A stretch of 64,000 nt of DNA from Thermoanaerobaculia bacterium (GTDB lineage Bacteria; Acidobacteriota; Thermoanaerobaculia; Multivoradales; UBA5704). Numbering within the stretch: the stretch's first letter is position 1; each line of letters begins with the position of its first letter. The position numbers were made by a program, and so were the translations under genes. The notes below the pieces were generated by a model, which worked only from the letters and a program-made list of their open reading frames with translations, made no database searches and had not been told where the DNA came from. The stretch covers positions 18-64,017 of the forward strand of contig JBBRUC010000004.1 in NCBI GenBank assembly GCA_038248205.1, given 5' to 3'. Of this stretch, positions 1-64,000 are shown one piece after another.

Positions 1-244
1 CTTGCAGCATGATACAACCCGGTTTGCGCGAAGTGGGGTGATTCGCCCCTTGATTTACCTGGGACGATCGCGAGGTCGTAGCCGATGTCGTTGAAACTGC
101 GGAGCTTACGGGTTGCGCGAACCTCCGTGGGTAAGCGATGTTCGCTTCCGGTTCGCGCGTGGGGTGGCGGCTCGATCGTCAGGCGAGCAACGGACCTTCC
201 GGATCGAGACTCGGTTTCGTGCCGTGATGCACGATCCGGCCGCG

Positions 245-470
245 CTAGTTCTTGCCCAGAGAATAGATCCGCAGACTGTCCTCTTCCGGCTCGATCTCGG
301 CGAGCAGGCGGTGGCCCAGAATGGCCCATTGGGTCGGATCGATCAGGCATTCGAAGACCGAATTCTGGACCCGTTGACCGGAGTCGGGACAGGTTTTGGC
401 CATCCGCCGGATGGCTCCGCCGTCCCTCCCGGGTGGTCGTCGCCACGTCGTGGCTGATCAGCACCAGCAC
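245..470 (-). pseudogene. cas2: Cas2 (CRISPR-associated endoribonuclease) relic, frameshifted and orphan
   Basis: My own minus-strand translation starts at GTG(470) and reads VLVLISHDVATTTREGRR in one frame. After a 1-nt shift near 413-418 the next frame reads AIRRMAKTCPDSGQRVQNSVFECLIDPTQWAILGHRLLAEIEPEEDSLRIYSLGKN*, with the stop at 247-245. The hhhhxxDV N-terminus, GxRVQxSVFEC and DSlRiY are Cas2 hallmarks. No single frame is intact. No cas1-like frame lies upstream and no array lies downstream. Confidence 0.7.
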
Positions 471-826
471 GGTAGATGCCTAAGGCCTCGTCAAAGTCGG
501 AAGTGGCTTGCCGCCTCAGCGCCCGTCCCCTCCGCCTTCCACTGCCCGAGAGAGGGGCGCCCCCGGCGCACCCGTCCGGCCCGTTGGGCCGGAACCGTCG
601 CCCGCGACAGCCTGGCGTGGAGAGGCGGCGAGCTGACCTACATCTGCACCCCACCTCACCCCGCAAGCGCGGACTTTAACGAGGCCCTGCCTCTGGCCCT
701 CTTCGAGGCTCTCCGGTACCATGGCAGTTCAGATCGAACCGAATCCTTGAGCGCCAGCTCTCCCGGCCTTCATTTTCTTGTGCCGCTCGTGCAAGGTCTC
801 GCGGCGCGGAGCGTAAGAGACTGCCG

Positions 827-1450
827 ATGAATCACATCCATCCGATCGAGCCCATCGCGACCATTCTGTTGATCGCAGTCCTGATCTACCTGCGCTACAA
901 GCGGAAGGCGGCGGACGGTCCGCCGAAATCAAAGCCCCAAGAGCGGGCCGTGATCGAGCGGCCGGCGAAGGTTGAAGATCCGCCGGAAGTAGCCTTTGCC
1001 AAGCTGCGCCGCAGGGCGTTTGCAACGACCCCCGAGGCGCTCGGCGTGGCCAACGATCTGACCGATGGCGATCCGTACGTCGTACTGATGGAAATGGGGA
1101 TGCCGAGTTCGGCCGTGACGCTCGCCTGCTTCGCGGACGGTGACGCCGGGGTCTACTACCAGTCGGGCGGCGGGATGATCGGCGGGCGAGCGCACGAAAC
1201 GGTGCGGACGGCCGCCAAGGTCTTCATCGCTCAGATCAAACCCCTGGTGGTGGGAATGGAGAAAGTGGCCGATCCGCCGCTTCCCGACGAAGGTCGGGTG
1301 CGATTCTCGGCGCTTACCCTGGAAGGAACCTTCACCGCCGAGACCGACCGCGAAGCGCTCGCCGATCCGGACTACGTTTTGTCCCCCCTGTTCTACAGCG
1401 GCCAGGAAGTCGTCAGCCAGATGCGCGAGGTGCTGGCCCAGAAGGATTAA
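827..1450 (+). CDS. hypothetical membrane-anchored protein
   Basis: 207-aa ORF with protein-like composition and an N-terminal hydrophobic helix (IEPIATILLIAVLIYL). I do not recognise a family. Confidence 0.6.
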   Translation: MNHIHPIEPIATILLIAVLIYLRYKRKAADGPPKSKPQERAVIERPAKVEDPPEVAFAKLRRRAFATTPEALGVANDLTDGDPYVVLMEMGMPSSAVTLACFADGDAGVYYQSGGGMIGGRAHETVRTAAKVFIAQIKPLVVGMEKVADPPLPDEGRVRFSALTLEGTFTAETDREALADPDYVLSPLFYSGQEVVSQMREVLAQKD

Positions 1451-3498
1451 GGGAGGAGCGACCGGCCGGTCGCGTCCGGTAGGGCGACGCCCAAAAGCTC
1501 CGCCAGGGTAGGTGCCAGATCGTACGGAGCGCTCGGCTCGGTCCGTTCGGATGCCCGAAAGGGGGCGCCCCAAAAAATCAGCGGCACCTGCGTGTCGTAG
1601 TCGTACTGCGAGCCATGGCCGGAGCCGCGTTCGGGATCCCAGTGCATCAGGACGTTCGGCTTCGGGATCAGGAACGCATCGCCCGAACGTTCGGCATCGA
1701 AATCATTGCGGGCGAAAAAAGCCGGGGTCTTGCCCCCTTCGTCGGAGTCGTCGGCCGGCCAGGAGGAGCGTTGGGAAGTGAGCAGAACATCCTCGATCTC
1801 TTCGCTGAACAACTGGTGGACCACCCGCGGAAACACCTGATCGAGATTCTCGACCGTGACGGGTCGCCCGGCCGGCCCGCACGGACCTTCGATCGAGGTC
1901 TTGGGGAACGCCGGTCGATCGTAGGCGACGCTCCACCCCTCCACGCCATAGATCGGCTGGCTCGTCGACGCGAGGCAAAGCGCCTCGGAGAGTGCCCGGT
2001 TCAGCCGTTCGCGTAGGCTCGGGAACGAGCTTTCGGGTGCCTCGTCGCTCATCAGCCGTCCCCCGGTTCGGTTTCTGCCTTCGAAGCGGACGACCTCAGG
2101 CAACGGCGCGAAGCCATGGTCGGCGGAGAGAGCCAGAACGACCCGGCCGGCCGGGGCCTCCCCGGCGAGTTCGTCGAGCGCGGTGAGCAGCCGGCCGAGT
2201 TGGCGGTCGAGCCGGCGCAGGGTATCCAGCTCCTCGGCCGATTCATTGCCGAAGTTGTGGGACACCACGTCGTGGGCCGAAAACGACAAGGCCAGCAGAT
2301 CGGGCACCCCGCGCCGACCGAGCTTGAGCCCCGGATCGGCGAGGGTCGCGAGGGCGAGATCCGCGAGCAGCTGATCCTGAAGCGGGCTGCCGTAGATGCC
2401 GCTCGTGTACCCGCGCGGATCCCCGGAGAGGTCGTGATCGAATCCGATCCCGAGATCGGGAACCTGGTAGCGGGCAAGGTTCGGAGTCGGCTGCGGCAGC
2501 TCGGTTTCCGGATTTTTCATCCCGGCCGGCGGCGGCAACGGTTTCCAGAGCGTACCGAAGCGGCGGACCAATTGGGCACCCGCTTGCGTCGTATTGAATC
2601 CCTTGACCAGGTCGCGCAGGGCGCTGCCGGCGATTCCATCCGTGTCGTAGGCCGAAGAGCTGACGAACCGGCCGCTGTCCCGGTCGTACCAGTAGACCAG
2701 GTGGCGAGGGCTCTTTCCCGCGAGGAAAATCGCACCGCGATCTTTGCCCGACAGTGCCACCACGCGCGAGGAAGGACTCGCTTCGATCAGCCGATCGCCG
2801 AGCGTTGGGATGCGTAGGTTGGCGGAACCGGCCACCGTTCCCGAAGGGAGGACCGGCTCCTCCGCTCGACCGTGGTGGAGGTTGTAGAGGGTGATCGCGT
2901 CGTCGCTGTCGAACACGAGCGTCTCACCTTTTGGTCCTTCGCCGATCCGGGTGGTCGAGGCGTTGCCGATCTCACCCGAAAGTTGCCACAGCTCCATCGT
3001 CTTCTTACGGGCAAAGACGAAAAGGCGCCCGTCGCTTTCGATCTCGCGGAAGAACAGGGGCGGCTGGCCCGGCACCCGCGAAACATCGGGTTGGTCGGTG
3101 CAGTAGAGCCGGCGCAGCCCCTGACCGTTCGGGTTCGCTTCGAACCAGCGGTTGGCGACGATGCCATGGACCCGCGGCGGCGCGCCCGTGCCGAGGGAGG
3201 CGTGCCCCGGCCCGGTCTCCGTGTTGAGGTGCTGGTAGCGGCACGAGGTCTCGACCTGTCCCTCGGCGAGGAGGCGGGCAAAACCGCCGTCGAACCATTC
3301 TCGATAGCCGGCCAGGCGCGGCCATCCGAGGCCGTCCACCGAGACCACCCCGACGAGCTTGACCGGCGGCGGGGCATTCGCCGGAGCTGCTTCCGCCACG
3401 GCGGAGAAGAGGAGCGCAAGGGAAGCGATCCAGGTACGGCAGAGCCTGGAGGAGAGAGGGCGCGGAGCCGAGATCGGATGGGTGAACATACCGACCAA
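1447..3498 (-). CDS. alkaline phosphatase superfamily protein (nucleotide pyrophosphatase/phosphodiesterase-like), secreted
   Basis: Signal-like N-terminus. Motifs: VSVDGLGW, TETGPGHASLGTG (a TxTxPxHxxxxTG-like nucleophile motif), SADHGF and GSGHGS, the metal-ligand motifs of the AP/NPP superfamily. Confidence 0.75.
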   Translation of the reverse strand: MVGMFTHPISAPRPLSSRLCRTWIASLALLFSAVAEAAPANAPPPVKLVGVVSVDGLGWPRLAGYREWFDGGFARLLAEGQVETSCRYQHLNTETGPGHASLGTGAPPRVHGIVANRWFEANPNGQGLRRLYCTDQPDVSRVPGQPPLFFREIESDGRLFVFARKKTMELWQLSGEIGNASTTRIGEGPKGETLVFDSDDAITLYNLHHGRAEEPVLPSGTVAGSANLRIPTLGDRLIEASPSSRVVALSGKDRGAIFLAGKSPRHLVYWYDRDSGRFVSSSAYDTDGIAGSALRDLVKGFNTTQAGAQLVRRFGTLWKPLPPPAGMKNPETELPQPTPNLARYQVPDLGIGFDHDLSGDPRGYTSGIYGSPLQDQLLADLALATLADPGLKLGRRGVPDLLALSFSAHDVVSHNFGNESAEELDTLRRLDRQLGRLLTALDELAGEAPAGRVVLALSADHGFAPLPEVVRFEGRNRTGGRLMSDEAPESSFPSLRERLNRALSEALCLASTSQPIYGVEGWSVAYDRPAFPKTSIEGPCGPAGRPVTVENLDQVFPRVVHQLFSEEIEDVLLTSQRSSWPADDSDEGGKTPAFFARNDFDAERSGDAFLIPKPNVLMHWDPERGSGHGSQYDYDTQVPLIFWGAPFRASERTEPSAPYDLAPTLAELLGVALPDATGRSLLP

Positions 3499-3581
3499 CC
3501 TATTCGATGGGCTCGGTCGCCGGGGCGACGACCCCGTGTCCGTCGTGTGAACGTCGAGAGCTTCGAGCGGGCCGTCGCCCC

Positions 3582-4514
3582 CTAGTCCCAGACCTGTTGG
3601 ACGCCGTCGCGTTCGACCCGCCAGACGCCTTCGGTCCGGCGTAGGAAGAGGCTCCCCCGGTAGTGATCGTTGCCCTTCCGGCCATCGAGCGTCAGCTCGG
3701 CTTGATCCCCTTTCGAGCGGCCGCCGGTGATCTCGATCGTCGGCAGCGCGAGGGAAGGGAAGGTGGATTCGAGGTCGCCGCGGAAACTCGCGGCTCGCTC
3801 CTCGGCCTCCGTCGCTTCGAAGCTGTCGAGCCGGGCGGCGATCGGTTCGGAACAGGCCTTCGCAAGCCCTTCGCGGCTCGGCTCGGCGATCGCCTTCCGG
3901 CAGGTTTCAAGCCAGGTGCCCGCCTCGCCGCCGCCCGCGGGGAGCGCGGTGATCCCCGTCGGCCGGGTGATCGGCACCGCGAGGGTGAGGTCGACGTCCA
4001 GCCCGTCTCCGTCGTGGGCGTCGGCCGGCTGGGTGCGGATCTTGCCTTTGACGACCCCGTCCTCGATTCGTAGATGCGACTGGGCGGCCTGCGCGCCGGA
4101 GCTGCAATAGCCGCAGACCGCGCCGCCGGGCAAACGATAGGCGACGCCCTCCCAAGCGGCGTCGAGCGCGACGTCCAAGGTCACCGCGCCGGAATCCTCG
4201 CCGGTCTGGCGCGCCAGCTCGCCTTGCTGGTCGAGGGCCGCTTCGAGCGCCTTGCGGTCGAGCTTGGCGCCGGTCAAGCGAACTTTGATCACGGTCTCGC
4301 CGCCGTAATATCCCGTCCCTTCGTAGGCGAACCCGTCGCCGATGACGAACTCGTCGCCCGCCTTGGCGAAGGTTCCGGTGGCGGCCGTCTCCGGGGCGGA
4401 CTTGGCCCGCGCCGCCGCGAGCGGCGTACCCGCCAGGGCGAGCGAAAAGACGAGAAGGGCGGCGGCGAACGGAGCGGGTACCAAGGGCGGCAAGCGGCGC
4501 AATGTGATCTCCAA
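3582..4514 (-). CDS. hypothetical exported protein
   Basis: 310-aa ORF with a signal-like N-terminus (PAPFAAALLVFSLALAGTPLAAARA). No family recognised. Confidence 0.6.
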   Translation of the reverse strand: MEITLRRLPPLVPAPFAAALLVFSLALAGTPLAAARAKSAPETAATGTFAKAGDEFVIGDGFAYEGTGYYGGETVIKVRLTGAKLDRKALEAALDQQGELARQTGEDSGAVTLDVALDAAWEGVAYRLPGGAVCGYCSSGAQAAQSHLRIEDGVVKGKIRTQPADAHDGDGLDVDLTLAVPITRPTGITALPAGGGEAGTWLETCRKAIAEPSREGLAKACSEPIAARLDSFEATEAEERAASFRGDLESTFPSLALPTIEITGGRSKGDQAELTLDGRKGNDHYRGSLFLRRTEGVWRVERDGVQQVWD

Positions 4515-4562
4515 GGGTTGGGGGGTGGCCGCCGAGATTGTGTTCGGCCGTCCGCGGACGTG

Positions 4563-5954
4563 TCAATCGGCGTCGGCCGGAGCGACCACGGCGAGCGCGG
4601 AGCCGAGCAGGCCGAGGACCAGGTAGAAGTAGTTGGCGTGGGCCTGCTTGCTCCAGGTAAAGAACGCCAACAGGGTAACGGCGGCGGCGGCGGCGAACCC
4701 GGTCGCTGTACGCGGTGCCCGGGCGAGCGCCAGACAGAGCACACCGAGCGCCGCGAGGGGAGAGAGGATCGTGAGCGAACGGGCGAGGGCCTCCGGCAGG
4801 AGCGCCAGAAAGGTCAGCGAGTCGGGTCGGTAGGGCTGCGCCAGATGGACCGCGACGACCGAAGAGTAGAACGCGGCGGGATCCCACAAGACAAATGGCA
4901 GGGTGACCGCGGCGGCGACCCCGAGCGCCTGGAGCGCCAAGCGCGGCAGCCGGCGGGCGGGCAGGCTCCACGGGGTGAGGAGCGCCAAGAGGGGCGCGAT
5001 CAAGAGCAGGTACTGCTTGGATGCGAGCAGCAGGCCGAGCAGCCCGCCGAGCAGCCGGTGCCTGCCGCGCGGCGCGGACACGGCGGAGCGCAAGAACAGC
5101 ACGAACAGCAAGACCGAAAACGGCTCGGTCCAACCCCGCTCCAGCACGTCGAACCCGCGCGGAGTGAAGAGGAAAAGGGCCGCGGCGAGCGTACCGAACC
5201 GACCCGGACGCAAGAACGCGAGCGTGGCCCCGGCCCCGGTGATCGCGAGCAGCTGAGCGAACCGATGATCGCCGCCGAAGAGAAAACCCGGGAACGCGAG
5301 GAGCAGGCTCACCGGCGGATAGGGAAAACCGAAGCGCAGCCGGTCGCCGGACCACCAGCCGGGTGCGTACAGTTTCGCCGACTCCTGCTCGTCGTAGATG
5401 TTCGGCATCGCCAGGCGGTAGGGATTGCCCCCGGCCGCGAGTTCGCGGCTCGCCTCCTGCTGGAAGACGAAGACGTCGATCTTGGGTTGCGGCCGCGAGC
5501 GGAGGATCCAAGCGCCGAGCGCGAGGTGGATCGCGAGCAGGAGGATCGTGAGCCCCTTTTGCCGCCCGGGCGGCGCGTACAGGGCGGCCAGGCCCACGGC
5601 ACCGGCAACCAGGAGGGCGCAAGGGAATCCGTAGCGATCGAGCCAGGAGGCCGGCGGCCCGCCCTGGCTCGAAAGGCGAGCGAGGCTCGCTTGGGTCAGC
5701 TGAAGGATTTGCGCCGCAAAGACCGCGGCGCCGAAAGCGACGACGACGCGCTCGGCCGGCTCGCTCCGGCTCCGATCGGTGATCCCGGCGACGATCGTCA
5801 GTCCGAGCCCCAACGCCACCGCCGTCCAGAGCAGGCCGAAGGTCGAGAAACCGGCCCCGCCCGCCAGGGTCGCCTGGCCGAGGGCGAAGAGGGCGGCCAC
5901 CAGAGCCCAGGCGGAAAGGCGCCACGCGGCGGCCGGCGCTGGGTCTTGGGTCAA
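4563..5954 (-). CDS. polytopic membrane protein, GT-C type glycosyltransferase-like (DUF2029/GT87-like)
   Basis: Many hydrophobic helices plus the loop GNPYRLAMPNIYDE...FGFPYPPVSLLLAFP, which is typical of DUF2029-type mannosyltransferases. The 573-aa track ORF overlaps the upstream barrel gene. I trimmed it to TTG at 5954, which forms a TTGA start/stop overlap with that gene's stop at 5951-5953. Confidence 0.6.
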   Translation of the reverse strand: MTQDPAPAAAWRLSAWALVAALFALGQATLAGGAGFSTFGLLWTAVALGLGLTIVAGITDRSRSEPAERVVVAFGAAVFAAQILQLTQASLARLSSQGGPPASWLDRYGFPCALLVAGAVGLAALYAPPGRQKGLTILLLAIHLALGAWILRSRPQPKIDVFVFQQEASRELAAGGNPYRLAMPNIYDEQESAKLYAPGWWSGDRLRFGFPYPPVSLLLAFPGFLFGGDHRFAQLLAITGAGATLAFLRPGRFGTLAAALFLFTPRGFDVLERGWTEPFSVLLFVLFLRSAVSAPRGRHRLLGGLLGLLLASKQYLLLIAPLLALLTPWSLPARRLPRLALQALGVAAAVTLPFVLWDPAAFYSSVVAVHLAQPYRPDSLTFLALLPEALARSLTILSPLAALGVLCLALARAPRTATGFAAAAAVTLLAFFTWSKQAHANYFYLVLGLLGSALAVVAPADAD

Positions 5955-6715
5955 AACGTGAGCGAGGCGCCGAAGGTGATCACCGTCTCGTCTTCCGACG
6001 TGCCGGTGAGCGACGGATCGGCCTCGCGCCGCCGGTCCAAGCTTTCGAGCGCGATCGAGCGCTGGACCGAGCCGTGAATCGAGAGGTTCTCGCGGATCTG
6101 GATCGGTACGTCGATCCCGAACAATGCGTCGTTGAGAGTGCCGTCCGTCACATCCTTGTTGTTGTAGCCGAAGTCCCAGCCGACCGAGGCCGAAAAATCG
6201 AGGCTCGCCTTGCGGCCCAAGGCGAAGCTGTGGCCGATGCCGAACGTGCCGTAGCCCCCCTTGACCTTGTCGTTGTCGTACCAATAGCTCACCGTGGGCG
6301 ACAACGGTCCCTCGAAGCCGAGGCTGCCGTAGACCTCGTAGGTGTCGAGGAAGACCAGGATCCGCTCGGCATCCTGGTTGAACTGATAGCTGACGGCGCC
6401 CAGCGTGAGGGTGGCGCTGCCGATCGGAATCGCGTATTCGGCGCCGAGGTCGATCTCGCGGTAATCGCCGCCTGGGATATCTCCGGCATAGCCGTAGCTA
6501 TAGATCGAAAAGTTGCCCAGGCCGAGCACGATGTAGGGGGTGAGCACCGTCTCGTCGTCGAGCAGGTCCGAGCCGCGAAACAAGTATTGGCTGCTCCGAT
6601 CGACGCCGGCCGAAAAGCTCCAGCTCTTCTCCGCCCCGTTCTGGGCGAAGCCGGGGGCGGTACTTGGCGCAAGGGCGAAAAGCGCAAGAATCGGTACGAC
6701 ACGCGAGATCTTCAT
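5951..6715 (-). CDS. outer-membrane beta-barrel protein (unknown family)
   Basis: Signal peptide MKISRVVPILALFALAPSTAPGFAQ, an alternating aromatic/polar strand pattern, and a C-terminal ...GASLTF ending in Phe. Confidence 0.7.
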   Translation of the reverse strand: MKISRVVPILALFALAPSTAPGFAQNGAEKSWSFSAGVDRSSQYLFRGSDLLDDETVLTPYIVLGLGNFSIYSYGYAGDIPGGDYREIDLGAEYAIPIGSATLTLGAVSYQFNQDAERILVFLDTYEVYGSLGFEGPLSPTVSYWYDNDKVKGGYGTFGIGHSFALGRKASLDFSASVGWDFGYNNKDVTDGTLNDALFGIDVPIQIRENLSIHGSVQRSIALESLDRRREADPSLTGTSEDETVITFGASLTF

Positions 6716-6795
6716 CGGGGTATCCCCTCGGAAATAGGCAATCCGAAGCGCGTTCTTCGACGCTTCGAGGAAGGTAAGGTTCTGTCCAGTCTACG

Positions 6796-7269
6796 TCAGC
6801 GCCCGCGCGCCGTCTTCATCGCCGCGGTGGCCTCGCGTTCCGCTTCCTTCTTCCGCTCGGTCTCGCGCTTGTCGTAGAGCTTCTTGCCCTGGGCGAGCAC
6901 GATCTCCACTTTGATCCAGTTGCCCTTGAGATAGAGCGACAGGGGAATGACGGTCTGCCCCTGCATCTGGGTCCTGCCGTAGAGCTTCTCCAACTCGCGG
7001 CGCGACAGGAGGAGCCGGCGCGGGCGCTCCGGCGGGTGGTTCTCGCGGTTGCCGTGGCTGTAAGGGCTGATGTGGGCGCCCACCAGATACGCCTCGCCGT
7101 TCCGGAATTCGACGTAGCTGTCGCGCAGTTGGACCTTGCCGGCGCGCGCGGCCTTGACCTCCGTGCCGGACAGCTCGAGGCCGGCCTCGAAGTTTTCGAG
7201 GATGTGGTATTCGTGGGTCGCCCGCTTGTTTGCCGCGAGCGGCCGGATGGCCTGTTTTTGATTCGTCAT
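6796..7269 (-). CDS. smpB: SsrA-binding protein SmpB
   Basis: 157 aa. Reads ATHEYHILENFEAGLELSGTEVKA...YLVGAHISPY...RRLLLSRRELEKL...GQTVIPLSLYLKGNWIKVEI, full-length SmpB signature with a basic C-tail. Confidence 0.95.
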   Translation of the reverse strand: MTNQKQAIRPLAANKRATHEYHILENFEAGLELSGTEVKAARAGKVQLRDSYVEFRNGEAYLVGAHISPYSHGNRENHPPERPRRLLLSRRELEKLYGRTQMQGQTVIPLSLYLKGNWIKVEIVLAQGKKLYDKRETERKKEAEREATAAMKTARGR

Positions 7270-7380
7270 CGCCGGCTCAGTCTAGCAGCGCCCGCTCCTC
7301 CCCGCCCGGTCGCCGCCCGCCCCTCCGAAGCGGGCGGAAGGGGCCGTTTGTGGGGAGAGCCTGCTAGGATCGGGCGACCG

Positions 7381-7941
7381 ATGAGATCGAGATCGGCGCT
7401 TTTTTGCGCACTCCTGTTCCTGTCTCCCGGGCTGCTCGGTCTTGCCGCCCACGCCCAAGGCAGGATCAAGGGGCTTCGGGCGACGGTCGAGGGCGACCAG
7501 GTCCAGGTGTCGCTCCGACTCGAAGGGGGGATCGACCGGCGGATGCTCGACCGGATCGACAGCGGCCTGCCGACCCGGATCGTCTACGAGATGGAACTCG
7601 CCCGGGATCGTAAGCGGTGGTACGACCAGGGGATCAAGCGGACCACGCTCGAAGTGACGGCGGTCTACGATGCGGTCGCCCGCGAGACCAACCTGCACTA
7701 TCGGCTGGCCGGCGAGCTGATCGAGAGCCGCACGGTCCGCGACCGGCCCGCGCTGCTCGACGCGCTGCGCAAGATCGAGCACGTACCGGTCTTCCGCACC
7801 CAGGGCCTCACCCCCGGGGTGCGCTACCTGGTCATCGCCCGAGCCCTGTTAGGCTCGCGCATGGTCTTCTCGATCATTCCCACCGACACCCGCACCGAGT
7901 GGGTGGAATCGAACAAGTTCCGGCCTCCGGCCGTCCCGTAA
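7381..7941 (+). CDS. DUF4390-like exported protein (partner of an NtrY-type kinase)
   Basis: Starts at ATG 7381 inside the longer track ORF. Signal peptide MRSRSALFCALLFLSPGLLGLAAHAQ. Its size and its position directly upstream of an NtrY-like kinase fit DUF4390. Confidence 0.6.
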   Translation: MRSRSALFCALLFLSPGLLGLAAHAQGRIKGLRATVEGDQVQVSLRLEGGIDRRMLDRIDSGLPTRIVYEMELARDRKRWYDQGIKRTTLEVTAVYDAVARETNLHYRLAGELIESRTVRDRPALLDALRKIEHVPVFRTQGLTPGVRYLVIARALLGSRMVFSIIPTDTRTEWVESNKFRPPAVP

Positions 7942-7959
7942 GAAAGCAGCGGCCTGGGT

Positions 7960-10254
7960 TTGAGTCTACGCGACCGGCTCTACGAGCAGAGCAAGAACAC
8001 GCGGACCCTGCTGCTCGGTCTGGCCGGGCTGCTGTTCGTCTTCACCGCCATCTTCTATTTGCTCCAGCGCGACCGGGAAATGCCGGCCTACCTGGTGACC
8101 AACCGGGTGCTGCTGTTCGTCCTCTGGTACGTCAACATCGTTTTGATCTTGGCGATCGTGTTCGTCCTGATGCGCGATCTGTTCAAGCTGTTTCTCGAAC
8201 GCCGCCATCGAATTCTCGGCTCGAAGCTCAAGACCAAACTGGTCGCGACCTACATCGGCCTGTCGCTCTTTCCCGTGCTGACCCTGTTCGTCATCGCCAC
8301 CGAGCTGCTCCAGGGGTCGATCGATCGCTGGTTCGCCACCCCCGTGCGCCCCGTGCTCGAACAGGGCAACGCCGTGGCGCAGGCGCTGTTCGACCAGATC
8401 CAATCTTCGTGCGCCTCGGCCGCCCGCCGAACGCTGGCCGATCTCGGCCGGGTTGATCTGTCGCGCGAGAGCGAGCGCGAGCGGCTCGGCGGCCGGTTAC
8501 GCGCCCTCCTGGCGGAGAACGACCTCGATTTTCTCGCCGTCTACGAGGGGACCGACTTCGTGCAAGGGGTGGTGGACTCCCGCTCCGGGATTTCCGATCT
8601 GCCCGAACCCGGCCGCGACCTGCTCGGCGAGGCGGTGACCGAGGGGCGCGCGGTACGCACCGTCGAGCCCCCCGGCTGGCGCGGCCGGCTGGTGCTCGCG
8701 GCGGTCTCGGGCGCCGCGGCGGGGGAGGCCGAGGCGGGCGATGGCGGAACGACCGGCGGCGCCAAGCTCGATCCCCTGGCCGCGGACCCGGCCGAGCCGA
8801 AACCGCGCATCGTGGTCGCCGGCACGTTGCTCGATCCGGTCCTCGCGGAGCGCACCGAGCGGCTGATCGAGGCGTTCCAGACCTACCGCCAGCTGGAGGT
8901 GCAGAAGGAGGATCTGCGCGCGAGCCATCTGCTGATCTTCCTGATGGTCACGCTGTTGATTCTGCTCGCTTCGACCTGGACCGGGCTGTTCCTCGCCCGG
9001 CGGGTGACCGTGCCGATCTTGGCGCTCGCCGAAGGGACCCGGCGGATCAGCAGCGGCGATCTCGATCACCGGGTGGAAGCGCCGGCCGACGACGAGCTGG
9101 GCGTGCTGGTTGCCTCGTTCAACCGGATGACCGAGGAATTGCAGCGCAGCAACCGGGCGCTTCAGACCACCAACGAGCGGCTGGCCGAGGAGCGCGCCCT
9201 GCTCGCCGCGGTGCTCGAAAACGTCGCGGCCGGTATCGTCTCGATCGATGGTTCCGGCCGGATCTTCACTTGCAACGGCGCGGCGCTCCACATGCTCCAA
9301 CAGCGCGAGGAGGAGGTCGTGGGGCGCGCCCCGGCCGAGGCGTGGAGCGATCCGGAGCGGAGCAAGCTCGCCGCCCTGCTCGCCGATCTACCCGAGGCCC
9401 CGGAGGCGGACGCCGGCCGCCGCGGCCGTCGCGCCGCGCGCGAAGTCCAGATGGTGATCGGCGGCGACTGGAAGACGTTCGAGGTCAAGGTGACGCCGAT
9501 CCGCGACGCCGCGGGATCACGCGGCCGGGTGCTCGTGCTCGAAGATCTGACCGAGCTGATCCAGGCCCAGCAGCTCGCGGCCTGGAACGAGGCGGCGCGG
9601 CGGATCGCGCACGAGATCAAGAACCCTCTCACGCCGATCCGCCTGGGCGCCGAGCGACTGCTCGAAAAGCATCGGCGCGGCGATCCGGCGCTCGGTCCCG
9701 CGATCGAAGAGGCGGCCGACATCATCGTCCGCGAGGTAGAAAACCTCCAGGAGATGGTGGACGAGTTTTCGCGCTACGCCCGCATGCCCCGGCCGCGGCC
9801 GACCCGGCTCGATCTCACCCGGTTGATCAAAGAGACCTGCCATCTGTATCGCGACGTCAAGGTCGGCGTGCCGGTGGTCTTCGCCTCCGGCTCGACCGAT
9901 GACCTCTCCGCGGTGGACCTCCCCACGGTGTGGATCGACGGCGAGCAGATCCGCCGCGCCCTGATCAACCTGATCGACAACGGGGTCGAGGCGACCGACC
10001 CGCCCGGCACCGTCACCGTCTCGGTCGATCGGGGCGAGGACACTCTCGCGATCCACGTCGCCGACACCGGGCGCGGCATCCCGCCCGAGTCGAAAGAGAA
10101 GCTGTTCCTGCCCTATTTCTCGACCAAAGGGCGCGGCACCGGGATGGGGCTCGCGATCGTCCACCGCATCGTCACCGACCACCACGGCGCGCTCCGGGTG
10201 GAAGACAACCGGCCGGCCGGCACGGTGTTCACGATCGAATTGCCGCTCGGTTGA
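7960..10254 (+). CDS. sensor histidine kinase, NtrY-like (TM-HAMP-PAS-HisKA-HATPase)
   Basis: N-terminal TM helices and a HAMP-like segment (ARRVTVPILALAEGTRRISSGDLDHRV). H-box AHEIKNPLTPI, N-box NLIDNGVEA, G-boxes DTGRGI and GTGMGLAIV. TTG start in the track. No response regulator is adjacent. Confidence 0.9.
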   Translation: MSLRDRLYEQSKNTRTLLLGLAGLLFVFTAIFYLLQRDREMPAYLVTNRVLLFVLWYVNIVLILAIVFVLMRDLFKLFLERRHRILGSKLKTKLVATYIGLSLFPVLTLFVIATELLQGSIDRWFATPVRPVLEQGNAVAQALFDQIQSSCASAARRTLADLGRVDLSRESERERLGGRLRALLAENDLDFLAVYEGTDFVQGVVDSRSGISDLPEPGRDLLGEAVTEGRAVRTVEPPGWRGRLVLAAVSGAAAGEAEAGDGGTTGGAKLDPLAADPAEPKPRIVVAGTLLDPVLAERTERLIEAFQTYRQLEVQKEDLRASHLLIFLMVTLLILLASTWTGLFLARRVTVPILALAEGTRRISSGDLDHRVEAPADDELGVLVASFNRMTEELQRSNRALQTTNERLAEERALLAAVLENVAAGIVSIDGSGRIFTCNGAALHMLQQREEEVVGRAPAEAWSDPERSKLAALLADLPEAPEADAGRRGRRAAREVQMVIGGDWKTFEVKVTPIRDAAGSRGRVLVLEDLTELIQAQQLAAWNEAARRIAHEIKNPLTPIRLGAERLLEKHRRGDPALGPAIEEAADIIVREVENLQEMVDEFSRYARMPRPRPTRLDLTRLIKETCHLYRDVKVGVPVVFASGSTDDLSAVDLPTVWIDGEQIRRALINLIDNGVEATDPPGTVTVSVDRGEDTLAIHVADTGRGIPPESKEKLFLPYFSTKGRGTGMGLAIVHRIVTDHHGALRVEDNRPAGTVFTIELPLG

Positions 10255-10271
10255 GGGCGGGGACATCTTCC

Positions 10272-10413
10272 CTGCGGGCGGCTCCTCGTAACTCGCTTCG
10301 CTCAGACAGACTCGGAGCCGTCCTCGGAAAGATGTCCCCGCCCTGCGGACAGCTCCTCGTAACTCGCTTCGCTCAGACAGACTCGTAGCCGTCCTCGGAA
10401 AGTTGTCCCTGCC
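10272..10413. repeat. two tandem copies of a 71-bp unit between convergent genes
   Basis: Direct comparison of 10272-10342 with 10343-10413 shows 5 mismatches in 71. In addition, 10255-10271 (GGGCGGGGACATCTTCC) is complementary to 10326-10343, which would form a long hairpin. Confidence 0.85.
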
Positions 10414-10416
10414 CTC

Positions 10417-11868
10417 TTACGAGGCCCCCCGGCCGAGCAGCACCACGGGAATCGTCTTGAGCAGGATTTTCAGATCGAGCGACGGCGACCAGGAGTCGAT
10501 GTATTCGAGGTCGAGTTCCATCCAGCGGTCGAAATCGACGTTGTTCCGGCCGCTGATCTGCCATAGGCAGGTGAGGCCGGGTTTCATCGACAGGCGCCGA
10601 CGCTGCCACCGCTCGTAGCGCGCGACCTCTTCCGGGATTGGCGGACGCGGCCCGACCAGGCTCATGTCGCCGCGCAGGACGTTCCAGAGCTGCGGCAACT
10701 CGTCCAGACTGAACTTCCGCAAGAAGCGGCCGATCCAGGTCACCCGCGGGTCGCTCTTGAGCTTGAACACCGGGCCGTTCATCTCGTTCAGGTGCATCAG
10801 CTCGCTCTGCTGCTCTTCGGCCCCCACCACCATGGTGCGGAACTTGTAGAGCGTGAACGAACGGCCGTTCAAGCCGCATCGGGTCTGGCGAAACAGCACC
10901 GCGCCGCCCGAGGTGACCCGGATCAACAGGGCGACCCCGGCGGCGATCGGTATCGCGAGCACCAGGAGCGACGAGGCGACCGCGACGTCGAGCGCCCGTT
11001 TGGTCATCAGCTGCAACGGATTGGTCGGCGCGGTGGCGAACGAGACGAGCGGCATGCCGTCCAGGTCTTCCAGCTCCACCCGCGCCCGGGTGTGGGGGAA
11101 CAGGTTCATCGCGAACCGGGTGCGAATTCCCTGCTCTTGCAGCGACAGGAACAGATCCTCCAGCCGGTCGAGTTCGTTGCGGTGGACCGCGAAGATCACG
11201 TCGTCGATCACCCGATCCTGGACCAGATCGGGGATGTCCTCGATCCGGCCGACGATGCGATAGCGGCGCGGCCAGTTCGCGGGGATCGCCTCGTTCTCGA
11301 CGAAGCCGAGGATGCGATAGCCCCAGAAGCGATGCTGGTCGAGCGAGTCGGCGATTTGCAGCGCGCTGTCGTTGGTGCCGACGATCAACACCGTCCGGTA
11401 GTTGAAGCCGATGCTGCGGACGTAGCGCGAGGTGAGCCGGACCGCGATCTTTTCCGACAGCAGGAACAAAAGGGAGAAGACCGCGAACAGGAGCACCCAG
11501 GAGCGGCTGACCCGGTCGGAGCCGAGAATCTCCTCGTCGATCCGCAAGGCGTAGAGCGAGAGGGTGAAAATCACCGATCCGGAAATACAGATGCGGATGA
11601 TCACCCACGCCTCGTCGAGCAGCGGGACCGTGCGGTGCGACCGGTAGCGGCCCGACGAGAGCAGCAGCGTGCCCCAGATCAGCAGGGCGAGCGGCAGAAG
11701 CGGCAGGTAGGCCGAAAGCGGATAGAGCCGGCTGGGGAAGGCGTGCGGCGCGATGTCCGGCAGCAGCCAGCTACGGAGGAGAAATGCGCAGACGAACGCC
11801 CCGGCGACCAGGGCGAGATCGACGACGAAAATGCCGACCGCGAGAATGCGTGCGCGTTCTTTGAGCAT
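10417..11868 (-). CDS. exopolysaccharide polyprenyl glycosylphosphotransferase (bacterial sugar transferase, WbaP-like)
   Basis: N-terminal TM helices and a central Rossmann-like segment. The C-terminus reads LDELPQLWNVLRGDMSLVGPRP...KPGLTCLWQISGRN, the Bac_transf signature. Confidence 0.9.
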   Translation of the reverse strand: MLKERARILAVGIFVVDLALVAGAFVCAFLLRSWLLPDIAPHAFPSRLYPLSAYLPLLPLALLIWGTLLLSSGRYRSHRTVPLLDEAWVIIRICISGSVIFTLSLYALRIDEEILGSDRVSRSWVLLFAVFSLLFLLSEKIAVRLTSRYVRSIGFNYRTVLIVGTNDSALQIADSLDQHRFWGYRILGFVENEAIPANWPRRYRIVGRIEDIPDLVQDRVIDDVIFAVHRNELDRLEDLFLSLQEQGIRTRFAMNLFPHTRARVELEDLDGMPLVSFATAPTNPLQLMTKRALDVAVASSLLVLAIPIAAGVALLIRVTSGGAVLFRQTRCGLNGRSFTLYKFRTMVVGAEEQQSELMHLNEMNGPVFKLKSDPRVTWIGRFLRKFSLDELPQLWNVLRGDMSLVGPRPPIPEEVARYERWQRRRLSMKPGLTCLWQISGRNNVDFDRWMELDLEYIDSWSPSLDLKILLKTIPVVLLGRGAS

Positions 11869-12011
11869 TTAGATTGTTGGGTCTCGCCTGCTCCGAAATG
11901 AACCTCGTGGTGATTTTAACGGATTGGAACGAAAAAGCGTCCAATCGCCAAAGATCGCGGTGGAGTGTTTTTTCAGGCCCGATCGGAATTTAGCTGAGCC
12001 GAACCTAGAAT

Positions 12012-13157
12012 TCACCTGAGCTTCGGGCCTGACAACCGGACAAAAAGGGCGGCGTAGCGGTCGGCGACCGAGTCCCAACTGAACCGCTCGGCCGCGCGGG
12101 CGGCGGCTTCCCTCCGCAGCGCCTCCACCTCCTCAGGGTGCGCCAGAGCCCATTCGATTTCCGCCGTCAGGGTCATCGGCCGGTGGGCGTTGAACCGCCG
12201 TGCCGTGCCGCCCGCGACCTCGCGATTCTCCGGCGTGTCGTGGAGCAGCACACAGTTGCCATAGCCCATCGCCTCCACCAACGCGGGGTGGGTGCCCCCT
12301 ACTTCGGTCGCGTGAATGTAGGCGTAGGCGTGGGAAAGCAGCTCGCGGTACCCCTCGCCGTAGATCGGCCCGGGGAACTTGATCCGCGAATCGGCGTCGG
12401 TCGTGAAGCTCGCGATGAACCCTTGGGCATACGGCGCGCCGCCCACCATCACCAGCGGCATCTCGCCCGCCGCGCCCGAACCGATTCCGCGCGGTACCTC
12501 GCGCCACGCCGCGGCCACCCGATGCGGGTTGTTCTCCGGCTCAAATCGACTGACGTAGAGAAAATACCGCCGCGAGGTAAGGCCCAGCTGGGCGAGCACC
12601 CCGGTCTCACGGGGCGGCCGGGGGTCGACTCCGTAGGTGATCACGTCCGACGCGGCACGGTAGCGGGCGAGGTAGTGCGAGCGAATGACCTCGGCATCGG
12701 TGATCAAGGCGTCGGGCAGAAAACAGGCGAGCCGCTCCGACAGGGCGTAGACCGCGCGCCCGAACGCCCCCCACTTCGCCCGCCGCTTTTCGATCCCGTC
12801 GACATTCAGGGCGACCGGCGTGCCGGCCAGCAGCGGCAGGAACATCGCGTTGGCCGAGTTGACCATCAGCGCGGCGTCGTACCCCTCGCGCCCGGCATGC
12901 AGGCACGACAGGAAGGTGTGGACCGGCGTGTCCAGGTGCTTGCCGCGGATCGTCGGCAAGACGACCAGCCGGGCGCCGAGGTGGGAGGCGAGCCCCTTCG
13001 GCGTGTAGTGCGATCGGCAATAGACCGTGACCTCGAAGCCGCGCGCGATCAACCGCGGCGCCAGCTCCTCCATCAAGGTCTCGTAGCCGCCATAGCGGCC
13101 CGGAATGCCGCGGCTGCCGAGCAGGGCGACGCGCAGCGGCCGGCCGGCGGCGGTCAC
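12012..13157 (-). CDS. glycosyltransferase family 4 (DUF1972-type N-terminus)
   Basis: RVALLGSRGIPGRYGGYETLMEEL is the DUF1972/GT4 N-terminus, and there is a C-terminal GT1-type E(x7)E region (THPALVEAMGYG). The start is set at GTG 13157, giving a GTGA overlap with the upstream stop. The track start at 13184 is the alternative. Confidence 0.85.
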   Translation of the reverse strand: MTAAGRPLRVALLGSRGIPGRYGGYETLMEELAPRLIARGFEVTVYCRSHYTPKGLASHLGARLVVLPTIRGKHLDTPVHTFLSCLHAGREGYDAALMVNSANAMFLPLLAGTPVALNVDGIEKRRAKWGAFGRAVYALSERLACFLPDALITDAEVIRSHYLARYRAASDVITYGVDPRPPRETGVLAQLGLTSRRYFLYVSRFEPENNPHRVAAAWREVPRGIGSGAAGEMPLVMVGGAPYAQGFIASFTTDADSRIKFPGPIYGEGYRELLSHAYAYIHATEVGGTHPALVEAMGYGNCVLLHDTPENREVAGGTARRFNAHRPMTLTAEIEWALAHPEEVEALRREAAARAAERFSWDSVADRYAALFVRLSGPKLR

Positions 13158-14176
13158 AGGGGAATCCCTTCGATGCCAAACCAACGATCGAGCGCTGCGG
13201 CGCCTACCGTCCGCTGCCCTTGGATCGCCCGCCGCCGCGCGAGGATCTCGCGCCGATGGCGCCAGAGCCAGGCGTAGGCGGGCAGCGAGGTCCGTTCCTT
13301 GAGGATCGCGTAGCCGAGCGCCAGAACGTCGCGGCCGAGGGTGGGCAGGGCGGTGCGCAGGAAATTGCTCCCGGTCTGGTGGTACACCCTCAGGAGATAG
13401 CGATTTTTGAGCGAGTGGCGGTTCACTTCGGGCGGCATCGCGCTGCGCCGTTCGGGCAGGTTGTACCGCTTGTGCAGGGCCACCGCCCCGGGCTCATAGA
13501 GAATTTCCCACCCCCGCTCGCGCAGGCGAAAGCAGAGTTCCGCATCCTCCCGGAACGAGTGGAACGCGGGATCGAAGATCGCCCCTTCTAGCGCCACGTC
13601 GTCGAGCGCCGCACGACGAAAGAGCGACGCCGCGCCGGTTGCGCCGAACACCCGCGCCGCCCGAGAGTACTGCCCCGCATCGACCTCGCCCGATCCCCGG
13701 TCCAGATGCCGCCAGGTCCGGGTGAGCCGCATGCCGCAGGCGTCGAGAACCGGGGGAGGAGCGTCCGTTCCCGAAGAGGCGCGGACCAGCCGGCCGGTGA
13801 CCGCGCCGACTTGGAGATCCGGATGCGCCGCCACCCGTTCGAGCAGCCGATCCAGGTAGTCGGGCGCCGGAAGTGCGTCGGCATTGAGCGTCAACACCCA
13901 AGGCGCCGACGTCTTGGAAAACGCCACGTTCATCCCGCCGGCAAACCCGAGGTTTTCAGCGGACGGTACGACGGTCCCGGGAATCTCGGACGGCAGATCC
14001 CGCGCCAGCCGCTCGGCCTCCGCGGCGCTGCCGTCGCCGCTCGCGCAATCGACCACCACCAGCTCGATCGGCCGGTACGTGAGCCCGGCGATCGCCCGGA
14101 AGCAAGCGGCAAGATCGCCGGCCGAATTGTGCGTGACGATCGCGATCGCGACAGCGGCATCGTGATTTTCAGTCAC
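13154..14176 (-). CDS. glycosyltransferase family 2
   Basis: AIAIVTHNSAGDL...VVVDCASGDGS...LGFAGGMN is GT2 (GT-A, DxD-type). The long N-terminal part of the track ORF overlaps the upstream GT2, so I trimmed it to GTG 14176, giving a GTGA overlap with the stop at 14173-14175. Confidence 0.8.
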   Translation of the reverse strand: MTENHDAAVAIAIVTHNSAGDLAACFRAIAGLTYRPIELVVVDCASGDGSAAEAERLARDLPSEIPGTVVPSAENLGFAGGMNVAFSKTSAPWVLTLNADALPAPDYLDRLLERVAAHPDLQVGAVTGRLVRASSGTDAPPPVLDACGMRLTRTWRHLDRGSGEVDAGQYSRAARVFGATGAASLFRRAALDDVALEGAIFDPAFHSFREDAELCFRLRERGWEILYEPGAVALHKRYNLPERRSAMPPEVNRHSLKNRYLLRVYHQTGSNFLRTALPTLGRDVLALGYAILKERTSLPAYAWLWRHRREILARRRAIQGQRTVGAAALDRWFGIEGIPL

Positions 14177-15117
14177 GTGCTCGCTCCGCCGGGCTTCCAC
14201 CCCTGCCAGATCGTGCCGAGTATCGCGACCAGGCCGCGCGCCGCCTCGCCCCGGCTCGTCGCCCGAGCAGGCCGGCGGAACGGCACCACCAGGAGCCGCA
14301 GCAAGATCCCGAGCGCCAGTGTCCCGCGCGCCAGGCCGGCCCAGAATCCGCCGTGATGCTTTTTCAGATACCGAAGGAGGTTGCCGTAGTAGATCGAAAG
14401 AAACGGCCCATACCCCAAACGCGGCACGCTGCTCCCCAGCCCATGGCGAAAGACCGAACCGGGCCAATAGTGGAGCGTCAGGCCCGCCTGGCCCATCCGT
14501 TTCGCCAGGTCCACGTCCTCGAACCAGGCGGGAAAGAACCCGGCATCGAACCCGCCCACCCGCTCGAAGGCCGAACGGCGAATCGCCAGCGCGGCGGCGG
14601 CCGGCTGCTCGACGCGCGCGCCCGCGGCCGGTTCTTCTCTGGGTCCATTTCCCGCGGGGATCAAAAGCGTCTGGAGCAACAAGGTGGCGGGAGAAGGAAG
14701 CGGCCGTAGCTGCCACCGATGCTGGGAGTTACCATCCTCTCCCAAAAGCTTCGGAGCGAGCCCGGCCGCATCGGGTAAAGCCGCGAAGCCCTCGACCAAC
14801 CGATCCAAAGCTCCGGGCTCCGGATGGGCATCCGGATTCAAAAACAAAAGAATCTCCCCGCGAGCCCCCGCCGCCCCCTCGTTCGCACCCCCCGCAAATC
14901 CCAGGTTCTCGCCCGGAGCCACGAGCCGGTACGCTCCCGGAGGCAGCACTCCCTCCGAGCCGTTGTCGACCACGATCAGCTCGAACCGTGGATCCCCCGG
15001 CCAAGCGGCGACCAACTCGGCTAGCTCCGTCTCATTCCGCCAATGGACGACGATTCCAGAAAGAAGAGGGGAGGAGGTAGACGAGGAATCGGGCAACATG
15101 AGGGGCGGAGCGATCAT
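14173..15117 (-). CDS. glycosyltransferase family 2
   Basis: SGIVVHWRNE...LIVVDNGSEG...NLGFAGGANEG is GT2. The start is set at ATG 15117, because the track's longer start would run through the 44-bp repeat. Confidence 0.75.
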   Translation of the reverse strand: MIAPPLMLPDSSSTSSPLLSGIVVHWRNETELAELVAAWPGDPRFELIVVDNGSEGVLPPGAYRLVAPGENLGFAGGANEGAAGARGEILLFLNPDAHPEPGALDRLVEGFAALPDAAGLAPKLLGEDGNSQHRWQLRPLPSPATLLLQTLLIPAGNGPREEPAAGARVEQPAAAALAIRRSAFERVGGFDAGFFPAWFEDVDLAKRMGQAGLTLHYWPGSVFRHGLGSSVPRLGYGPFLSIYYGNLLRYLKKHHGGFWAGLARGTLALGILLRLLVVPFRRPARATSRGEAARGLVAILGTIWQGWKPGGAST

Positions 15118-15138
15118 AGCGCCGCCAGCGCTTTCCCG

Positions 15139-15182
15139 CTTTCCCTGGGAACGCCGAGCACCAGCTCGGCATCCGAAGCGGC
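15139..15182. repeat. 44-bp direct repeat, left copy, containing hairpin GCCGAGC-ACCA-GCTCGGC
   Basis: Exact identity to 15759-15802 (CTTTCCCTGGGAACGCCGAGCACCAGCTCGGCATCCGAAGCGGC), read directly from the sequence. Confidence 0.95.
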
Positions 15183-15244
15183 CCGCAACAGCCAAGATCG
15201 CCAAAGAGACCGAGCGGGACTACAATTCCAATCGAGGTAGGACC

Positions 15245-15721
15245 ATGGCAGAGCCCCAGATCAAGCCAACAGCACCGGCCGCCCGAGCCGACGAATTCTT
15301 TCGCCACGAGAGTTTCGAAGCACTGGCTCGCGCGCAAGGAGTTCGCCCTGCAACCCGCCTCGAAAGCTACGAAGGGGGTTGGCCGGCGGATCAGCTCGAC
15401 GACGGTTTCGAGGAAGCGCTGCTCCGGGATACACCCTCCAGCGGCAACGTCTTTCTCGACCTGGGCTTTGGCGAGGAGGAGGGCGAGCGCCTGCGGATTC
15501 GGTCGTCCCTCATGATCGCGATCCGCAAGCTTATCGAGGAGCGGAGTCTCACGCAGGCGGATGCGGCGAAGCTCTTCGGTGTGACCCAGCCGCGGATCAG
15601 CAACCTGGTTCGCGGCAAAATCGACCTTTTCAGCATCGATACCCTGGTCGACATGCTAGCCCGTGGAGGAGTCCGCGTCGAAGTCTTGGTCTCCGAGGCG
15701 ATGAAGCGCGGAGCCGCATAA
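15245..15721 (+). CDS. XRE-family HTH protein, antitoxin-like (HTH_37/COG5606-like C-terminal half) with an N-terminal extension of about 75 aa
   Basis: Starts at ATG 15245 within the track ORF. The C-terminal half NVFLDLGF...RSSLMIAIRKLIEERSLTQADAAKLFGVTQPRISNLVRGKIDLFSIDTLVDMLARGG matches the XRE-type antitoxin HTH pattern. No toxin-like ORF is adjacent. Confidence 0.75.
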   Translation: MAEPQIKPTAPAARADEFFRHESFEALARAQGVRPATRLESYEGGWPADQLDDGFEEALLRDTPSSGNVFLDLGFGEEEGERLRIRSSLMIAIRKLIEERSLTQADAAKLFGVTQPRISNLVRGKIDLFSIDTLVDMLARGGVRVEVLVSEAMKRGAA

Positions 15722-15758
15722 GGCCGCCAAGAACGAAACCCGCCTCGACCCAGGGAGC

Positions 15759-15802
15759 CTTTCCCTGGGAACGCCGAGCACCAGCTCGGCATCCGAAGCG
15801 GC
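15759..15802. repeat. 44-bp direct repeat, right copy
   Basis: Exact identity to 15139-15182. Confidence 0.95.
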
Positions 15803-15979
15803 GAAAATGCCAAAGCAGCCGAGTCGCTGCTCGGCGAGCCGTGAGATGATGAACCGCAGAACCCGCTCGCGCGTAGCGCGGGAGCGTACGGTGGAGTTCC
15901 CGCCGGTGGCGCGCGGCTCTGGATAGCGGAGGACGCGGGGATCCGCGGTCTTGGCCACAGTAACGATGCGCGGAGCTGG

Positions 15980-16031
15980 CTTCGACTTCGCTCAGCCAGC
16001 GGGTAGACCCGAGCCCTGAGCGTAGTCGAAG
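15980..16031. repeat. long imperfect hairpin (16-bp arms, 1 mismatch, 20-nt loop)
   Basis: CTTCGACTTCGCTCAG (15980-15995) pairs with CTGAGCGTAGTCGAAG (16016-16031). It lies in a 650-bp non-coding stretch. Confidence 0.8.
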
Positions 16032-16073
16032 GGCGGTCGCAGGGTGCGGAAGATGCGAGACGAGATTTTGTTA

Positions 16074-16122
16074 CTGGGAAGCGGCTATCGACGCTGGATA
16101 GCGGCTATCCGCCCGGATATCC
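16074..16122. repeat. GGAAGCGGCTATC / GCTATC-N7-GATAGC repeat copy
   Basis: GCTATC (16084-16089), a 7-nt spacer, then GATAGC (16097-16102). The 16-mer CTGGGAAGCGGCTATC recurs at 21803-21818. Confidence 0.8.
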
Positions 16123-16158
16123 CCTTCCGGAGTGGCAGGAGACCCACGCTTTCCTCTT

Positions 16159-16320
16159 TCATCGCAAGGTCTCCGACCCAACAACCAGCAACGCAGATCG
16201 CAAGCACATCGGCTGAACGGCGCCCTCGCCTTCCGCTCGATCGGTCATCAGGACGCCGTCCAGATGGTCGATCTCATGTTGGACCAATTCGGACAGATCC
16301 GGCGGCAGATCCTCCCACAT
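16159..16320 (-). pseudogene. def: peptide deformylase C-terminal fragment (relic)
   Basis: Minus-strand translation gives MWEDLPPDLSELVQHEIDHLDGVLMTDRAEGEG...*. QHEIDHLDG is PDF motif 3 (QHExDH). An in-frame stop lies directly upstream. The motif 1 (GxGxAAxQ) and motif 2 (EGCLS) regions are missing, because the neighbouring gene ends at 16375. Confidence 0.5.
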
Positions 16321-16374
16321 CGATCACCAGCAAGGCGACCACAGGAGGGCGAAGAAGCCGACCCCGAGCCGGCA

Positions 16375-17514
16375 TCAAGGTGTCGATGCGCTCGCGGCGG
16401 CCTTGGTTTCGTCCGCCGCGATGTCAGTGCTCGGGACTTCCTTCCAGGGAGCCTCGTCGAGGGCATCCCACGACAGCTTCCAGCGACCCGCACGAGCGTT
16501 CCACGCTGCCAGGTAGAGCCCGTCTCTGCCCGCAGCGATCGTGAATCGGCCAGGCTGGGAAAGCGTGAGGGGTACCCTCTCCAGACGCGTGAGCACCGGG
16601 TCGTACCGATCGATCGCAAGGCCGGAACCTGCGCCGCCAGCGGCTGCCAGGAAATACATTTTGTGATCGCGACCCTCGGTGAGATCCAAGATCGCCGCCT
16701 CCGCCCGAAACGCCTGGAAACCCGCCGGGCGCTTCGGATCGGGAGCTGCGGGCTTCGTCTCTCTGACTTTGCCGCCATCGACCGCGATACGCAACCTGGT
16801 TTGGCCGGAAGATCCGAGCTGTTCGACCACGTAGGCATACTGGCGCGCCACCCAAAGCCGGCCGCTGGAATCGGAGGTGACGAACGCCGCGTGTTGCGCT
16901 ACCGCGTCGTTGCGGCCGCGCGGGTTCGCCTCCGCTTCCTCGGCCGCAGAGAGATCCGAATATTCAGCCTCGACGTTCCAACGGTCGCCATCGAACTCCA
17001 TCAGACGGGGAACCTGCCCTTTGCGCTCTCGAAACACAAGATCGTCGGATACCGGAAGCGGCACGATCGAAACCACCGGCTGGTCACGATGGAAGCCGAT
17101 CCCGGAGGGCCGCCAATCGAGCGCCGGAATCGGCTTCTCTTTGCCGTTGACGAATCGCCTGACTCCGAGGTCAACGGACAGGAACCACACGTCTCCGCCG
17201 GGGCTCAACACCGCATCTCGGACGATTTGGGGCGCCGCCCCGACACGCTCCAGGCGCTGCGCCTCCTGCAGCTTCCCGGATCGGGCGAGTGGATAGACGT
17301 CCAGAGTCTCCGGACGGAAAAAGAAGACATTTCCTATCCGGTCGGCTCGAACGAATTGCGAACCGTCCCAGCTATCGGCCTCGCCGCTAGCAACCGGTTC
17401 CGCAACGAGCCGGCGCTCAGCCGGCGGTGCGACCGCACCCGCTGCGATACCGAAGGTACACAGCGCGACGAGCCAGCGAGCGAAGCGCCGCGCCAACATC
17501 AGTTGGGATTTCAT
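16375..17514 (-). CDS. hypothetical exported protein
   Basis: Starts at ATG 17514. Signal-like MKSQLMLARRFARWLVALCTFGIAAGA. Protein-like composition with repeated strand-like segments. No family recognised. Confidence 0.6.
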   Translation of the reverse strand: MKSQLMLARRFARWLVALCTFGIAAGAVAPPAERRLVAEPVASGEADSWDGSQFVRADRIGNVFFFRPETLDVYPLARSGKLQEAQRLERVGAAPQIVRDAVLSPGGDVWFLSVDLGVRRFVNGKEKPIPALDWRPSGIGFHRDQPVVSIVPLPVSDDLVFRERKGQVPRLMEFDGDRWNVEAEYSDLSAAEEAEANPRGRNDAVAQHAAFVTSDSSGRLWVARQYAYVVEQLGSSGQTRLRIAVDGGKVRETKPAAPDPKRPAGFQAFRAEAAILDLTEGRDHKMYFLAAAGGAGSGLAIDRYDPVLTRLERVPLTLSQPGRFTIAAGRDGLYLAAWNARAGRWKLSWDALDEAPWKEVPSTDIAADETKAAASASTP

Positions 17515-17729
17515 TGCCCCTCCCAAAGTAGTACAAGGCGTTAGCGCTCTCTTACTCTAAACTGAGGTGCTTGCCAGCCGATATCCGAGACAAGAAAATC
17601 CGCCATCCGAAGCCGGCAACCTACCGGACGCCCAGATCGAACGCGTACCTTCGCTTTCAAGCTCAGCCGACGGGAGGCATCGAGCAGTCCCGCCGAATCG
17701 AGAAACGTTTCTTCGCTCCGCCAGATCGA

Positions 17730-20700
17730 TTACTCGGAGGGTGCGCCCTCTTCCCCCCAATCCATCTCATCTTCCATCTCTTCGAGGTACGGCGGTGGAT
17801 CAACCTCAGCCTCGTCCGCCAACTCGTCGAGCGTTACGACCGAGCCGTCGTCGAGCAGCACGTCGCCACGGACGATGAACTGCAGGCCCCAGCAGAGGGG
17901 CTCAGGGTAGCCCTCGCCGCCGGTGCGGGCGGCGGTTTCCAGGAGAGCTTTGTCGTCCGCATCGCTTCGTCGCGCGATGTGGCGCGCAAGCGCGGGCCAG
18001 AGGGGATCGAGATGGGGGTCGGGTTCCAGCAGGTCGGGGGTAGGGGCGCGTTGCGGGTCGATCGAGCACCGACTCGCTTCGGCAAGCAGGTGGTCGAGAG
18101 ATGTCTTCGGCTTCTCCCTCTGCGCCAGAAGACCACGCGCGCCCGCACGGCCCAGGGAATAGAGTTCGGTCAGCACGAAATTTTCCACCCACGCGGAGCG
18201 TGGGTCGAAATCAAATTTCTCGGCCCAGTCGCGAGCCCAGTCGCGAGCCCAGTCGCGAGCCAAGTCGCGAGCCAAGTCGCGAGCCAAGTCGCGAGCCCAG
18301 TCGCGAGCCAAGTCGCGAGCCCAGTCGCGAGCCCAGTCGCGAGCCAAGTCGCGAGCCCAGTCGCGAGCCAAGTCGCGAGCCCAGTCGCGAGCCCAGTCGC
18401 GAGCCCAGTCGCGAGCCCAGTAGCGAGCCCAGTCGCGAGCCTGCGGGTCTTCCTGAGAGAGAGCCAGGGCTCTCCGCGCGAGAGCGAGTAGCGATTCGCG
18501 CGGGGCACCCGCGGCTACTGCCGATTGCAGTTGCAGACCCGCCCGGCGGCGATGGCCGGGCCAAAGGTGAAGAGCGCCGAAATCGTGCTCGGCGGGCCAG
18601 AGTGGATACGAGCCCACAAGGAGCCGACCCGCTGCGATGTCAGAGCGAGACACCCGATTTTCGCCCTGGATCGCCGCGAGGAGCGCATTCGCGCCGGGCC
18701 GAACGGGCGGGTGCGCCAACTCGGCCCACCCCTCACCGAATATCTCGCATCGCTGCCACCCGAGCCAGCACTGCCGCGCGGCGGCCGCGTCGAGCGCGTC
18801 CGCTAGAACCGCCTTTCGCTCCTCAAGTCGTGTCGCTTGCCAAGCACGCGAACAGAGGTCGGCACCGTCCGGCCAGGTCGAATCGAAAAGAGGTAGATAC
18901 AAGCTCATCCACGATTCAAACAGCGGCTCATCCCCAAGCCGGTCGGCGAAAACCGTCCCAACGAAGGAGAGAGCTTTATCCTCGGAAGGATTGTGAATCA
19001 GCTCCGTCAGCACGGCGTCGAGCGTTGGCGGATGGGGCCCGTGAATCTGCGCCGCGAGGAGGCGCAGGGTTTCCCACCAGTTGAATTCGCCGAGCCGCTC
19101 GCGAAAAGCATCGATCCGCAAGGTCTCGTTGTTCGCCGTAGCGGCGAGGTGGTAAGCCGTCAGATACTCCTGAAAGCTCAAGTGGGCAAAGCTGAGGGTG
19201 CCGTTGGCATAGTCGACCAACAGGCCGGCGACCTCGACGAGCCAGACTAGAAAGCCTTCCGGATCAATGCACTCGGCAGGAAGAAACTGGCGTATCTCTT
19301 CCCGCTTTCGCACGATCGGTGCTCGGGCTATCTTTTTATAGCCCTCGGTCTGTACCCGGAACGCCAGCTCCGCCACCCAGCGCTTCCGCGGCTCGATCTC
19401 GGCTGGACACCAGGCAAGCGGCCCGACCTGGGCGCCCTCTTTAGCTTTGGCTGCCGGTCGGGTATGCAGAAACGCCTTAATGCACTGCTCGTACAGCTGG
19501 TGCCGCCGATCCGGTAGAGGCTCCGATTCGCCGACCACCAGCATCATGGTCAGGAGAATCGGCGTCCGGGCGAGGTCGCGCGCCTCGGGGCTGGCCTGTA
19601 ACGCCACGCGAAAATGTTCCGCGTCCCGCGTCGCACTCTCGCTGCTGGAAAAGCGATGGAAGTAGCGCCCCGTCATCTCCTCGATATCGGCATCCGAAAG
19701 GGGCTGCACCTCCAGAACCTCGAACGCGTCGTAGTGCCCCGGTCGTCCTTCGCCATACGGCCGGCTGGTGACCACGGCGAGGACCCGAGGATGAGTCTTG
19801 AGAAAGCCGGCGAGCTTGGCGCGAAAGCTTTCTCCCAGAGGACCAAGTTCATCCCAGCCATCGACGAGCAGAATCGGTCGGGGGCCGTTCTGCTCGCGTA
19901 GCAAGGGCAAGATCCGCTCCTTCCAACCCGTGCCCATCTGCTCGCCGATCCAGTGGCCGATCGCCGCCTCGATCGATCGCTCCGCGCCTTTTACTTCCGG
20001 GCCTTGCCAGCGGCGCGCGACATCACGCAAGACGATCATCAACGGCAAGGCGCTCGGTTCATCCAAGAGTTGCCGAAACGTGTAGCGCGACCACGTGGTC
20101 TTACCCGCCCCGGCAACGCCGACGAGCGCGAGGTGCTTGTTGCGGCCGAGGAGATTCTTCGAAAGAAGGGGTTTCCCTTTCGCGGTCTCGTTAGGATCGA
20201 AACTCTCATCGAACCGCAGTACCTGATACATCTCGTCGAGTTGAGCGTCTTTCGCTCCGCGGATTCCTCCTGGCCTTATGGTGCCGAGAGAACCCAAGTC
20301 CCAGCGGTCGAAGTGACCCTTGAACGAGCGGCGAAACTCTTCGACGAAATCCGGGTCTGTGCCGGCGGATTTCGGAGTTGCAGTGGAGGCGGGGACGGGT
20401 GTTTTGGCGTAGCCTTCGGGTAGATCGAGCCGCTGATCGATCGTCTCCTTCAGGTTGAGCGCGAAGTTTCCGGCCTCAACAGATCCGGTGACTCGGTACC
20501 GAGCGGAGTACTCCAATCGAAACGCGCGGATTCTCGCGCTCTCAGGCTCCAGCAGAATTAGCTGCGCCGAAGCGGGCTCGTCCTTGGGCAGCACGTCGGC
20601 GTTCAAGGCAAGGCTACCGGCCGAGATCACGTGCGTATGGCCAAGGCGATCCCACGGCCACGAATGATCGTCCGTCGCGTGCTGGTGCCCGTGGAGAAGA

Positions 20701-21509
20701 AGCTGCACATGAGCATCCTTCGTCACCTTCACCAGATGCTCTCGGACCTCGATTCCCAGCGCGTCGCTCTCGTAGCGCGCGAGAAGCGCGTCATCGAACG
20801 ACTGCTTTTCCTTGAGGTAGGTCCGCCATTCATCGAGGACCGGGCGCTTAGCGCGGTCGGGATTGTGGTGAACCGCAACGATCTTCAGCTGGCTCGCCGC
20901 CTCGACTTTAAGAAGCGCGTCCATCGCAGCCTGCGCTTGCTTCGGGCCGATGACGCCTCGATGAATCTTGTGCGACTCCTCCTCGCAAGAATTGAGCGCC
21001 GCGACGACGAGTCGATGGTGCGGAAAGCGATAGATCCGCGCACCGAGGGTGAGGGGGTCCGAGATCTCCGCGAGGTCGTCGACGCCGTAGAACTCGCGCA
21101 GGAAGCTTTCATAGATGTCGAGCTTCACCGCGTCCAGCCGATCTCGGAGGCTCTCCTCGGTGAGCAGCTCCTGCTCCTCCAGGTCCGCCTCCGCCTTTTT
21201 GCACGATGCCCAATTCACGTCGTGATTGCCTGGGACGAAAACGAAACGTTGCCGCTCGATCCCGATCGCGCCCGCAAGGCCTTCGAGGAACACACGCCCC
21301 TGCGCGAACTCCGACTTCTTGCCCGCCTCCGCGACGTCCCCGGTGACGAACACCAGATCGATCTTCTTGTCAGCGAGCCCGACCTCCGTTTGCGCCACGG
21401 CCACCGCTGCGTAGAAGCTCTCCCCGAGCGCCTTGGGGTCTTTACCCTGAAAGCGGCTGTGGGGACCGAAATGAAGATCGGATAGATGGAGCAAAAGGAT
21501 CGACGGCAT
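17730..21509 (-). CDS. metallophosphoesterase-NACHT (STAND NTPase) fusion protein with a C-terminal ARD[W/L] tetrapeptide array; candidate NLR-like immune sensor
   Basis: Calcineurin-like motifs appear in order: [41 protein letters not shown] motifs: Walker [14 protein letters not shown] (about 20091-20120), Walker [13 protein letters not shown], then [11 protein letters not shown]. This is followed by a long helical region, 18 ARD[W/L] repeats and an acidic tail. ATG 21509 is preferred over the track's TTG 21530. Confidence 0.9.
18225..18440 (-). repeat. 18 x 12-bp perfect-period in-frame tandem repeat inside the NACHT gene
   Basis: The plus-strand unit is CCAGTCGCGAGC or CAAGTCGCGAGC (ARDW or ARDL). 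Unit order in the protein is W,W,W,W,W,L,W,L,W,W,L,W,L,L,L,W,W,W. The only other substitution is D to Y in unit 2. Confidence 0.95.
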
Positions 21510-21701
21510 GTCCCGGCCTTTCGGAATCAAGGATCAAGAAAGTATGCGGCGATTCTATGCGAGACGGCGGGGGCCTGCGCCGTGAGCCGGCCGCAGAGGG
21601 CGAGGAGCGTCTTCATCTCGTTGAAAATGTCGGCGATCCCGGGGTACTTCGCGACATCCGGCTCCAGGTTGTCGACCTTGTCGGTACGACCGAAACGGCG
21701 C

Positions 21702-21892
21702 CGTAGAGCCGCTATCGGCGGCGGATAGCGAATTCGCGGCGGTGTAAAGCGGCTTCCTGGATCGGATAGCCGCTCTACGCTCCAGGAAGCCGCTTTCTCC
21801 CCCTGGGAAGCGGCTATCCGCCGCCGATAGCCGCTTCCTGGCTCGGAAAGCGAATTCTCAGTCGCGTAGAGCGACTATCGCTCGTGGATAGC
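21702..21892. promoter_or_regulatory. cluster of GCTATC-N7-GATAGC inverted repeats and related palindromes, upstream of the NACHT gene and of the divergent GT-C gene
   Basis: Sites at 21711-21729, 21813-21831 (within a perfect 13-bp-arm palindrome, 21806-21838) and 21874-21892 (ACTATC variant). There is also a hairpin with arms 21746-21761 and 21781-21796, and CGTAGAGC[CG][GA]CTATC copies in both orientations. Confidence 0.6.
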
Positions 21893-22139
21893 CGCTATAC
21901 GCCGGAGAGTTCACACGGCGGGTGGCGCATTTCTCTTGCCGCGCCGGCAATTGCGGAGCCGGCTCGGCAAGCCGCTTGCCCCGTTCACGCCGCCATCGCG
22001 GCCGGCGTTTGCCGCCCGTCGGACTCGCAAAGCGCGCGCGGCCGAACAGTCGGCGTGGGTAAACGCCGCCAACTCCTCCGAGGCGGACGATTACCGGTGC
22101 CCGCCGCCCCCGGCGAGAAGCCGCGTACAATCCACCGCC

Positions 22140-24236
22140 ATGTTCCTCGTCGACCTCCTCGGCGCGCTGCTGACGCTTGCGGCGTTCTCGTTCCTTGGCC
22201 TTTCCGGCTACTTGGCGGCGACCTCCCTGCTGGGCGAACGGGCGCGGCGAGATGCGCTCGCCCTCTCGGTCGCCTGGGGGCTTTCGGCGCTCTCGATCGC
22301 TCTTCTGATCGGCCTCCTTCTCGGATCGATTGGCCAACTCCGGATCGACCTCGCGCTCTCAGGGTTGGCGCTGCTCGCGATCCTGCAACTCCAGCGGGCC
22401 AAGCGGGCGGACGATCCGTGGGGACCTGCCCGCCGGCTGGGGTGCCGCGCTTGGGCTCATCTGGCCGAGCGGCCGGCGCTGGCGATCCTCACCGTCCATG
22501 CGGCAGGGAGCGAGCTGCTGCGCGGGCTGCTGCGGCCGCCCTTGAGTTGGGACAGCTTGATGTACCACCTGCTGCTCTCCGCCACCTGGTTGCAGGAGAA
22601 GAACCTGGCGCCGGTGTTCGGGCCGGCGCCCACCAACTTCTATGGCTTCCAGCCGGGCAACGGCTCGCTCTGGTTCTGGTGGTGGATGGCCCCGTCGCAC
22701 AGCGAATTCTGGGTCAACCTGGGTTCCGCTCTTCCCTGGCTACTGCTCGGCCTCGCGGCCGGTGCCGTGGCGCGGCAACTCGGGGCGGCCAAGAGCTGGC
22801 CGGTGGCAACGTACCTCACCCTGCTCACCCCGTGCATTCTGCGCTTCGTCGGCGCGCAGTACGTCGATCTGCTGGTGGGGGCGGGCATCGCCGCGGCGGC
22901 GTACTTCGCGCTCCTCTGGCTCGACGAGCCGCGCTGGGGAACGGCGCTCCTGGTAGGGGCCGGGCTCGGGATCGCCTCCGGGGCCAAAGTGCTGGCGCTG
23001 CCGTACGTCCTGGCCTTTGCCGGCGCGCTGCTGCTCGCGGCGGCGTGGCGCGGCGGATGGCGGGTGCGGGCAGGGCAGACCATCGCCGCGATCCTCCTCG
23101 CGTCGTTGCTCGGCGGCTACTGGTACGCACGGAACCTGGCCTACGGCGCCGGGCCGCTCGGTCTGCGCTGCGAGGGGACGGCGGCGGGGGCGGAGGCCGA
23201 TCGCGGCGAGAGGCCGACGATTCCGCGGCCCAATAGTGTGCTCGACCAGTTCGGCGCTTACCTCGGCTCGGGCCAGTTGATCGACGCGGGCCTCGGCGTC
23301 GTACGTCCGCAGTCGCTCGAATTGGGCCTGGGACCGCAGCTATTTCTGCTCCTTCCGCTGCTCCTTCTTCCTCTAGGCTTTCCGCGCGGGCGCCGCCCTG
23401 CCGTGCTCTTGATCTGGAGCCAGATCGCGGCGCAGGCTTTCGTTTGGGCGACCGTGCCCTACGCCGATCACGGCACGATCTACGCCAATATTCGATATCT
23501 GGACGGCGCGGTGGCGCTCGCTTGGGCCGGCGGGGTGGCGCTGCTCACGCTGCGCTCGGTCGCTTCGCGTTGGATCGAGGGGCTGGCGCTCGTGCTCGCG
23601 GTCCAGGGGCTGCTCCAACTGCATGCCGAAATGCCGCGCGGTGTCCGGCTCGCGATGGCGGTGGCGGATGTCGCGTTGGTCGCCTTGGCGCTGTCTCCGG
23701 CTTTGCGCCTGCGGCTTCGCCTACGCGCCCGGGGTTTGGCGGTCGGCGGGGTTGTTTTGATTCTTGCGCTCGCGCCGATCCTCACCGCCTTCCGGGCCGC
23801 CGACCGCGGCCGGGCGATGGCCTACGAGTTGACCGTCCACAAAACGCCGATCGAGCTGTTCGCCCGTGCTTGGAGCTGGCTCGATCGCTTCGGCGAGGAC
23901 GGCACGGTCGCCTTGGCGAGCAGCCCGCTGCACTATTTCGTCTATCCGGCGATGGGACCGCGGCTCGAACGCAAAGCGATCTTCGCCAACGTCAACGCTG
24001 CAGACCACGCCAACGTCGCGGAGTATCCCGCCTGCGATCCGCGCGTCGACCTCGATCCCCAAGCCTGGCTCGCGAACCTTGCCAAGCACGACGTCCGCTG
24101 GCTTCACCTGATGCGCTACCCGGGCACCGAATATCTACCCGAGCGCACCTGGGCCGACGCCCTGCCGGATCGCTTCACGCTCCGCTACGAGGACGACGGC
24201 AGTCGAATCTACGAGGTGACCGCGCGAGGGAGGTAG
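22140..24236 (+). CDS. polytopic membrane protein, GT-C glycosyltransferase-like (ArnT/PMT-like)
   Basis: Starts at ATG 22140 within the track ORF. More than 10 hydrophobic helices, then a soluble C-terminal domain. Loop LLRPPLSWDSLMYHLL. The family call is tentative. Confidence 0.65.
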   Translation: MFLVDLLGALLTLAAFSFLGLSGYLAATSLLGERARRDALALSVAWGLSALSIALLIGLLLGSIGQLRIDLALSGLALLAILQLQRAKRADDPWGPARRLGCRAWAHLAERPALAILTVHAAGSELLRGLLRPPLSWDSLMYHLLLSATWLQEKNLAPVFGPAPTNFYGFQPGNGSLWFWWWMAPSHSEFWVNLGSALPWLLLGLAAGAVARQLGAAKSWPVATYLTLLTPCILRFVGAQYVDLLVGAGIAAAAYFALLWLDEPRWGTALLVGAGLGIASGAKVLALPYVLAFAGALLLAAAWRGGWRVRAGQTIAAILLASLLGGYWYARNLAYGAGPLGLRCEGTAAGAEADRGERPTIPRPNSVLDQFGAYLGSGQLIDAGLGVVRPQSLELGLGPQLFLLLPLLLLPLGFPRGRRPAVLLIWSQIAAQAFVWATVPYADHGTIYANIRYLDGAVALAWAGGVALLTLRSVASRWIEGLALVLAVQGLLQLHAEMPRGVRLAMAVADVALVALALSPALRLRLRLRARGLAVGGVVLILALAPILTAFRAADRGRAMAYELTVHKTPIELFARAWSWLDRFGEDGTVALASSPLHYFVYPAMGPRLERKAIFANVNAADHANVAEYPACDPRVDLDPQAWLANLAKHDVRWLHLMRYPGTEYLPERTWADALPDRFTLRYEDDGSRIYEVTARGR

Positions 24237-24243
24237 GGGCGTC

Positions 24244-24870
24244 CTACTGCGGCCAGGCGAGTCCGAGCATCTGATCGAAAGGCATGCCGGTCTTTTTCGA
24301 GCGCGCGGCGACCAGGCGCCAGGCGTCGGGAATCGGCGGCCCTTGGCGCATCATCTCTTGGGATTCTTTGTCCCCTCCCCAAATCGAGAACGCGAGACCC
24401 ATGGCGACCGGCCCGCCGGTGGGAACCGGAGCAGGAATGGTCGCGAGCTTCTTTTCCAGCTCCAGGCGCAGGTTCGTGGGCAGGCGCCGGGTCGTCGGGA
24501 ACGCGAACCAAATCTTCGGCGAGCTGCCCGGCCGGACCGTCGAGATCAGCACCCCCGAGGTTCCGAGGCCGCGCGGCGCGGTGGCGAGGATCTTCTTCGC
24601 CTCGGCTTCGACCTGCCGCAGATAGAACGTGGCGATCAACCCGTCGCCGCCGAACCGCTCTTTTAGAACCGGATCGGGTTGGTACAGAACCGCCTGGTGG
24701 ACCACGAACGCCTCGGGCGTCTTGGCCGGCGTTTTGGTCGCCGGAGGAGCCACCGAAGTCTGCGCCGAAACGGCGGCCAGAGCGCTCGAAAGGGCGATCA
24801 CCGAGCCCAACGCCAGGGCCGCGGCGAGAACGAGTGGGGAACGCTGGGGGAGGGTATTCATGGATTTCAA
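24244..24870 (-). CDS. hypothetical exported protein
   Basis: 208 aa, with signal peptide ...LVLAAALALGSVIALSSALAAVSAQ. Confidence 0.6.
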   Translation of the reverse strand: MKSMNTLPQRSPLVLAAALALGSVIALSSALAAVSAQTSVAPPATKTPAKTPEAFVVHQAVLYQPDPVLKERFGGDGLIATFYLRQVEAEAKKILATAPRGLGTSGVLISTVRPGSSPKIWFAFPTTRRLPTNLRLELEKKLATIPAPVPTGGPVAMGLAFSIWGGDKESQEMMRQGPPIPDAWRLVAARSKKTGMPFDQMLGLAWPQ

Positions 24871-24929
24871 ACCTCGTGGTCTTCTTCGGATGGCTCCCTC
24901 ACCGGGGAGGGGGTGTCATTTTTGCGCCT

Positions 24930-25901
24930 TTACGCCTTGGCCCTGCGCGCTTTGGCCAGCCAGCGCACGACGAACGGCAGGGCAAGCAATCCTAGGACCA
25001 CCGCAAACCAGAGTGTCGCGGCGCGGATGATCAGCGTGGCCGAAGCCGCCGCCGCGGTGTCGAGCCCTTGGCTGGCGAGCAGGCCGGTGAGCACTCCCTC
25101 CGCCGCCAGCAGGCCGCCCGGCAGCATCGACAGCGAGCCGGCGCAGGTGGACAAGCTGTAATTGAAGATCCCGGAGAGAAATCCCGCCTGCGGCGCGTAT
25201 TGCCGCACCGCGAGGGCGAAGCCGATCCCCTCGGCGCCCCAGGCGACGACGCCGATCGCCAGACCGAGCGCCAGCAGACCGGGGGAGAGCAGGCCGCGCA
25301 GATCGTCGTAGATGCCGCGAATCAGGCCGACGCGGCGGCCGATCGCCGGGATCTTCGCGAACAGGCCGAACAGCATCTCGGCCCCGCGCTCCCAGGTGAG
25401 GACGGCCACCGCCGCGGCGACCGCGACAAAACAGGCGGCGGCGATCCAGATTCCACCCCGAAACGGCAGCGCCCCGAGCCCCAGAAGGACGAACACGCCG
25501 AGCAGGTCGGCCGCGCGCTCGGCGAGGACCGCGGGCACCACCCGGCGAGCCAGTCCTCCCCCCAGCTCGCGCACCAGCCAGGCCTTGCCCAGCTCGCCCG
25601 CCTTGCCCGGGGTTACGGAGAGCAAGAAGCCGACGAGGAACACCGCGAGGCTCTTGCCCCACGAGAGCGTCACGTCGAGGCGATCGAGATAGATCTGCCA
25701 GCGGACGAAGCGGAGCACGTAGTTGACCAGCGATAGCCCCAAGATCGGCAGCAGCAGGGCGAGATCGAACTCGCGGAGCCGTTCGGCGACCTTGCCTGCA
25801 TCGGCGTACAAGGCCAGGCCGACGCAGGCGAGAACGCCCAAGAACGCCGGGATCAGCAGGCGGCGGCCCAGATGCTCGAAGCCGCGCCCGGCCTCGTCCA
25901 T
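24930..25901 (-). CDS. UPF0104 / lysylphosphatidylglycerol-synthase-TM-region-like (flippase-like) membrane protein
   Basis: Polytopic. LLLPILGLSLVNYVLRFVRWQIYL is typical of the TIGR00374/UPF0104 family. The start is set at ATG 25901 to avoid overlapping the upstream gene. Confidence 0.7.
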   Translation of the reverse strand: MDEAGRGFEHLGRRLLIPAFLGVLACVGLALYADAGKVAERLREFDLALLLPILGLSLVNYVLRFVRWQIYLDRLDVTLSWGKSLAVFLVGFLLSVTPGKAGELGKAWLVRELGGGLARRVVPAVLAERAADLLGVFVLLGLGALPFRGGIWIAAACFVAVAAAVAVLTWERGAEMLFGLFAKIPAIGRRVGLIRGIYDDLRGLLSPGLLALGLAIGVVAWGAEGIGFALAVRQYAPQAGFLSGIFNYSLSTCAGSLSMLPGGLLAAEGVLTGLLASQGLDTAAAASATLIIRAATLWFAVVLGLLALPFVVRWLAKARRAKA

Positions 25902-25975
25902 CTCCGCCGGGGTGGCGGAGTGGGGCGAAGGCGAGAGCGCGGCGGCGGGCGGTTTGGAGGATTTGGCGGAGCGGC

Positions 25976-27094
25976 TCAAGCGGCCTTCCGCTCGACCGGT
26001 GCTACCTCCGGATACTGCTCGAACAGGCGCATCCACTGGCTGTTCTTGGTGTACTCGGCGGTGCGCTTCTTGCCGATCGTCGGGTACCAGATGTAGTCGT
26101 GGTAGAAGTACGACCCGAATACGAACAGATTGACCAGCGGGGTGTGGAAGAACAGGTTCTGGAGCCCCTTAAACGGCCCGAACCAGATCGCGTCGCCGAT
26201 CCGGGAGGCTGAGTTGTCGCCCACCGTGAACTTGAAGTTCATGTTCGAGATGTCCATGCCAACCACCTCGATGTCGCGCGGGTCGCCGCAGCCCAAACCC
26301 GCCTCGTGAGCCAGACGGATGTACTTGATCGACATCGGGTCAAAGCCCATCAGCTTGGCCGCCACGGCGTCGATCGCCACCTGATCGCCGGAAGCGAGCA
26401 TCAGGTTCTTCTCGACCGGAATCATCGTCCGCGGTCCCGGGCCGTTGCCGCAGGTCGTCCCGTCTTTGACCGCGAAGATTCCGCTGTGGATCTCTTTCTG
26501 GATCGTCAGCAGATCGACCAGCGTCTCGTGAATCCAGCTATGGGTGTAGTGGCGCCGGGTGTTCAGCAGGCCGCCGAACGCGTTCTTCATCGCGCCGGTG
26601 GTCGTCGTGTAGATATGGCACTTGACGGTCGGCAGGTGGACGATGTTCTTGCCCAGGAAGAACTCGGGGATGGTGATCCCCTCGGGGTAGATCTTGGGCA
26701 GAACCAGCATCTTCCCCTTCGGCTTGTAGGTGATCCACTTCAAGTCGTCGGCGAAGCAGTTGTAGCGCACCGGCACGCCGTACTGGTCGAGAATCGGCAG
26801 GTAGCGGTTCAGCCGCTCGCCCTTTTTCGGGTCGGTCACCACCGTGTTGTTCTGGACGCAGACCAGGTCCGAGTAGCCGTCGGCCCGCAGCTTTTGGATC
26901 GTCCCTTCGAGCTGCCACGGGGTCGTGTTGGCGCCCGGGAACGGGAAGTGCCAGGAGATGTTGTCCTTGAGGATCGTCGTGGCCTTGGGATCGAGGTACT
27001 TCTTCACCTCGGCCAATTCCATCGTGCGTCCGACGTCTTCGAGGACCGTGTCCGGCTTCGTCTCGAGGATGGCGACGCGAGCTTTCGTAGGCAT
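25976..27094 (-). CDS. DUF362 domain-containing protein
   Basis: VAILETKPDTV...VCVQNNTVV...VHLPTVKCHIYTTTTGAMKNAFGG...FAVKDGTTCGNGPGPR...ASGDQVAIDAVAAKLMGFDP matches the DUF362 layout. Starts at ATG 27094. Confidence 0.8.
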   Translation of the reverse strand: MPTKARVAILETKPDTVLEDVGRTMELAEVKKYLDPKATTILKDNISWHFPFPGANTTPWQLEGTIQKLRADGYSDLVCVQNNTVVTDPKKGERLNRYLPILDQYGVPVRYNCFADDLKWITYKPKGKMLVLPKIYPEGITIPEFFLGKNIVHLPTVKCHIYTTTTGAMKNAFGGLLNTRRHYTHSWIHETLVDLLTIQKEIHSGIFAVKDGTTCGNGPGPRTMIPVEKNLMLASGDQVAIDAVAAKLMGFDPMSIKYIRLAHEAGLGCGDPRDIEVVGMDISNMNFKFTVGDNSASRIGDAIWFGPFKGLQNLFFHTPLVNLFVFGSYFYHDYIWYPTIGKKRTAEYTKNSQWMRLFEQYPEVAPVERKAA

Positions 27095-27224
27095 GGGGTT
27101 CTCCGGTGCGAGACCACGAAACGGCGCTCCCTCGAACCGTGGGGCGCCGGACAAAGGAACAGGGGACGGTGGCGGCTCGAAAATCCCGTCGAAACTTGAA
27201 CGGGAGCCCGATTATAGCGGGTCT

Positions 27225-28001
27225 ATGAGAAGCTCGACTCCAATGCCCCCCGCGCTGGCTGTTGAGAACGTGGTCAAGGTCTACCCCGAGGGTACCCGGG
27301 CGCTCGACGGGGTGTCGTTCGAAGTGGCGGCGGGGGAGACGGTAGCCCTGGTGGGCGAGAGCGGCTCGGGCAAGACGACGCTGCTGCGCCTGTTCAACCG
27401 GCGGCTGGAACCGACCTCCGGCAAGGTCTTGGTGGCCGGCGAGGACATTGCGGGAGTAGACCCCGTGGCGCTCCGGCGGCGGCTCGGCTATGTGCCGCAG
27501 GACGGCGGCCTCTTGCCGCACTGGACGGTCGAGAAAAACATCGAGACGGTTCCCCGGTTGCTCGGGTGGGAAGCGCCCCGGCGGCGCGAGCGCGCCCGCG
27601 AGCTGCTCGAGCTGGTGGGCCTCTCCGATTCGGCCTATCCCGGTCGCTATCCGAGCGAGCTGTCCGGCGGCCAGCGCCAGAGGGTGGCGTTTGCCCGGGC
27701 GCTCGCCGCCGATCCGCCGATCGTGCTGCTCGACGAGCCGTTCGGCGCGCTCGATGCGCTCACCCGGCGCGAGTTGCACCTGCAATTCTCCGCATGGACC
27801 GCGGCGCTAGGCAAAGCCGCCGTTCTGGTCACCCATGATCTCGGCGAGGCGTTCCGGCTCGCGGTCCGGACGGGGGTGCTGCGCGCCGGGCGGTTGCTCC
27901 AGATCGGCACGCCCGAGGAGCTGGAGCGGCGGCCGGCCGACCCGTACGTCGAGGCGCTGCTCGATCTCGCGCTCTCGCGGCGGAGCGCGCATGAGTCATG
28001 A
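27225..28001 (+). CDS. ABC transporter ATP-binding protein (osmoprotectant/glycine-betaine type)
   Basis: Walker A GESGSGKTT, signature LSGGQRQRV, Walker B IVLLDEPF. ATGA overlap with the next gene. Confidence 0.9.
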   Translation: MRSSTPMPPALAVENVVKVYPEGTRALDGVSFEVAAGETVALVGESGSGKTTLLRLFNRRLEPTSGKVLVAGEDIAGVDPVALRRRLGYVPQDGGLLPHWTVEKNIETVPRLLGWEAPRRRERARELLELVGLSDSAYPGRYPSELSGGQRQRVAFARALAADPPIVLLDEPFGALDALTRRELHLQFSAWTAALGKAAVLVTHDLGEAFRLAVRTGVLRAGRLLQIGTPEELERRPADPYVEALLDLALSRRSAHES

Positions 28002-29620
28002 GTAGAGCCGCCGAGAGAGAATTTCGTAGGGGGGCAGCTTGCCTCCGCCCGGGGGCAGGCACGCTGCCCCCCTACGTCTTCGCCTGGCTGTTGCTGGGTC
28101 TGTTCGCCGCTTTTCCCCTCGCCGCGCGGGACTCGATCATCGTCGGCTCCAAGAACTTCGAGGAGAGCCGCCTGCTCGGCGAGGTGTTCGCCCAGCTGAT
28201 CGAGGCGCGGACGGGGCTTCGCGTCGAGCGGCGGTTGGGGATGGCCGGTACGCAGATCTGCTTCGAGGCGCTGCGCACCGGGGCGATCGACGTCTACCCT
28301 GAATACACCGGGACCGGCTTGGTCTCGATCCTGGGCGAAACCTCGACCGGTGGCCGGGCGGCGGCGCTCGTTCGGGTTCGCGCCGAGTTTCTCGATCGTT
28401 TCGACCTCCATTGGTTGGTACCGCTCGGCTTTGAAAACTCGTTCGAGATCGCGGTGCCCAAAGAGTTGGCCGAACGCGAGGGGATGCACACCCTCTCGGA
28501 TCTCGCGAAGATCGCGCCGCGATTGAAGGCGGGGTTCGGCCAAGAATTCGTCGGCCGCGACGATGGGCTGCCGGGGCTTGAGAAGACCTACGGCCTGCAC
28601 TTCGGCTCGGTCCGCTCGCTCGAACACGCGATCAAATACCAGGCGGCGGGCAGACGCGAGATCGACGCGCTCGATGTCTATACGACCGACGCCCGGCTGA
28701 TCGAGCACCGCCTCGTGGTGCTCACCGACGATCGCGATTTCTTCCCACCGTACGAGGCGGCGGCGCTCGTCCGCGGCGAGACGCTCCAGAAACACCCGGA
28801 GGTCGGCGCGGTGCTCGGGCTGCTCGCCGGGGCGTTCGACGAGGAGCGCATGCGGGCGGTCAATTTTCGGCTCGAACACGGAGAGAGCGAAACGGCGGTC
28901 GCCCGCGACGTTCTCGCCGAACTCGGTCTAGGGGCCGATCCCTCCGCGGCGCGAGCGCGCCCGCCGGAAGAGGGAAAAGCGCGCGAGCGGGCGGGGTTTT
29001 TCGCTTATCTGGTGGAAGAGCGCGCGGCCCTCTGGCGGCGGACTCTGGAGCACCTCGGCCTCTCGGGCCTCGCGCTGCTGCTTGGCGTCTTGGTCGCCGT
29101 GCCGTTCGGTCTGCTGCTCGAACGCCGCCGCCGCCTGGCCGAGCCGGCGATCCGCCTGCTCGGCATCACCCAGACGATCCCCTCGCTCGCGCTGCTCGCC
29201 TTCATGCTCCCCTGGCTCGGAATAGGAGCCCGCCCGGCGATCGTGGCGCTCTGGATCTACTCGCTGTTCCCGATCGTCCGCAATACCTACTCGGGAGTGC
29301 GGGACGCCGATCCCCGGGCGGTCGAAGCGGCGCTCGCCCTCGGCATGACCGAGGGGCAGGTGCTCCGCCAGGTGCGGCTGCCGCTCGCTCTGCCGATCGT
29401 TCTCGCCGGAATCCGCACCGCGGCGGTCTTGACGGTCGGTACCGCGACACTGGCCGCTTTCGTCGGAGCCGGAGGCCTGGGCGAGCCGATCATCACCGGC
29501 CTCCAGCTCGCCGACAACCGCCGCATCCTCTCCGGCGCGCTCCCGGCCGCCCTCTTGGCCGTAGGAGTCGACGCCCTGTTGGGAGCGCTCGAACGGGCGC
29601 TCCGGCCGCGCGGGCTGTAA
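27998..29620 (+). CDS. fused substrate-binding / permease protein of an osmoprotectant (OpuB/OpuC-like) ABC transporter
   Basis: The N-terminal half (IIVGSKNFEESRLLGEVFAQLIEA...DVYPEYTGT) is a glycine-betaine/choline-binding fold. The C-terminal half is a BPD-type permease (EAALALGMTEGQVLRQVRLPLALP). Confidence 0.9.
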   Translation: MSRAAEREFRRGAACLRPGAGTLPPYVFAWLLLGLFAAFPLAARDSIIVGSKNFEESRLLGEVFAQLIEARTGLRVERRLGMAGTQICFEALRTGAIDVYPEYTGTGLVSILGETSTGGRAAALVRVRAEFLDRFDLHWLVPLGFENSFEIAVPKELAEREGMHTLSDLAKIAPRLKAGFGQEFVGRDDGLPGLEKTYGLHFGSVRSLEHAIKYQAAGRREIDALDVYTTDARLIEHRLVVLTDDRDFFPPYEAAALVRGETLQKHPEVGAVLGLLAGAFDEERMRAVNFRLEHGESETAVARDVLAELGLGADPSAARARPPEEGKARERAGFFAYLVEERAALWRRTLEHLGLSGLALLLGVLVAVPFGLLLERRRRLAEPAIRLLGITQTIPSLALLAFMLPWLGIGARPAIVALWIYSLFPIVRNTYSGVRDADPRAVEAALALGMTEGQVLRQVRLPLALPIVLAGIRTAAVLTVGTATLAAFVGAGGLGEPIITGLQLADNRRILSGALPAALLAVGVDALLGALERALRPRGL

Positions 29621-29732
29621 CTGGCCTCGGCAAAGTCCTCGGCCGCCAGCGACTTTGGCAAGGCCGCGGGGGCTGTAGAGGCCGGCAGGGCGGATAGAAG
29701 GAGCGCCGCCGAAAGAAAGATCCGACGACTTA

Positions 29733-30875
29733 TCAAGGCTCCGCCGAGCAGCTATTCACCGGTGCCGCCGCCCAATCGAATCCCTGGTTCCAGGCGCTGT
29801 CCCGCAGCAGGTCGGCCCAGTTCACGTCGGCTTCAAGGATGTTGAAGTCGCTTACGACATCATCTACGTTCAGGAATGCCGCTCGTCGAAACTCCGATTC
29901 GCCCTGTTGATCCACGCCCGGCCGGATAGGGGGAAGTACATAAACACCGAGATGCGGATTCTGAGATTGCGAGCACCCGATTTGATCTTCAATCGGGCCA
30001 CCCGTGCAAAAGGGTAGGGCTTGAACGTCACCGATCGTGAGGCGCCCGGCCGAATCGACTTCGAGGTGGAACAGGAAGGCCGTATCCGCTTCGCCGTAGC
30101 TGCAATTGTCGTCATCGTCACAGGAAGCGAAGTAGGTAAAAAGGTTGATGCGATAGGAAAGGGGTTCTTCTCCACGGAAGATCACGCTCTTGTGGGGGAG
30201 GGGCCCAACCGGGCAACTGAACGGATCGCTCCAACACTCCGAAGCCCGTACGGTCCGGGCAAGGATCGAGAAGACGCGCAGATCGAACGGCGTGACCTCG
30301 TGGTGGCAGACCGACAAGAGGTCCGCGGTCACAAGGCCCCTGCCCGCGCGGTCGCTCTGCCCTTCGCCTGCGGCACGGCGACTGGTGATCGTGATCGGCA
30401 AGAGGAACTCTCCGGAGTCCGCGAGCACGGGCGCCAGATCGAAACCCACCCAGGTGTAAGGAATCGGAGCGTCGGCCGGGCGTAGATTCGATGCCGCATC
30501 CCGGCGGACGAGAGTCGCCTGGGGTAAAAGACGCCGCGAGGGATTGAGGAAATCTTCCTCTTGCTTAAGGATCAAGTCAAAGGCGACTTGCTCCTCGGTG
30601 CGTATTCTTTCTCCCAAGTTATCGTGGCGGAGAAAGCCAAAGCTCGCAACGCCGGGATACATTCCCCCGCTCTCCGCACCTCGCCAGAGATACAGGTTTG
30701 TGTCAAAGGCAGAGCCGCCGACGCTCATGCGAATGCGGCGAACCAGCCGATTGAGCTGGCGTTCCTCGCAGGCGACCTCTCCGGGAGTCAAGGTTCGGCC
30801 GAAGGGCTGAGCGGCGGCCGGTAGGGCGGATAGAAGCAGCGCCCCAACGATAAGGATCCTTTTTCGGTTCGTCAT
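29733..30875 (-). CDS. secreted protein of unknown family (paralog of 58143-59270)
   Basis: Signal peptide MTNRKRILIVGALLLSALPAAAQ. Blocks shared with the other copy: GEVACEERQLNRLV/EQVSCDQDQLNSLL, FLNPSRR/LLNPERP, VIFRGEE/AIFRGTD, VNWADLLRDSAWNQGFD/VDWADLLADTVWNGGVD. Confidence 0.7.
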   Translation of the reverse strand: MTNRKRILIVGALLLSALPAAAQPFGRTLTPGEVACEERQLNRLVRRIRMSVGGSAFDTNLYLWRGAESGGMYPGVASFGFLRHDNLGERIRTEEQVAFDLILKQEEDFLNPSRRLLPQATLVRRDAASNLRPADAPIPYTWVGFDLAPVLADSGEFLLPITITSRRAAGEGQSDRAGRGLVTADLLSVCHHEVTPFDLRVFSILARTVRASECWSDPFSCPVGPLPHKSVIFRGEEPLSYRINLFTYFASCDDDDNCSYGEADTAFLFHLEVDSAGRLTIGDVQALPFCTGGPIEDQIGCSQSQNPHLGVYVLPPIRPGVDQQGESEFRRAAFLNVDDVVSDFNILEADVNWADLLRDSAWNQGFDWAAAPVNSCSAEP

Positions 30876-30896
30876 TGTCGGCCTCTCGCGGGGAGT

Positions 30897-31337
30897 CTAG
30901 GGTAGTTGCGCCACATCTAGGAGAATGTCGAAGTCGTAGGCTGGTGACTGAATGGCGCAGTTGGCTGCGTTGGTGCATACCATGCACGCGGGAGCAGTGC
31001 AGGTTGGGTCGGTCTTCTTCCAGACCACCTTCTGCTGCTTCAGCTGAACCGTTGAAGCCGGATCGATCCATAGCACGACGAAGCTGCCGGGGCTGGCCCC
31101 GAGATTGACTGCGAAGGAGTCCTTGTAGCGCTTGGTGGCCTGGGTCCAGATGCGGCTGTCATATCCACCGAAGGAGAGGAACCGCGGTAGCCCCGTAATG
31201 ACATCGCGGGGACATCCTGTCGAGATATAGTCCTGTTCCCCATTGTCCGAATTGGCCTTTCGACATCTGGGCGTACTGTGGTGGCTGTAGAGAACGTATC
31301 GGCGTCCGTTTGTCCAGTCTGGTGTTTGGAGGCCCGC
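30897..31337 (-). other. 146-codon stop-free continuation, in frame with and directly after the TAG stop of the upstream gene; no canonical start codon
   Basis: My own codon-by-codon reading found no TTA, CTA or TCA triplet in this plus-strand frame between 30897 and 31338. The translation is protein-like: ...GGYDSRIWTQATKRYKDSFAVNLGASPGSFVVLWIDPASTVQLKQQKVVWKKTDPTCTAPACMVCTNAANC.... The longest ATG/GTG/TTG-started ORF is only 59 aa. Confidence 0.45.
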
Positions 31338-33098
31338 CTAATACCTGAACGAGCTGGTGTTCGACTCCCAAGGCACCCCATCCTTGGGATAGCGTGAGAT
31401 GTTTGTCACCCAGGCGGCGGGAGGTTCGGGTGTCGTCTGCGTGAGCTTGTCGAGGGGCAAAGTGTCAAAATAGGCTTGAAGTTTAACGAGCTGGTCGCGG
31501 ATCTGTTGGGTCACGGGGGAAACGAACCCGGTTTTCGAGTTGTAACTCCAGTTGTCGTAGGTACCCCCCTGGCCGAGCAGGAATTCCCATGCCTCGGCCC
31601 TCGACGAATCCGGGCGCGGAGTGGTGATGTTGTTCTGGAGTACGCCGTTTAAATGGCTACGGTCGCCCGCGCTGCCATCCACAGGGGTGATCTTCGTTTC
31701 GTTGAAGCCCAGAACTCTCATCTTCAAAGCGTAAGCGCGAGAGAGAAGGATTCCTCCGAGGTCCAGGGCTCGACTCGTCCCGCTCGGTAGTGTCTCGAGC
31801 CGGTCGGTCACCACGGTCGTGTAATGGCTGCTGACGATCGAGATCCGCGGATCCTGAAAGGCCAGGGTTGCGCCGGTTGCTGTCCACGGCTGAACCGCGA
31901 TCAGGTGGCGCCGCTGGAGCGAGCCGGTGGGGTTGGTGCCAGATTTCAGGTAGTCCTTCTCGATCTTTTCGACCTGGTCGATCATCGTCTTCTGCCAGGC
32001 GGCGACGGCGATCGGGTCGACTTTTTTATCCTCGGGCTCGTTGGCGATCTCGTACCAAACATTCTCGAAGCACCAAAGCTCGCGAATCGTCCAGAGGATC
32101 ACGTTGCGCTGGTAGTCGCGCATTCGCAGATTGCGGGCCGCGGCGACGCTGTCGTTCGTCGGGCCGGCGACCACGAAAAACTCTTTCTGGCTAAAGCCGA
32201 CTCGATCGAGCATGCCTTGGGCATTCAGTGCCTTTGCATGCCCCCCCGCGAAGGACCAGGGGCCACCATCGAAAGGCTTGCCTTGAAACGGCGCGAAGAA
32301 GGTGATCTCGACGACCAGGTCGAGCTGCCGCGCTTTGTTGACCACGGTGCGCAGGCGGTCGAAATAGTCATGGTTGTAGCCCTGTCCATCGGCGCCTCCG
32401 TCGAGCCGCCAATAGCCGGTTGCGGTCGCCGGGTCGCCTACCGTCTGAAATGGCACGTTCGCGGGATTCGTGTCCCCCGCCAGACTGACCCAGAGGCGCA
32501 GCTTGCGTAGCTGCGGAGGGGCGGTAGATGCAACGGGGCCGCGCAACTTGGTGAGCAATTCGGAGTAGTTGGCGGGCACCGCCGCCTGGGGTGGGGTCGC
32601 CGCGGGGTTGGCGTCGATCGCGGCGTGGCAGAAGTCCGGGTTGTTGAGCTTGTGATGGCAGGCCGCGTCCGCGGACCAGCCGACGTAGACGTTCGACTTG
32701 CCGCGGAACGAGAGGTAGCGAGGGTTCGATGCCGAGAGGCCGATCGGGGTGACCGACCGGCCGGTGCGCTGGAAGGTCTTGCAGTCGGGAACCTGTGCGG
32801 CAGCGTCTTCGACGGTGAAGAGGCCGAACGAGGGCCCGGTGCCGACCATCTCGGGGGGGTAATTGTTGGGATCGTCGAGCAGCGAGGGGTCGCCGTCGTA
32901 GGATTCCTGCGGCTCGCCGAGCTGCGACGTGTATTCGAGGAACGTCGGATCGAGCGACGAGCCGGGGTCTTCTTGGGGCTCGCCGGGATAGGGATCGTAG
33001 GTCGGTGGATCTTCCTCGGGGCCGGGAGGGGGCTGAGCATTAGCAGCCGAAGCCACGGCAATGAGCACGAAGAAAACAAGATGGCGTGGATAAAGCAT
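31338..33098 (-). CDS. secreted glycoside-hydrolase-like protein (GH5-like TIM-barrel motifs)
   Basis: Starts at ATG 33098. Signal peptide MLYPRHLVFFVLIAVASAANAQ and a Pro/Asp-rich linker. WYEIANEPE is a GH clan-A acid/base NEP motif, and LGFNETK is a possible nucleophile strand. The family call is tentative. Confidence 0.7.
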   Translation of the reverse strand: MLYPRHLVFFVLIAVASAANAQPPPGPEEDPPTYDPYPGEPQEDPGSSLDPTFLEYTSQLGEPQESYDGDPSLLDDPNNYPPEMVGTGPSFGLFTVEDAAAQVPDCKTFQRTGRSVTPIGLSASNPRYLSFRGKSNVYVGWSADAACHHKLNNPDFCHAAIDANPAATPPQAAVPANYSELLTKLRGPVASTAPPQLRKLRLWVSLAGDTNPANVPFQTVGDPATATGYWRLDGGADGQGYNHDYFDRLRTVVNKARQLDLVVEITFFAPFQGKPFDGGPWSFAGGHAKALNAQGMLDRVGFSQKEFFVVAGPTNDSVAAARNLRMRDYQRNVILWTIRELWCFENVWYEIANEPEDKKVDPIAVAAWQKTMIDQVEKIEKDYLKSGTNPTGSLQRRHLIAVQPWTATGATLAFQDPRISIVSSHYTTVVTDRLETLPSGTSRALDLGGILLSRAYALKMRVLGFNETKITPVDGSAGDRSHLNGVLQNNITTPRPDSSRAEAWEFLLGQGGTYDNWSYNSKTGFVSPVTQQIRDQLVKLQAYFDTLPLDKLTQTTPEPPAAWVTNISRYPKDGVPWESNTSSFRY

Positions 33099-33230
33099 TG
33101 GCCTTCCTCTCTGGCGGGCTGGCTGGAGCGTCAGTGATTTTTGTTGATCAATAGTTCCTAAGTCGTAGCGTAGCACATTTTCCGTCGACTTCGCGCGGCC
33201 CTAGATCCGCGAGCTAAATTTCGACAGGGC

Positions 33231-33260
33231 TTGACTGCGAACGCAGCTTTTGCGTAATAT
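33231..33260 (+). promoter_or_regulatory. sigma-70-like promoter TTGACT-N18-TAATAT
   Basis: TTGACT at 33231-33236 and TAATAT at 33255-33260, about 100 nt upstream of ATG 33359, in an AT-richer gap between divergent genes. Confidence 0.45.
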
Positions 33261-33358
33261 CCTGGGAGAATCACTGAACAGAGGAGCCGTAGCCACGCTC
33301 AAATCCGTTCGCGGGTGAGTTGGTTCGTGGGCCTGGCTCCGCACCGAGGAGCAATGCC

Positions 33359-35800
33359 ATGTTCAATCGGCGTTCGATTTTCGTAGTCCTTGCCTTCACT
33401 CTGGTTCTGTTGCCCTTCTGGGGCTGCCCCAAAAAGGGGCCGGTCCAAGACGAAGCGATGCAGGCCCACCGCACGGCGGAGACCTTCCCGGCGGCTGACG
33501 AAGATTATTTCCACGACATGGACGGCGGCGTGCCCTTGACCCCGGCCGAGGTCAAGGGGCGCAACAACTGGATCGTCTGGACCGGCGGCAACGATCGCTT
33601 CTGGGACACGATCTCGGGCGACAGCGTCGGCACGCTCGACCTGCTGAAGACGATCTCGTCCAAACCCGAGCTGGGCTACGGCCGCTCCAACCGTTGGCAC
33701 TATCTGGGTCTGGTCAACGAGCCCTGCTTCGAGGAGGCGAAGGGACCCGATCCCGAACATCACGGCCTCTGGCTCGATCAGCGGCGTCCCGACTGTCCTC
33801 CGGATCCGTTCGAGAACGAGGCCAAATACGCCGGAGTGAAGCTCGGGGCGCGCGGCGATACCGTGCCGGTGGGCTCGTACTACGGCGAGCCGACCGGGAT
33901 CGTCGGGCTCCGGCTCTTCCCCAATCCGGCCTTCGACGAGAAGGCGAAGGCGGCGTGGAAGCCCGAGGAGTACTACAGCGACTCAAAGTATTTCCTGCGC
34001 AAGGATCTGGTGAAGCCCTACCGGGTCGGCATGTCGTGCGGCTTCTGTCACGTCGGGCCGAACCCGGTCCATCCGCCGGCCGATCCGGAGAATCCGCAGT
34101 GGGCCGATCTCTCCTCGAACGTCGGCGCGCAGTATCTTTGGATCGACAACATCTTCAACTGGGACAAGACCGACCGGGATTCGAGCTTCGCCTACCAGCT
34201 CTTCCGCACCTCGCGGCCCGGCGCCCTCGATACCTCGCTGGTTTCCACCGACAACATCAACAACCCGCGCACCATGAACGCCGTCTACGGCGTGGCTTGG
34301 CGGCTGGCCAACGCCCAGCACCAGGGTAAGGAGACGCTGGCCGGCGGCGGCTTGAACAACCGGCAGTTCCACGAATTCCCGCAGACCACAGCGCTCAGCG
34401 CGTCGTTCCAGGCGCCGGACACCGTGTTCACCCCCCGGGTGCTGAAGGACGGTTCCGACTCGGTCGGCGCACTCGGCGCCTTGAACAGGGTGTTCTTGAA
34501 CATCGGCCTGTTCAGCGAGGAATGGCTGCTGCACTTCAAGCCCTTGATCGGCGGCAAGCCGATCACGCCGATCGAGATCGCGGTGATGCGGAAGAATTCG
34601 AGCTATTGGCTGGCGACCGAGCAGCAGACGCCGGATCTCGCCCTCTTCTTCTTGAAGAGCACGGCGCCGCACCTGCTGAAGGACGCGCCGGGAGGAGCGG
34701 CCTACCTGAGCACGGACGCCAAGGTGCTCGATCGCGGCAAGGTCGTCTTCGCCGAAACTTGCGCGCGCTGCCATTCGAGCAAGCTGCCGGAGGGGGCACC
34801 GGTCGCCGATGTCGGGATCTGCGCCGGCCCGGGGTACCTCGACTGCTGGAACCGCTACTGGGAGTGGACCCAAACCGAGGAGTTCAAGGCCGCGATGAGG
34901 AAGATCGTAATGGAGCCGGACTTCCTCGACCAGAACTTCCTGTCGACCGAGCTGCGGGTGCCGGTGACGCTGTTACAGACCAACGCCTGCAGCCCGCTGG
35001 CCACCAACGCCATCGAGGGGAACATCTGGGACAACTTCTCCTCGCGGTCCTACAAGGATCTGCCGTCGGTCGGCACGATCACCGTGCATCATCCATACAC
35101 CGGCGAGGAGCGCCAGTTCAAGATGCCGGCGGGCGGCCGCGGTTACACCCGTCCCGCTTCGCTGATCAGCCTCTGGTCTACCGCGCCCTTCCTGCTCAAC
35201 AACACGGTCGGGCCGTTCGACCCCGAGCCCTCGGTCGAGGGGCGCATGCGCTCGTTCAACGCCTCGATCGAACAGATGCTCTGGCCCGAGAAGCGCGACA
35301 AGGACAAGGTGTTCGGCGATAGGGTGTTCGGCGTCATCGACCGCACGGAGGGCAGCAGCTATCTGCGGGTTCCTTCCGGCTTCGTCCCCGAGCGGCTCAG
35401 GAAGCTGCGCGGCGCGGTCGGGGCGATCGCCCCGGCGGTGATCGGCAAGGACGGCATCGAGATCGGACCGATCCCGGACGGCACACCGGTCAACCTGCTC
35501 ACCAATCTCGACCTCTTGGGCGAGCCCCAGAATGCCGCGGAGCGGGTTAAGCGAGACGTAGCGATCCTAGATCTCCTGGTGCGCATCAAACACGATCTGA
35601 AGAGCCTGCCCAAGGGCGCCACCGACGAGCAGGCGCGAAAGGCCTTCGCCAACCTGGTCGAGCCGATGCTCAAGTTCAGCAAGTGTCCGGACTTCGAGGT
35701 CAACCGCGGCCACTATTTCGGTACCGGCAAGGTGCCGGGAGAACCGGCTCTGTCGGATGACGACAAGCGGGCGCTGATCGAGTTTTTGAAGACGCTCTAG
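33359..35800 (+). CDS. large dihaem c-type cytochrome-like lipoprotein
   Basis: Starts at ATG 33359. Lipobox-like LLPFWGC. Two CXXCH motifs (CGFCH and CARCH), the second in a G..VF...C..CH cytochrome c context. Confidence 0.75.
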   Translation: MFNRRSIFVVLAFTLVLLPFWGCPKKGPVQDEAMQAHRTAETFPAADEDYFHDMDGGVPLTPAEVKGRNNWIVWTGGNDRFWDTISGDSVGTLDLLKTISSKPELGYGRSNRWHYLGLVNEPCFEEAKGPDPEHHGLWLDQRRPDCPPDPFENEAKYAGVKLGARGDTVPVGSYYGEPTGIVGLRLFPNPAFDEKAKAAWKPEEYYSDSKYFLRKDLVKPYRVGMSCGFCHVGPNPVHPPADPENPQWADLSSNVGAQYLWIDNIFNWDKTDRDSSFAYQLFRTSRPGALDTSLVSTDNINNPRTMNAVYGVAWRLANAQHQGKETLAGGGLNNRQFHEFPQTTALSASFQAPDTVFTPRVLKDGSDSVGALGALNRVFLNIGLFSEEWLLHFKPLIGGKPITPIEIAVMRKNSSYWLATEQQTPDLALFFLKSTAPHLLKDAPGGAAYLSTDAKVLDRGKVVFAETCARCHSSKLPEGAPVADVGICAGPGYLDCWNRYWEWTQTEEFKAAMRKIVMEPDFLDQNFLSTELRVPVTLLQTNACSPLATNAIEGNIWDNFSSRSYKDLPSVGTITVHHPYTGEERQFKMPAGGRGYTRPASLISLWSTAPFLLNNTVGPFDPEPSVEGRMRSFNASIEQMLWPEKRDKDKVFGDRVFGVIDRTEGSSYLRVPSGFVPERLRKLRGAVGAIAPAVIGKDGIEIGPIPDGTPVNLLTNLDLLGEPQNAAERVKRDVAILDLLVRIKHDLKSLPKGATDEQARKAFANLVEPMLKFSKCPDFEVNRGHYFGTGKVPGEPALSDDDKRALIEFLKTL

Positions 35801-35835
35801 GGGCGAGGAGGTTTAGGGGCGAGGGGGAGATCGGC

Positions 35836-37704
35836 ATGGACGAGGAGTTCGACTACATCGTCGTGGGGTCGGGGGCCGGCGGCGGCCCCCTGGCCGCTAA
35901 TCTCGCTCTCGCCGGGCACCGCGTGTTGGTGCTGGAGGCCGGGGGCGGTCCGCCGAGCGAAGGCTCGCAAGAGGCTTACAACTACCAGGTTCCGGCCTTC
36001 CACCCGAACGCCTCGGAAGAGCCGGGAATGTCCTGGCAGTTCTTCGTCCGTCACTACGCCGACGAGGCACAGCAGAGGAAAGACACCAAGTACGAGCACG
36101 AAAAGAAGGGGATCTTTTATCCCCGCGCCGGCACACTCGGCGGCTGCACGGCGCACAACGCGATGATTCTCGTCTACCCGCACAACAGCGACTGGGACGG
36201 GATCGCCGAGCTGACCGGCGATTCCTCGTGGAGCGCCGAGTCGATGCGGCGTTACTACGAGCGGCTGGAGAACTGTCAATACCGACCGATCGTACGCTTT
36301 TTCCATCGCCACTTCGGTTGGAACCCGAGCCGCCACGGCTTCTCCGGCTGGCTGTGCACCGAGGAGGCGGACATCAAACTCTTGTTGGCCGACAAGATTC
36401 TGAGCTGGGTGGTCGAGGGGTCGGTGGTGAGAAGCCTGTTCAGTTCGGGCGCCGGTCTCGGGCAGGTGATCAAGCACGTCGTCTTCTGGCTGTGTACGTT
36501 CGGCGATCCGAACAGCTGGCGGTCGGTGACGGGGCGCTCGGAGGGGTTCCGGCAGGTCCCTCTGTCACGCGCCAAGGGCCGGCGGACGGGAAGCCGGGAG
36601 CGACTGCTGGATGTCCAAAAGCAGCATCCGGATCGACTGACCCTGCGCACCGGCTGCCTTGTCACCCGCGTGGTGTTCGACAGCGACAAGCGGGCGACCG
36701 GTGTCGAGTACCTGGAAGGGGAGCATCTCTACAGTGCCGACGCGATGCACCAACCCGAGGCGCAGGCGACAACGCGGCAGGTTGGTGCTCGGCGCGAGGT
36801 GATCCTGGCTGGCGGCGCCTTCAATACGCCGCAGCTCCTGCAGCTCTCCGGCGTCGGCCCGGCCGAGCTGCTCAAACAAAAGGAGATCCCGGCCGTCTTA
36901 GATCTCCCCGGGGTCGGCGCCAATCTCCAGGACCGCTACGAGATCTCGGTCGTCCTGCGGATGAAGAAGCGGTTCTCCTCGTTCGAGCGCGCGACCCTGA
37001 AGCCGCCGGAGCCGGGTGAGGAGCCCGATCCGCAATTGAAAGAGTGGCAGGAGGGCCGTGGCGTTTACACCACCAACGGCGCCGCGATGGCCTTCATCCG
37101 CCGCTCCTCTCCCGACAAAGTCGACCCCGATCTCTTCCTGTTCGGCCTGGTGACCCATTTCTACGGCTATTTCCTCGGATACTCGAAAGTCATCCAGGAG
37201 GCGCGCGACTACTTCTCCTGGACCGTGCTCAAGGGTCATACCAACAATACCGGCGGCTGTGTCGCGATCCGCTCAAAAAACCCGCTCGAAACGCCGGAGA
37301 TCAACTTCCACTATTTCGAGGAAGGGACCGATACCACCGGTGCCGATCTAGAAGCGGTGGTGGACGGGCTGGAATTCATCCTCGGCATCACCAAGACGTA
37401 TCAATGCCTGGTCGAGAAAGAAGTGCTGCCGGGCGAAACGCTCCACAGACGAGAAGACCTCAAACAATACGTGCGCGACCAGGCCTGGGGGCACCACGCC
37501 TCCTGCACCTGCAAGATCGGTGCGGACGACGATCCGATGGCGGTTCTCGACAGCAAATTCCGCGTCCGCGGTACGAAGGGCTTGCGGGTGGTCGACGCCT
37601 CGGTCTTCCCGCGCATCCCGGGCCTGTTCATCGTGTCGGCGGTCTACATGATCGCCGAGAAGGCGAGCGACGTGATCCTCGCCGACGCCTGCGCGGCCCC
37701 ATGA
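35836..37704 (+). CDS. GMC family FAD-dependent oxidoreductase
   Basis: FDYIVVGSGAGGGPLAANLALAGHRVLVLEAGG is the GMC N-terminal FAD fold. The C-terminus has HHASCTCKIG...VVDASVFP, the GMC signature with the active-site His region. Confidence 0.9.
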   Translation: MDEEFDYIVVGSGAGGGPLAANLALAGHRVLVLEAGGGPPSEGSQEAYNYQVPAFHPNASEEPGMSWQFFVRHYADEAQQRKDTKYEHEKKGIFYPRAGTLGGCTAHNAMILVYPHNSDWDGIAELTGDSSWSAESMRRYYERLENCQYRPIVRFFHRHFGWNPSRHGFSGWLCTEEADIKLLLADKILSWVVEGSVVRSLFSSGAGLGQVIKHVVFWLCTFGDPNSWRSVTGRSEGFRQVPLSRAKGRRTGSRERLLDVQKQHPDRLTLRTGCLVTRVVFDSDKRATGVEYLEGEHLYSADAMHQPEAQATTRQVGARREVILAGGAFNTPQLLQLSGVGPAELLKQKEIPAVLDLPGVGANLQDRYEISVVLRMKKRFSSFERATLKPPEPGEEPDPQLKEWQEGRGVYTTNGAAMAFIRRSSPDKVDPDLFLFGLVTHFYGYFLGYSKVIQEARDYFSWTVLKGHTNNTGGCVAIRSKNPLETPEINFHYFEEGTDTTGADLEAVVDGLEFILGITKTYQCLVEKEVLPGETLHRREDLKQYVRDQAWGHHASCTCKIGADDDPMAVLDSKFRVRGTKGLRVVDASVFPRIPGLFIVSAVYMIAEKASDVILADACAAP

Positions 37705-37746
37705 ATCTCTGAAGCTCAAAGGCTGCCGCGAAAAGGAGGAGTCATC

Positions 37747-40467
37747 GTGTCGAAGCCCGCACCGGAAGGTCCGCAAGGTCCGATCCACTTCGTCCAGGTC
37801 CTCTGGGACGAGCTGCTGCACCTGAAGCGCCGGGAACCCGAGGAAGCGACTCCAGAGCTCAAGGATCTCTTCCATCGCATCGGCGGTTGGACGCGCGAGA
37901 AGGGTCTGAGCGCCCTCTGCTTTTCCGGTGGCGGCATTCGCAGCGCGACCTTCAACCTGGGGGTCATCCAGGCCTTCGCGAAGATGGGGCTCCTCTCGCG
38001 CTTCGACTATCTTTCCAGCGTCTCGGGAGGCGGTTACATCGCCGGCTGGCTCAAGGCCTGGCTGTACCGTCGGCCGATCGAAGAGGTGCAGAAGGAGCTG
38101 GTCGATCCGGCGGAGCGCAAAGGGTTCGATCCGCTCTGCCCGGAGGCGCCGTCGCTCACCCATTTGCGCGAGTACAGCAACTATCTCACCCCTCGGGTCG
38201 GCCTGTTTTCCGCCGACACCTGGACCGCCGGGGCGCTGATCGTGCGGAACCTGCTGCTCAACTGGTTGGTCTTGCTCCCCGCCCTGGCGGCCGTGATCAG
38301 CATTCCGCAGGTCGGTCTCATCGTGGCCAGCGGAGCGACCGAGTCGGTGGAATGGGCGCAGTGGGGGCTGTGGGCCGCCGCGGCATCCGCCCTGTTTTCG
38401 GGCACCATGATTTACCACTTCCGCAACCAGCGTCGGGTGCCGCCGGACGAGCGCCGGATCGTCCTCTTCGGGGTCGCCCCGCTCTGGCTGTCGAGCCTCT
38501 TCCTCGCTCTCGTCGGCCTGTGGTCGCCGCCCGTCGAGCCGGAGCCCCTCTTTCTCTTTTGCCTTTTTTGGTGCGTGGGTATCCCGCTCCTCGGCTGGGT
38601 TCTCGGCCGTCTGACGGCCGGCCGCCAGGAGGTCAGGGAACCCGCCTCCTCCGACCTGCTCGGCCTGGTCATTTCAGGAGTCGTCGCCGCGATCATCTTG
38701 CAGGGCATTACTCTCTCCTGGCTGCCCTGGCTGCGGCAGAAGCCCGGCTTCTTCGTCGTCTTGGCAGTCCCCATCCTGCTCGGACTCTACCTTTTGGCGC
38801 GCTCTCTCTTCGTCGCCTTCGCGAGCCTCGGGGAGGCCGACCAACCGGCCCAGCCGGGTGAGACGCCGCACAGCGAAATCGGGTACGCCGACAGGGAGTG
38901 GTGGGCTCGCCTCTCGGGGTGGGTCCTGCTGTTGGCCATCGGGTGGATGGGGGTCAGCGCACTGGTCGTTTTCGGGGGGTTCCTTGATGTGAGCGGGGCC
39001 AGTCTCGCGAGCTTAGGCAGTACGGGGCTCGTTTCGACCCTGGTCACCATATTCATGGGCGCCAGCCGCAAGACGGGAGGGCGGCCGACGGAAACCGCGA
39101 AGGAGCCACCGTCGCCGGGGAAAGAGTTGGCGCTCCGGCTGGCCGCGCCGCTCACCGCGGCCTTCCTCGTCGTCCTGCTCGCGCGGTTCAACGTCTTCGC
39201 GGCTGGAAAGTTGCTTTGGGGCACCCTTGGCCTCAGGCTCGAAAACCTCGCCAAACTGTGGGAGCCCGCGCCCGAGGCCAGGCTCCAGGAAGCTGGGACG
39301 CTGCTCGAGGTCTTCTTGGTCTTCCTCCTCGTCCCCTTCGGCTTCGCCGCCCTCTCCTGGCTGCTCGGCTGGGTGGTCAACGTCAACCGCTTCTCGGCCC
39401 AGGGGCTCTATCGCAACCGCCTCACGCGGGCCTATCTCGGCGCTTCGAACCTCGAGCGCAAACCCGATCCGTTCACCGGTTTCGACCCCAAGGACAACCT
39501 GCCGCTCCACGAACTCGCCAAGGGTGCGACCCCCTCTCCGCTGCCGGTGATCAACGTCACCTTGAACCTCGTGGGCAGTGCCAAGTTGGCCTGGCAGCAG
39601 CGGAAGGCCGAATCGTTCTCCATGACGCCTCTGTACTGCGGCAACTTTCAGGAAGGGTATCGCCGCTCGAAAGATTACGGCGGTCCCGACGGCATCTCGC
39701 TGGGAACCGCGATGACCATCTCCGGTGCGGCGGCGAACCCGAGCGCCGGGTACCACTCCTCGCCGTTCATCGCCTTCTTGCTCACGCTGTTCAACGTCCG
39801 TCTCGGCAGCTGGCTCGGCAATCCGAACGAATACGGAGCGAAGGTGTTCGGCCGCTCCGGTCCGCGGCACGCCTGGAAGCCGCTGTTCGCCGACCTGCTG
39901 GGGATGACCGACCGCAAGCACGCCTACGTCAGCCTTTCGGACGGCGGTCATTTCGACAACCTGGGAGTCTATGAGATGGTCTTGCGCCGCTGCCGTTTCA
40001 TCGTGGCGAGCGATGCGGGGCAGGACCAGGACTACAACTTCGAAGAACTCGGTTCTTTGGTGCGCAAGGTGCGGACCGACTTCGGTATTCCGATCGATTT
40101 CTCGGACGAGATCCGCATCCTGTCGCGCAACGCGGACGGCTCGGGGCTCTTCTACGCCCTGGGCAAGATCCACTACGAATGCGTCGATGGCCCGACGGCT
40201 GAGCCCGGCTGGCTGCTCTACGTCAAGCCGACCTTACGCGCCGAAGGGGCGCCGCTGCCTCCGGATGTCCTCGGCTATTCGCGCTCTTCTCCGACCTTTC
40301 CGAATGAACCGACCTCGGACCAGTGGTTTACCGAGGCCCAGTTCGAGAGTTACCGCGCGCTCGGTTATCACCTGGTACACCAGCTTGGCGGTGCCGGGCC
40401 ATTCCCGGACCTGCCGTCCCTTTTCGCGGCGATCGCGCCGTCGGCGCCGCAGCCAACCAGCGGCTAA
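37747..40467 (+). CDS. patatin/cPLA2-like phospholipase with a large multi-TM insertion
   Basis: Oxyanion motif CFSGGGIRS (residues about 59-66), nucleophile elbow SVSGGG (Ser about 93) and catalytic Asp motif LSDGGHFDNLG (Asp about 732, nt 39940). About ten hydrophobic helices lie between the Ser and the Asp. GTG start. Confidence 0.85.
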   Translation: MSKPAPEGPQGPIHFVQVLWDELLHLKRREPEEATPELKDLFHRIGGWTREKGLSALCFSGGGIRSATFNLGVIQAFAKMGLLSRFDYLSSVSGGGYIAGWLKAWLYRRPIEEVQKELVDPAERKGFDPLCPEAPSLTHLREYSNYLTPRVGLFSADTWTAGALIVRNLLLNWLVLLPALAAVISIPQVGLIVASGATESVEWAQWGLWAAAASALFSGTMIYHFRNQRRVPPDERRIVLFGVAPLWLSSLFLALVGLWSPPVEPEPLFLFCLFWCVGIPLLGWVLGRLTAGRQEVREPASSDLLGLVISGVVAAIILQGITLSWLPWLRQKPGFFVVLAVPILLGLYLLARSLFVAFASLGEADQPAQPGETPHSEIGYADREWWARLSGWVLLLAIGWMGVSALVVFGGFLDVSGASLASLGSTGLVSTLVTIFMGASRKTGGRPTETAKEPPSPGKELALRLAAPLTAAFLVVLLARFNVFAAGKLLWGTLGLRLENLAKLWEPAPEARLQEAGTLLEVFLVFLLVPFGFAALSWLLGWVVNVNRFSAQGLYRNRLTRAYLGASNLERKPDPFTGFDPKDNLPLHELAKGATPSPLPVINVTLNLVGSAKLAWQQRKAESFSMTPLYCGNFQEGYRRSKDYGGPDGISLGTAMTISGAAANPSAGYHSSPFIAFLLTLFNVRLGSWLGNPNEYGAKVFGRSGPRHAWKPLFADLLGMTDRKHAYVSLSDGGHFDNLGVYEMVLRRCRFIVASDAGQDQDYNFEELGSLVRKVRTDFGIPIDFSDEIRILSRNADGSGLFYALGKIHYECVDGPTAEPGWLLYVKPTLRAEGAPLPPDVLGYSRSSPTFPNEPTSDQWFTEAQFESYRALGYHLVHQLGGAGPFPDLPSLFAAIAPSAPQPTSG

Positions 40468-40479
40468 AGGAGCGAAGCC

Positions 40480-41550
40480 ATGGTCACCTTTTACGGCGAG
40501 GAAGGGCTCACCGCAGAGGATCTCGCGTTCCGTGGGTCCCGCTTTTCGGAGGTACACGAAGCGGCCTTCTCCAACCCCTATCAGAAGATTTGGGGGGCCG
40601 CCGGAGTGCCGGCTTTGCCGGTCCACAAGGTGGCTCTCGGCGGGGTCTTGCGCGGCATCCTTCCCGGGGGGCGGCCGTATACCTTCCGCCAGGCGGCCGT
40701 GCGCACGGTCTCGACCCGGAACGATCTGCGCTGGGGACCCGACGACAAAGGCTACCGGCGCCTGCTGCACACCAATGGGATCATCCTGTTCGGCGAGTGG
40801 GAGATCACCGAAGCCACCCCCTATTCCGGCTACTTTCGCGAGGGGAGCCGGGCGCTCCTCGCGGCGCGCTATTCCACCTGCTGCACCGAAACCCGGCGCG
40901 GCTCGGGCCGCTCGCTCTCGCTGGTGGCGCGCCTCTATCCCACCGCCGACCCGGAGCATGCCGCGCCGCTGCCCACCGCCGGTTTGATCACACAACAGGA
41001 CATCGGCGGCGATTTCTCCACCCACATCAACGACGCCGAGCTGAGAAACGCGCCCGACGTGACTGCGCTGCGCCGCGGCGGTGGATTGCCGATCATCCTG
41101 ATCACCGGCCTGCTGTTCGGCAAGGTGAACAAAGAAAGCTCCGTGCGCCAACTCTACGAAATCGCTGAGCTGGGCAAGAGCCCCGCCGAGCCCACCCTCT
41201 CACCGCTCTACATCCGCCTCTTGGTCGCCGATGAACAGCCGCGGATCCCCGGCGAGCGGCTCGATTTCCGCGACGAGGTGATGGCGCAGATCTACGACCC
41301 GGGCGATCCGGCGCCGAAGCGCAAGTTGGTTTTCCATATCGAAGTGACCGATCAGGCGAAGTTCGGCGGCTTCACCGACGCCTACCGTAGGGTGACTTTC
41401 GAGAACTGGCGGCGGATCGGCAAGATCACCTTCGACTGCGCGGTGGCCTCCTACAACGGGGACTTCGTCATCCACTTCCACCACCCCCGCTGGCGGACGG
41501 ACGCCAACGACCCGAAGTCCGAGCTGCCGGTGAAGGGGGAGAAGGGCTGA
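40480..41550 (+). CDS. hypothetical protein, possibly a catalase-related haem fold (weak)
   Basis: 356-aa ORF starting 12 nt after the patatin stop. RRLLHTNGIILFGEWEIT resembles the catalase distal RxxHxxGxxxxGxF motif. I could not identify a clear proximal R...Y motif. Confidence 0.65.
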   Translation: MVTFYGEEGLTAEDLAFRGSRFSEVHEAAFSNPYQKIWGAAGVPALPVHKVALGGVLRGILPGGRPYTFRQAAVRTVSTRNDLRWGPDDKGYRRLLHTNGIILFGEWEITEATPYSGYFREGSRALLAARYSTCCTETRRGSGRSLSLVARLYPTADPEHAAPLPTAGLITQQDIGGDFSTHINDAELRNAPDVTALRRGGGLPIILITGLLFGKVNKESSVRQLYEIAELGKSPAEPTLSPLYIRLLVADEQPRIPGERLDFRDEVMAQIYDPGDPAPKRKLVFHIEVTDQAKFGGFTDAYRRVTFENWRRIGKITFDCAVASYNGDFVIHFHHPRWRTDANDPKSELPVKGEKG

Positions 41551-41586
41551 GCCAAGGCTTTTTCGGCCTCCCTTTGGGAGGAACCC

Positions 41587-41625
41587 AAGAGCCCTCTCCC
41601 GCTTTCGGAAGAGGGCTCTTTGAAA
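41587..41625 (+). terminator. hairpin terminator between convergent operons
   Basis: AAGAGCCCTCTCCC-GCTTTC-GGAAGAGGGCTCTT has 14-nt arms with 1 mismatch, followed by TTGAAATT. The U-tract is weak. Confidence 0.4.
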
Positions 41626-41626
41626 T

Positions 41627-44356
41627 TCAGAGCACTTTCACTTTGGGCAACTCGCCCGTGTTCGTCTCCCAGCTCTCCCACATCGGCAGCTCGCGAATGC
41701 GCGGCCCGCCCGCGGCGACGATCGCGTTGGCCAGTGCGGGGGCGACCGGGGGGACCGGGGGCTCGCCGACGCCCGTCGGCTGCGTTCGAGGATCGTCCGG
41801 CGGCAGCTTTTCGAGATCGTGCAGGATGATGTGGATGTTGATCTTCGGCGTCTGGTAGAGGCGCAGGACCGGGTAGTCGTCGAAGTTGTGCTGCTCGACC
41901 GCCCCATCCTTGACCGTGATCTCCCCGTGCAAGGCGAGGCTCAGGCCATAGACGATGCCCCCCTCCATCTGCGCGACGATCCGATCCGGGTTGACGGCGA
42001 CGCCGCAGTCGATCGCGGCGTGGACCTCGTGGATGGTCAGCTCGTTCATGTCGTTGACCGAGACGTCGATCACCATGGCGACGTAGCTCAAGAAGCTCCG
42101 GTGGGCGGCGATGCCCAGGCCGCGGCCGGTGTCCTTGTACCTCTTGACCTTCTCATCCCAGCCCGCCTCCTGCGCCGCCCTTTCCACCACGGCACGGAGC
42201 CGTCGGGTGTCGGGCGGGTAACTTGACATCACCTTGACCGGTTCTCCACGAGGCACCACGGGAAAACCGTTGTTGTCGAAGTGCTCGACGCCCTCGGCTT
42301 TGAGGTCGAGAACCTTTCCTTCGCCGATCAAATCGAGCAGATAGTCCTTGGAATCGCGTCCGGCGGCGATCGCCAATTCGTCCGCGAAGGAGCCGATGGC
42401 GAAGGCGTGGTAGATGTTGCTGACCGAGCGCATCCAGCCGCAACGGATGTGGGAATCGGCCGGGCAGTTCTCGAGGCGCAGGTGGGGCACGTCGAAAGGC
42501 ATGTCTTCGAGACCCTGCCCACGTTCGATGGCCGAGAGATAGGGGTACTCCCCGCCATTGTGAGTGAGGGCACGCGCTTGCGTGAAGAGCTCCCGGACGG
42601 CTTCGGGCAGACGGGGGTCCGGGGGCGGAAAAAGTGTCGCGAAGAACGAGGGAAAGGCGCTCCGCTGCAGCCAGGCTGTCGCATGCCCATCAAGGTCGAG
42701 AGCCGCCTTTAGATATTGCAGGCTGCACGCTTGGAAATAGCTGAACTGGATGTCGTCCTCGCGAGTCCACTGGACCCGGATCGGTACGCCGGGGAACTTC
42801 TTGGCGAGGAAGGCCGCTTCGATCGCGTAGTCGGGTTTCGACTTCCGCCCGAAGCCGCCACCGAGCAGCGTCACATGGACCTTGACCTTTTCTTCGATCT
42901 CCTTTTTGAGGTCTCTTCTAAACTTGAGCTCCGCGGCCTCATCCCAACCGAGCGCTCTTCGGAGCCCTTCTCTGAAGCTACGGTTGTCGACAAACTCGTA
43001 GGCCGGAAGATCGAAAACGTCGGGTTCTCCCCAAGCCAGCCATTCCAACGGATTGGGGTGCAGCATCGCCAGGCCTACGTACTGCTGCAAGATCTGGGGA
43101 CCCTGGGAGGGAGCCCAGATCTCCCAGCGCCCGCCTTTATAGAGAGCGATGGCCACGGGGGGTTCCATCGGCGCTTGCGCGAGGTGAGGAACGTAGTAGC
43201 TCGCCTCCACGACGCGGTTCGGCAACGCGAAGGCCGCGTCGACCTCGTCTTCGCTCCCCCGGTGTCGCACGGTCTTGCCCGGTTGGGAGGTCGCTTGTTC
43301 GAGCTTCTCGCGAAAGGTATTCGAGTCATAGGCGACGTTCGGTCCGAGGTCCCACTCGACCTTGAGCTTCCGGCGCCCTTGCAATGCTGCCCAGCTATTC
43401 TTCGCCACCACGGCGACCCCTGCATGCGGCAGAAATCCAGCGCCCACCCCTCCCGCCGGCACGGTCATCGGCAGGCGGACGAGGACAACGTCCACGACGC
43501 CAGGCACCTTGCGCGCCGCGGTGTCGTCGAAACTCTTCACCTCGCCGTTGGCCACTGGACAGCGCTCGATCATCGCGGTCAGCATGCCGGGTAGATCGAC
43601 GTCGGCGCCGTAGACCGCCTTGCCGCGGACCATGTCGGGGGCATCGACGAACGGCATCTTCTTGCCGATGAAGTTCCACTCCTTGGGCTGTTTGAGCGCG
43701 GCGAGGGATTCTTGGTAGGTCGGCAACGGCACCTTTTTGGCCAGGAGCAGCAAATCGACGAAGTCGAGGGTGCGACCGCTGACTTTGTTTCGCACCTTGT
43801 GCTCTTTCGTTTCGTAGTCGCCGACATCGCCGCCGAGCTTTTTCGCCGCGGCGCGGATCAGCACGAGGCGGATGCCGGCACCGAAGAGCCGCATAGGCAG
43901 GAAGTAGGCGGCCATGCTGCGGGAGCTGTCGGTGAACTGGGCGCCCTCCTCCGGAATCAGGAACGGCGGCGTCGCGTCGAGGGTCGTGACGGGGGTCGAA
44001 CCTGGGACCGCGAAAGGGTTCTGTACCGCGAACTTGGAGGCGTCGGCGTCGGCCTGCTCGACCCGGACTCGACTCCAATCGGCCCCCAGCTCGTCGGCCA
44101 GCACGGCCGCCAGGCTCGAACGGATGCCCTGGCCCATCTCCGAGCGGTGGGACACGATGACGACCGTTCCGTCGAGCTGAATCGAGACGAAATTGTTGAG
44201 GGGGAATCGGTGACGGTAGACCTTGCCGACCGTCTTGGCGACCGCCAGAAAGAGCGACCCCGCCGAAGAGACGTTGGCACCGAACACCAAAGCTCCGGCG
44301 CCGACACCGGTGTAACGGAGGAAATCCCGGCGGCTGACACGGACGATGCCGCTCAT
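41627..44356 (-). CDS. molybdopterin-dependent hydroxylase large subunit (IorB/aldehyde oxidoreductase-like), Tat-exported
   Basis: Twin-arginine signal [19 protein letters not shown]. Reads GGGFGRK, and the size and layout fit the xanthine dehydrogenase/aldehyde oxidase Moco-binding family. ATGA overlap with the 2Fe-2S subunit gene. Confidence 0.9.
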
Positions 44357-44829
44357 GACGCACCCTCCTCGGCGAGTTCTTGAATCGCTTTCCGGATCCG
44401 AGGATAGGTGCCGCAGCGACAGATGTTGCCGCTCATCGCGTTGTCGATGTCGTCGTCAGTGACTTTGGTGTTCGCTTTCTTGTGCTCGGCCAGGAGCGCC
44501 GCGGCGGACATGATTTGCCCCGGCTGGCAATAACCGCACTGCGGTACGCCGAGTTCCACCCACGCCTTCTGGCACGGGTGGCTGCCGTCGAGTGACAGGC
44601 CCTCGATCGTGGTGATCTTGGAGAGGCAGGCCACTCCTACGTCGACGGCGCAGGAGCGCACGGCCCGGCCGTCGAGATGGACGGTGCAGGCGCCGCATTG
44701 CGCGATGCCGCAACCGAATTTGGTGCCCTTGAGCCCCAGGACGTCGCGCAGAGCCCATAGCAAGGGCATGTCGCCGTCCACGTCGACGGAGTACCGCTTG
44801 CCATTGACGTGGAGCTGAATGATGGACAT
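44353..44829 (-). CDS. (2Fe-2S)-binding small subunit of the molybdo-hydroxylase
   Basis: [12 protein letters not shown] and CQPGQIMS...[11 protein letters not shown] are the two [2Fe-2S] cluster motifs of the IorA/CoxS type. Confidence 0.9.
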
Positions 44830-44864
44830 CGAGAACCTCCTTCTCTGATCGCTTCGAGGCTAGA

Positions 44865-46520
44865 TCACAATTTGCGTCGAATCTCCAGCCGCGCTCCGTA
44901 GACGTTTTTCTGCCCTTCCCGCCAGCCATGCATGGCATCGAGGCGCAGGATCCAGGCGTTGTTGAGCGGACGTTGATAGCGGGCTCCAAAGGCGTACTGG
45001 GTCCCCAACGGGTTGTCGCTCATCCGTTCGACCACCGACCCTTCGAAGACGATCTGGCGGTGGAGGTCGAACAGATACTCCACGCCGAAAGCCCCGCCGT
45101 AGGAGTCCTTCGCGCTAGCGTCGAGCGTCGGGTAACCGGTCAGGCCGTCGGACTCGAAGTTGATGCCGGTGTTTTTGAGTACGCCGCCGGAATCGGCTGC
45201 CCGCGCGAGCGGCTGCGGCGAATCAAAGCCGGCGAAGAAGTTGAAGTAGGGAACGAGATTGACCGCACCCGGAACGCCATTCAACGACCGCCGCGGGATC
45301 AGCGAATTTTCGACCAGAACCAGCACCCCGTCGGCCGTCTTGGTCGTTGCGTCCTGGCCGAAGTTACCGATCAGCCGGACGCTGTTGTTGATCCGTCCGC
45401 GGTACCGCTTGGTAAACGCGGCGGAGACGTTGTGGTAGCTGAATTCCTTGTCGTCAGCGTCGACGTAGCCGTAGCCGAGCTCGAAATATCCTCTCCGGAC
45501 GTCGGCGAATCCCGCGAGGCCGAACACTTTGGCGTGGTCGTTGCTACCGGGAACGGCGGCGGTCGTCACCTGGTTGAAACCGGCGAACAAGGTGAGGTCG
45601 AAGTTGCTGATATCGAGCGACGGGCTGTTCTTCGCCGTGATGCTCAGGGCCGCGCCGTCGAAGGCGTCATCGAGCCAGATGCCGTTCTGGGTGAACAGTG
45701 GAACCCGACCGAAGGCGATCGGCAGATCGATCTTGTTGGTCTTGCCGGTCCAACCTTGCAGCATGGCGCCGAGGTCGCCTTCAAAGTAGAGGGTGTCGAG
45801 ATTGAAGTCGAGTTGCTCGACGGACTCGTTGTCCTTCGCCCCTCCGCGGAACTGGTAGCGGGTAAACGAGCCGTTTTTATCGAGCGGGCGCGCGAAGGCG
45901 TGAATCCGCTCGGTGGCGGTGAGGGCGAAGTCCATGTCGAGGTTGAGACGGCTGGCGACCACCGATTGGTCGGTCTTGCCGTTTGCGCCAGGCTTGCCGT
46001 TGTCGTACGCGGCGGCGGCGACCCGCAGGTCGCCATACGCCATCAAGTGGGCGTTGATCGGGTTTTTCGCCCCGAACCAGATGGGGCGGGGCTCGTAGGC
46101 TCCCCGGTCGTAGAGGCGACGTCCCAACTCGACGGGCGGATTGGCCGTGGGGTTCATGTGCTTCTTGTCGTAAATGTCCAGCTGGGCCTGGGCGTCGTAG
46201 GGTCCCTCGTAGAGGGCGTCGGGAATGAACCAGCCCCCGGCCGGCACGTCGAGATCGTTGAGAGGACCGAGGATTTTGGCCTCTGGAGACATCTCGTGGT
46301 CCCCTCTCCTATCGACGCCGGGTTGGGGGGCGCCGGCCGGAGAATCGCCCGCGGTGTCGGCTTGGGGGGCGTCGGATTGAAGTGCATCGGCCGAAGGGGC
46401 CGGAGCGGCGTCTTCGGCGAAGGCTCGCGGGACGCCGAGGACGAGCAGGAGCAGTCCGACGATAAATCCGGAGAGAAGTCTGGTGAGGAGGGAGTTGGCA
46501 GTCCACGCTTTTCCGTTCAT
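44865..46520 (-). CDS. putative outer-membrane beta-barrel (porin-like) protein
   Basis: Signal/anchor LLSGFIVGLLLLVLGVPRAFA, a low-complexity linker, then a long alternating strand-like sequence (e.g. YAFGARYQRPLNNAWILRLDAMHGW). No family recognised. Confidence 0.6.
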   Translation of the reverse strand: MNGKAWTANSLLTRLLSGFIVGLLLLVLGVPRAFAEDAAPAPSADALQSDAPQADTAGDSPAGAPQPGVDRRGDHEMSPEAKILGPLNDLDVPAGGWFIPDALYEGPYDAQAQLDIYDKKHMNPTANPPVELGRRLYDRGAYEPRPIWFGAKNPINAHLMAYGDLRVAAAAYDNGKPGANGKTDQSVVASRLNLDMDFALTATERIHAFARPLDKNGSFTRYQFRGGAKDNESVEQLDFNLDTLYFEGDLGAMLQGWTGKTNKIDLPIAFGRVPLFTQNGIWLDDAFDGAALSITAKNSPSLDISNFDLTLFAGFNQVTTAAVPGSNDHAKVFGLAGFADVRRGYFELGYGYVDADDKEFSYHNVSAAFTKRYRGRINNSVRLIGNFGQDATTKTADGVLVLVENSLIPRRSLNGVPGAVNLVPYFNFFAGFDSPQPLARAADSGGVLKNTGINFESDGLTGYPTLDASAKDSYGGAFGVEYLFDLHRQIVFEGSVVERMSDNPLGTQYAFGARYQRPLNNAWILRLDAMHGWREGQKNVYGARLEIRRKL

Positions 46521-46532
46521 GTTCGCCCTCTC

Positions 46533-48284
46533 TCAGCGGACCACGAATTCGACGGCGTAGGCATGTGTGTCGGTGACCCATTCGTTCTCGGCCCGCTTCA
46601 TGTCCCTCGTGGCGTCGACGAACGCCATGAAGTACATGGGCTCGGTTCGGCCCCGCAGGCGCACGGCAAGACGATAGGTGCCGACTTTCGCTAACAGCCT
46701 TCCCGGAACTGTGTATTTGGCGACCCGGGTGGCGAGAGGCGGGATGCTGCGCTTTTCCATCCGCGCGAACGGGGGATGATTGAGTATCGAGGTCGGCGCG
46801 CCCCCGGGCCGGATGAACGGCAGCTGGTCGAAGTCCAGGTTGATCGGCAGATACATCTCCCGATCGGTCCCCTTGAGGTTGGTGGTGATGAACTTGGCCT
46901 GCATGCTGAAGAGCTGGTGGTCGAGGGCGATCTTGCCCGCCTGGACGTCCGCGGACTGGAAATCGGCGACGTCGCCGTTGCTGTCGACGTAACCCGCTCC
47001 CCAGACCCTACTCCCGTCGGGATCGATCAGCGAGACGTCGAGCCACAATTCGGGTTGCGCCCCGAGAGAGCCGGAGGGGAGGTTGTGCCCCCGGTTGAGA
47101 TTGGTCAGCTTGTACCGGAACGAGAAGGGCTTGCCGGCTTGGGGACTGCCGTCGAAGAACGGGCCATCGAGGCGGGAGCCGTTCTCCAGGAGCTTGATGC
47201 GCATCTGCTTTCGCTCTTCCCACCGGTCGAAATTGGCCTCCACCGTCTGCCAGGCCGCCTTGCGGTCGTCGAGCTTCCGCCACTCCGGCGGGAAGGTGTA
47301 GGAACGGGGCGCTGCGGCGACCTTGGCCTCGAATTCGTCGCTCCCCCACTTGTCCCGGTAGTCGAATGTCAGCCACTGCTCGGGGGTGTAATCGGACTCC
47401 ACCGGACTGAAAGGGAAGAGGCCGGGATGGCTGATCGGGTAGCCCGGGCCGACGAAAGTGTGATCGGTGAGATCTCGGTTCTCGTTGACGAACCGGCCGT
47501 TGACGATCGCGGCCCAGCCCTTGTCGTAACCGACGGGCAGCCCCGGATTTTTGCTCATGTGGCACTGCTGGCAGGTGATGCCGTCCTTGGCGGCGGGAGA
47601 GGCCCGGTACTCTTCCCAGACGGTTTCGAGCTTGATGCCGGGATGGACTTGCACCTGGTGACAGGTGGCACAGAACTCCGACTTCACGATCAGGTCGGAT
47701 TGGATGGCCTGTTGGTGAATCTTGAGCCAGCCGGGCTTGTCGGTTTCGACGGGATTCACCTGGATCTGGAACTCCCGCGTATTTTCGATCGCCCGCAGGA
47801 CGCCGCGGCTGTCGAACGGGCCGAACACGGGCTCGTTGATGTTGCCCGGCGTGATCCGCCGCGCGGCGTTGGTCTTGCCGTACGCCTCGCCGACCCGGTG
47901 GCAGGTGACGCAGGTGATGCCTTCGCGCGCCGCGCTGCTGCGGTTCCACCAGGCGATGTCGCGCCGCTCGGCCAGGGCCGTGCCGACGCTCGCGTGGCAG
48001 CGGACGCAGAACGAGTTGATGGTGCCTTGCGCCAGATCGTTGATTTTCTGCTCGAACTTATTGAACATCGGCGATAAGTTCGCGTAGGCGTGGGACGAGT
48101 TGCTCCACTGCTTGAACTGGTTGGGGTGACACTCGCCGCAGACCCGGGCGGACGGATATTGCTCATCGGCCACTGCCTTGGCGTGGGGATTGTCCTCGGG
48201 TAGGGGGTTGGGGAGCACCTGCCCTTTCGCAGCCCCCAGTCCCGCCAACAGGAGGATACTGAATGCTAAGCCGGCTTTGTGCAT
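46533..48284 (-). CDS. pentahaem c-type cytochrome
   Basis: Five CXXCH motifs: CGECH, CVRCH, CVTCH, CATCH, CQQCH. Signal peptide MHKAGLAFSILLLAGLGAAKG from ATG 48284. Confidence 0.85.
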   Translation of the reverse strand: MHKAGLAFSILLLAGLGAAKGQVLPNPLPEDNPHAKAVADEQYPSARVCGECHPNQFKQWSNSSHAYANLSPMFNKFEQKINDLAQGTINSFCVRCHASVGTALAERRDIAWWNRSSAAREGITCVTCHRVGEAYGKTNAARRITPGNINEPVFGPFDSRGVLRAIENTREFQIQVNPVETDKPGWLKIHQQAIQSDLIVKSEFCATCHQVQVHPGIKLETVWEEYRASPAAKDGITCQQCHMSKNPGLPVGYDKGWAAIVNGRFVNENRDLTDHTFVGPGYPISHPGLFPFSPVESDYTPEQWLTFDYRDKWGSDEFEAKVAAAPRSYTFPPEWRKLDDRKAAWQTVEANFDRWEERKQMRIKLLENGSRLDGPFFDGSPQAGKPFSFRYKLTNLNRGHNLPSGSLGAQPELWLDVSLIDPDGSRVWGAGYVDSNGDVADFQSADVQAGKIALDHQLFSMQAKFITTNLKGTDREMYLPINLDFDQLPFIRPGGAPTSILNHPPFARMEKRSIPPLATRVAKYTVPGRLLAKVGTYRLAVRLRGRTEPMYFMAFVDATRDMKRAENEWVTDTHAYAVEFVVR

Positions 48285-48507
48285 TGGCCAATTCTCCTCG
48301 CTCCAGGTGGCGGATCGAACCAAGTCATATTCTCTTGACAGGTCAGGGCGCTTCATCGCGCCATAGCGCTGAGACTAATTAGGGCTTATTAGTGAGTGTA
48401 CCATAGTATGGCGCAGGGCGCCGCGTGAAATTTCGGCAATCTCCGGCCTTCCGGTCCATGAGACCGGGTGAGATTTTCGTTTCCGGTCGCGGACCAAGGG
48501 GGCCGGC

Positions 48508-49500
48508 ATGAACCATTGGCAGGAAACCGGTGAGATCGTCGCTCGGATCTCCGAGCTTCAGGTGATCGGGAAGAGGGCCGCGATCGCCACGGTGGTCCAC
48601 ATCTCCGGCTCCGCCTACCGGCGGCCCGGGGCCAAGCTCCTGATCGAAGAATCGGGTGGCACTTTGGGCAGCGTGAGCGGCGGCTGCCTGGAGGCCGACG
48701 TGCGTGAGGTCGCCCGGGAGGTGCTCGCGACCGACATTCCGAGCCTCCGCCACTATCGCACCGGCAGCGACGAGGACATCGTCTGGGGTTTGGGCCTCGG
48801 CTGCAACGGACGGGTCGACGTGTTCATCCAGCCGGCTACCGAGGGCGCTTTCGCCGCGGCGGTCGGGGAACTGCGCGAGCGCCTGGCCGGCGAAACGCCG
48901 TTCGCGATCGTCACCGCCGTGAGCGGCGCCGACGCAGGGGCCGTCTACGTGACGGATGCCGGCCGAGTCGCAACCGCCGAAGGGCAGTTCGTCGAGGAGC
49001 TGCCGGCCCCGCCGTTCCTGCTCGTCTGCGGTGCCGGCGACGACGCAAGGCCACTCGTCTCGTACGCCTCGGAGGTCGGCTTTCGCGTGGCGGTCGTCGA
49101 TCATCGCCCGGCGCTGCTCGAACCGGCCTGGTTTACTCGCGCCGCTCGCTTGCTCCACGGTCGGCCCGGGGAGGTGAAGATCGACCTGCCCGCGGGCGCG
49201 TTCGCCGTGGTCAAGACCCACTCGCTGGCGCACGACCGGGAGTGGGCGCGCCACCTGCTGGCGGCCGGGCTTCCGTATGTCGGTCTGCTTGGACCGAGGT
49301 GGCGGACCGCAGCGATCCTGGCCGAGATCGGTGCCGGGCCAGCGGACGCCGCGCGGGTCTTCGGTCCGGTTGGGCTCGATCTCGGGGCCGACGGCCCGTG
49401 CCAGGTCGCCCTGTCGATCGTCGCCGAGTTGCTCTCCCAGGTCGCCGGCCGCGAGCCGCGTCCTTTGCGAACCCTTGAGGAGCCGATCCATGCCCTCTGA
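48508..49500 (+). CDS. xdhC: XdhC/CoxI family molybdo-enzyme maturation factor
   Basis: VVHISGSAYRRPGAKLLI...GSVSGGCLE is the XdhC_CoxI N-domain, followed by a Rossmann-like C-domain (LVCGAGDDARPL). Confidence 0.85.
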   Translation: MNHWQETGEIVARISELQVIGKRAAIATVVHISGSAYRRPGAKLLIEESGGTLGSVSGGCLEADVREVAREVLATDIPSLRHYRTGSDEDIVWGLGLGCNGRVDVFIQPATEGAFAAAVGELRERLAGETPFAIVTAVSGADAGAVYVTDAGRVATAEGQFVEELPAPPFLLVCGAGDDARPLVSYASEVGFRVAVVDHRPALLEPAWFTRAARLLHGRPGEVKIDLPAGAFAVVKTHSLAHDREWARHLLAAGLPYVGLLGPRWRTAAILAEIGAGPADAARVFGPVGLDLGADGPCQVALSIVAELLSQVAGREPRPLRTLEEPIHAL

Positions 49501-50107
49501 ACGAATCCGCCCGGTCTCCGGCATCCTGCTCGCCGCTGGCACCTCGAGCCGGATGGGATGTAACAAGCTGCTACTCCAAATCGCGGGCGAGAGCCTGCTC
49601 CACCGCTCGGCCCGCCGGGCGCTCGAAGCAGGGGTGGCTCCGCTCGTGGTCGTGCTCGGCTACGAGGCGGAACGGGCTGCCGCCGAACTCGCCGGGCTCG
49701 GCTGCCGGACCGTGATCAACCCGGACTACGAGAATGGGATCACCTCGTCCCTCCACGCCGGGATCACGGCGCTCCCGGGCGAGACTGGCGCGGTGGTGGT
49801 GATGCTCGCCGACATGCCGCATGTTGGACCCGAGATGATCGCCGCCTTGATCTCCCGGTATCGAAACGATCGGGTGTCGCTGGTGATCTCGGACTACGAG
49901 GGGGTCGACGCCCCGCCCATGCTGTACGACCGCTCCCTCTTTTCCGAACTCTTGACGATGACCGGAGGCGGCTGCGGCCGGCAGGTGGTCAAGCGGCATC
50001 GGGGCGACGCGGTATCGCTCGCCTGGCCGATTGCCGCTCTAGCCGACCTGGACGTTCCAGAAGACTACGAACGGTTCTCGACCGAAAGCGCGCAGATCCC
50101 GCCGTAG
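49490..50107 (+). CDS. mocA: molybdenum cofactor cytidylyltransferase-like nucleotidyltransferase (MocA-like)
   Basis: Starts at ATG 49490 within the track ORF. ILLAAGTSSRMGCNKLL...VVVLG...NPDYENGITSSL...VVMLADMP is the MobA/MocA pattern. It overlaps the end of xdhC. Confidence 0.8.
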   Translation: MPSERIRPVSGILLAAGTSSRMGCNKLLLQIAGESLLHRSARRALEAGVAPLVVVLGYEAERAAAELAGLGCRTVINPDYENGITSSLHAGITALPGETGAVVVMLADMPHVGPEMIAALISRYRNDRVSLVISDYEGVDAPPMLYDRSLFSELLTMTGGGCGRQVVKRHRGDAVSLAWPIAALADLDVPEDYERFSTESAQIPP

Positions 50108-51025
50108 CTACCAGCTCCCGGAGGCCAGCCGCCAGCGCCCGATCCGCTCCTTCATCCGCGTGAAGCCCAGCCGATCGAACAGGGGATCGACGAGAGCGGG
50201 ATCGGCGCCGCGGAATTCGAGATCGCGTCCGAAGTCGAACGGCTCTTCGATCGGCGCCTCGGTCGAGACGGTTGCCAGGCGTTTTGACAGGAACGCGAGA
50301 TCCCGGCCGGCTTCGAGCTTGGCCGCGAGGGTGCGGGCGCCGCGCAGGTCGGTGCGCAGGGTGAGTTCGTCGAGCTTGGCGTAAAGGCCCTCGACGTTCG
50401 GGTAGCGAAGGAGCAACTCGGCGGCGCCTTTTTTACCGATGCCGGGTACCCCGGGGATGTTATCGACCGTATCGCCCGCGAGCGCCAGGAGGTCGGCGAT
50501 TTGGCACGGGTTCACGCCGAACTTGGCGAGCACCTCGGCCGGGCCGAAGCGCTCCCCTTTGCCGAAGTCGTACCACGAGACGCCGGGACCCACCAGTTGG
50601 GCGAGATCCTTGTCCGAGGTGACGACCACCGCCGGAAGATCCACTCTTGCTTTCGGTTCGTGCCGGAACAGCAGCGTTGCGATCAGGTCGTCGGCCTCGT
50701 AGCGGTGGTCGGAGAAGGTGGCGCCGCCGAGCGCCCGGGCGGCCTCCTCGCAGGCGGCCAGTTGCGCTTCAAGCTCCGGTGGCGGCAACGGCCGCTGCGC
50801 CTTGTACGGCGGATAGAACTCGTTGCGAAAGCTGGTCGACAGGCTGCGGTCGAAGCAGACCGCGAGGTGGCTCGGGTTCTCCTCGGCGATCAGCTTGAGC
50901 AGGAAGGAGACGAAGCCGTGCACCGCCTGCACGGGTTGCCCCTCGGGGTCGCGGATCGAGTCGGGCAGCGAAAAATAGGCCCGGAAGATGTAGGGCGAGG
51001 CGTCGATCAGGTAGGCGGCGGGCAT
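50108..51025 (-). CDS. stand-alone 5'-3' exonuclease (Pol I N-terminal/FEN-like)
   Basis: YLIDASPYIFRAYF..., ...YEADDLIATL..., VVTSDKDLAQLV, GVPGIGKKGAAELL (H3TH). Starts at ATG 51025. Confidence 0.85.
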   Translation of the reverse strand: MPAAYLIDASPYIFRAYFSLPDSIRDPEGQPVQAVHGFVSFLLKLIAEENPSHLAVCFDRSLSTSFRNEFYPPYKAQRPLPPPELEAQLAACEEAARALGGATFSDHRYEADDLIATLLFRHEPKARVDLPAVVVTSDKDLAQLVGPGVSWYDFGKGERFGPAEVLAKFGVNPCQIADLLALAGDTVDNIPGVPGIGKKGAAELLLRYPNVEGLYAKLDELTLRTDLRGARTLAAKLEAGRDLAFLSKRLATVSTEAPIEEPFDFGRDLEFRGADPALVDPLFDRLGFTRMKERIGRWRLASGSW

Positions 51026-51154
51026 AGGTGGTCTCGTTGAAGCGGGCAAGTTTAAACGCATTCCTCCGATCGAGGGTCCGTGGTGTCAGAATCTGGACAC
51101 CAAGATCGAAAACCAAGGCCTGAGGAAGCCCGGCAGGAGAGCAGCGTTTCCAAA

Positions 51155-53618
51155 ATGGAGTTGGAGATGAGCGAGGCGAGCGCGTCTGTCGGAGCGGACG
51201 GCGACCGGAGAATGGCCGCCCGGGGATCGCTCCGCCCGGGCTACCGCCTGGCCGGGCGCTTCGAGGTGATCGAGCTGCTCGGCACCGGCGCCACCGGCGA
51301 GGTGTACGCAGCGGAGGATTCGGAGCTCGGCGAGCGGGTGGCGCTCAAGCTGCTGCGCCCCGAACTCACCGCCGAAGAGGCGCTGCTGCTGCGCTTCAAA
51401 CGGGAGATTCACCTCGCCCGGCAGGTGACCCACCCAAACGTCTGCCGGCTCTATGACCTGGTGCTCGCCGCCCCGCCGCGCGGGCGGCGGGAGGGCGATC
51501 CCGAAGGGCTGGTCCTGGTCTCGATGGAGCTGCTCGCCGGTGAGTCGCTGGAGCAGCGGCTGGCGCGCTCGGGGCCAATGGCTGCCGACGAGGCGTTGGC
51601 CGTCGCGCGCCAGATGGCCGCGGGGCTCGACGCCGCCCACCGGGCGCGCGTGGTGCATCGCGATTTCAAGTCGGGCAACGTGATGCTGGTGCCGGAAGAG
51701 GGGGAGCTCCGCGCCGTGGTCACCGATTTCGGTCTCGCGCGCGGCGAAGGCTCCGGCGATCCGGGCAAGCTTTCGCTAGAGGGCGCGGAGACTCTCACCC
51801 AGATGGGCAGCGTTCTCGGCTCGCCCGCCTACATGGCGCCCGAGCAGGTGCGCGGCGAGGTGGCGACGGCCGCCTCCGATCTCTATGCCTTCGGTGTGGT
51901 GCTTTACGAGATGATGACCGGCCATCTGCCGTTTGAAGGGGGCGGCGCGTTTCAAACCGCCCTGCGGCGCCTCAACGAGGAGCCGAAACCCCCTTCGGTC
52001 TGGCGCCCGGATCTCGATCCGCGCTGGGAGCGGGCGATCCTCGCCTGCCTCGCGCGCGAACCGGCCGACCGGCCGAGCAGCGCCGAGGCGGTCGCCCGCT
52101 CGCTCGACGGGGAGGGGAGCCTTCCGGAGCGTTCGCCGACGGCGTCGGCCGCGCCGGTGGCGAACCGTTCAAGTCCTCTCCAGGCGAAGAGGCGGCGCTC
52201 CGCCCTGGCCGGGACGATTGCGGCGGTCCTGGTCGCCCTGGGTCTCGCGGCCGGCGTTTGGTGGGCCGGTCGCCCGCCGCGGGCGGCGGGCCCGAGCGAT
52301 ACGGCGCTCGCCGAAGGGCTCGCCGATCTGCGCCGCTTCGACGCCCCGGCCGCGCGCCGGATCCTGGAACGCGCCGCGGCCGAAGATCCGCAAAACCCGC
52401 GCATACCCTGGGCGCTCGCCTCGGCGCTCTCTCTCCTCGGGCACGATCGCGAGGCGCGCGAGGCGGCGCGTCGGGCGTTCGAGCTGTCGTCCGATCTGCC
52501 CGATCCGGAGCGCTGGGAGATCGAGGCGCGCCACCGCGGCTTGACCCACGACGAGGCGGCCGAGATCGCGCTCTACCAACGCCTCTATCGCGCCTTTCCC
52601 GGCAACCTCGAATACGGGCTCGGCCTGGCCAACGCGCAGGTGGCCGGGGAACAGGCGGAGGGGGCCGTCGCGACGTTGATCACTCTTCGGCGGCTGCCGG
52701 CCCCTGGGGGCGAAGACCCGCGGATCGAGATTCTCGCGGCAAAGGCGGCGGGCGCAACCGGCAACCTGGACGAGCAACTTCGCACCGCGAATCTCGCCGC
52801 GGCGAAAGGCCGGGCGACGGGCGCTCCGCTGCTCGTCGCACGGGCGCAGTTCTTCGCGGCGAGCGCGCTACGCCAGCTGGGCCGGCTCGACCCGGCGCTT
52901 CAAGCCGCCGAAGCCTCGCGCGCGGGTTACGCCGCGGGCGCCAACCCGGCCGGCGAGGCGCTCGCCTGGAAGGAGATCGGCGCGCTGCGCACCGTACACG
53001 ACGACCTGCCCGGGGCGCTCGCGGCGTTCGACCGGACGGCGGACCTCGCCGGCCAGGCGGGCTGGCAGGCCGGTGTCTCCTACGGCCTGAACGGCCGCGC
53101 GATCGTGCTGCGCAGACTCGGCCGGCTAGCCGAAGCGGTCGAGACGTTCGAGCAGCTACTGGAGCTGCAGCGCGAGACGTCCGACGCGCGCGGCGAGGCG
53201 GCGTCGCGCAACAACCAGGCGATGGTCCTGTTGGAGCTCGGCCGTCTGGACGAGGCAGAAGGCGGGCTCGACCGCGCGCGCCAGCTCTACCTCCAGCTGG
53301 GGGATCGGGGCGGGGAGGCGACCGTTCTGCTCGGGCGCTGCGGCCTGCTCGACCGGCGCAACCAGCTCGCCGCCGCGGGCCAGGCTTGCCGCTCGGCTCG
53401 TAAGCTGTTCGCCAAGGTCAAGGACGAAGGAGGGATGATCGATACCGATCTCACGCTCGCCCGCCTCGACCGCCGGGCCGGTCGGTTTGCCTCCGCGCGC
53501 GCGGGGCTCGAAGAGGGAGCGCGCCGCGCCCAGGCGCTGGGCGACGCGGATCTTCAGAAGATCGCCCGGCGGGAGTTGGCCGAGCTGGCGCGCGACGAGG
53601 CCCGTGTGGCCGGGCGAC

Positions 53619-53641
<23 letters not shown>
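51155..53641 (+). CDS. Ser/Thr protein kinase with TM segment and C-terminal TPR-like repeats
   Basis: GTGATGEVY, ALK, HRDFKSGNVM, DFGLAR and SPAYMAPE are Hanks kinase motifs. These are followed by a TM helix and an Ala/Leu-rich TPR-like region. The start is uncertain (51155 or later). Confidence 0.9.
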
Positions 53642-55172
<1,531 letters not shown>

Positions 55173-55305
55173 CGGAACCTACGGTGAAAACACCCGAGTT
55201 ATGGCGATCGCACCCTACATCCGCAGGCGTCCTTGCGCTCCGCGCGGCCACGCAACTATTTGATTTTAATCAAGAGACGGTAGCTCGGTCGGCCTCGTTG
55301 CACCC

Positions 55306-55320
55306 TGGTCCTCGTATTGC
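55306..55320 (+). promoter_or_regulatory. candidate sigma-54 (-24/-12) promoter TGGTCC-N5-TTGC
   Basis: GG at 55307-55308 and GC at 55319-55320, which is the canonical 12-nt offset. It points away from the adjacent sigma-54 activator gene. Confidence 0.35.
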
Positions 55321-55330
55321 GTTCCAAGGC

Positions 55331-55530
55331 GGGCAGACCGGCGGATCTTGAGCGAGCGAGAACGCGGATGGCTCGACTCTCTACCTCGGCCTGAACCGCG
55401 TGATCTCCGGCCCAGGCGGCCGGATCGGCAACTTCCAGTAAAGATTGTTCCAGTGCGCCGCGAAGGCGGCGATCTGGAGACCCGGTGGGCCTGTCACCTC
55501 CGAGGTGGCCCGCCGGGCCTTTTTATTTTG
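55331..55530 (+). ncRNA. candidate sigma-54-dependent small RNA (hypothetical)
   Basis: Bounded by the candidate -24/-12 element and a plus-strand intrinsic terminator. It contains no credible ORF: the only ATG opens an 8-codon frame, and the 72-aa track ORF is Arg/Pro-rich. Confidence 0.25.
55507..55530 (+). terminator. rho-independent terminator (plus-strand orientation)
   Basis: GGCCC-GCC-GGGCC followed by TTTTTATTTT, preceded by a second small hairpin CACCT-CCG-AGGTG. On the minus strand the T-tract would precede the stem. Confidence 0.5.
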
Positions 55531-55537
55531 CTCCGTT

Positions 55538-58072
55538 CTACGGCGCGTAGCCGGCCGGCGCTTTGACTTCGAGGCCGGGGCGCTTGAGTCCCACCTCGAC
55601 CCGTCGGAAGCTGCCGTCGTTGCTCGATTGGGTGGATTGGTAGGACAACAGCCAGCGGGAGCGCAGATCGCGATCGATCGCGCGGTAGAGGTCTCCCAAC
55701 TCGGCGGCGTCGTTGGGGAACAGGGCGAGGCCTCCGGTCGTTTCGGCCAGCTTCTCCAAATGACGGCGGGCGGAGATTTCGGTCTTCGGCAGCGCCAGGC
55801 CGATCGCGTAGATCACGACGCCGCTTCGCTTGGCGGCTTCGATCGTCTGGTCGAAATCGAAACGGCTCGATTTGTCGCCGCCGTCGGTGAGCACCACCAG
55901 GGCGCGCGGACCGGCGAGGCCCTTCATGTAGTCGAGTGCGAAGACCAGGCTGTCGAACAGAGCGGTGCTCCGTTCGGCGGCCAGGCCGGCCAGGCCGGCG
56001 ACCAGCTTGTCGACGTCGCCGGTGAACGGCACCTCGATCACCGGCTTTTCCGAAAAGCGCAGAACCGCCGCGCGATCGCCCGGCCGGAGCGCGCCGCGCA
56101 GGAAGCCGCCCGCGGCCTGTTGCACCTGGCCGAGCGAGGATTCCATCGAGGCCGAGGTGTCGAGCAGCAACGCGGCGCGGATCGGCAGATTCTCCACCCG
56201 GTCGCAGCGCAGCAGCGTTTGCGCCGTGCCGTCCTCGGTGATCGAGAAATCGCTTGCGGCAAGGTCCGCTACCGCGTGGCCCGTCGAGTCGGTGACATCC
56301 ACTGGCAGCTCAACCAAGCGCACCTCGATCCGACCGACCTCGCCCGGCGCGTTCAGCACCACCAGGTCTTCGCTCGAACGGCCGTCGGCGAGGTAGGCGA
56401 GCGCCCGAACCGCGACGATCGCGCCGCCCGCGGGCAGGTCGATCGGTTGCAGCCACGGCGGCTGGTAGAGGGTCGCGACCCGGTGCTCGTCGACGAATAG
56501 CTCCAGTCGATCGAGCGTCTCGCCATCCGGTACTTTGATCTCCGCCTCGGCGCTCCGGCGGCCCCCCTCGTAGAGCCCCGGGCGGGGTGCCAGCAACCGC
56601 ACCGCGAAGCGCTGGCCGCCGGGATTCAACGAGAACTCGTCGGTGCCGATCAGGGTGCCGGACGCATCGTATCCGAGCGCCCGCACGGTCCGGCTCGACG
56701 GCAGCGCGCCGAGGTTGAGTTCGACGCTGAATGGCGGCTTGGCCTTGGTGAGGATCGGCTTGTCTTCGAGCTGGAAGGTCACCTTTTTGATCCGCGGATC
56801 GCCGACTTCGGCGTCGATGCGCACCGTGCCGGCCTTGAGGTCGCCGGCCGGGGGCAAAATGCGGATCGGCACGGCCGGGCTCGTCTCGGCCATCCTGGGG
56901 GCGGACTCCGCGCCTCGGCTCCGCTCGGCCTGCGCGAGGCCTTCTGGGGTCGCCGAGCCCGCTTCGACTTCGATCTCGCGCTCGAAGCGGATCGCTTTTT
57001 TGGTCGCCAGCTCTTGCACCTTGAGCACCAATCGGTAGGAGCCCGGGCGCAGTACGCGTTCGATCGCGAGAGGCAGGTCGGTCGCCGGAGCCCCCTGTCG
57101 GGAAGGCAGATCGAAGCGCACCCGGAACGAATCGAACAGCTCGCCTGCCTGCAGCACCTCGCCGGTGACCAGGAACTCATAGCTCAGCGAGCCCGCGATC
57201 TCGGTCGCGGTGGCGTCTTGCGAGGGGACCGCGAGCAGGGCGCGCACCCGGACGCGTTGGCCGCCCGCCGGGTTTTGCTCCACCTCGTCGAGCCGGGCGT
57301 TCAGCCGGGGATCGCCCTCTTCGACGTCGGTCGAAACGGTCTTGAAGCTGGCCAGCCACTCGGTGTCGCCGTGCTTCTCGTACCGCGATTGCGCGGACTC
57401 TAGCTGCCCGCCTTGATCCTCGATCTGTACGGCGCGGATCGCACGGTGAATGGCTCGGGCGTCCAGGTTGCAGGCCCCGTACATGAGTTCGAGGAAGCGC
57501 TCTTCGTTGCCCAGGTCATCCTGGTCGGTGTAGCCGGGAAGTAGCGCATGCCACCCGTCGCTCGGTCGCCAGAGTCGGAACGGGCCGGAGGCGGCCGGCT
57601 GGACGAAAATGAACGTAAACGTTCCGATCCCGCCCTTGCCCGTGGCGAAGGTCCAGATCTCCAGCGGCAGCAGGTAGACGCCGCAGTCGGTCGAAAAAAC
57701 CGATTGGGGCTCCCCCTGGAGAACGTAGACCCGCCCCCGGTCGTCGAGCTTATGCGGGTAACGGACCTTGCGCTCGTCGAGCCGGCGGTGCCATTCGATC
57801 TCGAACTCGTTGCGGATCGTTTCGGGATACGGATCGCGCGCCCTCCAGAACGCGCGGATGAACGCCTCGCGCTGGTAGTCCTTTTCGATCGCCAAAAACG
57901 CTTTACGCTCCTCCTTGGTGATCAGCAGCTCGGCCTCTTCGAGGAACTGGCGAAATTGGGGCGCGAGGGTGGAGGTGTCCTTGGCGAAGGACAGGGCCGG
58001 AATCGAAACCAGACAACCGAAGAGGGCGAGGCCACGCAATGCGCGGCGTACAGCAAGTCGGCGAGGGCGCAT
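55538..58072 (-). CDS. VWA domain protein with GWxTPRF-like N-terminal domain (acidobacterial VWFA-related type)
   Basis: Starts at ATG 58072 with a signal peptide. FWRARDPYPETIRNEFEIEW is GWxTPRF-like. The C-terminal VWA domain has the MIDAS motif LLLDTSASM...GGDKSS. Confidence 0.85.
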   Translation of the reverse strand: MRPRRLAVRRALRGLALFGCLVSIPALSFAKDTSTLAPQFRQFLEEAELLITKEERKAFLAIEKDYQREAFIRAFWRARDPYPETIRNEFEIEWHRRLDERKVRYPHKLDDRGRVYVLQGEPQSVFSTDCGVYLLPLEIWTFATGKGGIGTFTFIFVQPAASGPFRLWRPSDGWHALLPGYTDQDDLGNEERFLELMYGACNLDARAIHRAIRAVQIEDQGGQLESAQSRYEKHGDTEWLASFKTVSTDVEEGDPRLNARLDEVEQNPAGGQRVRVRALLAVPSQDATATEIAGSLSYEFLVTGEVLQAGELFDSFRVRFDLPSRQGAPATDLPLAIERVLRPGSYRLVLKVQELATKKAIRFEREIEVEAGSATPEGLAQAERSRGAESAPRMAETSPAVPIRILPPAGDLKAGTVRIDAEVGDPRIKKVTFQLEDKPILTKAKPPFSVELNLGALPSSRTVRALGYDASGTLIGTDEFSLNPGGQRFAVRLLAPRPGLYEGGRRSAEAEIKVPDGETLDRLELFVDEHRVATLYQPPWLQPIDLPAGGAIVAVRALAYLADGRSSEDLVVLNAPGEVGRIEVRLVELPVDVTDSTGHAVADLAASDFSITEDGTAQTLLRCDRVENLPIRAALLLDTSASMESSLGQVQQAAGGFLRGALRPGDRAAVLRFSEKPVIEVPFTGDVDKLVAGLAGLAAERSTALFDSLVFALDYMKGLAGPRALVVLTDGGDKSSRFDFDQTIEAAKRSGVVIYAIGLALPKTEISARRHLEKLAETTGGLALFPNDAAELGDLYRAIDRDLRSRWLLSYQSTQSSNDGSFRRVEVGLKRPGLEVKAPAGYAP

Positions 58073-58142
58073 GGCGAGCGAGGCTAGCAGGTTCAATGCC
58101 GAGGAAGCGGGCGACGGGCCGGCCGTCGCCCGCGACCACCTG

Positions 58143-59270
58143 TCAGTCTCGATCCACACCACCGTTCCATACCGTGTCGGCCAGCAGGTCGGCCCAATCT
58201 ACAGTGGCAGACTCGGCCAGACCTGCAAGCCCACGGCCCACGAAGACCGCATTCGGTGGATCGCCACGTAGGCCAAAGTCGGGGAGAATCGGCGGATAGA
58301 GGAAAATCCAAGCCGGGCCCTCCATGGTGGAGCAATCGCGAGCCTGGGTATCGATGCAGAGGGGCATCAGGCGTATCGTTCCAGTGGTCCAGCGCCCCGC
58401 ATCGTCCCAGCCGATCACCAGTTCATACGAGCTGCGCCCCACTGGCATTCCGCGGCCGGTCGCTGGGTCTTTGCCGATCGAGTAGGCGTCTACTCGATAG
58501 GTATGCGAGTCGGTTCCGCGGAAGATTGCCACCTCTTGGTCAAAATAGCTGGCCGAGCCGTCGGAATCGACGAAGTAACCGTGAGGGCGGAGCATTCGTT
58601 CAAGCAGGGTGAATGTCCGGCGATCCCAGCCGGTCAGGAGGTTGTGGCAGCGGTCGATCAATCCGGCAGCAGATAAATTACGGCTTGCGCCGCTCGATGA
58701 AGCCGCCGCCCCTTGCGACACTCGGCCGGCAGGAACCTGGACGACATTGTTAATTTCCAGGATCGACGCGAACGGCTGCGCCTCAGGGCCGATCCCGAGC
58801 CGCAGGCGGTGATCGTCTGGCAGGAGGCACTGGATGGAAGTCGAGTTGGTCTGCGGGGCAATCCGGGCAAGCAAGAGCTGATCGAGGGGTGGTCTCTCCG
58901 GGTTCAACAGAAACTGGTTCTCTTGTAAGGAGAGCTGGAAGCCCATCATCCGCTCAGTGCTGTCGAGACAATCGCTGCGCGTGGGTGGGTTCGCTCTGAG
59001 CCCGGGAAAGTGGGATCGTGTTTCGGCACGAACTTCTGAGCCTCGATAACCTCCTCCGGTACCGAAGGAAATAAAAAGAGTAGCATGGGATACTCTTCCG
59101 GTGACCGGGCCGTCCGGGAAAATCAGTTCCATCCGATCGAGTAAGCTATTCAATTGGTCTTGGTCACAGGAGACCTGCTCAGAGAGAAGCGGGTTCGTCC
59201 GCTCTTGAGCGTTCAGGGATGTCTCCAAGAGCACCAGAGAAAGAAGGGGCAGTATGAGACGCGCGTTCAT
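58143..59270 (-). CDS. secreted protein of unknown family (paralog of 29733-30875)
   Basis: Signal peptide MNARLILPLLSLVLLETSLNAQ. Shares conserved blocks with the 29733-30875 product (listed under that entry). Confidence 0.7.
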   Translation of the reverse strand: MNARLILPLLSLVLLETSLNAQERTNPLLSEQVSCDQDQLNSLLDRMELIFPDGPVTGRVSHATLFISFGTGGGYRGSEVRAETRSHFPGLRANPPTRSDCLDSTERMMGFQLSLQENQFLLNPERPPLDQLLLARIAPQTNSTSIQCLLPDDHRLRLGIGPEAQPFASILEINNVVQVPAGRVSQGAAASSSGASRNLSAAGLIDRCHNLLTGWDRRTFTLLERMLRPHGYFVDSDGSASYFDQEVAIFRGTDSHTYRVDAYSIGKDPATGRGMPVGRSSYELVIGWDDAGRWTTGTIRLMPLCIDTQARDCSTMEGPAWIFLYPPILPDFGLRGDPPNAVFVGRGLAGLAESATVDWADLLADTVWNGGVDRD

Positions 59271-59279
59271 CGCCGATTC

Positions 59280-60986
59280 TCAGGGGCAGACTACGCAGGA
59301 GGCACCGGTTGGACCGACGGCTACATGGAAAAGCAACCCGGATGTCGGTATCGGGAAACGAACGACTTGAAGCGACTGACAGGGGAAGGCAGGATCTCCT
59401 GCAGTGCGGTTTGATGCCTCGATTTGGATCGGCGAGGAGTTGGTTGGCTGGAGCTTCCCGTACCCTCGAGTTAGTCCGCGGCGAATTCCTCCGTCCCAAG
59501 GGAAAAGAAAGCTGGCCTCTCCCTGGTTCTTGGGATCAAATTTCGTTGCGTAGAGCGCAGCGGTCTGTTGGCAGTTGCCATTTAAGCACGAGTTGCAGGT
59601 GTTCGGGTTCTCGGAGAGGACGGTTGCGCGAATGCCGCCACTCCAGCCGAGAAAGCGCATCTCACGGCTTAATCGTACGCTTAGTTCAGAGACGAACCAG
59701 CGGGCCAGGTTTTGTTGACCGCGGATATGAGCTTTCAGATTCGCTCGAAGCGCATTATCGAGCGCGAAAACGGATTCGGTGCTCGAAGTTGTCTCGGGTC
59801 GATAATTGTCTTCCAGGAATTGTCTAAGATCCTTCTGCTCACGGTTCTCACCCGAGCGGGTGAAATCTTCCCACAACAGTCCTCGAGCAAACAGGGCGGC
59901 CCGATCATCAAGGCAACCGTCAGTAGGTTTTGAGCGGGCGCCCGCAAGGGCGAGGAAAGGACCGTCATAGAAGTAGCGGTTGTTAGCTGACCACTGACAA
60001 TTGGTGGCGGTCGAGTTACCATTCTCGAAATAGCTACGGGCCGGACCATTGCCAGCGGCAAGTGTATAAAGGTACCAAGCGGAGCGGAGGAATCGGCGCG
60101 CCTTGTTGGCGAGAACCAAGTCTCGTGTCTGCTCTCGGGTGAACCAGAAGTTGACTACCATGGCAGCGAGCAGAGAATGCTCGTTGTAATTATTCGAGAG
60201 GATCTCGCCACCCGAGTAGTAGGCCAGGGTGCCGGGGTTCGCGATCGGGCAGGTTTGACCTAGTTGGCAATCGAAGAAATTTTTCCACCAGATCTTTGTG
60301 CGTGCAGGATCGGGCGTTCCCGTAACCAACGCGAGAGCCTGGGCAAGGAGGGGTAAGTTCTGGCTGCCGCCGTTTCTCCAATTGTTGAAAGTCCAATCCA
60401 GCTGTTTTTGCCATTTGAAGACCATGGGATCCGGGGTGATACCCAGCTTGAGCTTTTCCACCAGAGCCTTTTGATACGCGCAGGGCTGCCCCACGGCGTT
60501 TGGCGTTTCGCAAGAGAGCGCTGGAATGATCGGATCGGACTCCTTGATCTCATAGGGCGGATCGATGACTTCGAGCGAAGAAGACCAGATTGGGTCCGAC
60601 ACAGGCGGATCGACCGGATCGGGACCGGAGGCGGCGCCGCCTTCAACCGGAACGGAGGGGCCGACCGGAATTCCCGGATAGACTTCAATTATGTAGGTGC
60701 CGGGTAGCTGATGCTCGACCAGTTTGGACAGTGAAGTGGCGACAGGGCGCGAGCCATCGAAGAGGCAGGGCGGGAGGGTAAGGAGCAAGCGATCCGGGAG
60801 CGCCTCGACGTCGATCTGGTCTTCGTCGAAAGCACAAGTCGAGGGAGCAATGACTTCGATCTTGAAAGTAATCGCGTCGGCGAACGTGGGAGGGTTAGGG
60901 CCGAAAGTGACGTTGCTGACCGTGATTTGCGCTGTAAGAGTGGCAGGTAAAAGGGAAGCGAGGATGCCGAGTACAGCCTTGGTCAT
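59280..60986 (-). CDS. hypothetical secreted protein
   Basis: Starts at ATG 60986. Signal peptide MTKAVLGILASLLPATLTAQ. Cys-containing C-terminus ...GPTGASCVVCP. No family recognised. The next gene starts 10 nt downstream. Confidence 0.7.
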   Translation of the reverse strand: MTKAVLGILASLLPATLTAQITVSNVTFGPNPPTFADAITFKIEVIAPSTCAFDEDQIDVEALPDRLLLTLPPCLFDGSRPVATSLSKLVEHQLPGTYIIEVYPGIPVGPSVPVEGGAASGPDPVDPPVSDPIWSSSLEVIDPPYEIKESDPIIPALSCETPNAVGQPCAYQKALVEKLKLGITPDPMVFKWQKQLDWTFNNWRNGGSQNLPLLAQALALVTGTPDPARTKIWWKNFFDCQLGQTCPIANPGTLAYYSGGEILSNNYNEHSLLAAMVVNFWFTREQTRDLVLANKARRFLRSAWYLYTLAAGNGPARSYFENGNSTATNCQWSANNRYFYDGPFLALAGARSKPTDGCLDDRAALFARGLLWEDFTRSGENREQKDLRQFLEDNYRPETTSSTESVFALDNALRANLKAHIRGQQNLARWFVSELSVRLSREMRFLGWSGGIRATVLSENPNTCNSCLNGNCQQTAALYATKFDPKNQGEASFLFPWDGGIRRGLTRGYGKLQPTNSSPIQIEASNRTAGDPAFPCQSLQVVRFPIPTSGLLFHVAVGPTGASCVVCP

Positions 60987-61206
60987 GGGAGTTCCTTGGG
61001 TGGGTCGCCGGAAAAACAAAAGGACAGGATTGTCCTCTACTCTCCAAATCTATCTTCTTTTATTGATCCGCGGATAGGTGTCTTGGGTAAAGGCCAAAGA
61101 GCGGTGGCGGTGGGCGTGTCGGAGCCCCCGTGTTCGACGCGGAAAATGTTGGAATGCTCGGCGCGATTCCGGGAGGAATCGCGCTCGAAGGTTTTCCGGT
61201 GCGCCT

Positions 61207-63711
61207 CTACTTGGCCGCGCCCGGTGGCCCCAGGGTCAGGCGGTGGGCCGCCTTGCCGGGAAGGAAGGGGGTCGGTTCGCCCTTTTCCCAAGCTTCGTGG
61301 CCTTTCATGTAGTAGGGCGAGAGCGGGTGGCCGCTTTCGCCGATCGGCATGTGGAAGATGCCTTTCTCTTCCGCCCCAGGAGAGACCGCGAGGCGTTCGG
61401 AGGCGCCGAAGCTCGGTCCCTGGACGCGCGGCATGTTTTGATCGCCCGGTAGAGGATGGCTTGGGGCGTTCAGGTAGCGGCCGAGCGCCGGAACGGCGAG
61501 GGCGATCGGATGCTGAAACCGCGAGGTGTTGCGCCGGCCCCAGGTGCGGTCGGCGAGCGTCGGACCGAAGCGCTCGGTACCTTTCGGGAACTGATCGATC
61601 GCGGCCAGTAGCTGCTCGTCCCAACTCTTGAATTTCGGATCGAGCAGGTGGCGCGGCTGCTTTTCGATCATTTCCCAGACCGGACCTTCGAGCTGATTGA
61701 GCTGCCAGAGGTCGAAATGAGGATCGGCCGCCTTACACCGGGCGGTGATCGTGGCGAAGACCTGGTCGATCACCTCCGAGCGGAAGTTCTTCACTGCCAG
61801 ATAGGCGACCGAATCGATCGATGCCTTGCCGGTCCAGGTGGTTTCGAGCAGCCGTTTGATCTCTGCCCGTTCCGGGTGTCCTGCGATCGATTCGGGCGAG
61901 AGGACGGCGAGTTCCAACCGATGCCAGCGATCGAGGAAGAGCGCGCGGTCGTCGAGCTGGATCTCTAGAAAATCCTTCGGCGTGGCCTGCTTCAACTGCG
62001 CGAGGTCGTCGCGAACTTGCCGGGCGCGGGCGCCGAGGTCGTAGCCGCCGTTGCCCAAGAGGGCGAGAAACTCGCCGCTCGTCGTCCGGTTGTTCGCGGT
62101 CCAGATCCGCCCCTCGGCTGGATCGACGATCACGGGCACTTCGCTGTCGGAGAGCCAGCCGTTCCAGCCGCGTGTGCCGTCGCCCCACGAGACGGGAGTT
62201 GCGCCGTCCCAACCGTAGCGGCGGGGCATCGCGCCGATGATCGTCCAACCGACGTGCCCTTCTGCATCGACCACGGTGAAGTTCTGCGCCGGGATTCCGA
62301 CCTTGTGCGCAGCCGAGATTGCCTCGGCGACGCTTCCCACGGTTTCGAGGTCGAGGCTCGCGAGGTTGATCGCTTCCGGATGATGGGCGGTCCAGGCGAG
62401 CGCCCGCGGGCGCTTCGCGTGGTCGCTGTCGATCACCGGTCCCCAGATCGTTTCGAGCACGGTCATCTGAACCGGCGCCGCCCCTTTGACCCGGATCGTC
62501 TCTTCGAAATGTTCGAACGGTTTCGGGCCGTCCGGCGTACCGTAGACCTTGGGGTTGTTTGGATCGAAATCGAGTTCTACCAGGTCGGTCCAATCGCCGT
62601 AGCTGTTGGTAAAGCCCCAGGCGACATGGCCGTTCGAGCCGACGGCCACGATCGGTGTACCGGGCAGGGTGACGCCAGTCGTTCGGCGGCTGGTGCCCGA
62701 AGCATCGGTCCAGATCAGCGAGGCGCGGTACCAGGTATTCGGTACGCCGATCCCGAGGTGCATGTCGTTGGCGAGCATCCCGCGGCCATCGGCGGTGTGG
62801 GTGCCGGAGAGCGCCCAGTTGTTGCTCCCGACGGCGATCCGATCGGCGGTCGCCGGTCCGGCGAACAGCTCCTCAATGGGTGAAAGAGCCGCCGCTTTGG
62901 CCGGCGCGGTCTCCGGTTCGGCGGCCGGCGGCTGGTGCGAGAGGTCGAACACCTCCGGTCCGGGCATCGGCGGCGGCAGGATCGCCTCGCCTTCGAGCGG
63001 CGCATCCCATTCGGTGCCGTCCGCGGTCAGATAGGCCACCAGCTGCGGCGGCAAGAGATCGCGCAGCAGGCCGCGATCGGAATCGCGCTTACCCGTTTCG
63101 TCGTTCAGCTCGAAGAACATGGCGAAAACCGTGAGGAGAGAGTCTTCGGGGCGCCAGGGCACGGGCTTCTGGCGGATCGCCAAGTACTCGGGCGGCCGGG
63201 CGCCGAGGCTCGCGAGGCCCGCGTTCACCCCTTGGGCGTACGCTTCGAGAATCTGGCGTTGGGATTCCGGCAGGGTTTTGAGCCGGCTCTCCGCGCGGCT
63301 GCGGAAGCGGTGGATACGGTGTTCTTTGTCGACGTCGATCGCCGCCGGCCCAAACAGCTCGGACAGCTCGCCCGCCCCTTGGCGGCGCATCAGATCCATC
63401 TGAAAGAAGCGGTCCTGGGCGTGGAGAAACCCAAGGCCGCGCGCCGCATCGGCGCGGTTGGCGGCGCGGACGGTCGGCACGCCGAGCGCGTCGCGTTCGA
63501 TCTCGACCGAAGTCGCAAGGCCCGGCACCGAGGCCTGGCCGTCTAGCTGCGGCAAGCTCGCGGTCATCTGAATCCAGAACCAGAGGCCGAAGGCGATAAC
63601 CAAGAGAAGCAGCACGCCCAGAGTTCCGGTGAGGATCAAAAGCACGCGCCGCATTCGGCCACGGACTCGGCGGCGGGAAGTGGGCGGCACGGGGGAGATA
63701 GCTCCGGTCAT
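61207..63711 (-). CDS. penicillin acylase family Ntn-hydrolase (acyl-homoserine-lactone/penicillin amidase-like)
   Basis: AVGSNNWALSG contains the post-cleavage Ser nucleophile motif of the S45 family. There is an N-terminal TM/signal helix, and the size is typical. The start is uncertain (63711 or 63654; the track TTG is at 63780). Confidence 0.88.
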   Translation of the reverse strand: MTGAISPVPPTSRRRVRGRMRRVLLILTGTLGVLLLLVIAFGLWFWIQMTASLPQLDGQASVPGLATSVEIERDALGVPTVRAANRADAARGLGFLHAQDRFFQMDLMRRQGAGELSELFGPAAIDVDKEHRIHRFRSRAESRLKTLPESQRQILEAYAQGVNAGLASLGARPPEYLAIRQKPVPWRPEDSLLTVFAMFFELNDETGKRDSDRGLLRDLLPPQLVAYLTADGTEWDAPLEGEAILPPPMPGPEVFDLSHQPPAAEPETAPAKAAALSPIEELFAGPATADRIAVGSNNWALSGTHTADGRGMLANDMHLGIGVPNTWYRASLIWTDASGTSRRTTGVTLPGTPIVAVGSNGHVAWGFTNSYGDWTDLVELDFDPNNPKVYGTPDGPKPFEHFEETIRVKGAAPVQMTVLETIWGPVIDSDHAKRPRALAWTAHHPEAINLASLDLETVGSVAEAISAAHKVGIPAQNFTVVDAEGHVGWTIIGAMPRRYGWDGATPVSWGDGTRGWNGWLSDSEVPVIVDPAEGRIWTANNRTTSGEFLALLGNGGYDLGARARQVRDDLAQLKQATPKDFLEIQLDDRALFLDRWHRLELAVLSPESIAGHPERAEIKRLLETTWTGKASIDSVAYLAVKNFRSEVIDQVFATITARCKAADPHFDLWQLNQLEGPVWEMIEKQPRHLLDPKFKSWDEQLLAAIDQFPKGTERFGPTLADRTWGRRNTSRFQHPIALAVPALGRYLNAPSHPLPGDQNMPRVQGPSFGASERLAVSPGAEEKGIFHMPIGESGHPLSPYYMKGHEAWEKGEPTPFLPGKAAHRLTLGPPGAAK

Positions 63712-63873
63712 CGCAAAAGTCCTCGTTCCCCGGACGGGGAGGCTCGCAGCCTTGGTTCGATCTAGTGAATCGCGTGGCAACTGTATCTCGCCGTTTGCGC
63801 CTTACGGGAGGCAGGGGCGAAAGTTGCTTTGGAGGTGGGCGCTGGGGGACCGAAGTGGCCGGCTACGCGAACG

Positions 63874-64000
63874 TTACGCTTCGAGCCGCTTGACCCAGGG
63901 AACTGCCGAAAAGCCGGAGTCGTACGAGAGCACTTGGTCGATCCCGTGCTCCCGCATCACCCCCAGATGAACGCAGTCCCGAGTGGACAAGGCCGGATGA
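63874..64000 (-). CDS. C-terminal end of a PIN-domain (VapC-like) protein, partial at the window edge, possibly frameshifted
   Basis: The minus strand reads ...VMREHGIDQVLSYDSGFSAVPWVKRLEA* (stop 63876-63874). The expected preceding motif LSTRDCVHLG sits in the adjacent frame and ends in TGA at a run of four G (about 63950). Confidence 0.4.
   Translation of the reverse strand, partial: HPALSTRDCVHLGVMREHGIDQVLSYDSGFSAVPWVKRLEA

Follow-up and report, generated by a model that had tools for sequence, protein, structure and literature searches.

The window, the whole stretch of 64,000 nucleotides that was analysed, carries a single intact ORF (positions 17730-21530, minus strand) for a protein with a metallophosphoesterase (MPE) head, a NACHT domain and a putative C-terminal sensor (Table 1). 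An ATG at 21509, with a GAAAGG motif upstream and in agreement with the N-termini of homologues, gives a gene of 1,259 codons. Because approximately 95 full-length homologues match the protein at 99-100% coverage and 33-63% identity, this ORF is not a chance occurrence. The original prediction had read from the sequence one 1,259-codon gene comprising an MPE with five intact metal and catalytic motifs, a NACHT-type STAND NTPase, a helical region, an 18-unit ARD[W/L] array and an acidic tail, arranged as an N-terminal effector, a STAND switch and a C-terminal repeat sensor. This description proved correct in its parts and its layout, with the small amendment that one of the 18 array units is ARYW.

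Table 1. Features of the MPE-NACHT-sensor gene and its surroundings, in window coordinates.
Feature	Residues	Position	Strand	Basis
Complete CDS, MPE-NACHT-sensor protein	1-1259	17730..21509	-	1,259 codons + stop; conserved full-length in ~95 homologues
N-terminal metallophosphoesterase core (predicted effector)	1-310	20580..21509	-	metal and catalytic motifs all intact; PF00149, DS9_1, AF2
Small beta-sheet cap domain after MPE core	311-362	20424..20579	-	AF2 strands 313-321, 326-335, 348-360; pLDDT >90
Low-confidence linker and pre-NACHT helices	363-440	20190..20423	-	pLDDT 52-69; highest entropy within N-terminal half
NACHT nucleotide-binding domain (predicted)	441-620	19650..20189	-	Walker A 464-472, Walker B 547-554, sensor-1 T-S582-R583-P584; Pfam, Foldseek
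NACHT helical and winged-helix subdomains (predicted)	621-800	19110..19649	-	F-A-H776-L-S-F-Q-E-Y-L motif; profile match to NLRP2/3/7 winged-helix region
Variable all-helical sensor region A (putative)	801-1023	18441..19109	-	AF2 helices, pLDDT mostly >90
Tetrapeptide array	1024-1095	18225..18440	-	18 exact 12-nt units: 11 ARDW, 6 ARDL, 1 ARYW
Conserved C-terminal helical domain	1096-1235	17805..18224	-	pLDDT 86-97; contains W-G-L-x-x-I-V-R-G-D
Acidic tail	1236-1259	17733..17804	-	semi-conserved motif P-Y-L-E-x-M; predicted disordered (AF2)
7.0-kb variable segment with MPE-NACHT gene		15119..22113		flanks syntenic with close relative (blastn vs L086)

Genomic setting of the gene

The gene occupies a variable slot whose flanks are 78-86% identical by blastn to those of the close relative L086, in which the slot is filled by an unrelated 2.5-kb cassette. 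Its GC3 is 0.74, compared with ~0.84 in neighbouring genes, and the flanking genes encode exopolysaccharide glycosyltransferases, a lysyl-PG-synthase-like membrane protein and an ABC transporter. No known defence genes were found in the window: PADLOC, which had been proposed as a check, returned 0 matches for the 8 unannotated ORFs either side, Pfam assigned only housekeeping-type families to the remaining scanned ORFs, and the ORF earlier called 'XRE' has just a weak HipB-like HTH match. The neighbours do not bear out the earlier view of this region as a defence locus, although the gene does sit in a variable 7-kb slot.

Across 77 homologous loci no conserved neighbour gene was found, which points to a single-gene system. 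A gene-by-gene inspection of seven homologous loci showed mainly housekeeping genes around them (nuo and arg operons, glycoside hydrolases, kinases), and otherwise only toxin-antitoxin pairs, a KAP NTPase or a PD-(D/E)XK/AAA gene; in both P0013 and P0028 the gene lies between Methyltransf_28 and nuoA. A PADLOC scan of the 150 nearest neighbours from 33 homologous loci, performed without a background control, yielded strong matches to Septu PtuA (E 4e-107) and PtuB (6e-55), HEC-02A/B (5e-111 and 1e-69), Dsr2 (4e-64) and PDC-M28B (7e-142), and MADS, AriA-like and AbiLi models were matched as well.

Domains of the protein and their relation to known systems

The MPE motifs read in the translation are D11-L-H13, G57-D58, G94-N95-H96-D97, H214-H215 and G274-H275-Q-H277. 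Residues H13, D58, N95, H96, H214, H215, H273, H275 and H277 are invariant among 79-95 sequences, and D11 is nearly so (at least 90%). Pfam Metallophos (PF00149) matches aa 6-278 at 43.7 bits (E 5e-11; cut-off 21.5). On its sequence, with a score above the gathering cut-off and the motifs DxH, GD, GNH[D/E], H and GHxH, the head is assigned to the calcineurin-like metallophosphoesterase superfamily. The closest NCBIfam model is the DS9_1 anti-phage phosphoesterase (E 1e-29, aa 5-309), with a further match to DS8_antiphage (E 9e-13); the PADLOC models that match are PDC-S60 and 'Effector/Endonuclease' (E ~1e-10), and a relative fused to SAVED and CHAT (P0097) is 48% identical to the head. Sequence comparison thus places the head in a clade used in defence.

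In the AF2 model, where the MPE region has a pLDDT of 87.5, the top PDB folds are YydB, Rv0805, Lmo2642, GpdQ and SMPDL3A. The last four (Foldseek E 5e-12 to 1e-9; sequence profile E 1e-6 to 1e-4) have the fold and the dimetal site in common with the head, but are just 12-18% identical to it and are stand-alone or secreted proteins without STAND regulation. Assignment to the Mre11/SbcD nuclease subfamily, whose fold the original prediction had named ahead of that of cyclic-nucleotide phosphodiesterases, was rejected: TIGR00619 sbcd gives 19.2 bits (E 9e-4) where its cut-off is 77.65, and SbcD ranks 37th in Foldseek, behind phosphodiesterases.

The central domain carries a Walker A motif (G464VAGAGKTT) and a Walker B motif (L547LVDGWDE) which, together with the TSRP sensor-1 and the winged-helix motif, are invariant across 79 homologues; within the winged-helix motif, the homologue alignment shows H776, Q780 and E781 to be invariant. 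Pfam NACHT (PF05729) matches aa 460-618 with 24.4 bits (E 3e-5), under its gathering cut-off of 26.7, and a precomputed match to the same model is present in most homologues. The top Foldseek matches are NLRP7, NOD2, NLRP9, NLRC4 and NLRP3 (E 1e-9 to 1e-6), a profile aligns aa 776-805 with the winged helix of NLRP2/3/7, and tblastn returns annotated NACHT proteins. From its motifs, modelled fold, profile and tblastn matches the domain is classified as a NACHT-clade STAND NTPase, and it stayed within this class in the profile searches that had been suggested as a check. We kept this assignment despite the sub-threshold Pfam score because the structure model and the motifs support it.

The helical region comprises the NACHT helical and winged-helix subdomains and a helical sensor, and is all-helical in the AF2 model. 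In the homologue alignment the sensor is more variable than either the NACHT domain or the effector, with a mean entropy of 2.43 bits in region A compared with 1.7 for NACHT, and no Pfam, NCBIfam or PADLOC model matches region A. The C-terminal domain has an entropy of 1.25-1.3 bits at aa 1171-1230, with D1186, L1190, R1214 and G1215 invariant.

The family amounts to ~250 clusters from Acidobacteriota, Myxococcota, Magnetococcales and others, and no full-length relatives were found on plasmids or phages. Relatives share the NACHT-sensor chassis (aa 441-1259) at 35-50% identity and bear MPE, TIR, SEFIR+TIR, SIR2, Mrr, CHAT, PNP or DUF4062 heads, or in some cases no recognised head; a tally by hand of 120 rows gave ~85 MPE and 16 TIR. 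Because TIR, SIR2, Mrr, CHAT and PNP domains replace the MPE on the same chassis, the predicted role of the MPE as an effector is strongly supported. Such swapping is a signature of immune STAND proteins.

An MPE on a bacterial NACHT protein is already known. DS-8 (DefensePredictor system 8; E. coli WP_032203427.1, a 3,045-nt gene of ~1,014 codons) is a single-protein metallophosphatase-NACHT with experimentally established anti-phage activity (PMC13092281, Science 2026). Phage defence is lost in each of the mutants D52A and N84A (metallophosphatase) and K375A (NACHT), the last at a position that the NACHT ATPase is predicted to require (PMC13092281). Both proteins place an N-terminal metallophosphatase before a NACHT NTPase in a single polypeptide, and the residues that by motif position correspond to D52, N84 and K375 (D58, N95 and K470) are all intact here. 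However, DS-8 is ~245 aa shorter and comes from E. coli rather than from Acidobacteriota. An orthologous relationship was rejected: the protein reaches 46.9 bits with the equivalog model NF053861 (994 positions), which has a cut-off of 790, and aligns only over aa 8-106, to profile positions 1-93, so that its NACHT domain and array-bearing C-terminal sensor are left unmatched.

DS-9 is likewise experimentally anti-phage, and MPE catalytic mutations abolish its defence (PMC13092281). Orthology to DS-9A was also rejected, with NF053862 giving 103.8 bits against a cut-off of 420 over the MPE half only and no conserved partner gene found to match the HAD phosphatase of DS-9A. DS-9A, SAVED-fused and FGS-linked effectors have as partner or sensor a HAD phosphatase operon, SAVED or an FGE-sulfatase, whereas the present family has its own helical sensor. 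Three MPE-NACHT-SUMF1/FGE proteins (P0095, P0096 and P0100) show the combination of calcineurin, STAND and FGS that Kaur et al. (2021) had noted.

In its available text, the preprint of Kibby et al. (2022) includes calcineurin-like phosphoesterases among the N-terminal enzymatic effectors of bacterial NACHTs, and describes effectors that vary and sensors that follow the NACHT clade. The tripartite effector-NACHT-sensor organization of these bNACHT proteins recurs here, as does a variable head on the same chassis. In that portion of the preprint, the bNACHT proteins that were tested and whose effectors are given carry Mrr-like REase, Schlafen or PNPase domains, with calcineurin-like enzymes only in the catalogue; the sensor types given there (LRR, TPR, HEAT, beta-propeller, pentapeptide, FGS, TM and short extensions) do not include a tetrapeptide-periodic helical sensor. 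A 2026 STAND survey also has pfam00149 among its effector profiles, and counts a clade as defence-associated once annotated effector domains occur in 50% or more of its members. The earlier statement that no characterised member was known to pair an MPE effector with a tetrapeptide-repeat sensor is out of date as regards an MPE on a NACHT protein, given DS-8, the Kibby et al. catalogue and this survey; only the pairing with this sensor and its tetrapeptide array is still undescribed.

The Pfam/AF2 domain map and the effector swapping give the protein the bNACHT architecture, with an effector head that varies and a sensor at the C-terminus, and no PADLOC model covers its NACHT-sensor portion. 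The label 'Avs/bNACHT-type' is therefore right in its second half, whereas Avs is a looser analogy. Avs3 and Avs4 share the STAND logic of sensor, NTPase oligomerization and effector activation, but their structures scored far below the NLR NACHT structures in Foldseek (8dgc_A, E 5e-5; 8dgf_B, E 1.5e-3). Avs sensors are TPR-like, and the known Avs effectors are nucleases or proteases. Membership in Avs1-4 or another PADLOC-modelled STAND system was rejected, with just three PADLOC matches at E up to 1, all in the MPE region, and the NTPase and sensor uncovered.

The tetrapeptide array

Exactly 18 in-frame 12-nt units make up the array: 11 copies of GCTCGCGACTGG (ARDW), six of GCTCGCGACTTG (ARDL) and one of GCTCGCTACTGG (ARYW), with 0 synonymous differences among them. 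The period-4 signal is family-wide, with the unit consensus small-R-[D/Y]-[L/F/W]. Over 819 units the first position is small in 84% (A in 50%), followed by R, then D (45%) or Y (19%), then L/F/W (78%). Within the family the array spans 56 to 199 aa, and units are alike within one protein and different between lineages. In Polyangium orthologues (72-99% identity) the array is degenerate and free of indels, and it is conserved no less than the remaining sequence. AF2 models the array with low confidence (pLDDT 40-60). Tetrapeptide arrays resembling xRD[LM] were also found as low-complexity tracts of unrelated eukaryotic proteins.

Repeats at the C-terminus of NLRs have a precedent in fungi, whose NLR sensors carry high-identity internal repeats (WD40, ANK, TPR). 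The likeness is one of analogy, in that both are C-terminal arrays evolving in concert; in contrast, the fungal units have 30-40 residues rather than four, and the array described here is degenerate and stable in some lineages. The parts of the protein that look new are the Pfam-less helical sensor and its family-wide small-R-[D/Y]-[L/F/W] array of period 4, which would evolve in concert.

Proposed function and alternatives

We consider it probable that the gene encodes a stand-alone, single-polypeptide immune sensor of the NLR-related bNACHT class in a Thermoanaerobaculia-like member of the Acidobacteriota. By analogy with NLR and Avs biology, the C-terminal helical sensor (region A, array and terminal domain) would hold the NACHT domain in an ADP-bound, closed and monomeric state at rest. 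A cue derived from a phage or mobile element, or a perturbation of the host, might engage the variable sensor, and nucleotide exchange or binding at the observed, intact Walker A/B site would then lead to oligomerization. This would gather and activate the N-terminal dimetal phosphoesterase domains, which may hydrolyse phosphodiester or phosphoanhydride bonds, most likely in nucleotides or nucleotide-derived metabolites or signals and less likely in nucleic acid. For this output step, the intact catalytic motifs and the phosphodiesterase-type fold neighbours are the observations at hand. The expected outcome would be growth arrest or a block to phage replication.

The same immune logic could instead end in an Mre11/SbcD-type nuclease that degrades DNA or RNA, of the phage or of the host, and not small nucleotides, which we regard as unlikely. 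Mre11 and SbcD do lie within the MPE superfamily, their chains are matched by the profile (E 7e-6 to 2e-4) as is TIGR00619 sbcd, and the PADLOC label 'Endonuclease' and the exchange of the head for an Mrr nuclease (L035) fit such an activity. However, the SbcD/Mre11 sequence matches span the first 96 residues only, and by fold the head lies closest to cyclic-nucleotide or general phosphodiesterases and to SMPDL3A (E 1e-12 to 1e-9), with SbcD at E 1e-4. The head is also exchanged for TIR, SIR2 and PNP domains, which act on small molecules, and the DS-8 authors themselves liken their phosphatase domain to SMPDL3A (PMC13092281). A role outside immunity, as a STAND-regulated phosphodiesterase for endogenous signalling such as cyclic-nucleotide turnover or development in bacteria of complex lifestyle, appears very unlikely. 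The concentration of the family in Myxococcota, Acidobacteriota, Magnetococcales and Planctomycetota would suit it, as would the Rv0805- and Lmo2642-like fold, the source annotation of homologues as 'cAMP phosphodiesterase CpdA', the several members that adjoin housekeeping operons and keep their gene order from one species to another (P0013 and P0028 at Methyltransf_28/nuoA), and a same-length gene conserved in five Polyangium species, steadier than typical defence genes. Yet a dedicated cyclic-nucleotide role is hard to reconcile with TIR, SIR2, Mrr, CHAT and PNP heads on one chassis. The variability of the sensor, the greatest in the protein, also argues against it, as do tandem paralogues in one relative, the variable slot in this genome, Septu, Dsr2 or HEC-02 neighbours in some relatives, and the need for homologous MPE domains in phage defence by DS-8 and DS-9 (PMC13092281).

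Within the proposed immune sensor, the array could do no sensing itself, being either an in-frame minisatellite that is tolerated or a spacer arm that separates two subdomains of the sensor, and could owe its regularity solely to replication slippage. We hold this to be possible but somewhat unlikely. The 18 exact units without synonymous differences do indicate a very recent expansion, and the range of lengths, the low AF2 confidence and the resemblance to eukaryotic low-complexity tracts are compatible with a mere minisatellite. Against this, the period-4 segment keeps its position under MPE, TIR and SIR2 heads in several phyla, its residue preferences are position-specific, and its conservation without indels in Polyangium indicates purifying selection on a folded element. 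The array is probably an ancestral, structured and helical part of the sensor, and in the best explanation it appears to have undergone recent re-homogenization or in-frame expansion as a 12-nt minisatellite in this genome. More speculative, and in our view quite doubtful, is the proposal that it represents an undescribed class of NLR sensor repeat, a helical element with a four-residue period in a ligand-sensing or autoinhibitory surface, which evolves by in-frame 12-nt minisatellite expansion, homogenization and decay.

With DS-8 as a validated anti-phage example of the MPE-on-NACHT design, what this protein adds is the sensor domain and the four-residue repeat array. If the proposal of a new class of sensor repeat is true, the array would let the receptor adjust its arm length or specificity quickly and would be a bacterial counterpart to the concerted-evolution repeats of fungal NLRs. 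The chassis with its MPE, TIR or SIR2 heads would then constitute a distinct, uncharacterised bNACHT lineage with a trigger not seen before.

Domain layout, fold and conservation of the protein

The gene occupies one uninterrupted long ORF (17730–21530, minus strand), in which an ATG at 21509, preceded by a GAAAGG motif and coinciding with the N-termini of homologous proteins, yields a product of 1,259 residues. The original prediction described a single gene with intact metallophosphoesterase (MPE) motifs, Walker motifs, an 18-unit array and an acidic tail, and each of these parts was found. All five MPE motifs are present in the translation (D11-x-H13, G57-D58, G94-N95-H96-D97, H214-H215 and G274-H275-Q-H277), as are Walker A (G464VAGAGKTT) and Walker B (L547LVDGWDE). 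Pfam Metallophos matches aa 6–278 (E 5e-11), and Pfam NACHT matches aa 460–618 (E 3e-5) with 24.4 bits, slightly under its gathering score of 26.7. No Pfam, NCBIfam or PADLOC model matches the sensor region, the array, the C-terminal helical domain or the tail.

Positions of features within the protein and around its gene (nucleotide positions are those of the window)
Feature	Position	Strand	Remarks
Perfect direct repeats, 44 nt	15139-15182 and 15759-15802		flank the XRE/HipB-like ORF
XRE/HipB-like ORF	15245-15721	+	couple_hipB, weak match, E 2.5e-4
Palindromic elements	16074-16106 and 21701-21896		AGCGGCTATC-N-GATAGCCGCT
383-aa protein, signal-peptide-like N-terminus	16375-17526	-	directly downstream of the MPE-NACHT gene
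MPE-NACHT gene	17730-21509	-
766-aa protein	21936-24236	+	directly upstream of the MPE-NACHT gene, divergent
All-helical sensor region	aa ~801-1023		after NACHT; AF2 model
Tetrapeptide array	aa 1024-1095; window 18225-18440		after the helical sensor region; 18 exact in-frame 12-nt units
Strongly conserved helical domain	aa ~1100-1235		after the array
Acidic tail, disordered			after the conserved helical domain

The AF2 model of aa 441–1259, the NACHT and sensor portion hereafter called the chassis, has a pLDDT of 87.4 and a pTM of 0.84. Its best structural matches are NLRP7, NOD2, NLRP9, NLRC4 and NLRP3 (E 1e-9 to 1e-6), with SAMD9, Avs3 and Avs4 ranking after these NLR NACHT structures. In addition, the family profile aligns aa 776–805 with the winged helix of NLRP2/3/7, and tblastn against plasmids returned only annotated NACHT proteins, matched over aa ~360–860. 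These three results uphold the predicted NACHT-type centre; a placement of the central domain outside the STAND NTPases was looked for and not found.

The model of aa 1–450 (pLDDT 87.5) matches, in rank order, B. subtilis YydB, Rv0805, Lmo2642, GpdQ and SMPDL3A. Because folds of the phosphodiesterase type rank first and SbcD comes only 37th, the MPE head is predicted to be phosphodiesterase-like rather than Mre11-like, and the emphasis originally placed on Mre11/SbcD is not supported. A literature search on YydB/YydD, the former being the best fold match, found nothing on function.

A search of 5.8 billion proteins returned ~95 homologues with 99–100% query coverage and 33–63% identity, all of ~1,250–1,400 aa and nearly all annotated as Metallophos+NACHT. 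They occur in Thermoanaerobaculia/Acidobacteriota, Holophagales, Myxococcota (Polyangium spp., Enhygromyxa salina, Hyalangium rubrum, Corallococcus exiguus, Haliangium and Kofleriaceae among the carriers), Magnetococcales, Hydrogenedentes, Planctomycetota, Armatimonadota and Bacteroidota, and the gene is stably conserved between Polyangium species. The gene thus belongs to a conserved family and is no chance ORF. All MPE metal ligands, the Walker A Lys, the Walker B acidic residues, the T-S-R-P sensor-1 motif and the winged-helix motif F-x-H776-L-S-F-Q-E-Y-L are (near-)invariant in an alignment of 79 sequences, and because of this the enzyme and the switch are both under purifying selection. 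The helical sensor, at 2.43 bits, and the array, at 2.61, show the highest column entropy; NACHT has 1.7 bits and the MPE 1.76, and the minimum of 1.25 falls at aa 1171–1230.

When aa 830–1259 were searched with phmmer against 1.84 billion representatives, nearly all matches were the C-termini of proteins of ~1,000–1,400 aa. Searches of plasmids and phages yielded generic NACHT or MPE matches and no full-length relatives. In one unannotated human-gut phage contig (MT835919.1, 2687–3454) there is an MPE gene whose product shares 27% identity with aa 6–277.

The tetrapeptide array

The array comprises 11 ARDW units, six ARDL and one ARYW, with no synonymous differences between them. Its periodicity extends across the family: between conserved anchors, mean lag-4 identity is 0.25, versus 0.035–0.05 at lags 2, 3, 5, 6 and 7, and the period-4 segment spans 56–199 aa (median 131). 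The segment is also found in relatives that carry TIR or SIR2 heads. Among 819 units, position 1 is small (A in 50%, A/V/G/S/T in 84%), position 2 is R, position 3 is D (45%) or Y (19%), and position 4 is L (36%), F (25%) or W (17%). Several other database matches (P0200, P0255, P0269, P0274, P0280, P0282 and P0285) align to the array only, and were rejected as unrelated low-complexity proteins.

The main unit differs by lineage, being ARDW in the protein studied here, SRDF in the homologue P0009, ARYF in P0032 and P0037, and VRDF in P0056. Because the dominant units are lineage-specific, the comparison indicates that array units probably evolve in concert. At the DNA level the array is 95% regular, whereas the closest homologue has only fragments of one. 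Two tandem MPE-NACHT paralogues in a metagenomic relative (L082; P0031 at 10001–13894 and P0049 at 14620–18534) carry 12-nt arrays of 23.4 copies (84% matches) and 24.9 copies (70% matches).

Whether the array is hypervariable among close orthologues was also considered, and this is ruled out in Polyangium, where a degenerate array is conserved like the rest of the protein, with zero indels. This conservation, together with the family-wide period of 4, suggests that selection maintains the array as a structural element, now and then re-homogenised, and that it is no free linker. In the AF2 model it forms three helices with a pLDDT of just 40–60, and a strict 4.0 period would be incompatible with a canonical coiled coil. 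A literature search for tetrapeptide repeats in connection with NACHT found nothing relevant.

Genomic setting of the gene and its homologues

A sugar transferase encoded in the window has a relative at 95% identity and numerous matches at 73–78% that are labelled Thermoanaerobaculia, which makes the source genome Thermoanaerobaculia-like. A close relative, L086, is collinear with the window on both sides of the gene, with window positions 26407–22114 and 15118–6798 being 78–86% identical in nucleotides. Between these flanks, which are ~82% identical in nucleotides, the window holds 7.0 kb (15119–22113) that includes the XRE-like ORF, the secreted 383-aa ORF and the MPE-NACHT gene, whereas L086 holds an unrelated 2.5 kb (4290–6778) with a cassette of three genes (378 aa, a Peptidase_M91 of 202 aa, and 193 aa), none of which is matched by PADLOC. 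The GC3 of the MPE-NACHT gene is 0.74, compared with ~0.84 in its neighbours. The gene is thus accessory in its genome, occupying a variable slot between conserved flanks. No tRNA that might serve as an integration site lies within the window.

Each 44-nt repeat contains the hairpin GCCGAGC-ACCA-GCTCGGC, and the window has no copies besides these two. Three of the palindromes sit directly 5' of the MPE-NACHT gene, in its divergent intergenic region, and one sits at the opposite end of the island; those at 16077–16106 and 21809–21838 form an inverted pair, 87% complementary and 5.7 kb apart. These palindromes could be REP-like elements, or could serve as operator sites. Neither the 383-aa nor the 766-aa protein has a match in Pfam, NCBIfam or PADLOC, and the gene for the latter is kept in L086 (701 aa there).

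The surroundings had been read as consistent with a defence locus. PADLOC, NCBIfam and Pfam recognised no defence gene among the neighbours in the window, and the nearby XRE gene that was cited in support resembles HipB only weakly. The flanks encode exopolysaccharide glycosyltransferases, an LPG-synthase-like membrane protein, DUF362 and a betaine ABC transporter, with redox enzymes farther off. A 920-aa patatin-like phospholipase ORF (37705–40467, plus strand) follows genes for a cytochrome-c-containing protein and a GMC oxidoreductase on the same strand.

When every ORF of 70 aa or more between 4 and 36 kb of the window was compared by tblastn with 77 related loci, the matches were chance or antisense ones only, and an operon or a conserved partner gene was rejected on this result. 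Because no neighbouring gene is conserved across these loci, the MPE-NACHT gene is a single-gene system. Among the 150 nearest neighbours at 33 homologous loci, PADLOC gave strong matches to Septu PtuA/PtuB, HEC-02A/B, Dsr2 and PDC-M28B, these being raw matches without a background rate. At the loci inspected gene by gene, neighbours are mostly housekeeping genes, with PIN/PhdYeFM pairs nearby in three. Two Acidobacteriota homologues, P0013 (L079) and P0028 (L080/L081), lie in the same place, between a Methyltransf_28 gene and nuoA; the stop codon of P0028 overlaps the nuoA start, and a PhdYeFM-PIN pair is close by.

Effector exchange and a proposed mechanism

The MPE head is matched by the NCBIfam models DS9_1 'anti-phage phosphoesterase' (E 1e-29) and DS8_antiphage (E 9e-13), and by the PADLOC models PDC-S60 and 'Effector/Endonuclease' (E ~1e-10). 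Among proteins without NACHT, its nearest relatives carry fusions to SAVED+CHAT, WD40, TIR, NB-ARC, HipA-N or SUMF1/FGE. By these profile matches and fusions, the head belongs to an MPE clade used in defence. A 624-aa Thermoanaerobaculia protein (L044, 10001–11872) joins an MPE head (51% identity, aa 4–349) straight to TIR, with no NACHT within the ORF.

When aa 441–1259 were used as the query, the chassis was found with other heads at 35–50% identity over 95–100% of its length. By hand count, ~85 of 120 table rows carry an MPE head and 16 a TIR head; SEFIR+TIR, PNP_UDP_1, DUF4062 and CHAT heads also occur, and some chassis have no recognised head. Genome loci add SIR2_2 and Mrr_cat heads. It is chiefly this effector swapping that carries the argument for an immune-type STAND protein. 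The clade of the head, single-gene status, the tandem paralogues of L082, the accessory location and the defence genes close to some homologues count for the same reading. Weighing against it are the window neighbours, among which no defence gene was recognised, the largely housekeeping surroundings of the homologues, the stable conservation in Polyangium and the finding of no full-length relatives on plasmids or phages.

The original prediction read a real gene well but overstated its novelty, since calcineurin-like NACHT effectors are already catalogued and one such protein, DS-8, is validated. Calcineurin-type heads were noted on STAND-FGS proteins by Kaur et al., calcineurin-like phosphoesterases are listed as bacterial NACHT effectors by Kibby et al., and pfam00149 is among the effector profiles of the 2026 STAND survey. 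DefensePredictor validated DS-8, a single E. coli metallophosphatase-NACHT protein whose D52A, N84A and K375A mutants lose defence (PMC13092281), and DS-9, a system of an MPE plus a HAD phosphatase. Our protein is an orthologue of neither DS-8 (46.9 bits versus a cut-off of 790, aligned at aa 8–106 only) nor the MPE component DS-9A (103.8 bits versus 420). Keyword literature searches for bNACHT with metallophosphoesterase, or NACHT with calcineurin-like anti-phage, found nothing relevant. The architecture class is therefore already known and is not a categorically new mechanism. The interesting remainder is an uncharacterised sensor whose tetrapeptide array seems to evolve in concert; a tetrapeptide-periodic helical sensor is not among the bNACHT sensor types listed by Kibby et al.

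We consider it reasonably probable that the protein works throughout by sensing, a NACHT switch and an MPE output, which is the most likely mechanism. The variable sensor would detect an invader-derived cue, upon which NACHT would bind nucleotide and oligomerise, and the clustering of MPE heads would activate them. The active heads would then hydrolyse a phosphodiester or phosphoanhydride substrate, such that growth or phage replication stops. The substrate favoured here is a small molecule of nucleotide type, with nucleic acid as the alternative. For this sensor-to-MPE mechanism, the analysis shows directly that the motifs are intact, what the folds are, that the effector is modular and that the gene is a single-gene system at an accessory location; the trigger, oligomerisation, the substrate and the outcome are inferred.

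The MPE, TIR, SIR2, Mrr, CHAT and PNP heads on one sensor chassis constitute a natural experiment: given this exchange, the MPE effector would have to achieve the equivalent of NAD+/nucleotide depletion or DNA cleavage. The tetrapeptide array offers an odd but concrete feature to test, both in its fold and in the possible tuning of sensing by unit number. Experiments are feasible because cultured carriers exist (Polyangium, Hyalangium rubrum, Corallococcus exiguus and Enhygromyxa salina). If our reading is right, the metallophosphatase-NACHT design of DS-8, which is validated although its mechanism is opaque, would reach beyond E. coli into a distinct family of ~250 clusters, whose host phyla, those of soil and sediment, are thinly covered by defence catalogues.

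Follow-up and report, generated by a model that had tools for sequence, protein, structure and literature searches.

What does a run of eighteen near-identical 12-nucleotide units, each encoding only four amino acids, do in the gene of an NLR-like protein? In animals, plants, fungi and bacteria alike, NLR-type receptors rely on C-terminal repeat domains to detect their triggers. The run was observed at positions 18225-18440 of a stretch of 64,000 nucleotides from a Thermoanaerobaculia bacterium (contig JBBRUC010000004.1), which was analysed as a whole and is referred to here as the window.

A near-perfect tetrapeptide array

The array (18225-18440, minus strand) is composed of 18 units of the form A-R-[D/Y]-[W/L] and corresponds to aa 1031-1102 of its host protein. 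Unit-by-unit parsing showed the units to be contiguous, 12 nt each and in frame with the minus-strand ORF 17730-21530; the original prediction, made from the letters of the window, had given the same 18 in-frame units, the same W/L pattern and a single D-to-Y change, and the sequence matches it exactly. The consensus unit GCTCGCGACTGG (ARDW) accounts for 11 of the 18 units. Units 6, 8, 11, 13, 14 and 15 read GCTCGCGACTTG (ARDL, 6/18), the variant bases being located at 18370, 18346, 18310, 18286, 18274 and 18262, while a single unit, number 2, reads GCTCGCTACTGG (ARYW, with TAC for Tyr; variant base 18422). From the N- to the C-terminus, the order of units is WWWWWLWLWWLWLLLWWW. Agreement with the array consensus extends to 209 of 216 bases, and the units are 92-100% identical at the DNA level. 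Tandem Repeats Finder, applied to the window, reported the array at 18223-18441 (period 12, 18.2 copies, 95% matches, score 389) as its highest-scoring row; all other rows of period 12 had at most 3.2 copies. On the plus strand the array reads GCCCAGTCGCGA, and one correction to the earlier description is that the coding strand is the minus strand. Plus-strand coding was rejected, as full-length homologues were found only for the minus-strand ORF, and so was an RNA gene at this place, no Rfam or tRNA match being present within the window.

Codon usage within the array is both rare and uniform. Ala is encoded by GCT in 18 of 18 cases, compared with 8-13% of Ala codons in the genome, and Leu by TTG in all six, compared with about 10%. 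Under independent codon choice given the amino acids, the array codons have a P of about 1e-36, and a chance origin of the array is excluded. The uniform use of rare codons indicates that the array was amplified recently, so that the recent expansion or concerted evolution proposed at first is borne out by DNA homogeneity and codon usage alike. Units 4-8 and 9-13 (W W L W L) are identical blocks forming an exact 60-nt tandem duplication (18285-18404, minus strand). A block of this kind is contained in 15% of random or shuffled W/L orders and is not significant alone; it is compatible with duplication of several units at once.

The host protein

The ORF at 17730-21530 (minus strand, as are all features below; stop codon 17730-17732) has 1266 codons when counted from a mechanically assigned TTG start. 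The true start is likely the ATG at 21507-21509 (Met8), in agreement with the homologue consensus M-x5-LHLSDLHFG. The product is a stand-alone bacterial NLR-like protein, comprising a metallophosphoesterase, a NACHT NTPase and an all-helical C-terminal region. The presumed effector, a calcineurin-like metallophosphoesterase at aa 13-285 (20676-21494), was recognized by Pfam PF00149 (43.7 bits against a cut-off of 21.5), and five of five metal-binding motifs are intact (D18xH, G64D, G101NHD, H221H and G281HxH). Below-threshold matches of this domain were obtained with the NCBIfam anti-phage phosphoesterase DS9_1 (7e-30) and with PADLOC PDC-S60 and an effector endonuclease model (about 1e-11). 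The NACHT NTPase core occupies aa 467-625 (19656-20132), where Walker A, GVAGAGKT(T) at aa 471, and Walker B, ILLVDGWDE at aa 553, both agree with the NACHT/STAND patterns tested (GxxxxGK[ST] and hhhhDGxDE). Pfam PF05729 matched the protein with 24.3 bits (E 3e-5), just below the 26.7-bit cut-off, and is present in most full-length homologues according to precomputed annotation.

The region leading from the NTPase core to the array (aa 700-1030, 18441-19433) was defined from AlphaFold2, Foldseek and anchor conservation. It is predicted to contain winged-helix and helical domains of the NLR type and, after them, the sensor domain's first half, and it terminates in the conserved anchor LWPxxRRxxGxRLQ. 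Past the array follows a conserved C-terminal domain (aa 1103-1266, 17733-18224; pLDDT mostly >90), the family-wide motifs of which, taken from the homologue consensus, include WxxDFxxxExxSxGR and WGLxxIVRGDVxLxDGSxxTLDEL. The array, originally assigned to a putative STAND sensor region, does lie in frame within the C-terminal, sensor-side part of a STAND/NACHT protein. Neither conserved partner genes nor a defence island were detected in the seven genomic contexts examined, in which the host gene stands alone.

Related arrays in other proteins

We found 165 homologues of the host protein, most of them full length at about 1300 aa, the best being 63% identical over 99% of the query. Degenerate x-R-[D/Y]-[W/L/F] arrays occupy the same place (aa about 1020-1150) in most of the about 120 full-length homologues, and the array-bearing ones come from Acidobacteriota, Myxococcota, Magnetococcales and Hydrogenedentes. 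Orthologues entirely lacking the array had been named beforehand as a sign of lineage-specific expansion; the orthologues carry it, and judging from them the array is not lineage-specific. Among 461 array units, Arg makes up 77% of the residues at position 2, Asp 47% and Tyr 15% of those at position 3, and Leu, Phe and Trp together 89% of those at position 4. Related arrays are also present behind NACHT modules with TIR (P0125, P0133), Mrr (Mrr_cat-NACHT, L035) and transmembrane N-termini, the last in cyanobacteria together with an FGE-sulfatase fragment (L054). LNRD arrays in cyanobacteria are likewise among those following NACHT modules. Position 2 (Arg) and position 4 (large and hydrophobic) of the motif are maintained in at least five phyla and with several types of effector.

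When aa 900-1266 were searched against a library of 1.84 billion proteins, 465 representatives were obtained at E <=1e-3, amounting to about 465 clusters at 50% identity. At the level of sequence comparison, the array is shown to be a module that practically all family members carry between a pair of conserved anchors and that recurs behind NACHT domains with other N-termini. In some homologues the sequence between these anchors is non-repetitive, which indicates that the repeat character itself is dispensable.

The repeat had not been recognised as a named family at first, and no entry of Pfam, NCBIfam or PDB sequences covers it. No Pfam match to TPR, HEAT, LRR, ANK or WD40 was present in the host protein or in six array-bearing relatives, and literature searches on repeats of four residues (tetrapeptides) in connection with NACHT, STAND or NLR yielded nothing pertinent. 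The bare 72-aa array as a query retrieved only 2 matches from an index of 5.8 billion proteins, because HMMER bias correction suppresses such a query. Period-4 arrays are likely under-annotated, since composition-bias filters in profile searches hide them. Short runs of ARDW also occur incidentally in unrelated proteins, for example in an IS30-like transposase (L117).

Turnover of the arrays

Other arrays are young as well, with Tandem Repeats Finder matches of 87% (L087), 90% (L088), 96% (L004), 88% (L002) and 86% (L054). The synonymous backgrounds of the young ARDW arrays are GCT-CGC (window and L087), GCG-CGG (L088) and GCG-CGA (L004). Both variant types of the window are single G-to-T changes, leading to residues that are common as alternatives family-wide. 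A TGG/TTG toggle as a general feature was rejected, as diverged arrays use mostly CTC or CTG for Leu; the toggle marks young arrays only. Mutagenesis by a diversity-generating retroelement was rejected, too: the variable bases lie at two fixed sites, where G is changed to T or to A, the adenine in GAC never varies, and the window has no template repeat, second period-12 array or paralogue. As read from its units, the module in the source genome is shown to have been recently rebuilt by tandem amplification, in which a single founder unit was multiplied along with derivatives that differ from it by one base (W-to-L and D-to-Y). The likely mechanism is slippage during replication or unequal recombination.

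The original prediction also held that array length could be hypervariable. This stands on the time-scale of the family, where the spacer between the conserved anchors ranges from 74 to 220 aa (122 aa in the window protein, at the short end); a bias of spacer length towards multiples of four was looked for across homologues and none was found. It was not seen between close relatives that carry degenerate arrays. In eleven pairs of relatives that are 92-100% identical, the array region has neither indels nor an excess of substitutions, and six Polyangium orthologues share an identical 16-unit layout without indels, their arrays being 94-100% identical compared with 88-99% overall. These orthologues and pairs point to purifying selection acting on the array. 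As for the locus itself, a scan of GTDB genomes for the host gene gave nothing closer than 61% identity, and a metagenome scan with the C-terminal tail as protein query gave no relative.

Could the variable positions constitute a diversifying recognition code? Concerted evolution would then fix the scaffold codons while selection keeps positions 3 (D/Y/N) and 4 (W/L) variable; the succession of unit types would determine which ligand is recognised, and reshuffled units would quickly give new specificities. We consider this unlikely. The four young ARDW arrays vary mainly at nt 7 and nt 11 within the unit, on three synonymous backgrounds, as such a code would have it, and differences from the array consensus are almost all non-synonymous (synonymous:non-synonymous 0:7, 1:19, 1:19 and 0:4 in these four, and 1:35, 3:36 and 4:41 in other arrays). 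Furthermore, tandem paralogues at L123 bear different arrays, and in a fungal precedent sites under positive selection lie on the binding face (Dyrka 2014, PMC4986451). However, units are copies and not independent events. A tally of distinct mutation types among the unit sequences gives about 3 synonymous and 16 non-synonymous ones, which is near the roughly 19% synonymous expected for this unit and fits neutrality. The hot changes are both G-to-T transversions, and because other G-to-T changes would give R-to-L, W-to-C and A-to-S, mutation bias combined with purifying selection reproduces the pattern. Moreover, W and L are chemically similar, and the lack of excess substitutions and indels in the degenerate arrays of close relatives speaks against the code as well. 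A code need not underlie the binary W/L pattern; a tolerated variant spread via unit duplication suffices as an explanation.

The conservation described above also bears on the idea that the array is neutral low-complexity filler, i.e. a spacer or linker that is prone to slippage, has no role tied to its sequence and is tolerated where it joins two folded portions of the sensor domain. Against this, position 2 has remained Arg and position 4 large and hydrophobic in at least five phyla and with several effector types, the Polyangium array is better conserved than the remaining protein, and array length is stable among close relatives. Although the 74-220 aa range of the anchor-to-anchor spacer, the non-repetitive sequence at this place in some homologues, the incidental ARDW runs in unrelated proteins and the low model confidence mid-array (pLDDT 42-59 in the window protein, 53-64 in Polyangium) would all agree with filler, we regard it as quite improbable.

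Predicted structure

The AlphaFold2 model of the host protein has a mean pLDDT of 89, with aa 700-1030 mostly >90. The array region was modelled as helices of 11 to 24 residues with short turns, continuous with the all-helical domain, in line with the helical array proposed earlier, though with low confidence mid-array. The predicted helix breaks, also of low confidence, fall inside the repeat pattern without Gly or Pro. For the helical part upstream, the best Foldseek matches in the PDB were the helical modules of NLRC4, NLRP3, NLRP1 and NLRP9 (probability 0.85-0.97; 0.75-0.97 when NOD2 is included), but with E >=0.1 and TM-scores <=0.22. Sequence and fold searches of the PDB gave no structural relative of the array, designed repeat proteins being matched by chance only.

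The original prediction took the hydrophobic stripe as a surface that could serve oligomerisation or ligand binding. Oligomerisation is the mode of action of NLR-type proteins, and the hydrophobic residue strictly at every fourth position of a predicted helix might be seen as a self-association element, the stripe driving coiled-coil-like or filament formation instead of sensing. We find this very unlikely. The hydrophobic period is 4.0 throughout, as opposed to 3.5 (heptad) or 3.67 (hendecad) in canonical coiled coils, and from helix geometry it would require an implausibly tight right-handed supercoil. In addition, the array is internal, with both ends modelled as packed on the flanking domain of the same monomer (pLDDT >80), and the Foldseek and PDB searches revealed no structural neighbour. 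Finally, it is highly improbable that the unit count or W/L order of this 216-bp near-perfect repeat was mis-assembled from short reads: the tract exceeds typical short-read length and the GTDB genome and metagenome scans gave no independent copy of the locus, but it is in frame with conserved sequence on both sides, comparable arrays are present in many independent assemblies, and the 122-aa spacer lies inside the family range, though at its short end.

Comparison with known repeat sensors

The sensor repeats of bNACHT proteins comprise LRR, TPR, HEAT, beta-propeller and pentapeptide types, plus FGS domains, and their effectors include calcineurin-like phosphoesterases (Kibby et al., bioRxiv 10.1101/2022.07.19.500537). 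Like bNACHT and antiviral STAND (Avs) proteins, the host protein combines an enzymatic effector, a NACHT NTPase and a C-terminal sensor in a single polypeptide. It differs in that a four-residue repeat is absent from the listed bNACHT types, and its family is not known to have a defence phenotype.

High internal conservation has been described for WD40, ANK and TPR repeats of fungal NLRs (Dyrka et al. 2014, PMC4986451) and for bacterial NLR WD and TPR repeats (Dyrka et al. 2020 preprint). The window array resembles the fungal repeats in its near-identical DNA units C-terminal to a NACHT domain, and the array family does so in that differences fall at few codon positions and unit number varies between homologues. 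However, the window unit has 4 residues compared with 33-42, and its tract of 72 aa is shorter than the span set by Dyrka et al. 2014 (>85% identity between units over >=100 aa; PMC4986451). The repeat-number polymorphism of fungal NLRs has no counterpart in the degenerate-array relatives (11 pairs, six Polyangium), and only distant homologues differ in number.

Pentapeptide repeats (A(D/N)LXX, right-handed beta-helix) are similar in having a very short unit, long arrays and a presence in STAND and conflict-system proteins, as well as in being enriched in cyanobacteria and other multicellular bacteria. They differ from the window array, which has period 4 instead of 5, the consensus x-R-D-hydrophobic and a predicted alpha-helical rather than beta-helical fold; the window protein and array-bearing relatives gave no Pfam Pentapeptide match at E of 0.1 or 1. 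As for the alpha-solenoid TPR and HEAT repeats of STAND proteins, the likeness lies in the predicted run of helices on an all-helical domain. In contrast to them, the window array has no profile match, its sequence period equals one helical turn and not a helix-turn-helix, and its predicted turns, which are of low confidence, are not encoded by Gly or Pro.

Proposed function and significance

On balance, we think it fairly probable that the array, with the general motif small residue-Arg-Asp/Tyr-Trp/Leu/Phe, is a functional, probably alpha-helical repeat module of an NLR-like sensor or regulatory domain, conserved in the family and periodically re-homogenised, here by recent tandem amplification. 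Such a module would provide a helical surface or arm that binds the trigger or keeps the protein auto-inhibited, as in other NLR repeat sensors. Binding of the trigger would release NACHT-driven oligomerisation, and this in turn would activate the phosphoesterase, as a nuclease or a nucleotide phosphodiesterase. The W/L and D/Y differences would most simply be residues that can replace each other at the two positions under least constraint, rather than a binary code by design.

A more far-reaching view, which we think doubtful, is that these arrays form a new, minimal class of NLR sensor repeats in which each unit equals one helical turn, spread over NACHT proteins of at least five phyla and periodically regenerated by tandem amplification, with the two variable positions, neighbours on the surface of the helix, making up a combinatorial recognition stripe and unit order dictating trigger specificity. 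If true, the arrays would be a bacterial counterpart, with units of four residues, to the hypervariable repeat sensors in fungal NLRs. The repeat is an unnamed type whose unit is the shortest observed to date after a NACHT domain, common to several phyla and effector types, and it combines recent concerted amplification in some lineages with strong conservation in others. With about 465 clusters at 50% identity, and with the enzymatic motifs intact in the window member, the arrays offer a defined family in which repeat turnover may be related to sensing.

The array and its host gene

The array occupies positions 18225-18440 on the minus strand, where unit-by-unit parsing agreed exactly with the original prediction of 18 in-frame, near-identical 12-nt units, arranged head to tail. 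Eleven of the 18 units read GCTCGCGACTGG (ARDW), six read GCTCGCGACTTG (ARDL) and one, unit 2, reads GCTCGCTACTGG (ARYW), so that position 4 follows the order WWWWWLWLWWLWLLLWWW from the N- to the C-terminus. The units differ at seven variant bases, one changing D to Y (18422) and six changing W to L (18370, 18346, 18310, 18286, 18274 and 18262). Tandem Repeats Finder (TRF) gave the array the highest score in the window (389; period 12, 18.2 copies, 95% matches), while other period-12 rows had at most 3.2 copies. Every Ala (18 codons) is encoded by GCT and every Leu (six codons) by TTG, which in this genome account for 8-13% of Ala and about 10% of Leu codons, respectively. Such uniformity has a P of about 1e-36 under independent codon choice, which indicates recent common descent of the units and bears out the proposed recent expansion or concerted evolution. 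Every unit also contains the palindrome TCGCGA, i.e. 18 NruI sites at 12-bp spacing; these appear incidental, since TCGCGA is absent from the arrays of two other loci (L088 and L004), where different codons are used.

The host ORF (17730-21530, minus strand) comprises 1266 codons, with the array at aa 1031-1102 and the true start likely at Met8 (21507-21509). Its product begins with a calcineurin-like metallophosphoesterase (Pfam, 43.7 bits; cut-off 21.5) with all five metal-binding motifs present. Next comes a NACHT NTPase whose Walker motifs are both intact (A, GVAGAGKT; B, ILLVDGWDE) and whose Pfam score of 24.3 bits is slightly below the 26.7-bit cut-off. No Pfam or NCBIfam family matched the remaining roughly 640 residues. 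The phosphoesterase resembles the NCBIfam anti-phage phosphoesterase DS9_1 (7e-30) as well as PADLOC PDC-S60 and an effector endonuclease model (both about 1e-11), all at sub-threshold level.

Within the window, neither a paralogue of the host gene, a tRNA or an Rfam match, nor a recognisable defence island around the gene was found. Its neighbours are exopolysaccharide glycosyltransferases, an HTH_37 protein and unannotated ORFs. Putative plus-strand ORFs lie at 14684-15721, 16132-17544 and 21936-24236; the HTH_37 (HigA-like) domain is encoded near 15.5-15.7 kb, and the large putative ORFs on either side of the NLR-like gene lack a Pfam match. Elsewhere, a 71-nt direct repeat (10270-10415; 2.1 copies, 93% matches, TRF score 257) lies in intergenic sequence, with a HAMP-PAS histidine kinase gene (7960-10254, plus) on one side and a sugar transferase gene (10417-11868, minus) on the other.

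Arrays within the metallophosphoesterase-NACHT family

A search of 5.8 billion proteins retrieved 165 relatives of the host protein, most of them full-length metallophosphoesterase-NACHT proteins of about 1300 aa, from Thermoanaerobaculia and other Acidobacteriota, Polyangium, Kofleriaceae, Magnetococcales, Hydrogenedentes and others. The closest, from a Holophagales MAG, is 63% identical. In most relatives, the equivalent site (aa about 1020-1150) is occupied by a degenerate tetrapeptide array of 5-36 units, so the array is no lineage-specific feature; examples are ARDW/ARYL/ARYW (P0036), SRDF/SRYF (P0009), ARDF/ARYF (P0028) and GRDF/VRYF (P0073). In a tally of 461 units taken from genomic loci, small or polar residues that vary with lineage occupy position 1, and position 2 is Arg in 77%; Asp (47%), Tyr (15%) or Val (12%) occurs at position 3, and one of Leu, Phe and Trp at position 4 (89%). 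The array is bracketed by conserved anchors, LWPxxRRxxGxRLQ and WxxDFxxxExxSxGR, and homologues grade continuously from perfect arrays to sequence without visible repeat between them.

The array had also been proposed to be hypervariable in length. Across the family, the anchor-to-anchor spacer does range from 74 to 220 aa (median 152; 122 in the window protein), but close relatives elsewhere in the family tell otherwise. In six Polyangium orthologues (88-99% identical overall), the 16-unit array is indel-free and 94-100% identical, and eleven other pairs at 92-100% identity contain zero array indels and no excess of substitutions in the array. Arrays are not generally unstable. Tandem metallophosphoesterase-NACHT paralogues on one contig (P0036 and P0065 in L123, 8001-11894 and 12620-16534) have arrays made of different unit types, and these arrays are also unequal in DNA homogeneity (84% versus 70%).

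The two closest homologues, P0001 and P0002 (L081, 14354-23915; L082, 1-6728), adjoin a cluster of arginine biosynthesis genes (for argininosuccinate synthase, OTCase, acetylglutamate kinase and ArgR), a setting different from that of the window gene; in L081, a PIN/DUF6364 toxin-antitoxin pair is also directly upstream. In P0083 (1444 aa, Magnetococcus), the NACHT Walker A region is followed by a TIR domain (aa 532-651); together with its N-terminal metallophosphoesterase, this protein would thus combine two putative effector domains.

Variation in young arrays

DNA homogeneity of the arrays ranged from 60% to 96% TRF matches, the window array being the most homogeneous long one. A degenerate (ARDW)x3 DNA pattern revealed two further long young arrays in metagenomes, L087 and L088, of 24 units each (46% and 40% protein identity to the window gene, respectively). 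In the window, L087, L088 and L004, scaffold codons are nearly invariant inside each array and differ between arrays (GCT-CGC, GCG-CGG and GCG-CGA backgrounds), and variation clusters at nucleotide 7 (G/T/A, encoding D/Y/N) and nucleotide 11 (G/T, TGG/TTG, encoding W/L). The TGG/TTG toggle is confined to young arrays, as diverged arrays use mostly CTC or CTG for Leu. The L087 array (10642-10929) shares the window's 12-nt unit, GCT CGC GAC TGG with TTG for Leu, despite the 46% protein identity, which could reflect coincidental codon choice, shared array ancestry or exchange between arrays.

Synonymous to non-synonymous codon differences from the array consensus were 0:7, 1:19, 1:19 and 0:4 in these four arrays. 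The pattern resembles the repeats of high internal conservation in fungal NLRs (PMC4986451), and such conservation was also noted for WD and TPR repeats of bacterial NLRs (Dyrka et al. 2020 preprint). Nevertheless, the evidence for selection at the variable positions is weak: the units are copies rather than independent events; distinct mutation types, by our own tally from the printed unit sequences, number about 3 synonymous versus 16 non-synonymous, which fits neutral expectation; and both hot changes are G-to-T transversions, whereas any other G-to-T change in the unit would affect the conserved Arg or Trp. A diversifying recognition code written in these positions is considered unlikely. 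That the array is neutral filler seems marginally less likely again.

Predicted structure

An AlphaFold2 model of aa 700-1266, built with 89 homologues, was all-helical (mean pLDDT 89, pTM 0.87). In this model the window array forms four helices, each 11-24 residues long, with pLDDT falling from 73 to 42 mid-array and reaching 82-91 at the C-terminal end. In a Polyangium orthologue with a degenerate array, helices of 13-22 residues were predicted (pLDDT 80-90 for the first two, 53-64 for later ones). Both models support the helical character of the array anticipated originally, but no particular tertiary arrangement, with helix breaks inside the repeat pattern at places without Gly or Pro. Foldseek gave no match for the sensor; its matches were confined to NLR helical modules, all to the region upstream. 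Judged by helix geometry alone, an ideal alpha-helix would line up the four positions as four stripes, each winding about 40 degrees per unit; Trp/Leu would adjoin Ala on a hydrophobic face and Asp/Tyr would adjoin Arg, with Asp(i) to Arg(i+3) salt bridges possible. That the array, perhaps through such a face, is a self-association element is improbable. The least probable reading is an assembly artefact of the near-identical tract.

Arrays behind other N-terminal domains

Similar arrays follow NACHT modules with other N-terminal domains than metallophosphoesterase: Mrr_cat in a Thermoanaerobaculia MAG (L035; 31 units, GRDF/DRYF/VRAF), TIR in P0125 and P0133, and transmembrane segments in filamentous cyanobacteria, where LNRD/LYRD/LNRV arrays reach 36 units (L054, L044, L037, L053, L041, L049 and L071). 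At six of nine cyanobacterial loci (L037, L044, L047, L053, L054 and L057), the NACHT ORF and the LNRD-array ORF are in different frames, overlapping by 85 nt in L054 (4210-6366 and 6282-7550; coordinates checked at this locus), while at L041, L049 and L071 there is one ORF, about 1050 aa long. The split may reflect two genuinely separate genes, a frameshift or an error in sequencing.

Very long x-R/H-D-[L/M/F] arrays also occur in non-NACHT proteins (P0139, aa 542-761; P0176, aa 568-805), which matched solely through the array part of the query. One carrier, a Roquin ROQ-domain protein, has 55 units in which ARDL and GHDM alternate, and another has PRDM/PRDL arrays. The C-terminal 367 aa of the host protein retrieved 465 representatives at 50% clustering (E<=1e-3; 1.84 billion proteins).

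Interpretation

With fair probability, the array serves as a functional helical repeat module within the sensor or regulatory domain of an NLR-like protein that stands alone, and tandem amplification has recently regenerated it here. The original prediction holds as regards the in-frame, sensor-side array, its recent amplification, its predicted helicity and its lack of a named family, but finds less support as regards hypervariable length, the arrays compared between close relatives elsewhere in the family being stable. If the protein works like the bacterial NACHT and Avs proteins already characterised, its sensor would keep it inactive until a trigger binds, whereupon NACHT-driven oligomerisation would activate the phosphoesterase.

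The repeat matched no Pfam family in seven proteins tested (E<=1), and PDB sequences gave only chance matches to designed repeat proteins. Calcineurin-like phosphoesterases are among the described bNACHT effectors, and the sensor repeats listed there are LRR, TPR, HEAT, beta-propeller and pentapeptide, with no four-residue repeat (Kibby et al., bioRxiv 10.1101/2022.07.19.500537); Kaur et al. 2020 likewise mention none. Judged from open-access text, which is not proof of novelty, the four-residue repeat seems to represent a variant of NLR repeat sensors not described before, and its host protein adds a new member to the bacterial NLR-like kind.

Follow-up and report, generated by a model that had tools for sequence, protein, structure and literature searches.

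Genes and features at the locus

The window, by which we mean the whole stretch of 64,000 nucleotides that was analysed, carries four co-directional genes, of which the third encodes the predicted lipase studied here. The genes and the signals around them were located as follows.

33231..33260, forward strand: sigma-70-like promoter match 5' of the first gene, the sole one in the region (weak evidence)
33320..35800, forward strand: gene 1, secreted dihaem protein of 826 aa (813 aa from the ATG at 33359), from its translation with two CxxCH motifs
35836..37704, forward strand: gene 2, GMC-family FAD oxidoreductase of 622 aa, from Pfam GMC_oxred_N and GMC_oxred_C
37733..37739, forward strand: Shine-Dalgarno AAGGAGG of the lipase gene, 7 nt 5' of its GTG start, read from the sequence
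37747..40467, forward strand: gene 3, lipase gene P0001, encoding a predicted membrane-embedded patatin/cPLA2-like hydrolase of 906 aa, from the ORF and its translation
40480..41550, forward strand: gene 4, conserved 356-aa protein of unknown fold, 12 nt past the lipase stop, from the ORF

The intergenic gaps in this set are 35, 42 and 12 nt, a Shine-Dalgarno sequence precedes each gene, and a search for terminators within the set gave no convincing one. Judged from the sequence, the four genes are a predicted operon. One sigma-70-like site was found in the region against 0.9 expected by chance, and this match upstream of the dihaem gene is weak evidence, no more than compatible with a single transcription unit.

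The dihaem protein has an export signal and two invariant CxxCH haem-c motifs (C240/C243/H244 and C481/C484/H485), and its homologues, at least 7,124 in number, have no Pfam domain. For the 356-aa protein at least 2,622 homologues were counted, again with no Pfam domain, and no PDB match was found for it, even with a family profile. The solved relatives closest to the GMC oxidoreductase are choline dehydrogenase/oxidase and fatty-acid photodecarboxylase. No export signal was found in this enzyme or in the GMC partners of linked loci, so that these partners would share the cytoplasm with the catalytic domain of the lipase. An earlier sequence-only reading of the region had seen no sensor or cyclase gene adjoining the lipase, and the neighbours in the window are indeed redox enzymes; what it had missed is that the products of the two genes immediately 5' of the lipase gene, the dihaem protein and the GMC oxidoreductase, are recurrent partners of the lipase.

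Catalytic motifs of the lipase and extent of its family

Within the lipase, two predicted catalytic parts flank an inserted membrane block.

37894..38211, forward strand: N-terminal catalytic part, residues 50-155, with a strand, GGGIR, a helix, a strand, Ser93 and helices, from model secondary structure
37927..37941, forward strand: Block I oxyanion-hole motif GGGIR, residues 61-65, invariant in 122 representatives
38017..38031, forward strand: Block II nucleophile elbow S-V-S93-G-G (family consensus [T/S]-V-S-G-G-G)
38212..39384, forward strand: inserted membrane block, residues 156-546, with ten predicted transmembrane helices, from hydropathy, model helices, positive-inside count and conservation
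39385..40386, forward strand: C-terminal catalytic part, residues 547-880, holding most of the beta-sheet, from model strands
39718..39741, forward strand: Block III-like motif I-S-G-A-A-A-N-P, residues 658-665, conserved and of low confidence in the model
39940..39948, forward strand: Block IV, D732-G-G with the predicted catalytic Asp, followed by an invariant H-F, from motif conservation

Four conserved blocks have been defined for patatins: a Gly-rich oxyanion loop with Arg or Lys (I), GxSxG or GxSxS at 10-20 residues past block I (II), ASxxxP in bacteria or AAP in eukaryotes (III), and D-G/S-G/A with the catalytic Asp (IV) (PMC5127104). Among 122 diverse representatives of the lipase family, S60-G-G-G-x-R65-S, S93-G-G-G and D732-G-G-H-F were invariant, with G734 present in 121. 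Block II lies 26 residues after R65 and differs from GxSxG in that its first Gly is absent in all 122, while the Ser is invariant; the nucleophile motif is [S/T]-V-S-G-G family-wide and not the canonical GxSxG, a correction to the earlier reading. In the AlphaFold model S93 is placed in a strand-turn-helix, and the GISGS motif of cPLA2-delta aligns with Block II in a weak phmmer match. In the Block III-like motif S659, G660 and A661 show no variation, and 119 of the 122 have P665; I-S-G-A-A-x-x-P resembles ASxxxP, but its spacing differs and it was assigned by sequence position only.

The earlier reading had put GGGIR and Ser93 at the N-terminus and Asp732 beyond an insertion of about 640 residues, and we recovered the exact ORF, the motifs and a Ser93-Asp732 spacing of 639 residues, with ten predicted transmembrane helices between the two. 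The Pfam Patatin profile (PF01734) matches the lipase at 33.6 bits, above its cut-off of 27.7, with an alignment restricted to residues 57-143, that is, profile positions 1-72 of 191.

The same layout was found in at least 6,937 full-length homologues, and 16,984 clusters at 50% identity, spread across many phyla, match the lipase, which puts the architecture far beyond chance. The Ser-Asp spacing has a median of 655 residues in 264 members. These numbers bear on the suspicion that a misassembly or gene-calling error has joined a patatin fragment to a membrane protein, or that the DGG is there by chance. Such a suspicion could draw on the short stretch of the profile that Pfam recognises and on a C-terminal half with no lipase sequence match, but full-length homologues by the thousand, from isolates as well as metagenomes, have their parts in the same order, D732-G-G-H-F is invariant, and the structural model is confident across all junctions. 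Homologue counts, 50%-identity clusters and motif invariance refute an artefact, to which we give a vanishingly small probability.

Members of the family come from isolates as well as metagenomes of soil, freshwater and rhizosphere bacteria. Its distribution within the phylum is patchy (25 of 301 genomes), and no homologue was found in a genome of the same genus. Database naming is generic, the NCBI name for relatives being 'patatin-like phospholipase family protein', and our literature search found no published study of the family.

The membrane block

Hydropathy analysis detected 9-10 hydrophobic segments in residues 160-546 of the lipase, and in the AlphaFold model residues 156-541 contain ten long helices, in agreement with the roughly ten helices over about residues 165-545 that had been proposed from the sequence. 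Averaged over 64 sequences, the positive-inside count gave 19.9 K+R in the cytoplasmic loops vs 4.7 outside, and no signal peptide was found at the N-terminus. By the positive-inside rule both soluble halves of the lipase are predicted to lie in the cytoplasm.

In the 64-sequence alignment the mean majority fraction was 0.74 in the N-terminal and in the C-terminal catalytic part alike. Conservation peaks at the junction of membrane and catalytic regions (D157, R167, N168, E384, R388, N547, S550, Y555 and R558), with further peaks in TM1, TM6 and TM7. The polar residues D157, R167, N168, E384 and R388 are invariant and are placed where TM1 and TM7 meet the cytoplasm.

A conserved membrane block with invariant charged residues would also fit a transporter, and we considered a transport-coupled enzyme, in which the ten helices are a lipid or lysolipid transporter or flippase that takes up a substrate in the outer leaflet or the periplasm and hands it to the hydrolase on the cytoplasmic side. 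The lysophospholipid retrieval pair LplT-Aas works by a comparable logic. Nearly all the weak structural matches of the block are to transporters, many of them MFS proteins including lipid carriers (URAT1, NarK, Spns2, FLVCR1 and ferroportin were matched), and the recurrent dihaem partner is predicted to be periplasmic, as would fit a substrate originating outside the cytoplasm. However, none of these is a confident PDB fold match, all having a probability of <=0.30 and a TM-score of <=0.23. The helices number ten, and no internal repeat, including a 5+5 arrangement, was detectable in them. Moreover, the invariant polar residues are at the cytoplasmic helix ends and not in mid-membrane, where a translocation path would need them. 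We consider a coupled transporter unlikely.

Structural comparison with known lipases

The AlphaFold model of the lipase has a pLDDT of 87 and a pTM of 0.86. Its N-terminal part contains strand 55-60, helix 63-79, strand 88-92 and helix 95-108, and the strands of its C-terminal part span 599-607, 622-626, 688-691, 727-731, 751-756, 803-808 and 821-826; only two strands of the sheet thus come from the N-terminal part and the remaining ones from the C-terminal part. The model joins the two soluble parts into a single body with high confidence. The pLDDT drops below 50 in two conserved loops close to the presumed active site, and it is below 50 at residues 663-671.

The best Foldseek matches of the model were cPLA2-alpha (1CJY, E=4e-4) and cPLA2-delta (5IZ5), with E-values from 4e-4 to 5e-3, a probability of 1.0 and about 400 aligned columns; the TM-scores were modest (0.29-0.35 normalised to the target) and the rmsd was 8 Å. 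ExoU ranked 13th, with a probability of 0.09. Sequence searches gave little to set beside this. The C-terminal half had no sequence match in Pfam or the PDB, patatins and cPLA2 included, and its profile matched residues 547-727 of verified cPLA2-alpha (1CJY) with a probability of 0.4%. PF01735 (PLA2_B) did not match the lipase at E<=0.1, and the PDB phmmer/hmmsearch matches to cPLA2 covered the N-terminal part only and were not significant (E=0.13-0.39). Neither a C2 domain nor any other extra Pfam domain was found. Profile searches on the two halves are thus silent and do not refute a single fold, the case for which rests on the predicted structure together with motif conservation.

Like the lipase, the Group IV enzymes (1CJY, 5IZ5) have a Ser-Asp dyad with a GGGxR oxyanion loop and act at the membrane surface, and in both the Ser and the Asp are far apart in sequence with a big insert between them. 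In cPLA2-alpha, taking its nucleophile to be Ser228 and with the position of Asp549 confirmed, the dyad is separated by about 320 residues that include a cap and a lid. A large insert between Ser and Asp therefore has a precedent in cPLA2, and the new element in the lipase is an insert that forms a membrane domain. The cPLA2 enzymes are soluble eukaryotic proteins that reach the membrane through a C2 domain and calcium, and their insert is a soluble cap, whereas the lipase lacks a C2 domain, carries a ten-helix membrane insert and would be held permanently in the membrane by it. It had been stated that patatins have their dyad within 150-200 residues; this is true of patatins but not of the structurally closest relatives of the lipase.

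With the classical bacterial patatins (PF01734; ExoU, VipD) the lipase shares a passing PF01734 score, blocks I and IV and the strand-turn-helix of the nucleophile Ser. It differs from them in aligning with only the first third of the Pfam profile, in having [S/T]xSxG as Block II and in the spacing of block III. The ExoU dyad, Ser142 and Asp344, is about 200 residues apart (PMC5127104) compared with about 640 in the lipase, which does not have the contiguous soluble domain of ~200-250 residues of a patatin. ExoU and VipD are soluble or secreted toxins; the lipase is a predicted inner-membrane protein of non-pathogenic soil bacteria. PlpD of Pseudomonas aeruginosa (type Vd) also combines a patatin domain with a membrane domain in one polypeptide, an intact patatin domain being followed by a POTRA domain and a 16-strand outer-membrane beta-barrel (PMC11116518). 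Unlike in PlpD, the membrane domain of the lipase is alpha-helical, predicted to lie in the inner membrane and placed inside the catalytic domain, and no POTRA or Omp85 Pfam match was found in it.

Given motifs that are split by a membrane block, a model in which the halves form one body, and matches to lipases with a Ser-Asp dyad, the most reasonable reading is that the enzyme acts on lipids of its own bilayer, as had been suggested from the sequence.

Linkage with redox enzymes

A natural GMC::lipase fusion (relative P0007) was found in identical form in three independent assemblies. The dihaem/GMC/lipase trio also occurs in Terriglobia, Rhizobium, Gammaproteobacteria and Chromobacterium, in divergent orientation at locus L088, and the 356-aa protein was found again with the module at L089 (82%), L092 and L108. 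The linkage of lipase and redox genes thus recurs in several phyla with differing gene orders.

In quantitative terms it is limited to ~10-15% of lipase loci. Of 82 lipase loci, 8-9 had the dihaem protein of the first gene nearby, a secreted dihaem protein lay within 10 kb in 12 of the 82, and in metagenomes the lipase was present in 6 of 80 dihaem-protein loci. Six genomes carried both the lipase and the dihaem gene where ~1 was expected (Fisher p=1.6e-4), a figure that includes related, non-independent genomes; this co-occurrence could in part reflect shared ecology and large soil genomes.

We compared the dihaem partner, as distinct from the lipase, with the dihaem c-type oxygenases and peroxidases (NF040606 'di-heme cytochrome C peroxidase'; RoxA/RoxB/RoxC), to which it is alike in its two invariant CxxCH motifs and export signal. 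Divergent members of its family match NF040606 (E=9e-10 and 5e-12) and, weakly, RoxB/RoxC, and the lipase homologue of Methylobacterium radiotolerans has a full NF040606 member (573 bits) as its divergent neighbour. For the protein in the window NF040606 gives only 31.7 bits, where the cut-off is 150, and the match covers the last 30 residues; its model had no significant PDB match, and its profile matches a generic haem-binding segment only. The relation to NF040606 and Rox is a weak lead from sequence comparison and not membership.

Does the lipase belong to a defence system?

Patatin-like lipases are common as defence effectors, an example being CapV of CBASS (PMC12480259), a small, soluble protein encoded beside a cyclase and activated by a cyclic nucleotide. 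CapV and the lipase are alike in belonging to the patatin superfamily, in their Ser-Asp dyad and in the presumed target, the phospholipids of their own membrane. The earlier reading had pointed to immune effectors of this kind. In such a role the lipase would be an anti-phage or abortive-infection phospholipase, resident in the membrane, that destroys the cell's own membrane when triggered. The patchy spread within the phylum would suit such a role, as would one relative in Binatia that sits among a KAP NTPase, toxin-antitoxin pairs and a transposase. The framing did not hold up in our searches: no PADLOC-DB family matches the lipase at E<=0.1, no copy was found in 50,697 phage records, and neither the 138 immediate neighbours nor the 82 clustered loci showed a recurring cyclase, sensor or other family of defence genes. 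Most lipase genes stand alone with no conserved partner, and the partners that do recur are redox enzymes. In contrast to CapV, the lipase in the window has no nearby cyclase or sensor and the family has no general link to phages or defence islands. A sensor domain is also absent from the long family members, and a lipase that is permanently inserted in the membrane and lacks a visible trigger would be difficult to hold inactive. We judge a defence function very improbable.

Proposed function

We propose, as a probable joint explanation, that the lipase is an inner-membrane acyl hydrolase of the patatin/cPLA2 superfamily which de-acylates its own membrane's lipids and is coupled to lipid oxidation in a subset of the family. 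The two halves would complete one alpha/beta sheet, with Ser93 and Asp732 meeting at the cytoplasmic membrane surface. Invariant polar residues on the cytoplasmic side of TM1 and TM7, together with those that directly follow TM10, may form a portal, through which a lipid held among the helices would present its ester bond to the dyad. With the dyad at the membrane surface and such a lipid portal, the enzyme would de-acylate a lipid of its own inner membrane in the manner of a phospholipase A or lysophospholipase, and its role would be lipid turnover or remodelling and not cell killing.

The same machinery could serve transfer instead of hydrolysis, the Ser-Asp dyad moving acyl chains between membrane lipids in the course of remodelling. 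Some patatin-domain and cPLA2 enzymes are capable of acyl transfer; the predicted active site is at the membrane surface, where the helices could restrict the access of water, and a widespread, mostly stand-alone family fits remodelling of a housekeeping type. Yet no acyl-carrier or acyl-CoA gene recurs among the 138 immediate neighbours of the lipase, and a gene that was not found in a same-genus genome and has so patchy a distribution in the phylum argues against core remodelling. An acyltransferase or transacylase seems quite unlikely to us, and hydrolysis is the reading that we carry forward.

The most speculative step is the coupling. In the redox-linked subset of the family, hydrolysis by the lipase is probably coupled to oxidative lipid chemistry, the lipase either freeing a substrate for oxidation or clearing oxidised lipid. 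Against this, the dihaem partner is predicted to be periplasmic, whereas the GMC enzyme and the catalytic domain of the lipase are placed in the cytoplasm. A more far-reaching idea, which we hold only as a tentative and rather doubtful one, is that the lipase, the GMC oxidoreductase, the dihaem protein (Rox/CCP-like) and the 356-aa protein make up an undescribed inner-membrane pathway of oxidative lipid metabolism. In it the lipase would play the part that cPLA2 has upstream of oxygenases in animals, freeing a fatty acyl or alcohol substrate from which the redox enzymes would make oxylipin-type products; alternatively, it would excise lipids damaged by the redox enzymes or by oxidative stress, as a form of membrane repair. 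The ten-helix block would then be the sole transmembrane link joining the haem protein in the periplasm to the enzymes in the cytoplasm.

Patatin and cPLA2 enzymes have been studied as soluble proteins that need to be recruited to membranes, and this recruitment is the control point of their activity in toxins, immunity and eicosanoid signalling. In the lipase the same catalytic fold appears, from the model, to be built round a ten-helix membrane domain, so that the enzyme would sit permanently within its substrate. This raises the questions of how it avoids self-digestion, how it chooses its lipid and whether the helical block acts as a substrate gate. They concern a very large family, with ~17,000 clusters at 50% identity in many phyla, and the two partner families are themselves large and uncharacterised. 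The linkage to GMC and dihaem proteins, including the fusion, offers a concrete and testable handle on the function of the lipase, and points to a barely explored bacterial chemistry of lipid oxidation or lipid repair.

Split catalytic motifs in a predicted membrane-embedded lipase

The lipase of the window, a patatin/cPLA2-like protein, is read from a GTG start with AAGGAGG 7 nt 5' of it. The gene and its motifs are as follows.

37747..40467, + strand: lipase open reading frame, 906 aa, from the open frame and its translation
Lipase residues 61-65: oxyanion motif GGGIR, from a motif scan of the translation
Lipase residue Ser93: nucleophile, within SVSGG, from the same scan
Lipase residue Asp732: aspartate, within SDGGHF, from the same scan

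Ser93 and Asp732 are separated by 639 residues, and hydropathy analysis places 9-10 hydrophobic segments between them, at residues 160-546. An AlphaFold2 model built from 64 sequences (mean pLDDT 87, pTM 0.86) contains ten long helices at residues 156-541. The sequence-only reading had described a patatin dyad split by an insertion of about 640 residues with roughly ten transmembrane (TM) helices, and both the layout and the number of helices were confirmed. The Pfam Patatin profile matched with 33.6 bits against a cut-off of 27.7, the match (residues 57-143) covering only the first 72 of its 191 positions. The gene is single-copy in its genome and its G+C content (0.62-0.67) is the same as that of the surrounding DNA. 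AT skew was observed to fall to about -0.3 over window positions 38000-39500, the part coding for the TM helices, with G+C steady at 0.65-0.67; this probably reflects the T-rich codons of hydrophobic residues, and we do not take it as a sign of foreign DNA.

A large family conserved across phyla

Sequence searches showed that this layout is kept in a very large family spanning many phyla. A word-indexed search recovered at least 6,937 proteins comparable in length to the lipase and alignable with it from one end to the other, and HMMER, run exhaustively against 1.84 billion cluster representatives, returned 16,984 clusters (E<=0.001), of which 6,964 have E<=1e-30. Scanning one genome per species, we found homologues in at least 592 species, and these include Acidobacteriota, Gammaproteobacteria (Steroidobacter, Tahibacter), Verrucomicrobiota, Nitrospirota, Bacteroidota, Gemmatimonadota and Alphaproteobacteria. 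Many of the homologues carry the NCBI name "patatin-like phospholipase family protein". Four motifs, S60-G-G-G-x-R65-S, S90-[T/S]-V-S93-G-G-G, S659-G-A-A and D732-G-G-H-F, were invariant in 122 diverse representatives, and it is scarcely conceivable that the protein is an artefact. Across 264 family members the median Ser-Asp spacing is 655 residues (interquartile range 642-699, maximum 1,085), so that the window lipase, at 639, is a typical member. The sole candidate member without the membrane block, P0151, turned out to be an N-terminally truncated fragment whose motif match was spurious.

Within the phylum of the window the distribution is patchy: the gene occurs in 25 of the 301 genomes sampled, representing 22 of 185 genera, and a complete congeneric genome did not yield it. 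Of the 43 plasmid matches, almost all were to large replicons, from rhizobia, Methylobacterium, Cupriavidus and bacteria of this kind. In one relative of 1,127 aa, P0025, a unit of about two helices (...VVIPLVGWLIA...TGS...) is repeated in tandem, three or four times, within the membrane block, which suggests that the block can expand by internal duplication. An internal 5+5 repeat was also considered for the membrane block and was discarded (hhalign probability <1%).

Predicted fold and membrane topology

In the model, the N-terminal soluble part consists of a strand (55-60), the GGGIR loop, a helix, a second strand (88-92), Ser93 and a further helix, the order with which the patatin/cPLA2 fold normally starts. 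The remaining strands are all C-terminal, for instance 727-731 just ahead of Asp732 and 751-756 past it. Since a two-strand N-terminal piece would not be viable alone, and since the pTM is high, the two soluble parts probably make up one fold. The suggestion that they are halves of a single patatin fold is thus favoured by a confident single-body model, and profile searches with the C-terminal part (residues 545-906) were silent, with neither the PDB nor Pfam giving a match up to E<=10. Two conserved loops, at residues 613-619 and 663-671 (block III-like motif), were modelled with pLDDT <50.

Averaged over the 64 sequences, the loops facing the same way as the two termini carry 19.9 Lys and Arg residues, against 4.7 on the opposite side. 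Together with the absence of a signal peptide, this points to an N-in, ten-span topology with a cytoplasmic catalytic domain. Conservation is lower in the membrane block than in the catalytic parts (mean majority fraction 0.50 versus 0.74), but is conspicuous in TM1, TM6 and TM7. The polar residues that never vary are found where TM1 (D157, R167, N168) and TM7 (E384, R388) emerge into the cytoplasm and just past TM10 (N547, S550, Y555, R558), all of them at the junction with the catalytic domain, where they may form a substrate portal.

Comparison with cPLA2, ExoU and patatins

The best PDB matches of the model in Foldseek were human cPLA2-alpha (1CJY) and cPLA2-delta (5IZ5). The match to 1CJY (E=4e-4, probability 1.0) extends over about 400 aligned columns, roughly equal to the approximately 440 residues of the two soluble parts summed; ExoU ranked 13th, with a probability of 0.09. 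The membrane block matched only assorted transporters, at probabilities <=0.30, and we give a small chance to the protein being a transport-coupled enzyme. When the full-length family profile was compared with the PDB, VipD, ExoU and cPLA2 were recovered at E=0.04-0.7 through the N-terminal part only. As the C-terminal half has no sequence match, the likeness to cPLA2 is structural only, as judged from the model. A presumed parallel between the motifs following the Asp and those of cPLA2-alpha was dropped as sequence evidence, the profile comparison having given 0.4%; the cPLA2-alpha fragment used (547-727) had been checked beforehand to be identical to 1CJY.

Patatin-like proteins have been defined by four sequence blocks (PMC5127104). 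Blocks I and IV are present in the lipase, whereas block II, GxSxG by definition, reads [S/T]xSxG in every family member and so departs from the literal pattern, and block III is only approximated. The catalytic domain is moreover contiguous in patatins but interrupted here. On the cPLA2 side, neither a PLA2_B match nor a C2 domain was detected. On these grounds we regard the lipase as a distinct variant within the patatin/cPLA2 superfamily, neither an ordinary patatin nor a cPLA2. A literature search found no published account of this architecture, and the word "transmembrane" is absent from a 2026 review on patatin-domain lipases.

The lipase is encoded in a predicted operon with redox proteins

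Four genes of the window, including the lipase gene, share one strand and are separated by 35, 42 and 12 nt. The three others are listed below.

33320-35800, + strand: 826-aa dihaem protein
35836-37704, + strand: GMC oxidoreductase
40480-41550, + strand: 356-aa protein

Each of the four has its own ribosome-binding site, no convincing terminator was found between them, and a single promoter-like site precedes the first. The helices of the lipase are the only membrane-spanning element encoded in the operon. The predicted compartments differ, the dihaem protein being assigned to the periplasm whereas the GMC enzyme and the catalytic domain of the lipase would be cytoplasmic.

The 826-aa protein has an export signal, and its two CxxCH motifs are invariant. 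Its family has at least 7,124 members, no Pfam domain and an unusually high conservation, 66-86% identity across phyla, and its gene is paired with a GMC gene in 46 of the 55 metagenome loci having enough flank. Its model (pLDDT 74) had no PDB match at E<1, and its profile found only a generic haem-binding segment. NF040606, the NCBIfam "di-heme cytochrome C peroxidase", touches the window protein at its last 30 residues only, and the comparison with a Methylobacterium NF040606 protein gave a probability of 28% over 28 columns. Two divergent paralogues match NF040606 below threshold (E=9e-10 and 5e-12) and, likewise below threshold, rubber oxygenases.

For the GMC enzyme, the closest solved relatives are choline dehydrogenase/oxidase and fatty-acid photodecarboxylase; its NCBIfam scores are far under every equivalog cut-off. 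The conserved family of the 356-aa protein numbers at least 2,622 'hypothetical' members, and the protein accompanies the dihaem/GMC module in three further loci (L089, L092 and L108). A catalase-like reading of it, suggested by a distal-His look-alike (RRLLHxNG...W-E-I-T), found no support: there was no Pfam or NCBIfam match, and none in the PDB even when a 29-sequence profile was used.

Linkage of the lipase with the dihaem/GMC pair in other genomes

All open reading frames of 82 lipase loci with 10-kb flanks were clustered. Only two families recurred across phyla, namely the 826-aa protein (8-9 loci) and GMC (5-6); counting both types of dihaem protein, one lies within 10 kb of the lipase in 12 of the 82 loci. 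A Terriglobia MAG, Rhizobium oryziradicis and Chromobacterium sp. LK11 have the trio in the order of the window, and the Chromobacterium lipase was confirmed by BLASTP. Elsewhere the arrangement varies: the lipase is 5' of the dihaem/GMC pair in a gammaproteobacterial locus, divergent from its partners in L088, and 3-4 kb from the pair in Tahibacter and one Steroidobacteraceae MAG. A 1,543-aa protein, P0007, is a head-to-tail GMC::lipase fusion, identical in three independent assemblies and always 3' of the dihaem gene. The fusion locus L089 holds the parts of the window in a different order, with a 356-aa protein 82% identical.

Seen from the partner, the lipase is present in 6 of 80 metagenome dihaem-protein loci, and in 4 of the 36 with long flanks. 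Both genes occur in 6 of 300 genomes of the phylum against about 1 expected (Fisher p=1.6e-4), and the lipase was present in five of the six genomes that carry a close orthologue of the dihaem gene (Fisher p=1.2e-5), p-values which overstate the linkage as related genomes are not independent. Taken together, these data make the lipase a genuine third partner of the dihaem/GMC pair, though a facultative one.

GMC partners at lipase-linked loci have no export signal, which would place them in the cytoplasm with the catalytic domain and fits the GMC::lipase fusion. The only GMC enzyme observed to carry a twin-arginine signal, together with a lipobox (MMDPKTRRDFLRLAAVAGLSLPLDGC), comes from a Nitrospira MAG (L087:11553-13520) and has no lipase gene nearby; the dihaem/GMC pair may work in different compartments across lineages.

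Other neighbours were also noted. One lipase locus has an animal-haem-peroxidase (COX-like, An_peroxidase) gene immediately 3' and a DUF4331-TPR pair 5', and in a Steroidobacteraceae MAG such a pair sits between the lipase and GMC genes (COX-like peroxidase/DUF4331-TPR cases: L002:9729-12569, L002:3908-6987, L013:14139-16946). In the window, a convergent cluster at 41627-48356 (- strand) encodes a Tat-signal molybdopterin hydroxylase, a 2Fe-2S subunit, a 551-aa protein without Pfam match and a multihaem cytochrome. Neither this molybdoenzyme cluster nor the glycine-betaine transporter at 27998-29620 recurred in the 82 loci, and both were rejected as partners. The pentahaem (C554-like multihaem) cytochrome is syntenic only in L089, a close relative, beside the dihaem/GMC::lipase cluster (87% identity).

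Defence or lipid metabolism

The sequence-only reading had also raised a CapV-like immune role. PADLOC gave no match for the lipase, no copy was found among 50,697 phage records, and when the Pfam families of 138 immediate neighbours were tallied, none predominated and none was related to defence. The longest members (1,400-1,580 aa), inspected for Rosetta-stone domains, had no Pfam domain besides those of the family. Given these negative results, a role as defence effector is very unlikely; the earlier interpretation is thus supported in part, for a membrane-embedded lipase built on one modelled fold but not for the immune framing. The context of the lipase is mostly solitary and not that of defence, with one recurrent partnership. 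A single case differs from the other loci: in a Candidatus Binatia MAG (L003/L007) the lipase lies amid genes for a KAP-family NTPase, an HTH-M78 peptidase regulator, a transposase and PIN/PhdYeFM and PemK toxin-antitoxin proteins, a setting resembling a defence or mobile island.

We consider it reasonably probable that the lipase is an inner-membrane acyl hydrolase whose Ser-Asp site would be positioned on the cytoplasmic face. The helical block would pick a lipid substrate and hand it to the active site, and in the operon of the window hydrolysis would be tied to oxidation chemistry. That the enzyme acts as a transacylase is unlikely.

A homologue in Methylobacterium radiotolerans JCM 2831 (L172, plasmid pMRAD01 214224-217031, WP_012329697.1) is annotated as 'hypothetical protein'. 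It is the divergent neighbour of a full NF040606 member (573 bits), itself weakly similar to the rubber oxygenases RoxA-C, and a P450 and a transcriptional regulator are nearby. As this strain is cultured and genetically accessible, it offers a good experimental entry point. Rhizobium oryziradicis N19, Tahibacter amnicola and Steroidobacter gossypii are further cultured, non-pathogenic bacteria that carry the lipase gene. What the window contributes is a recurrent partnership of the lipase with redox enzymes, at times a gene fusion, and this is a concrete lead.
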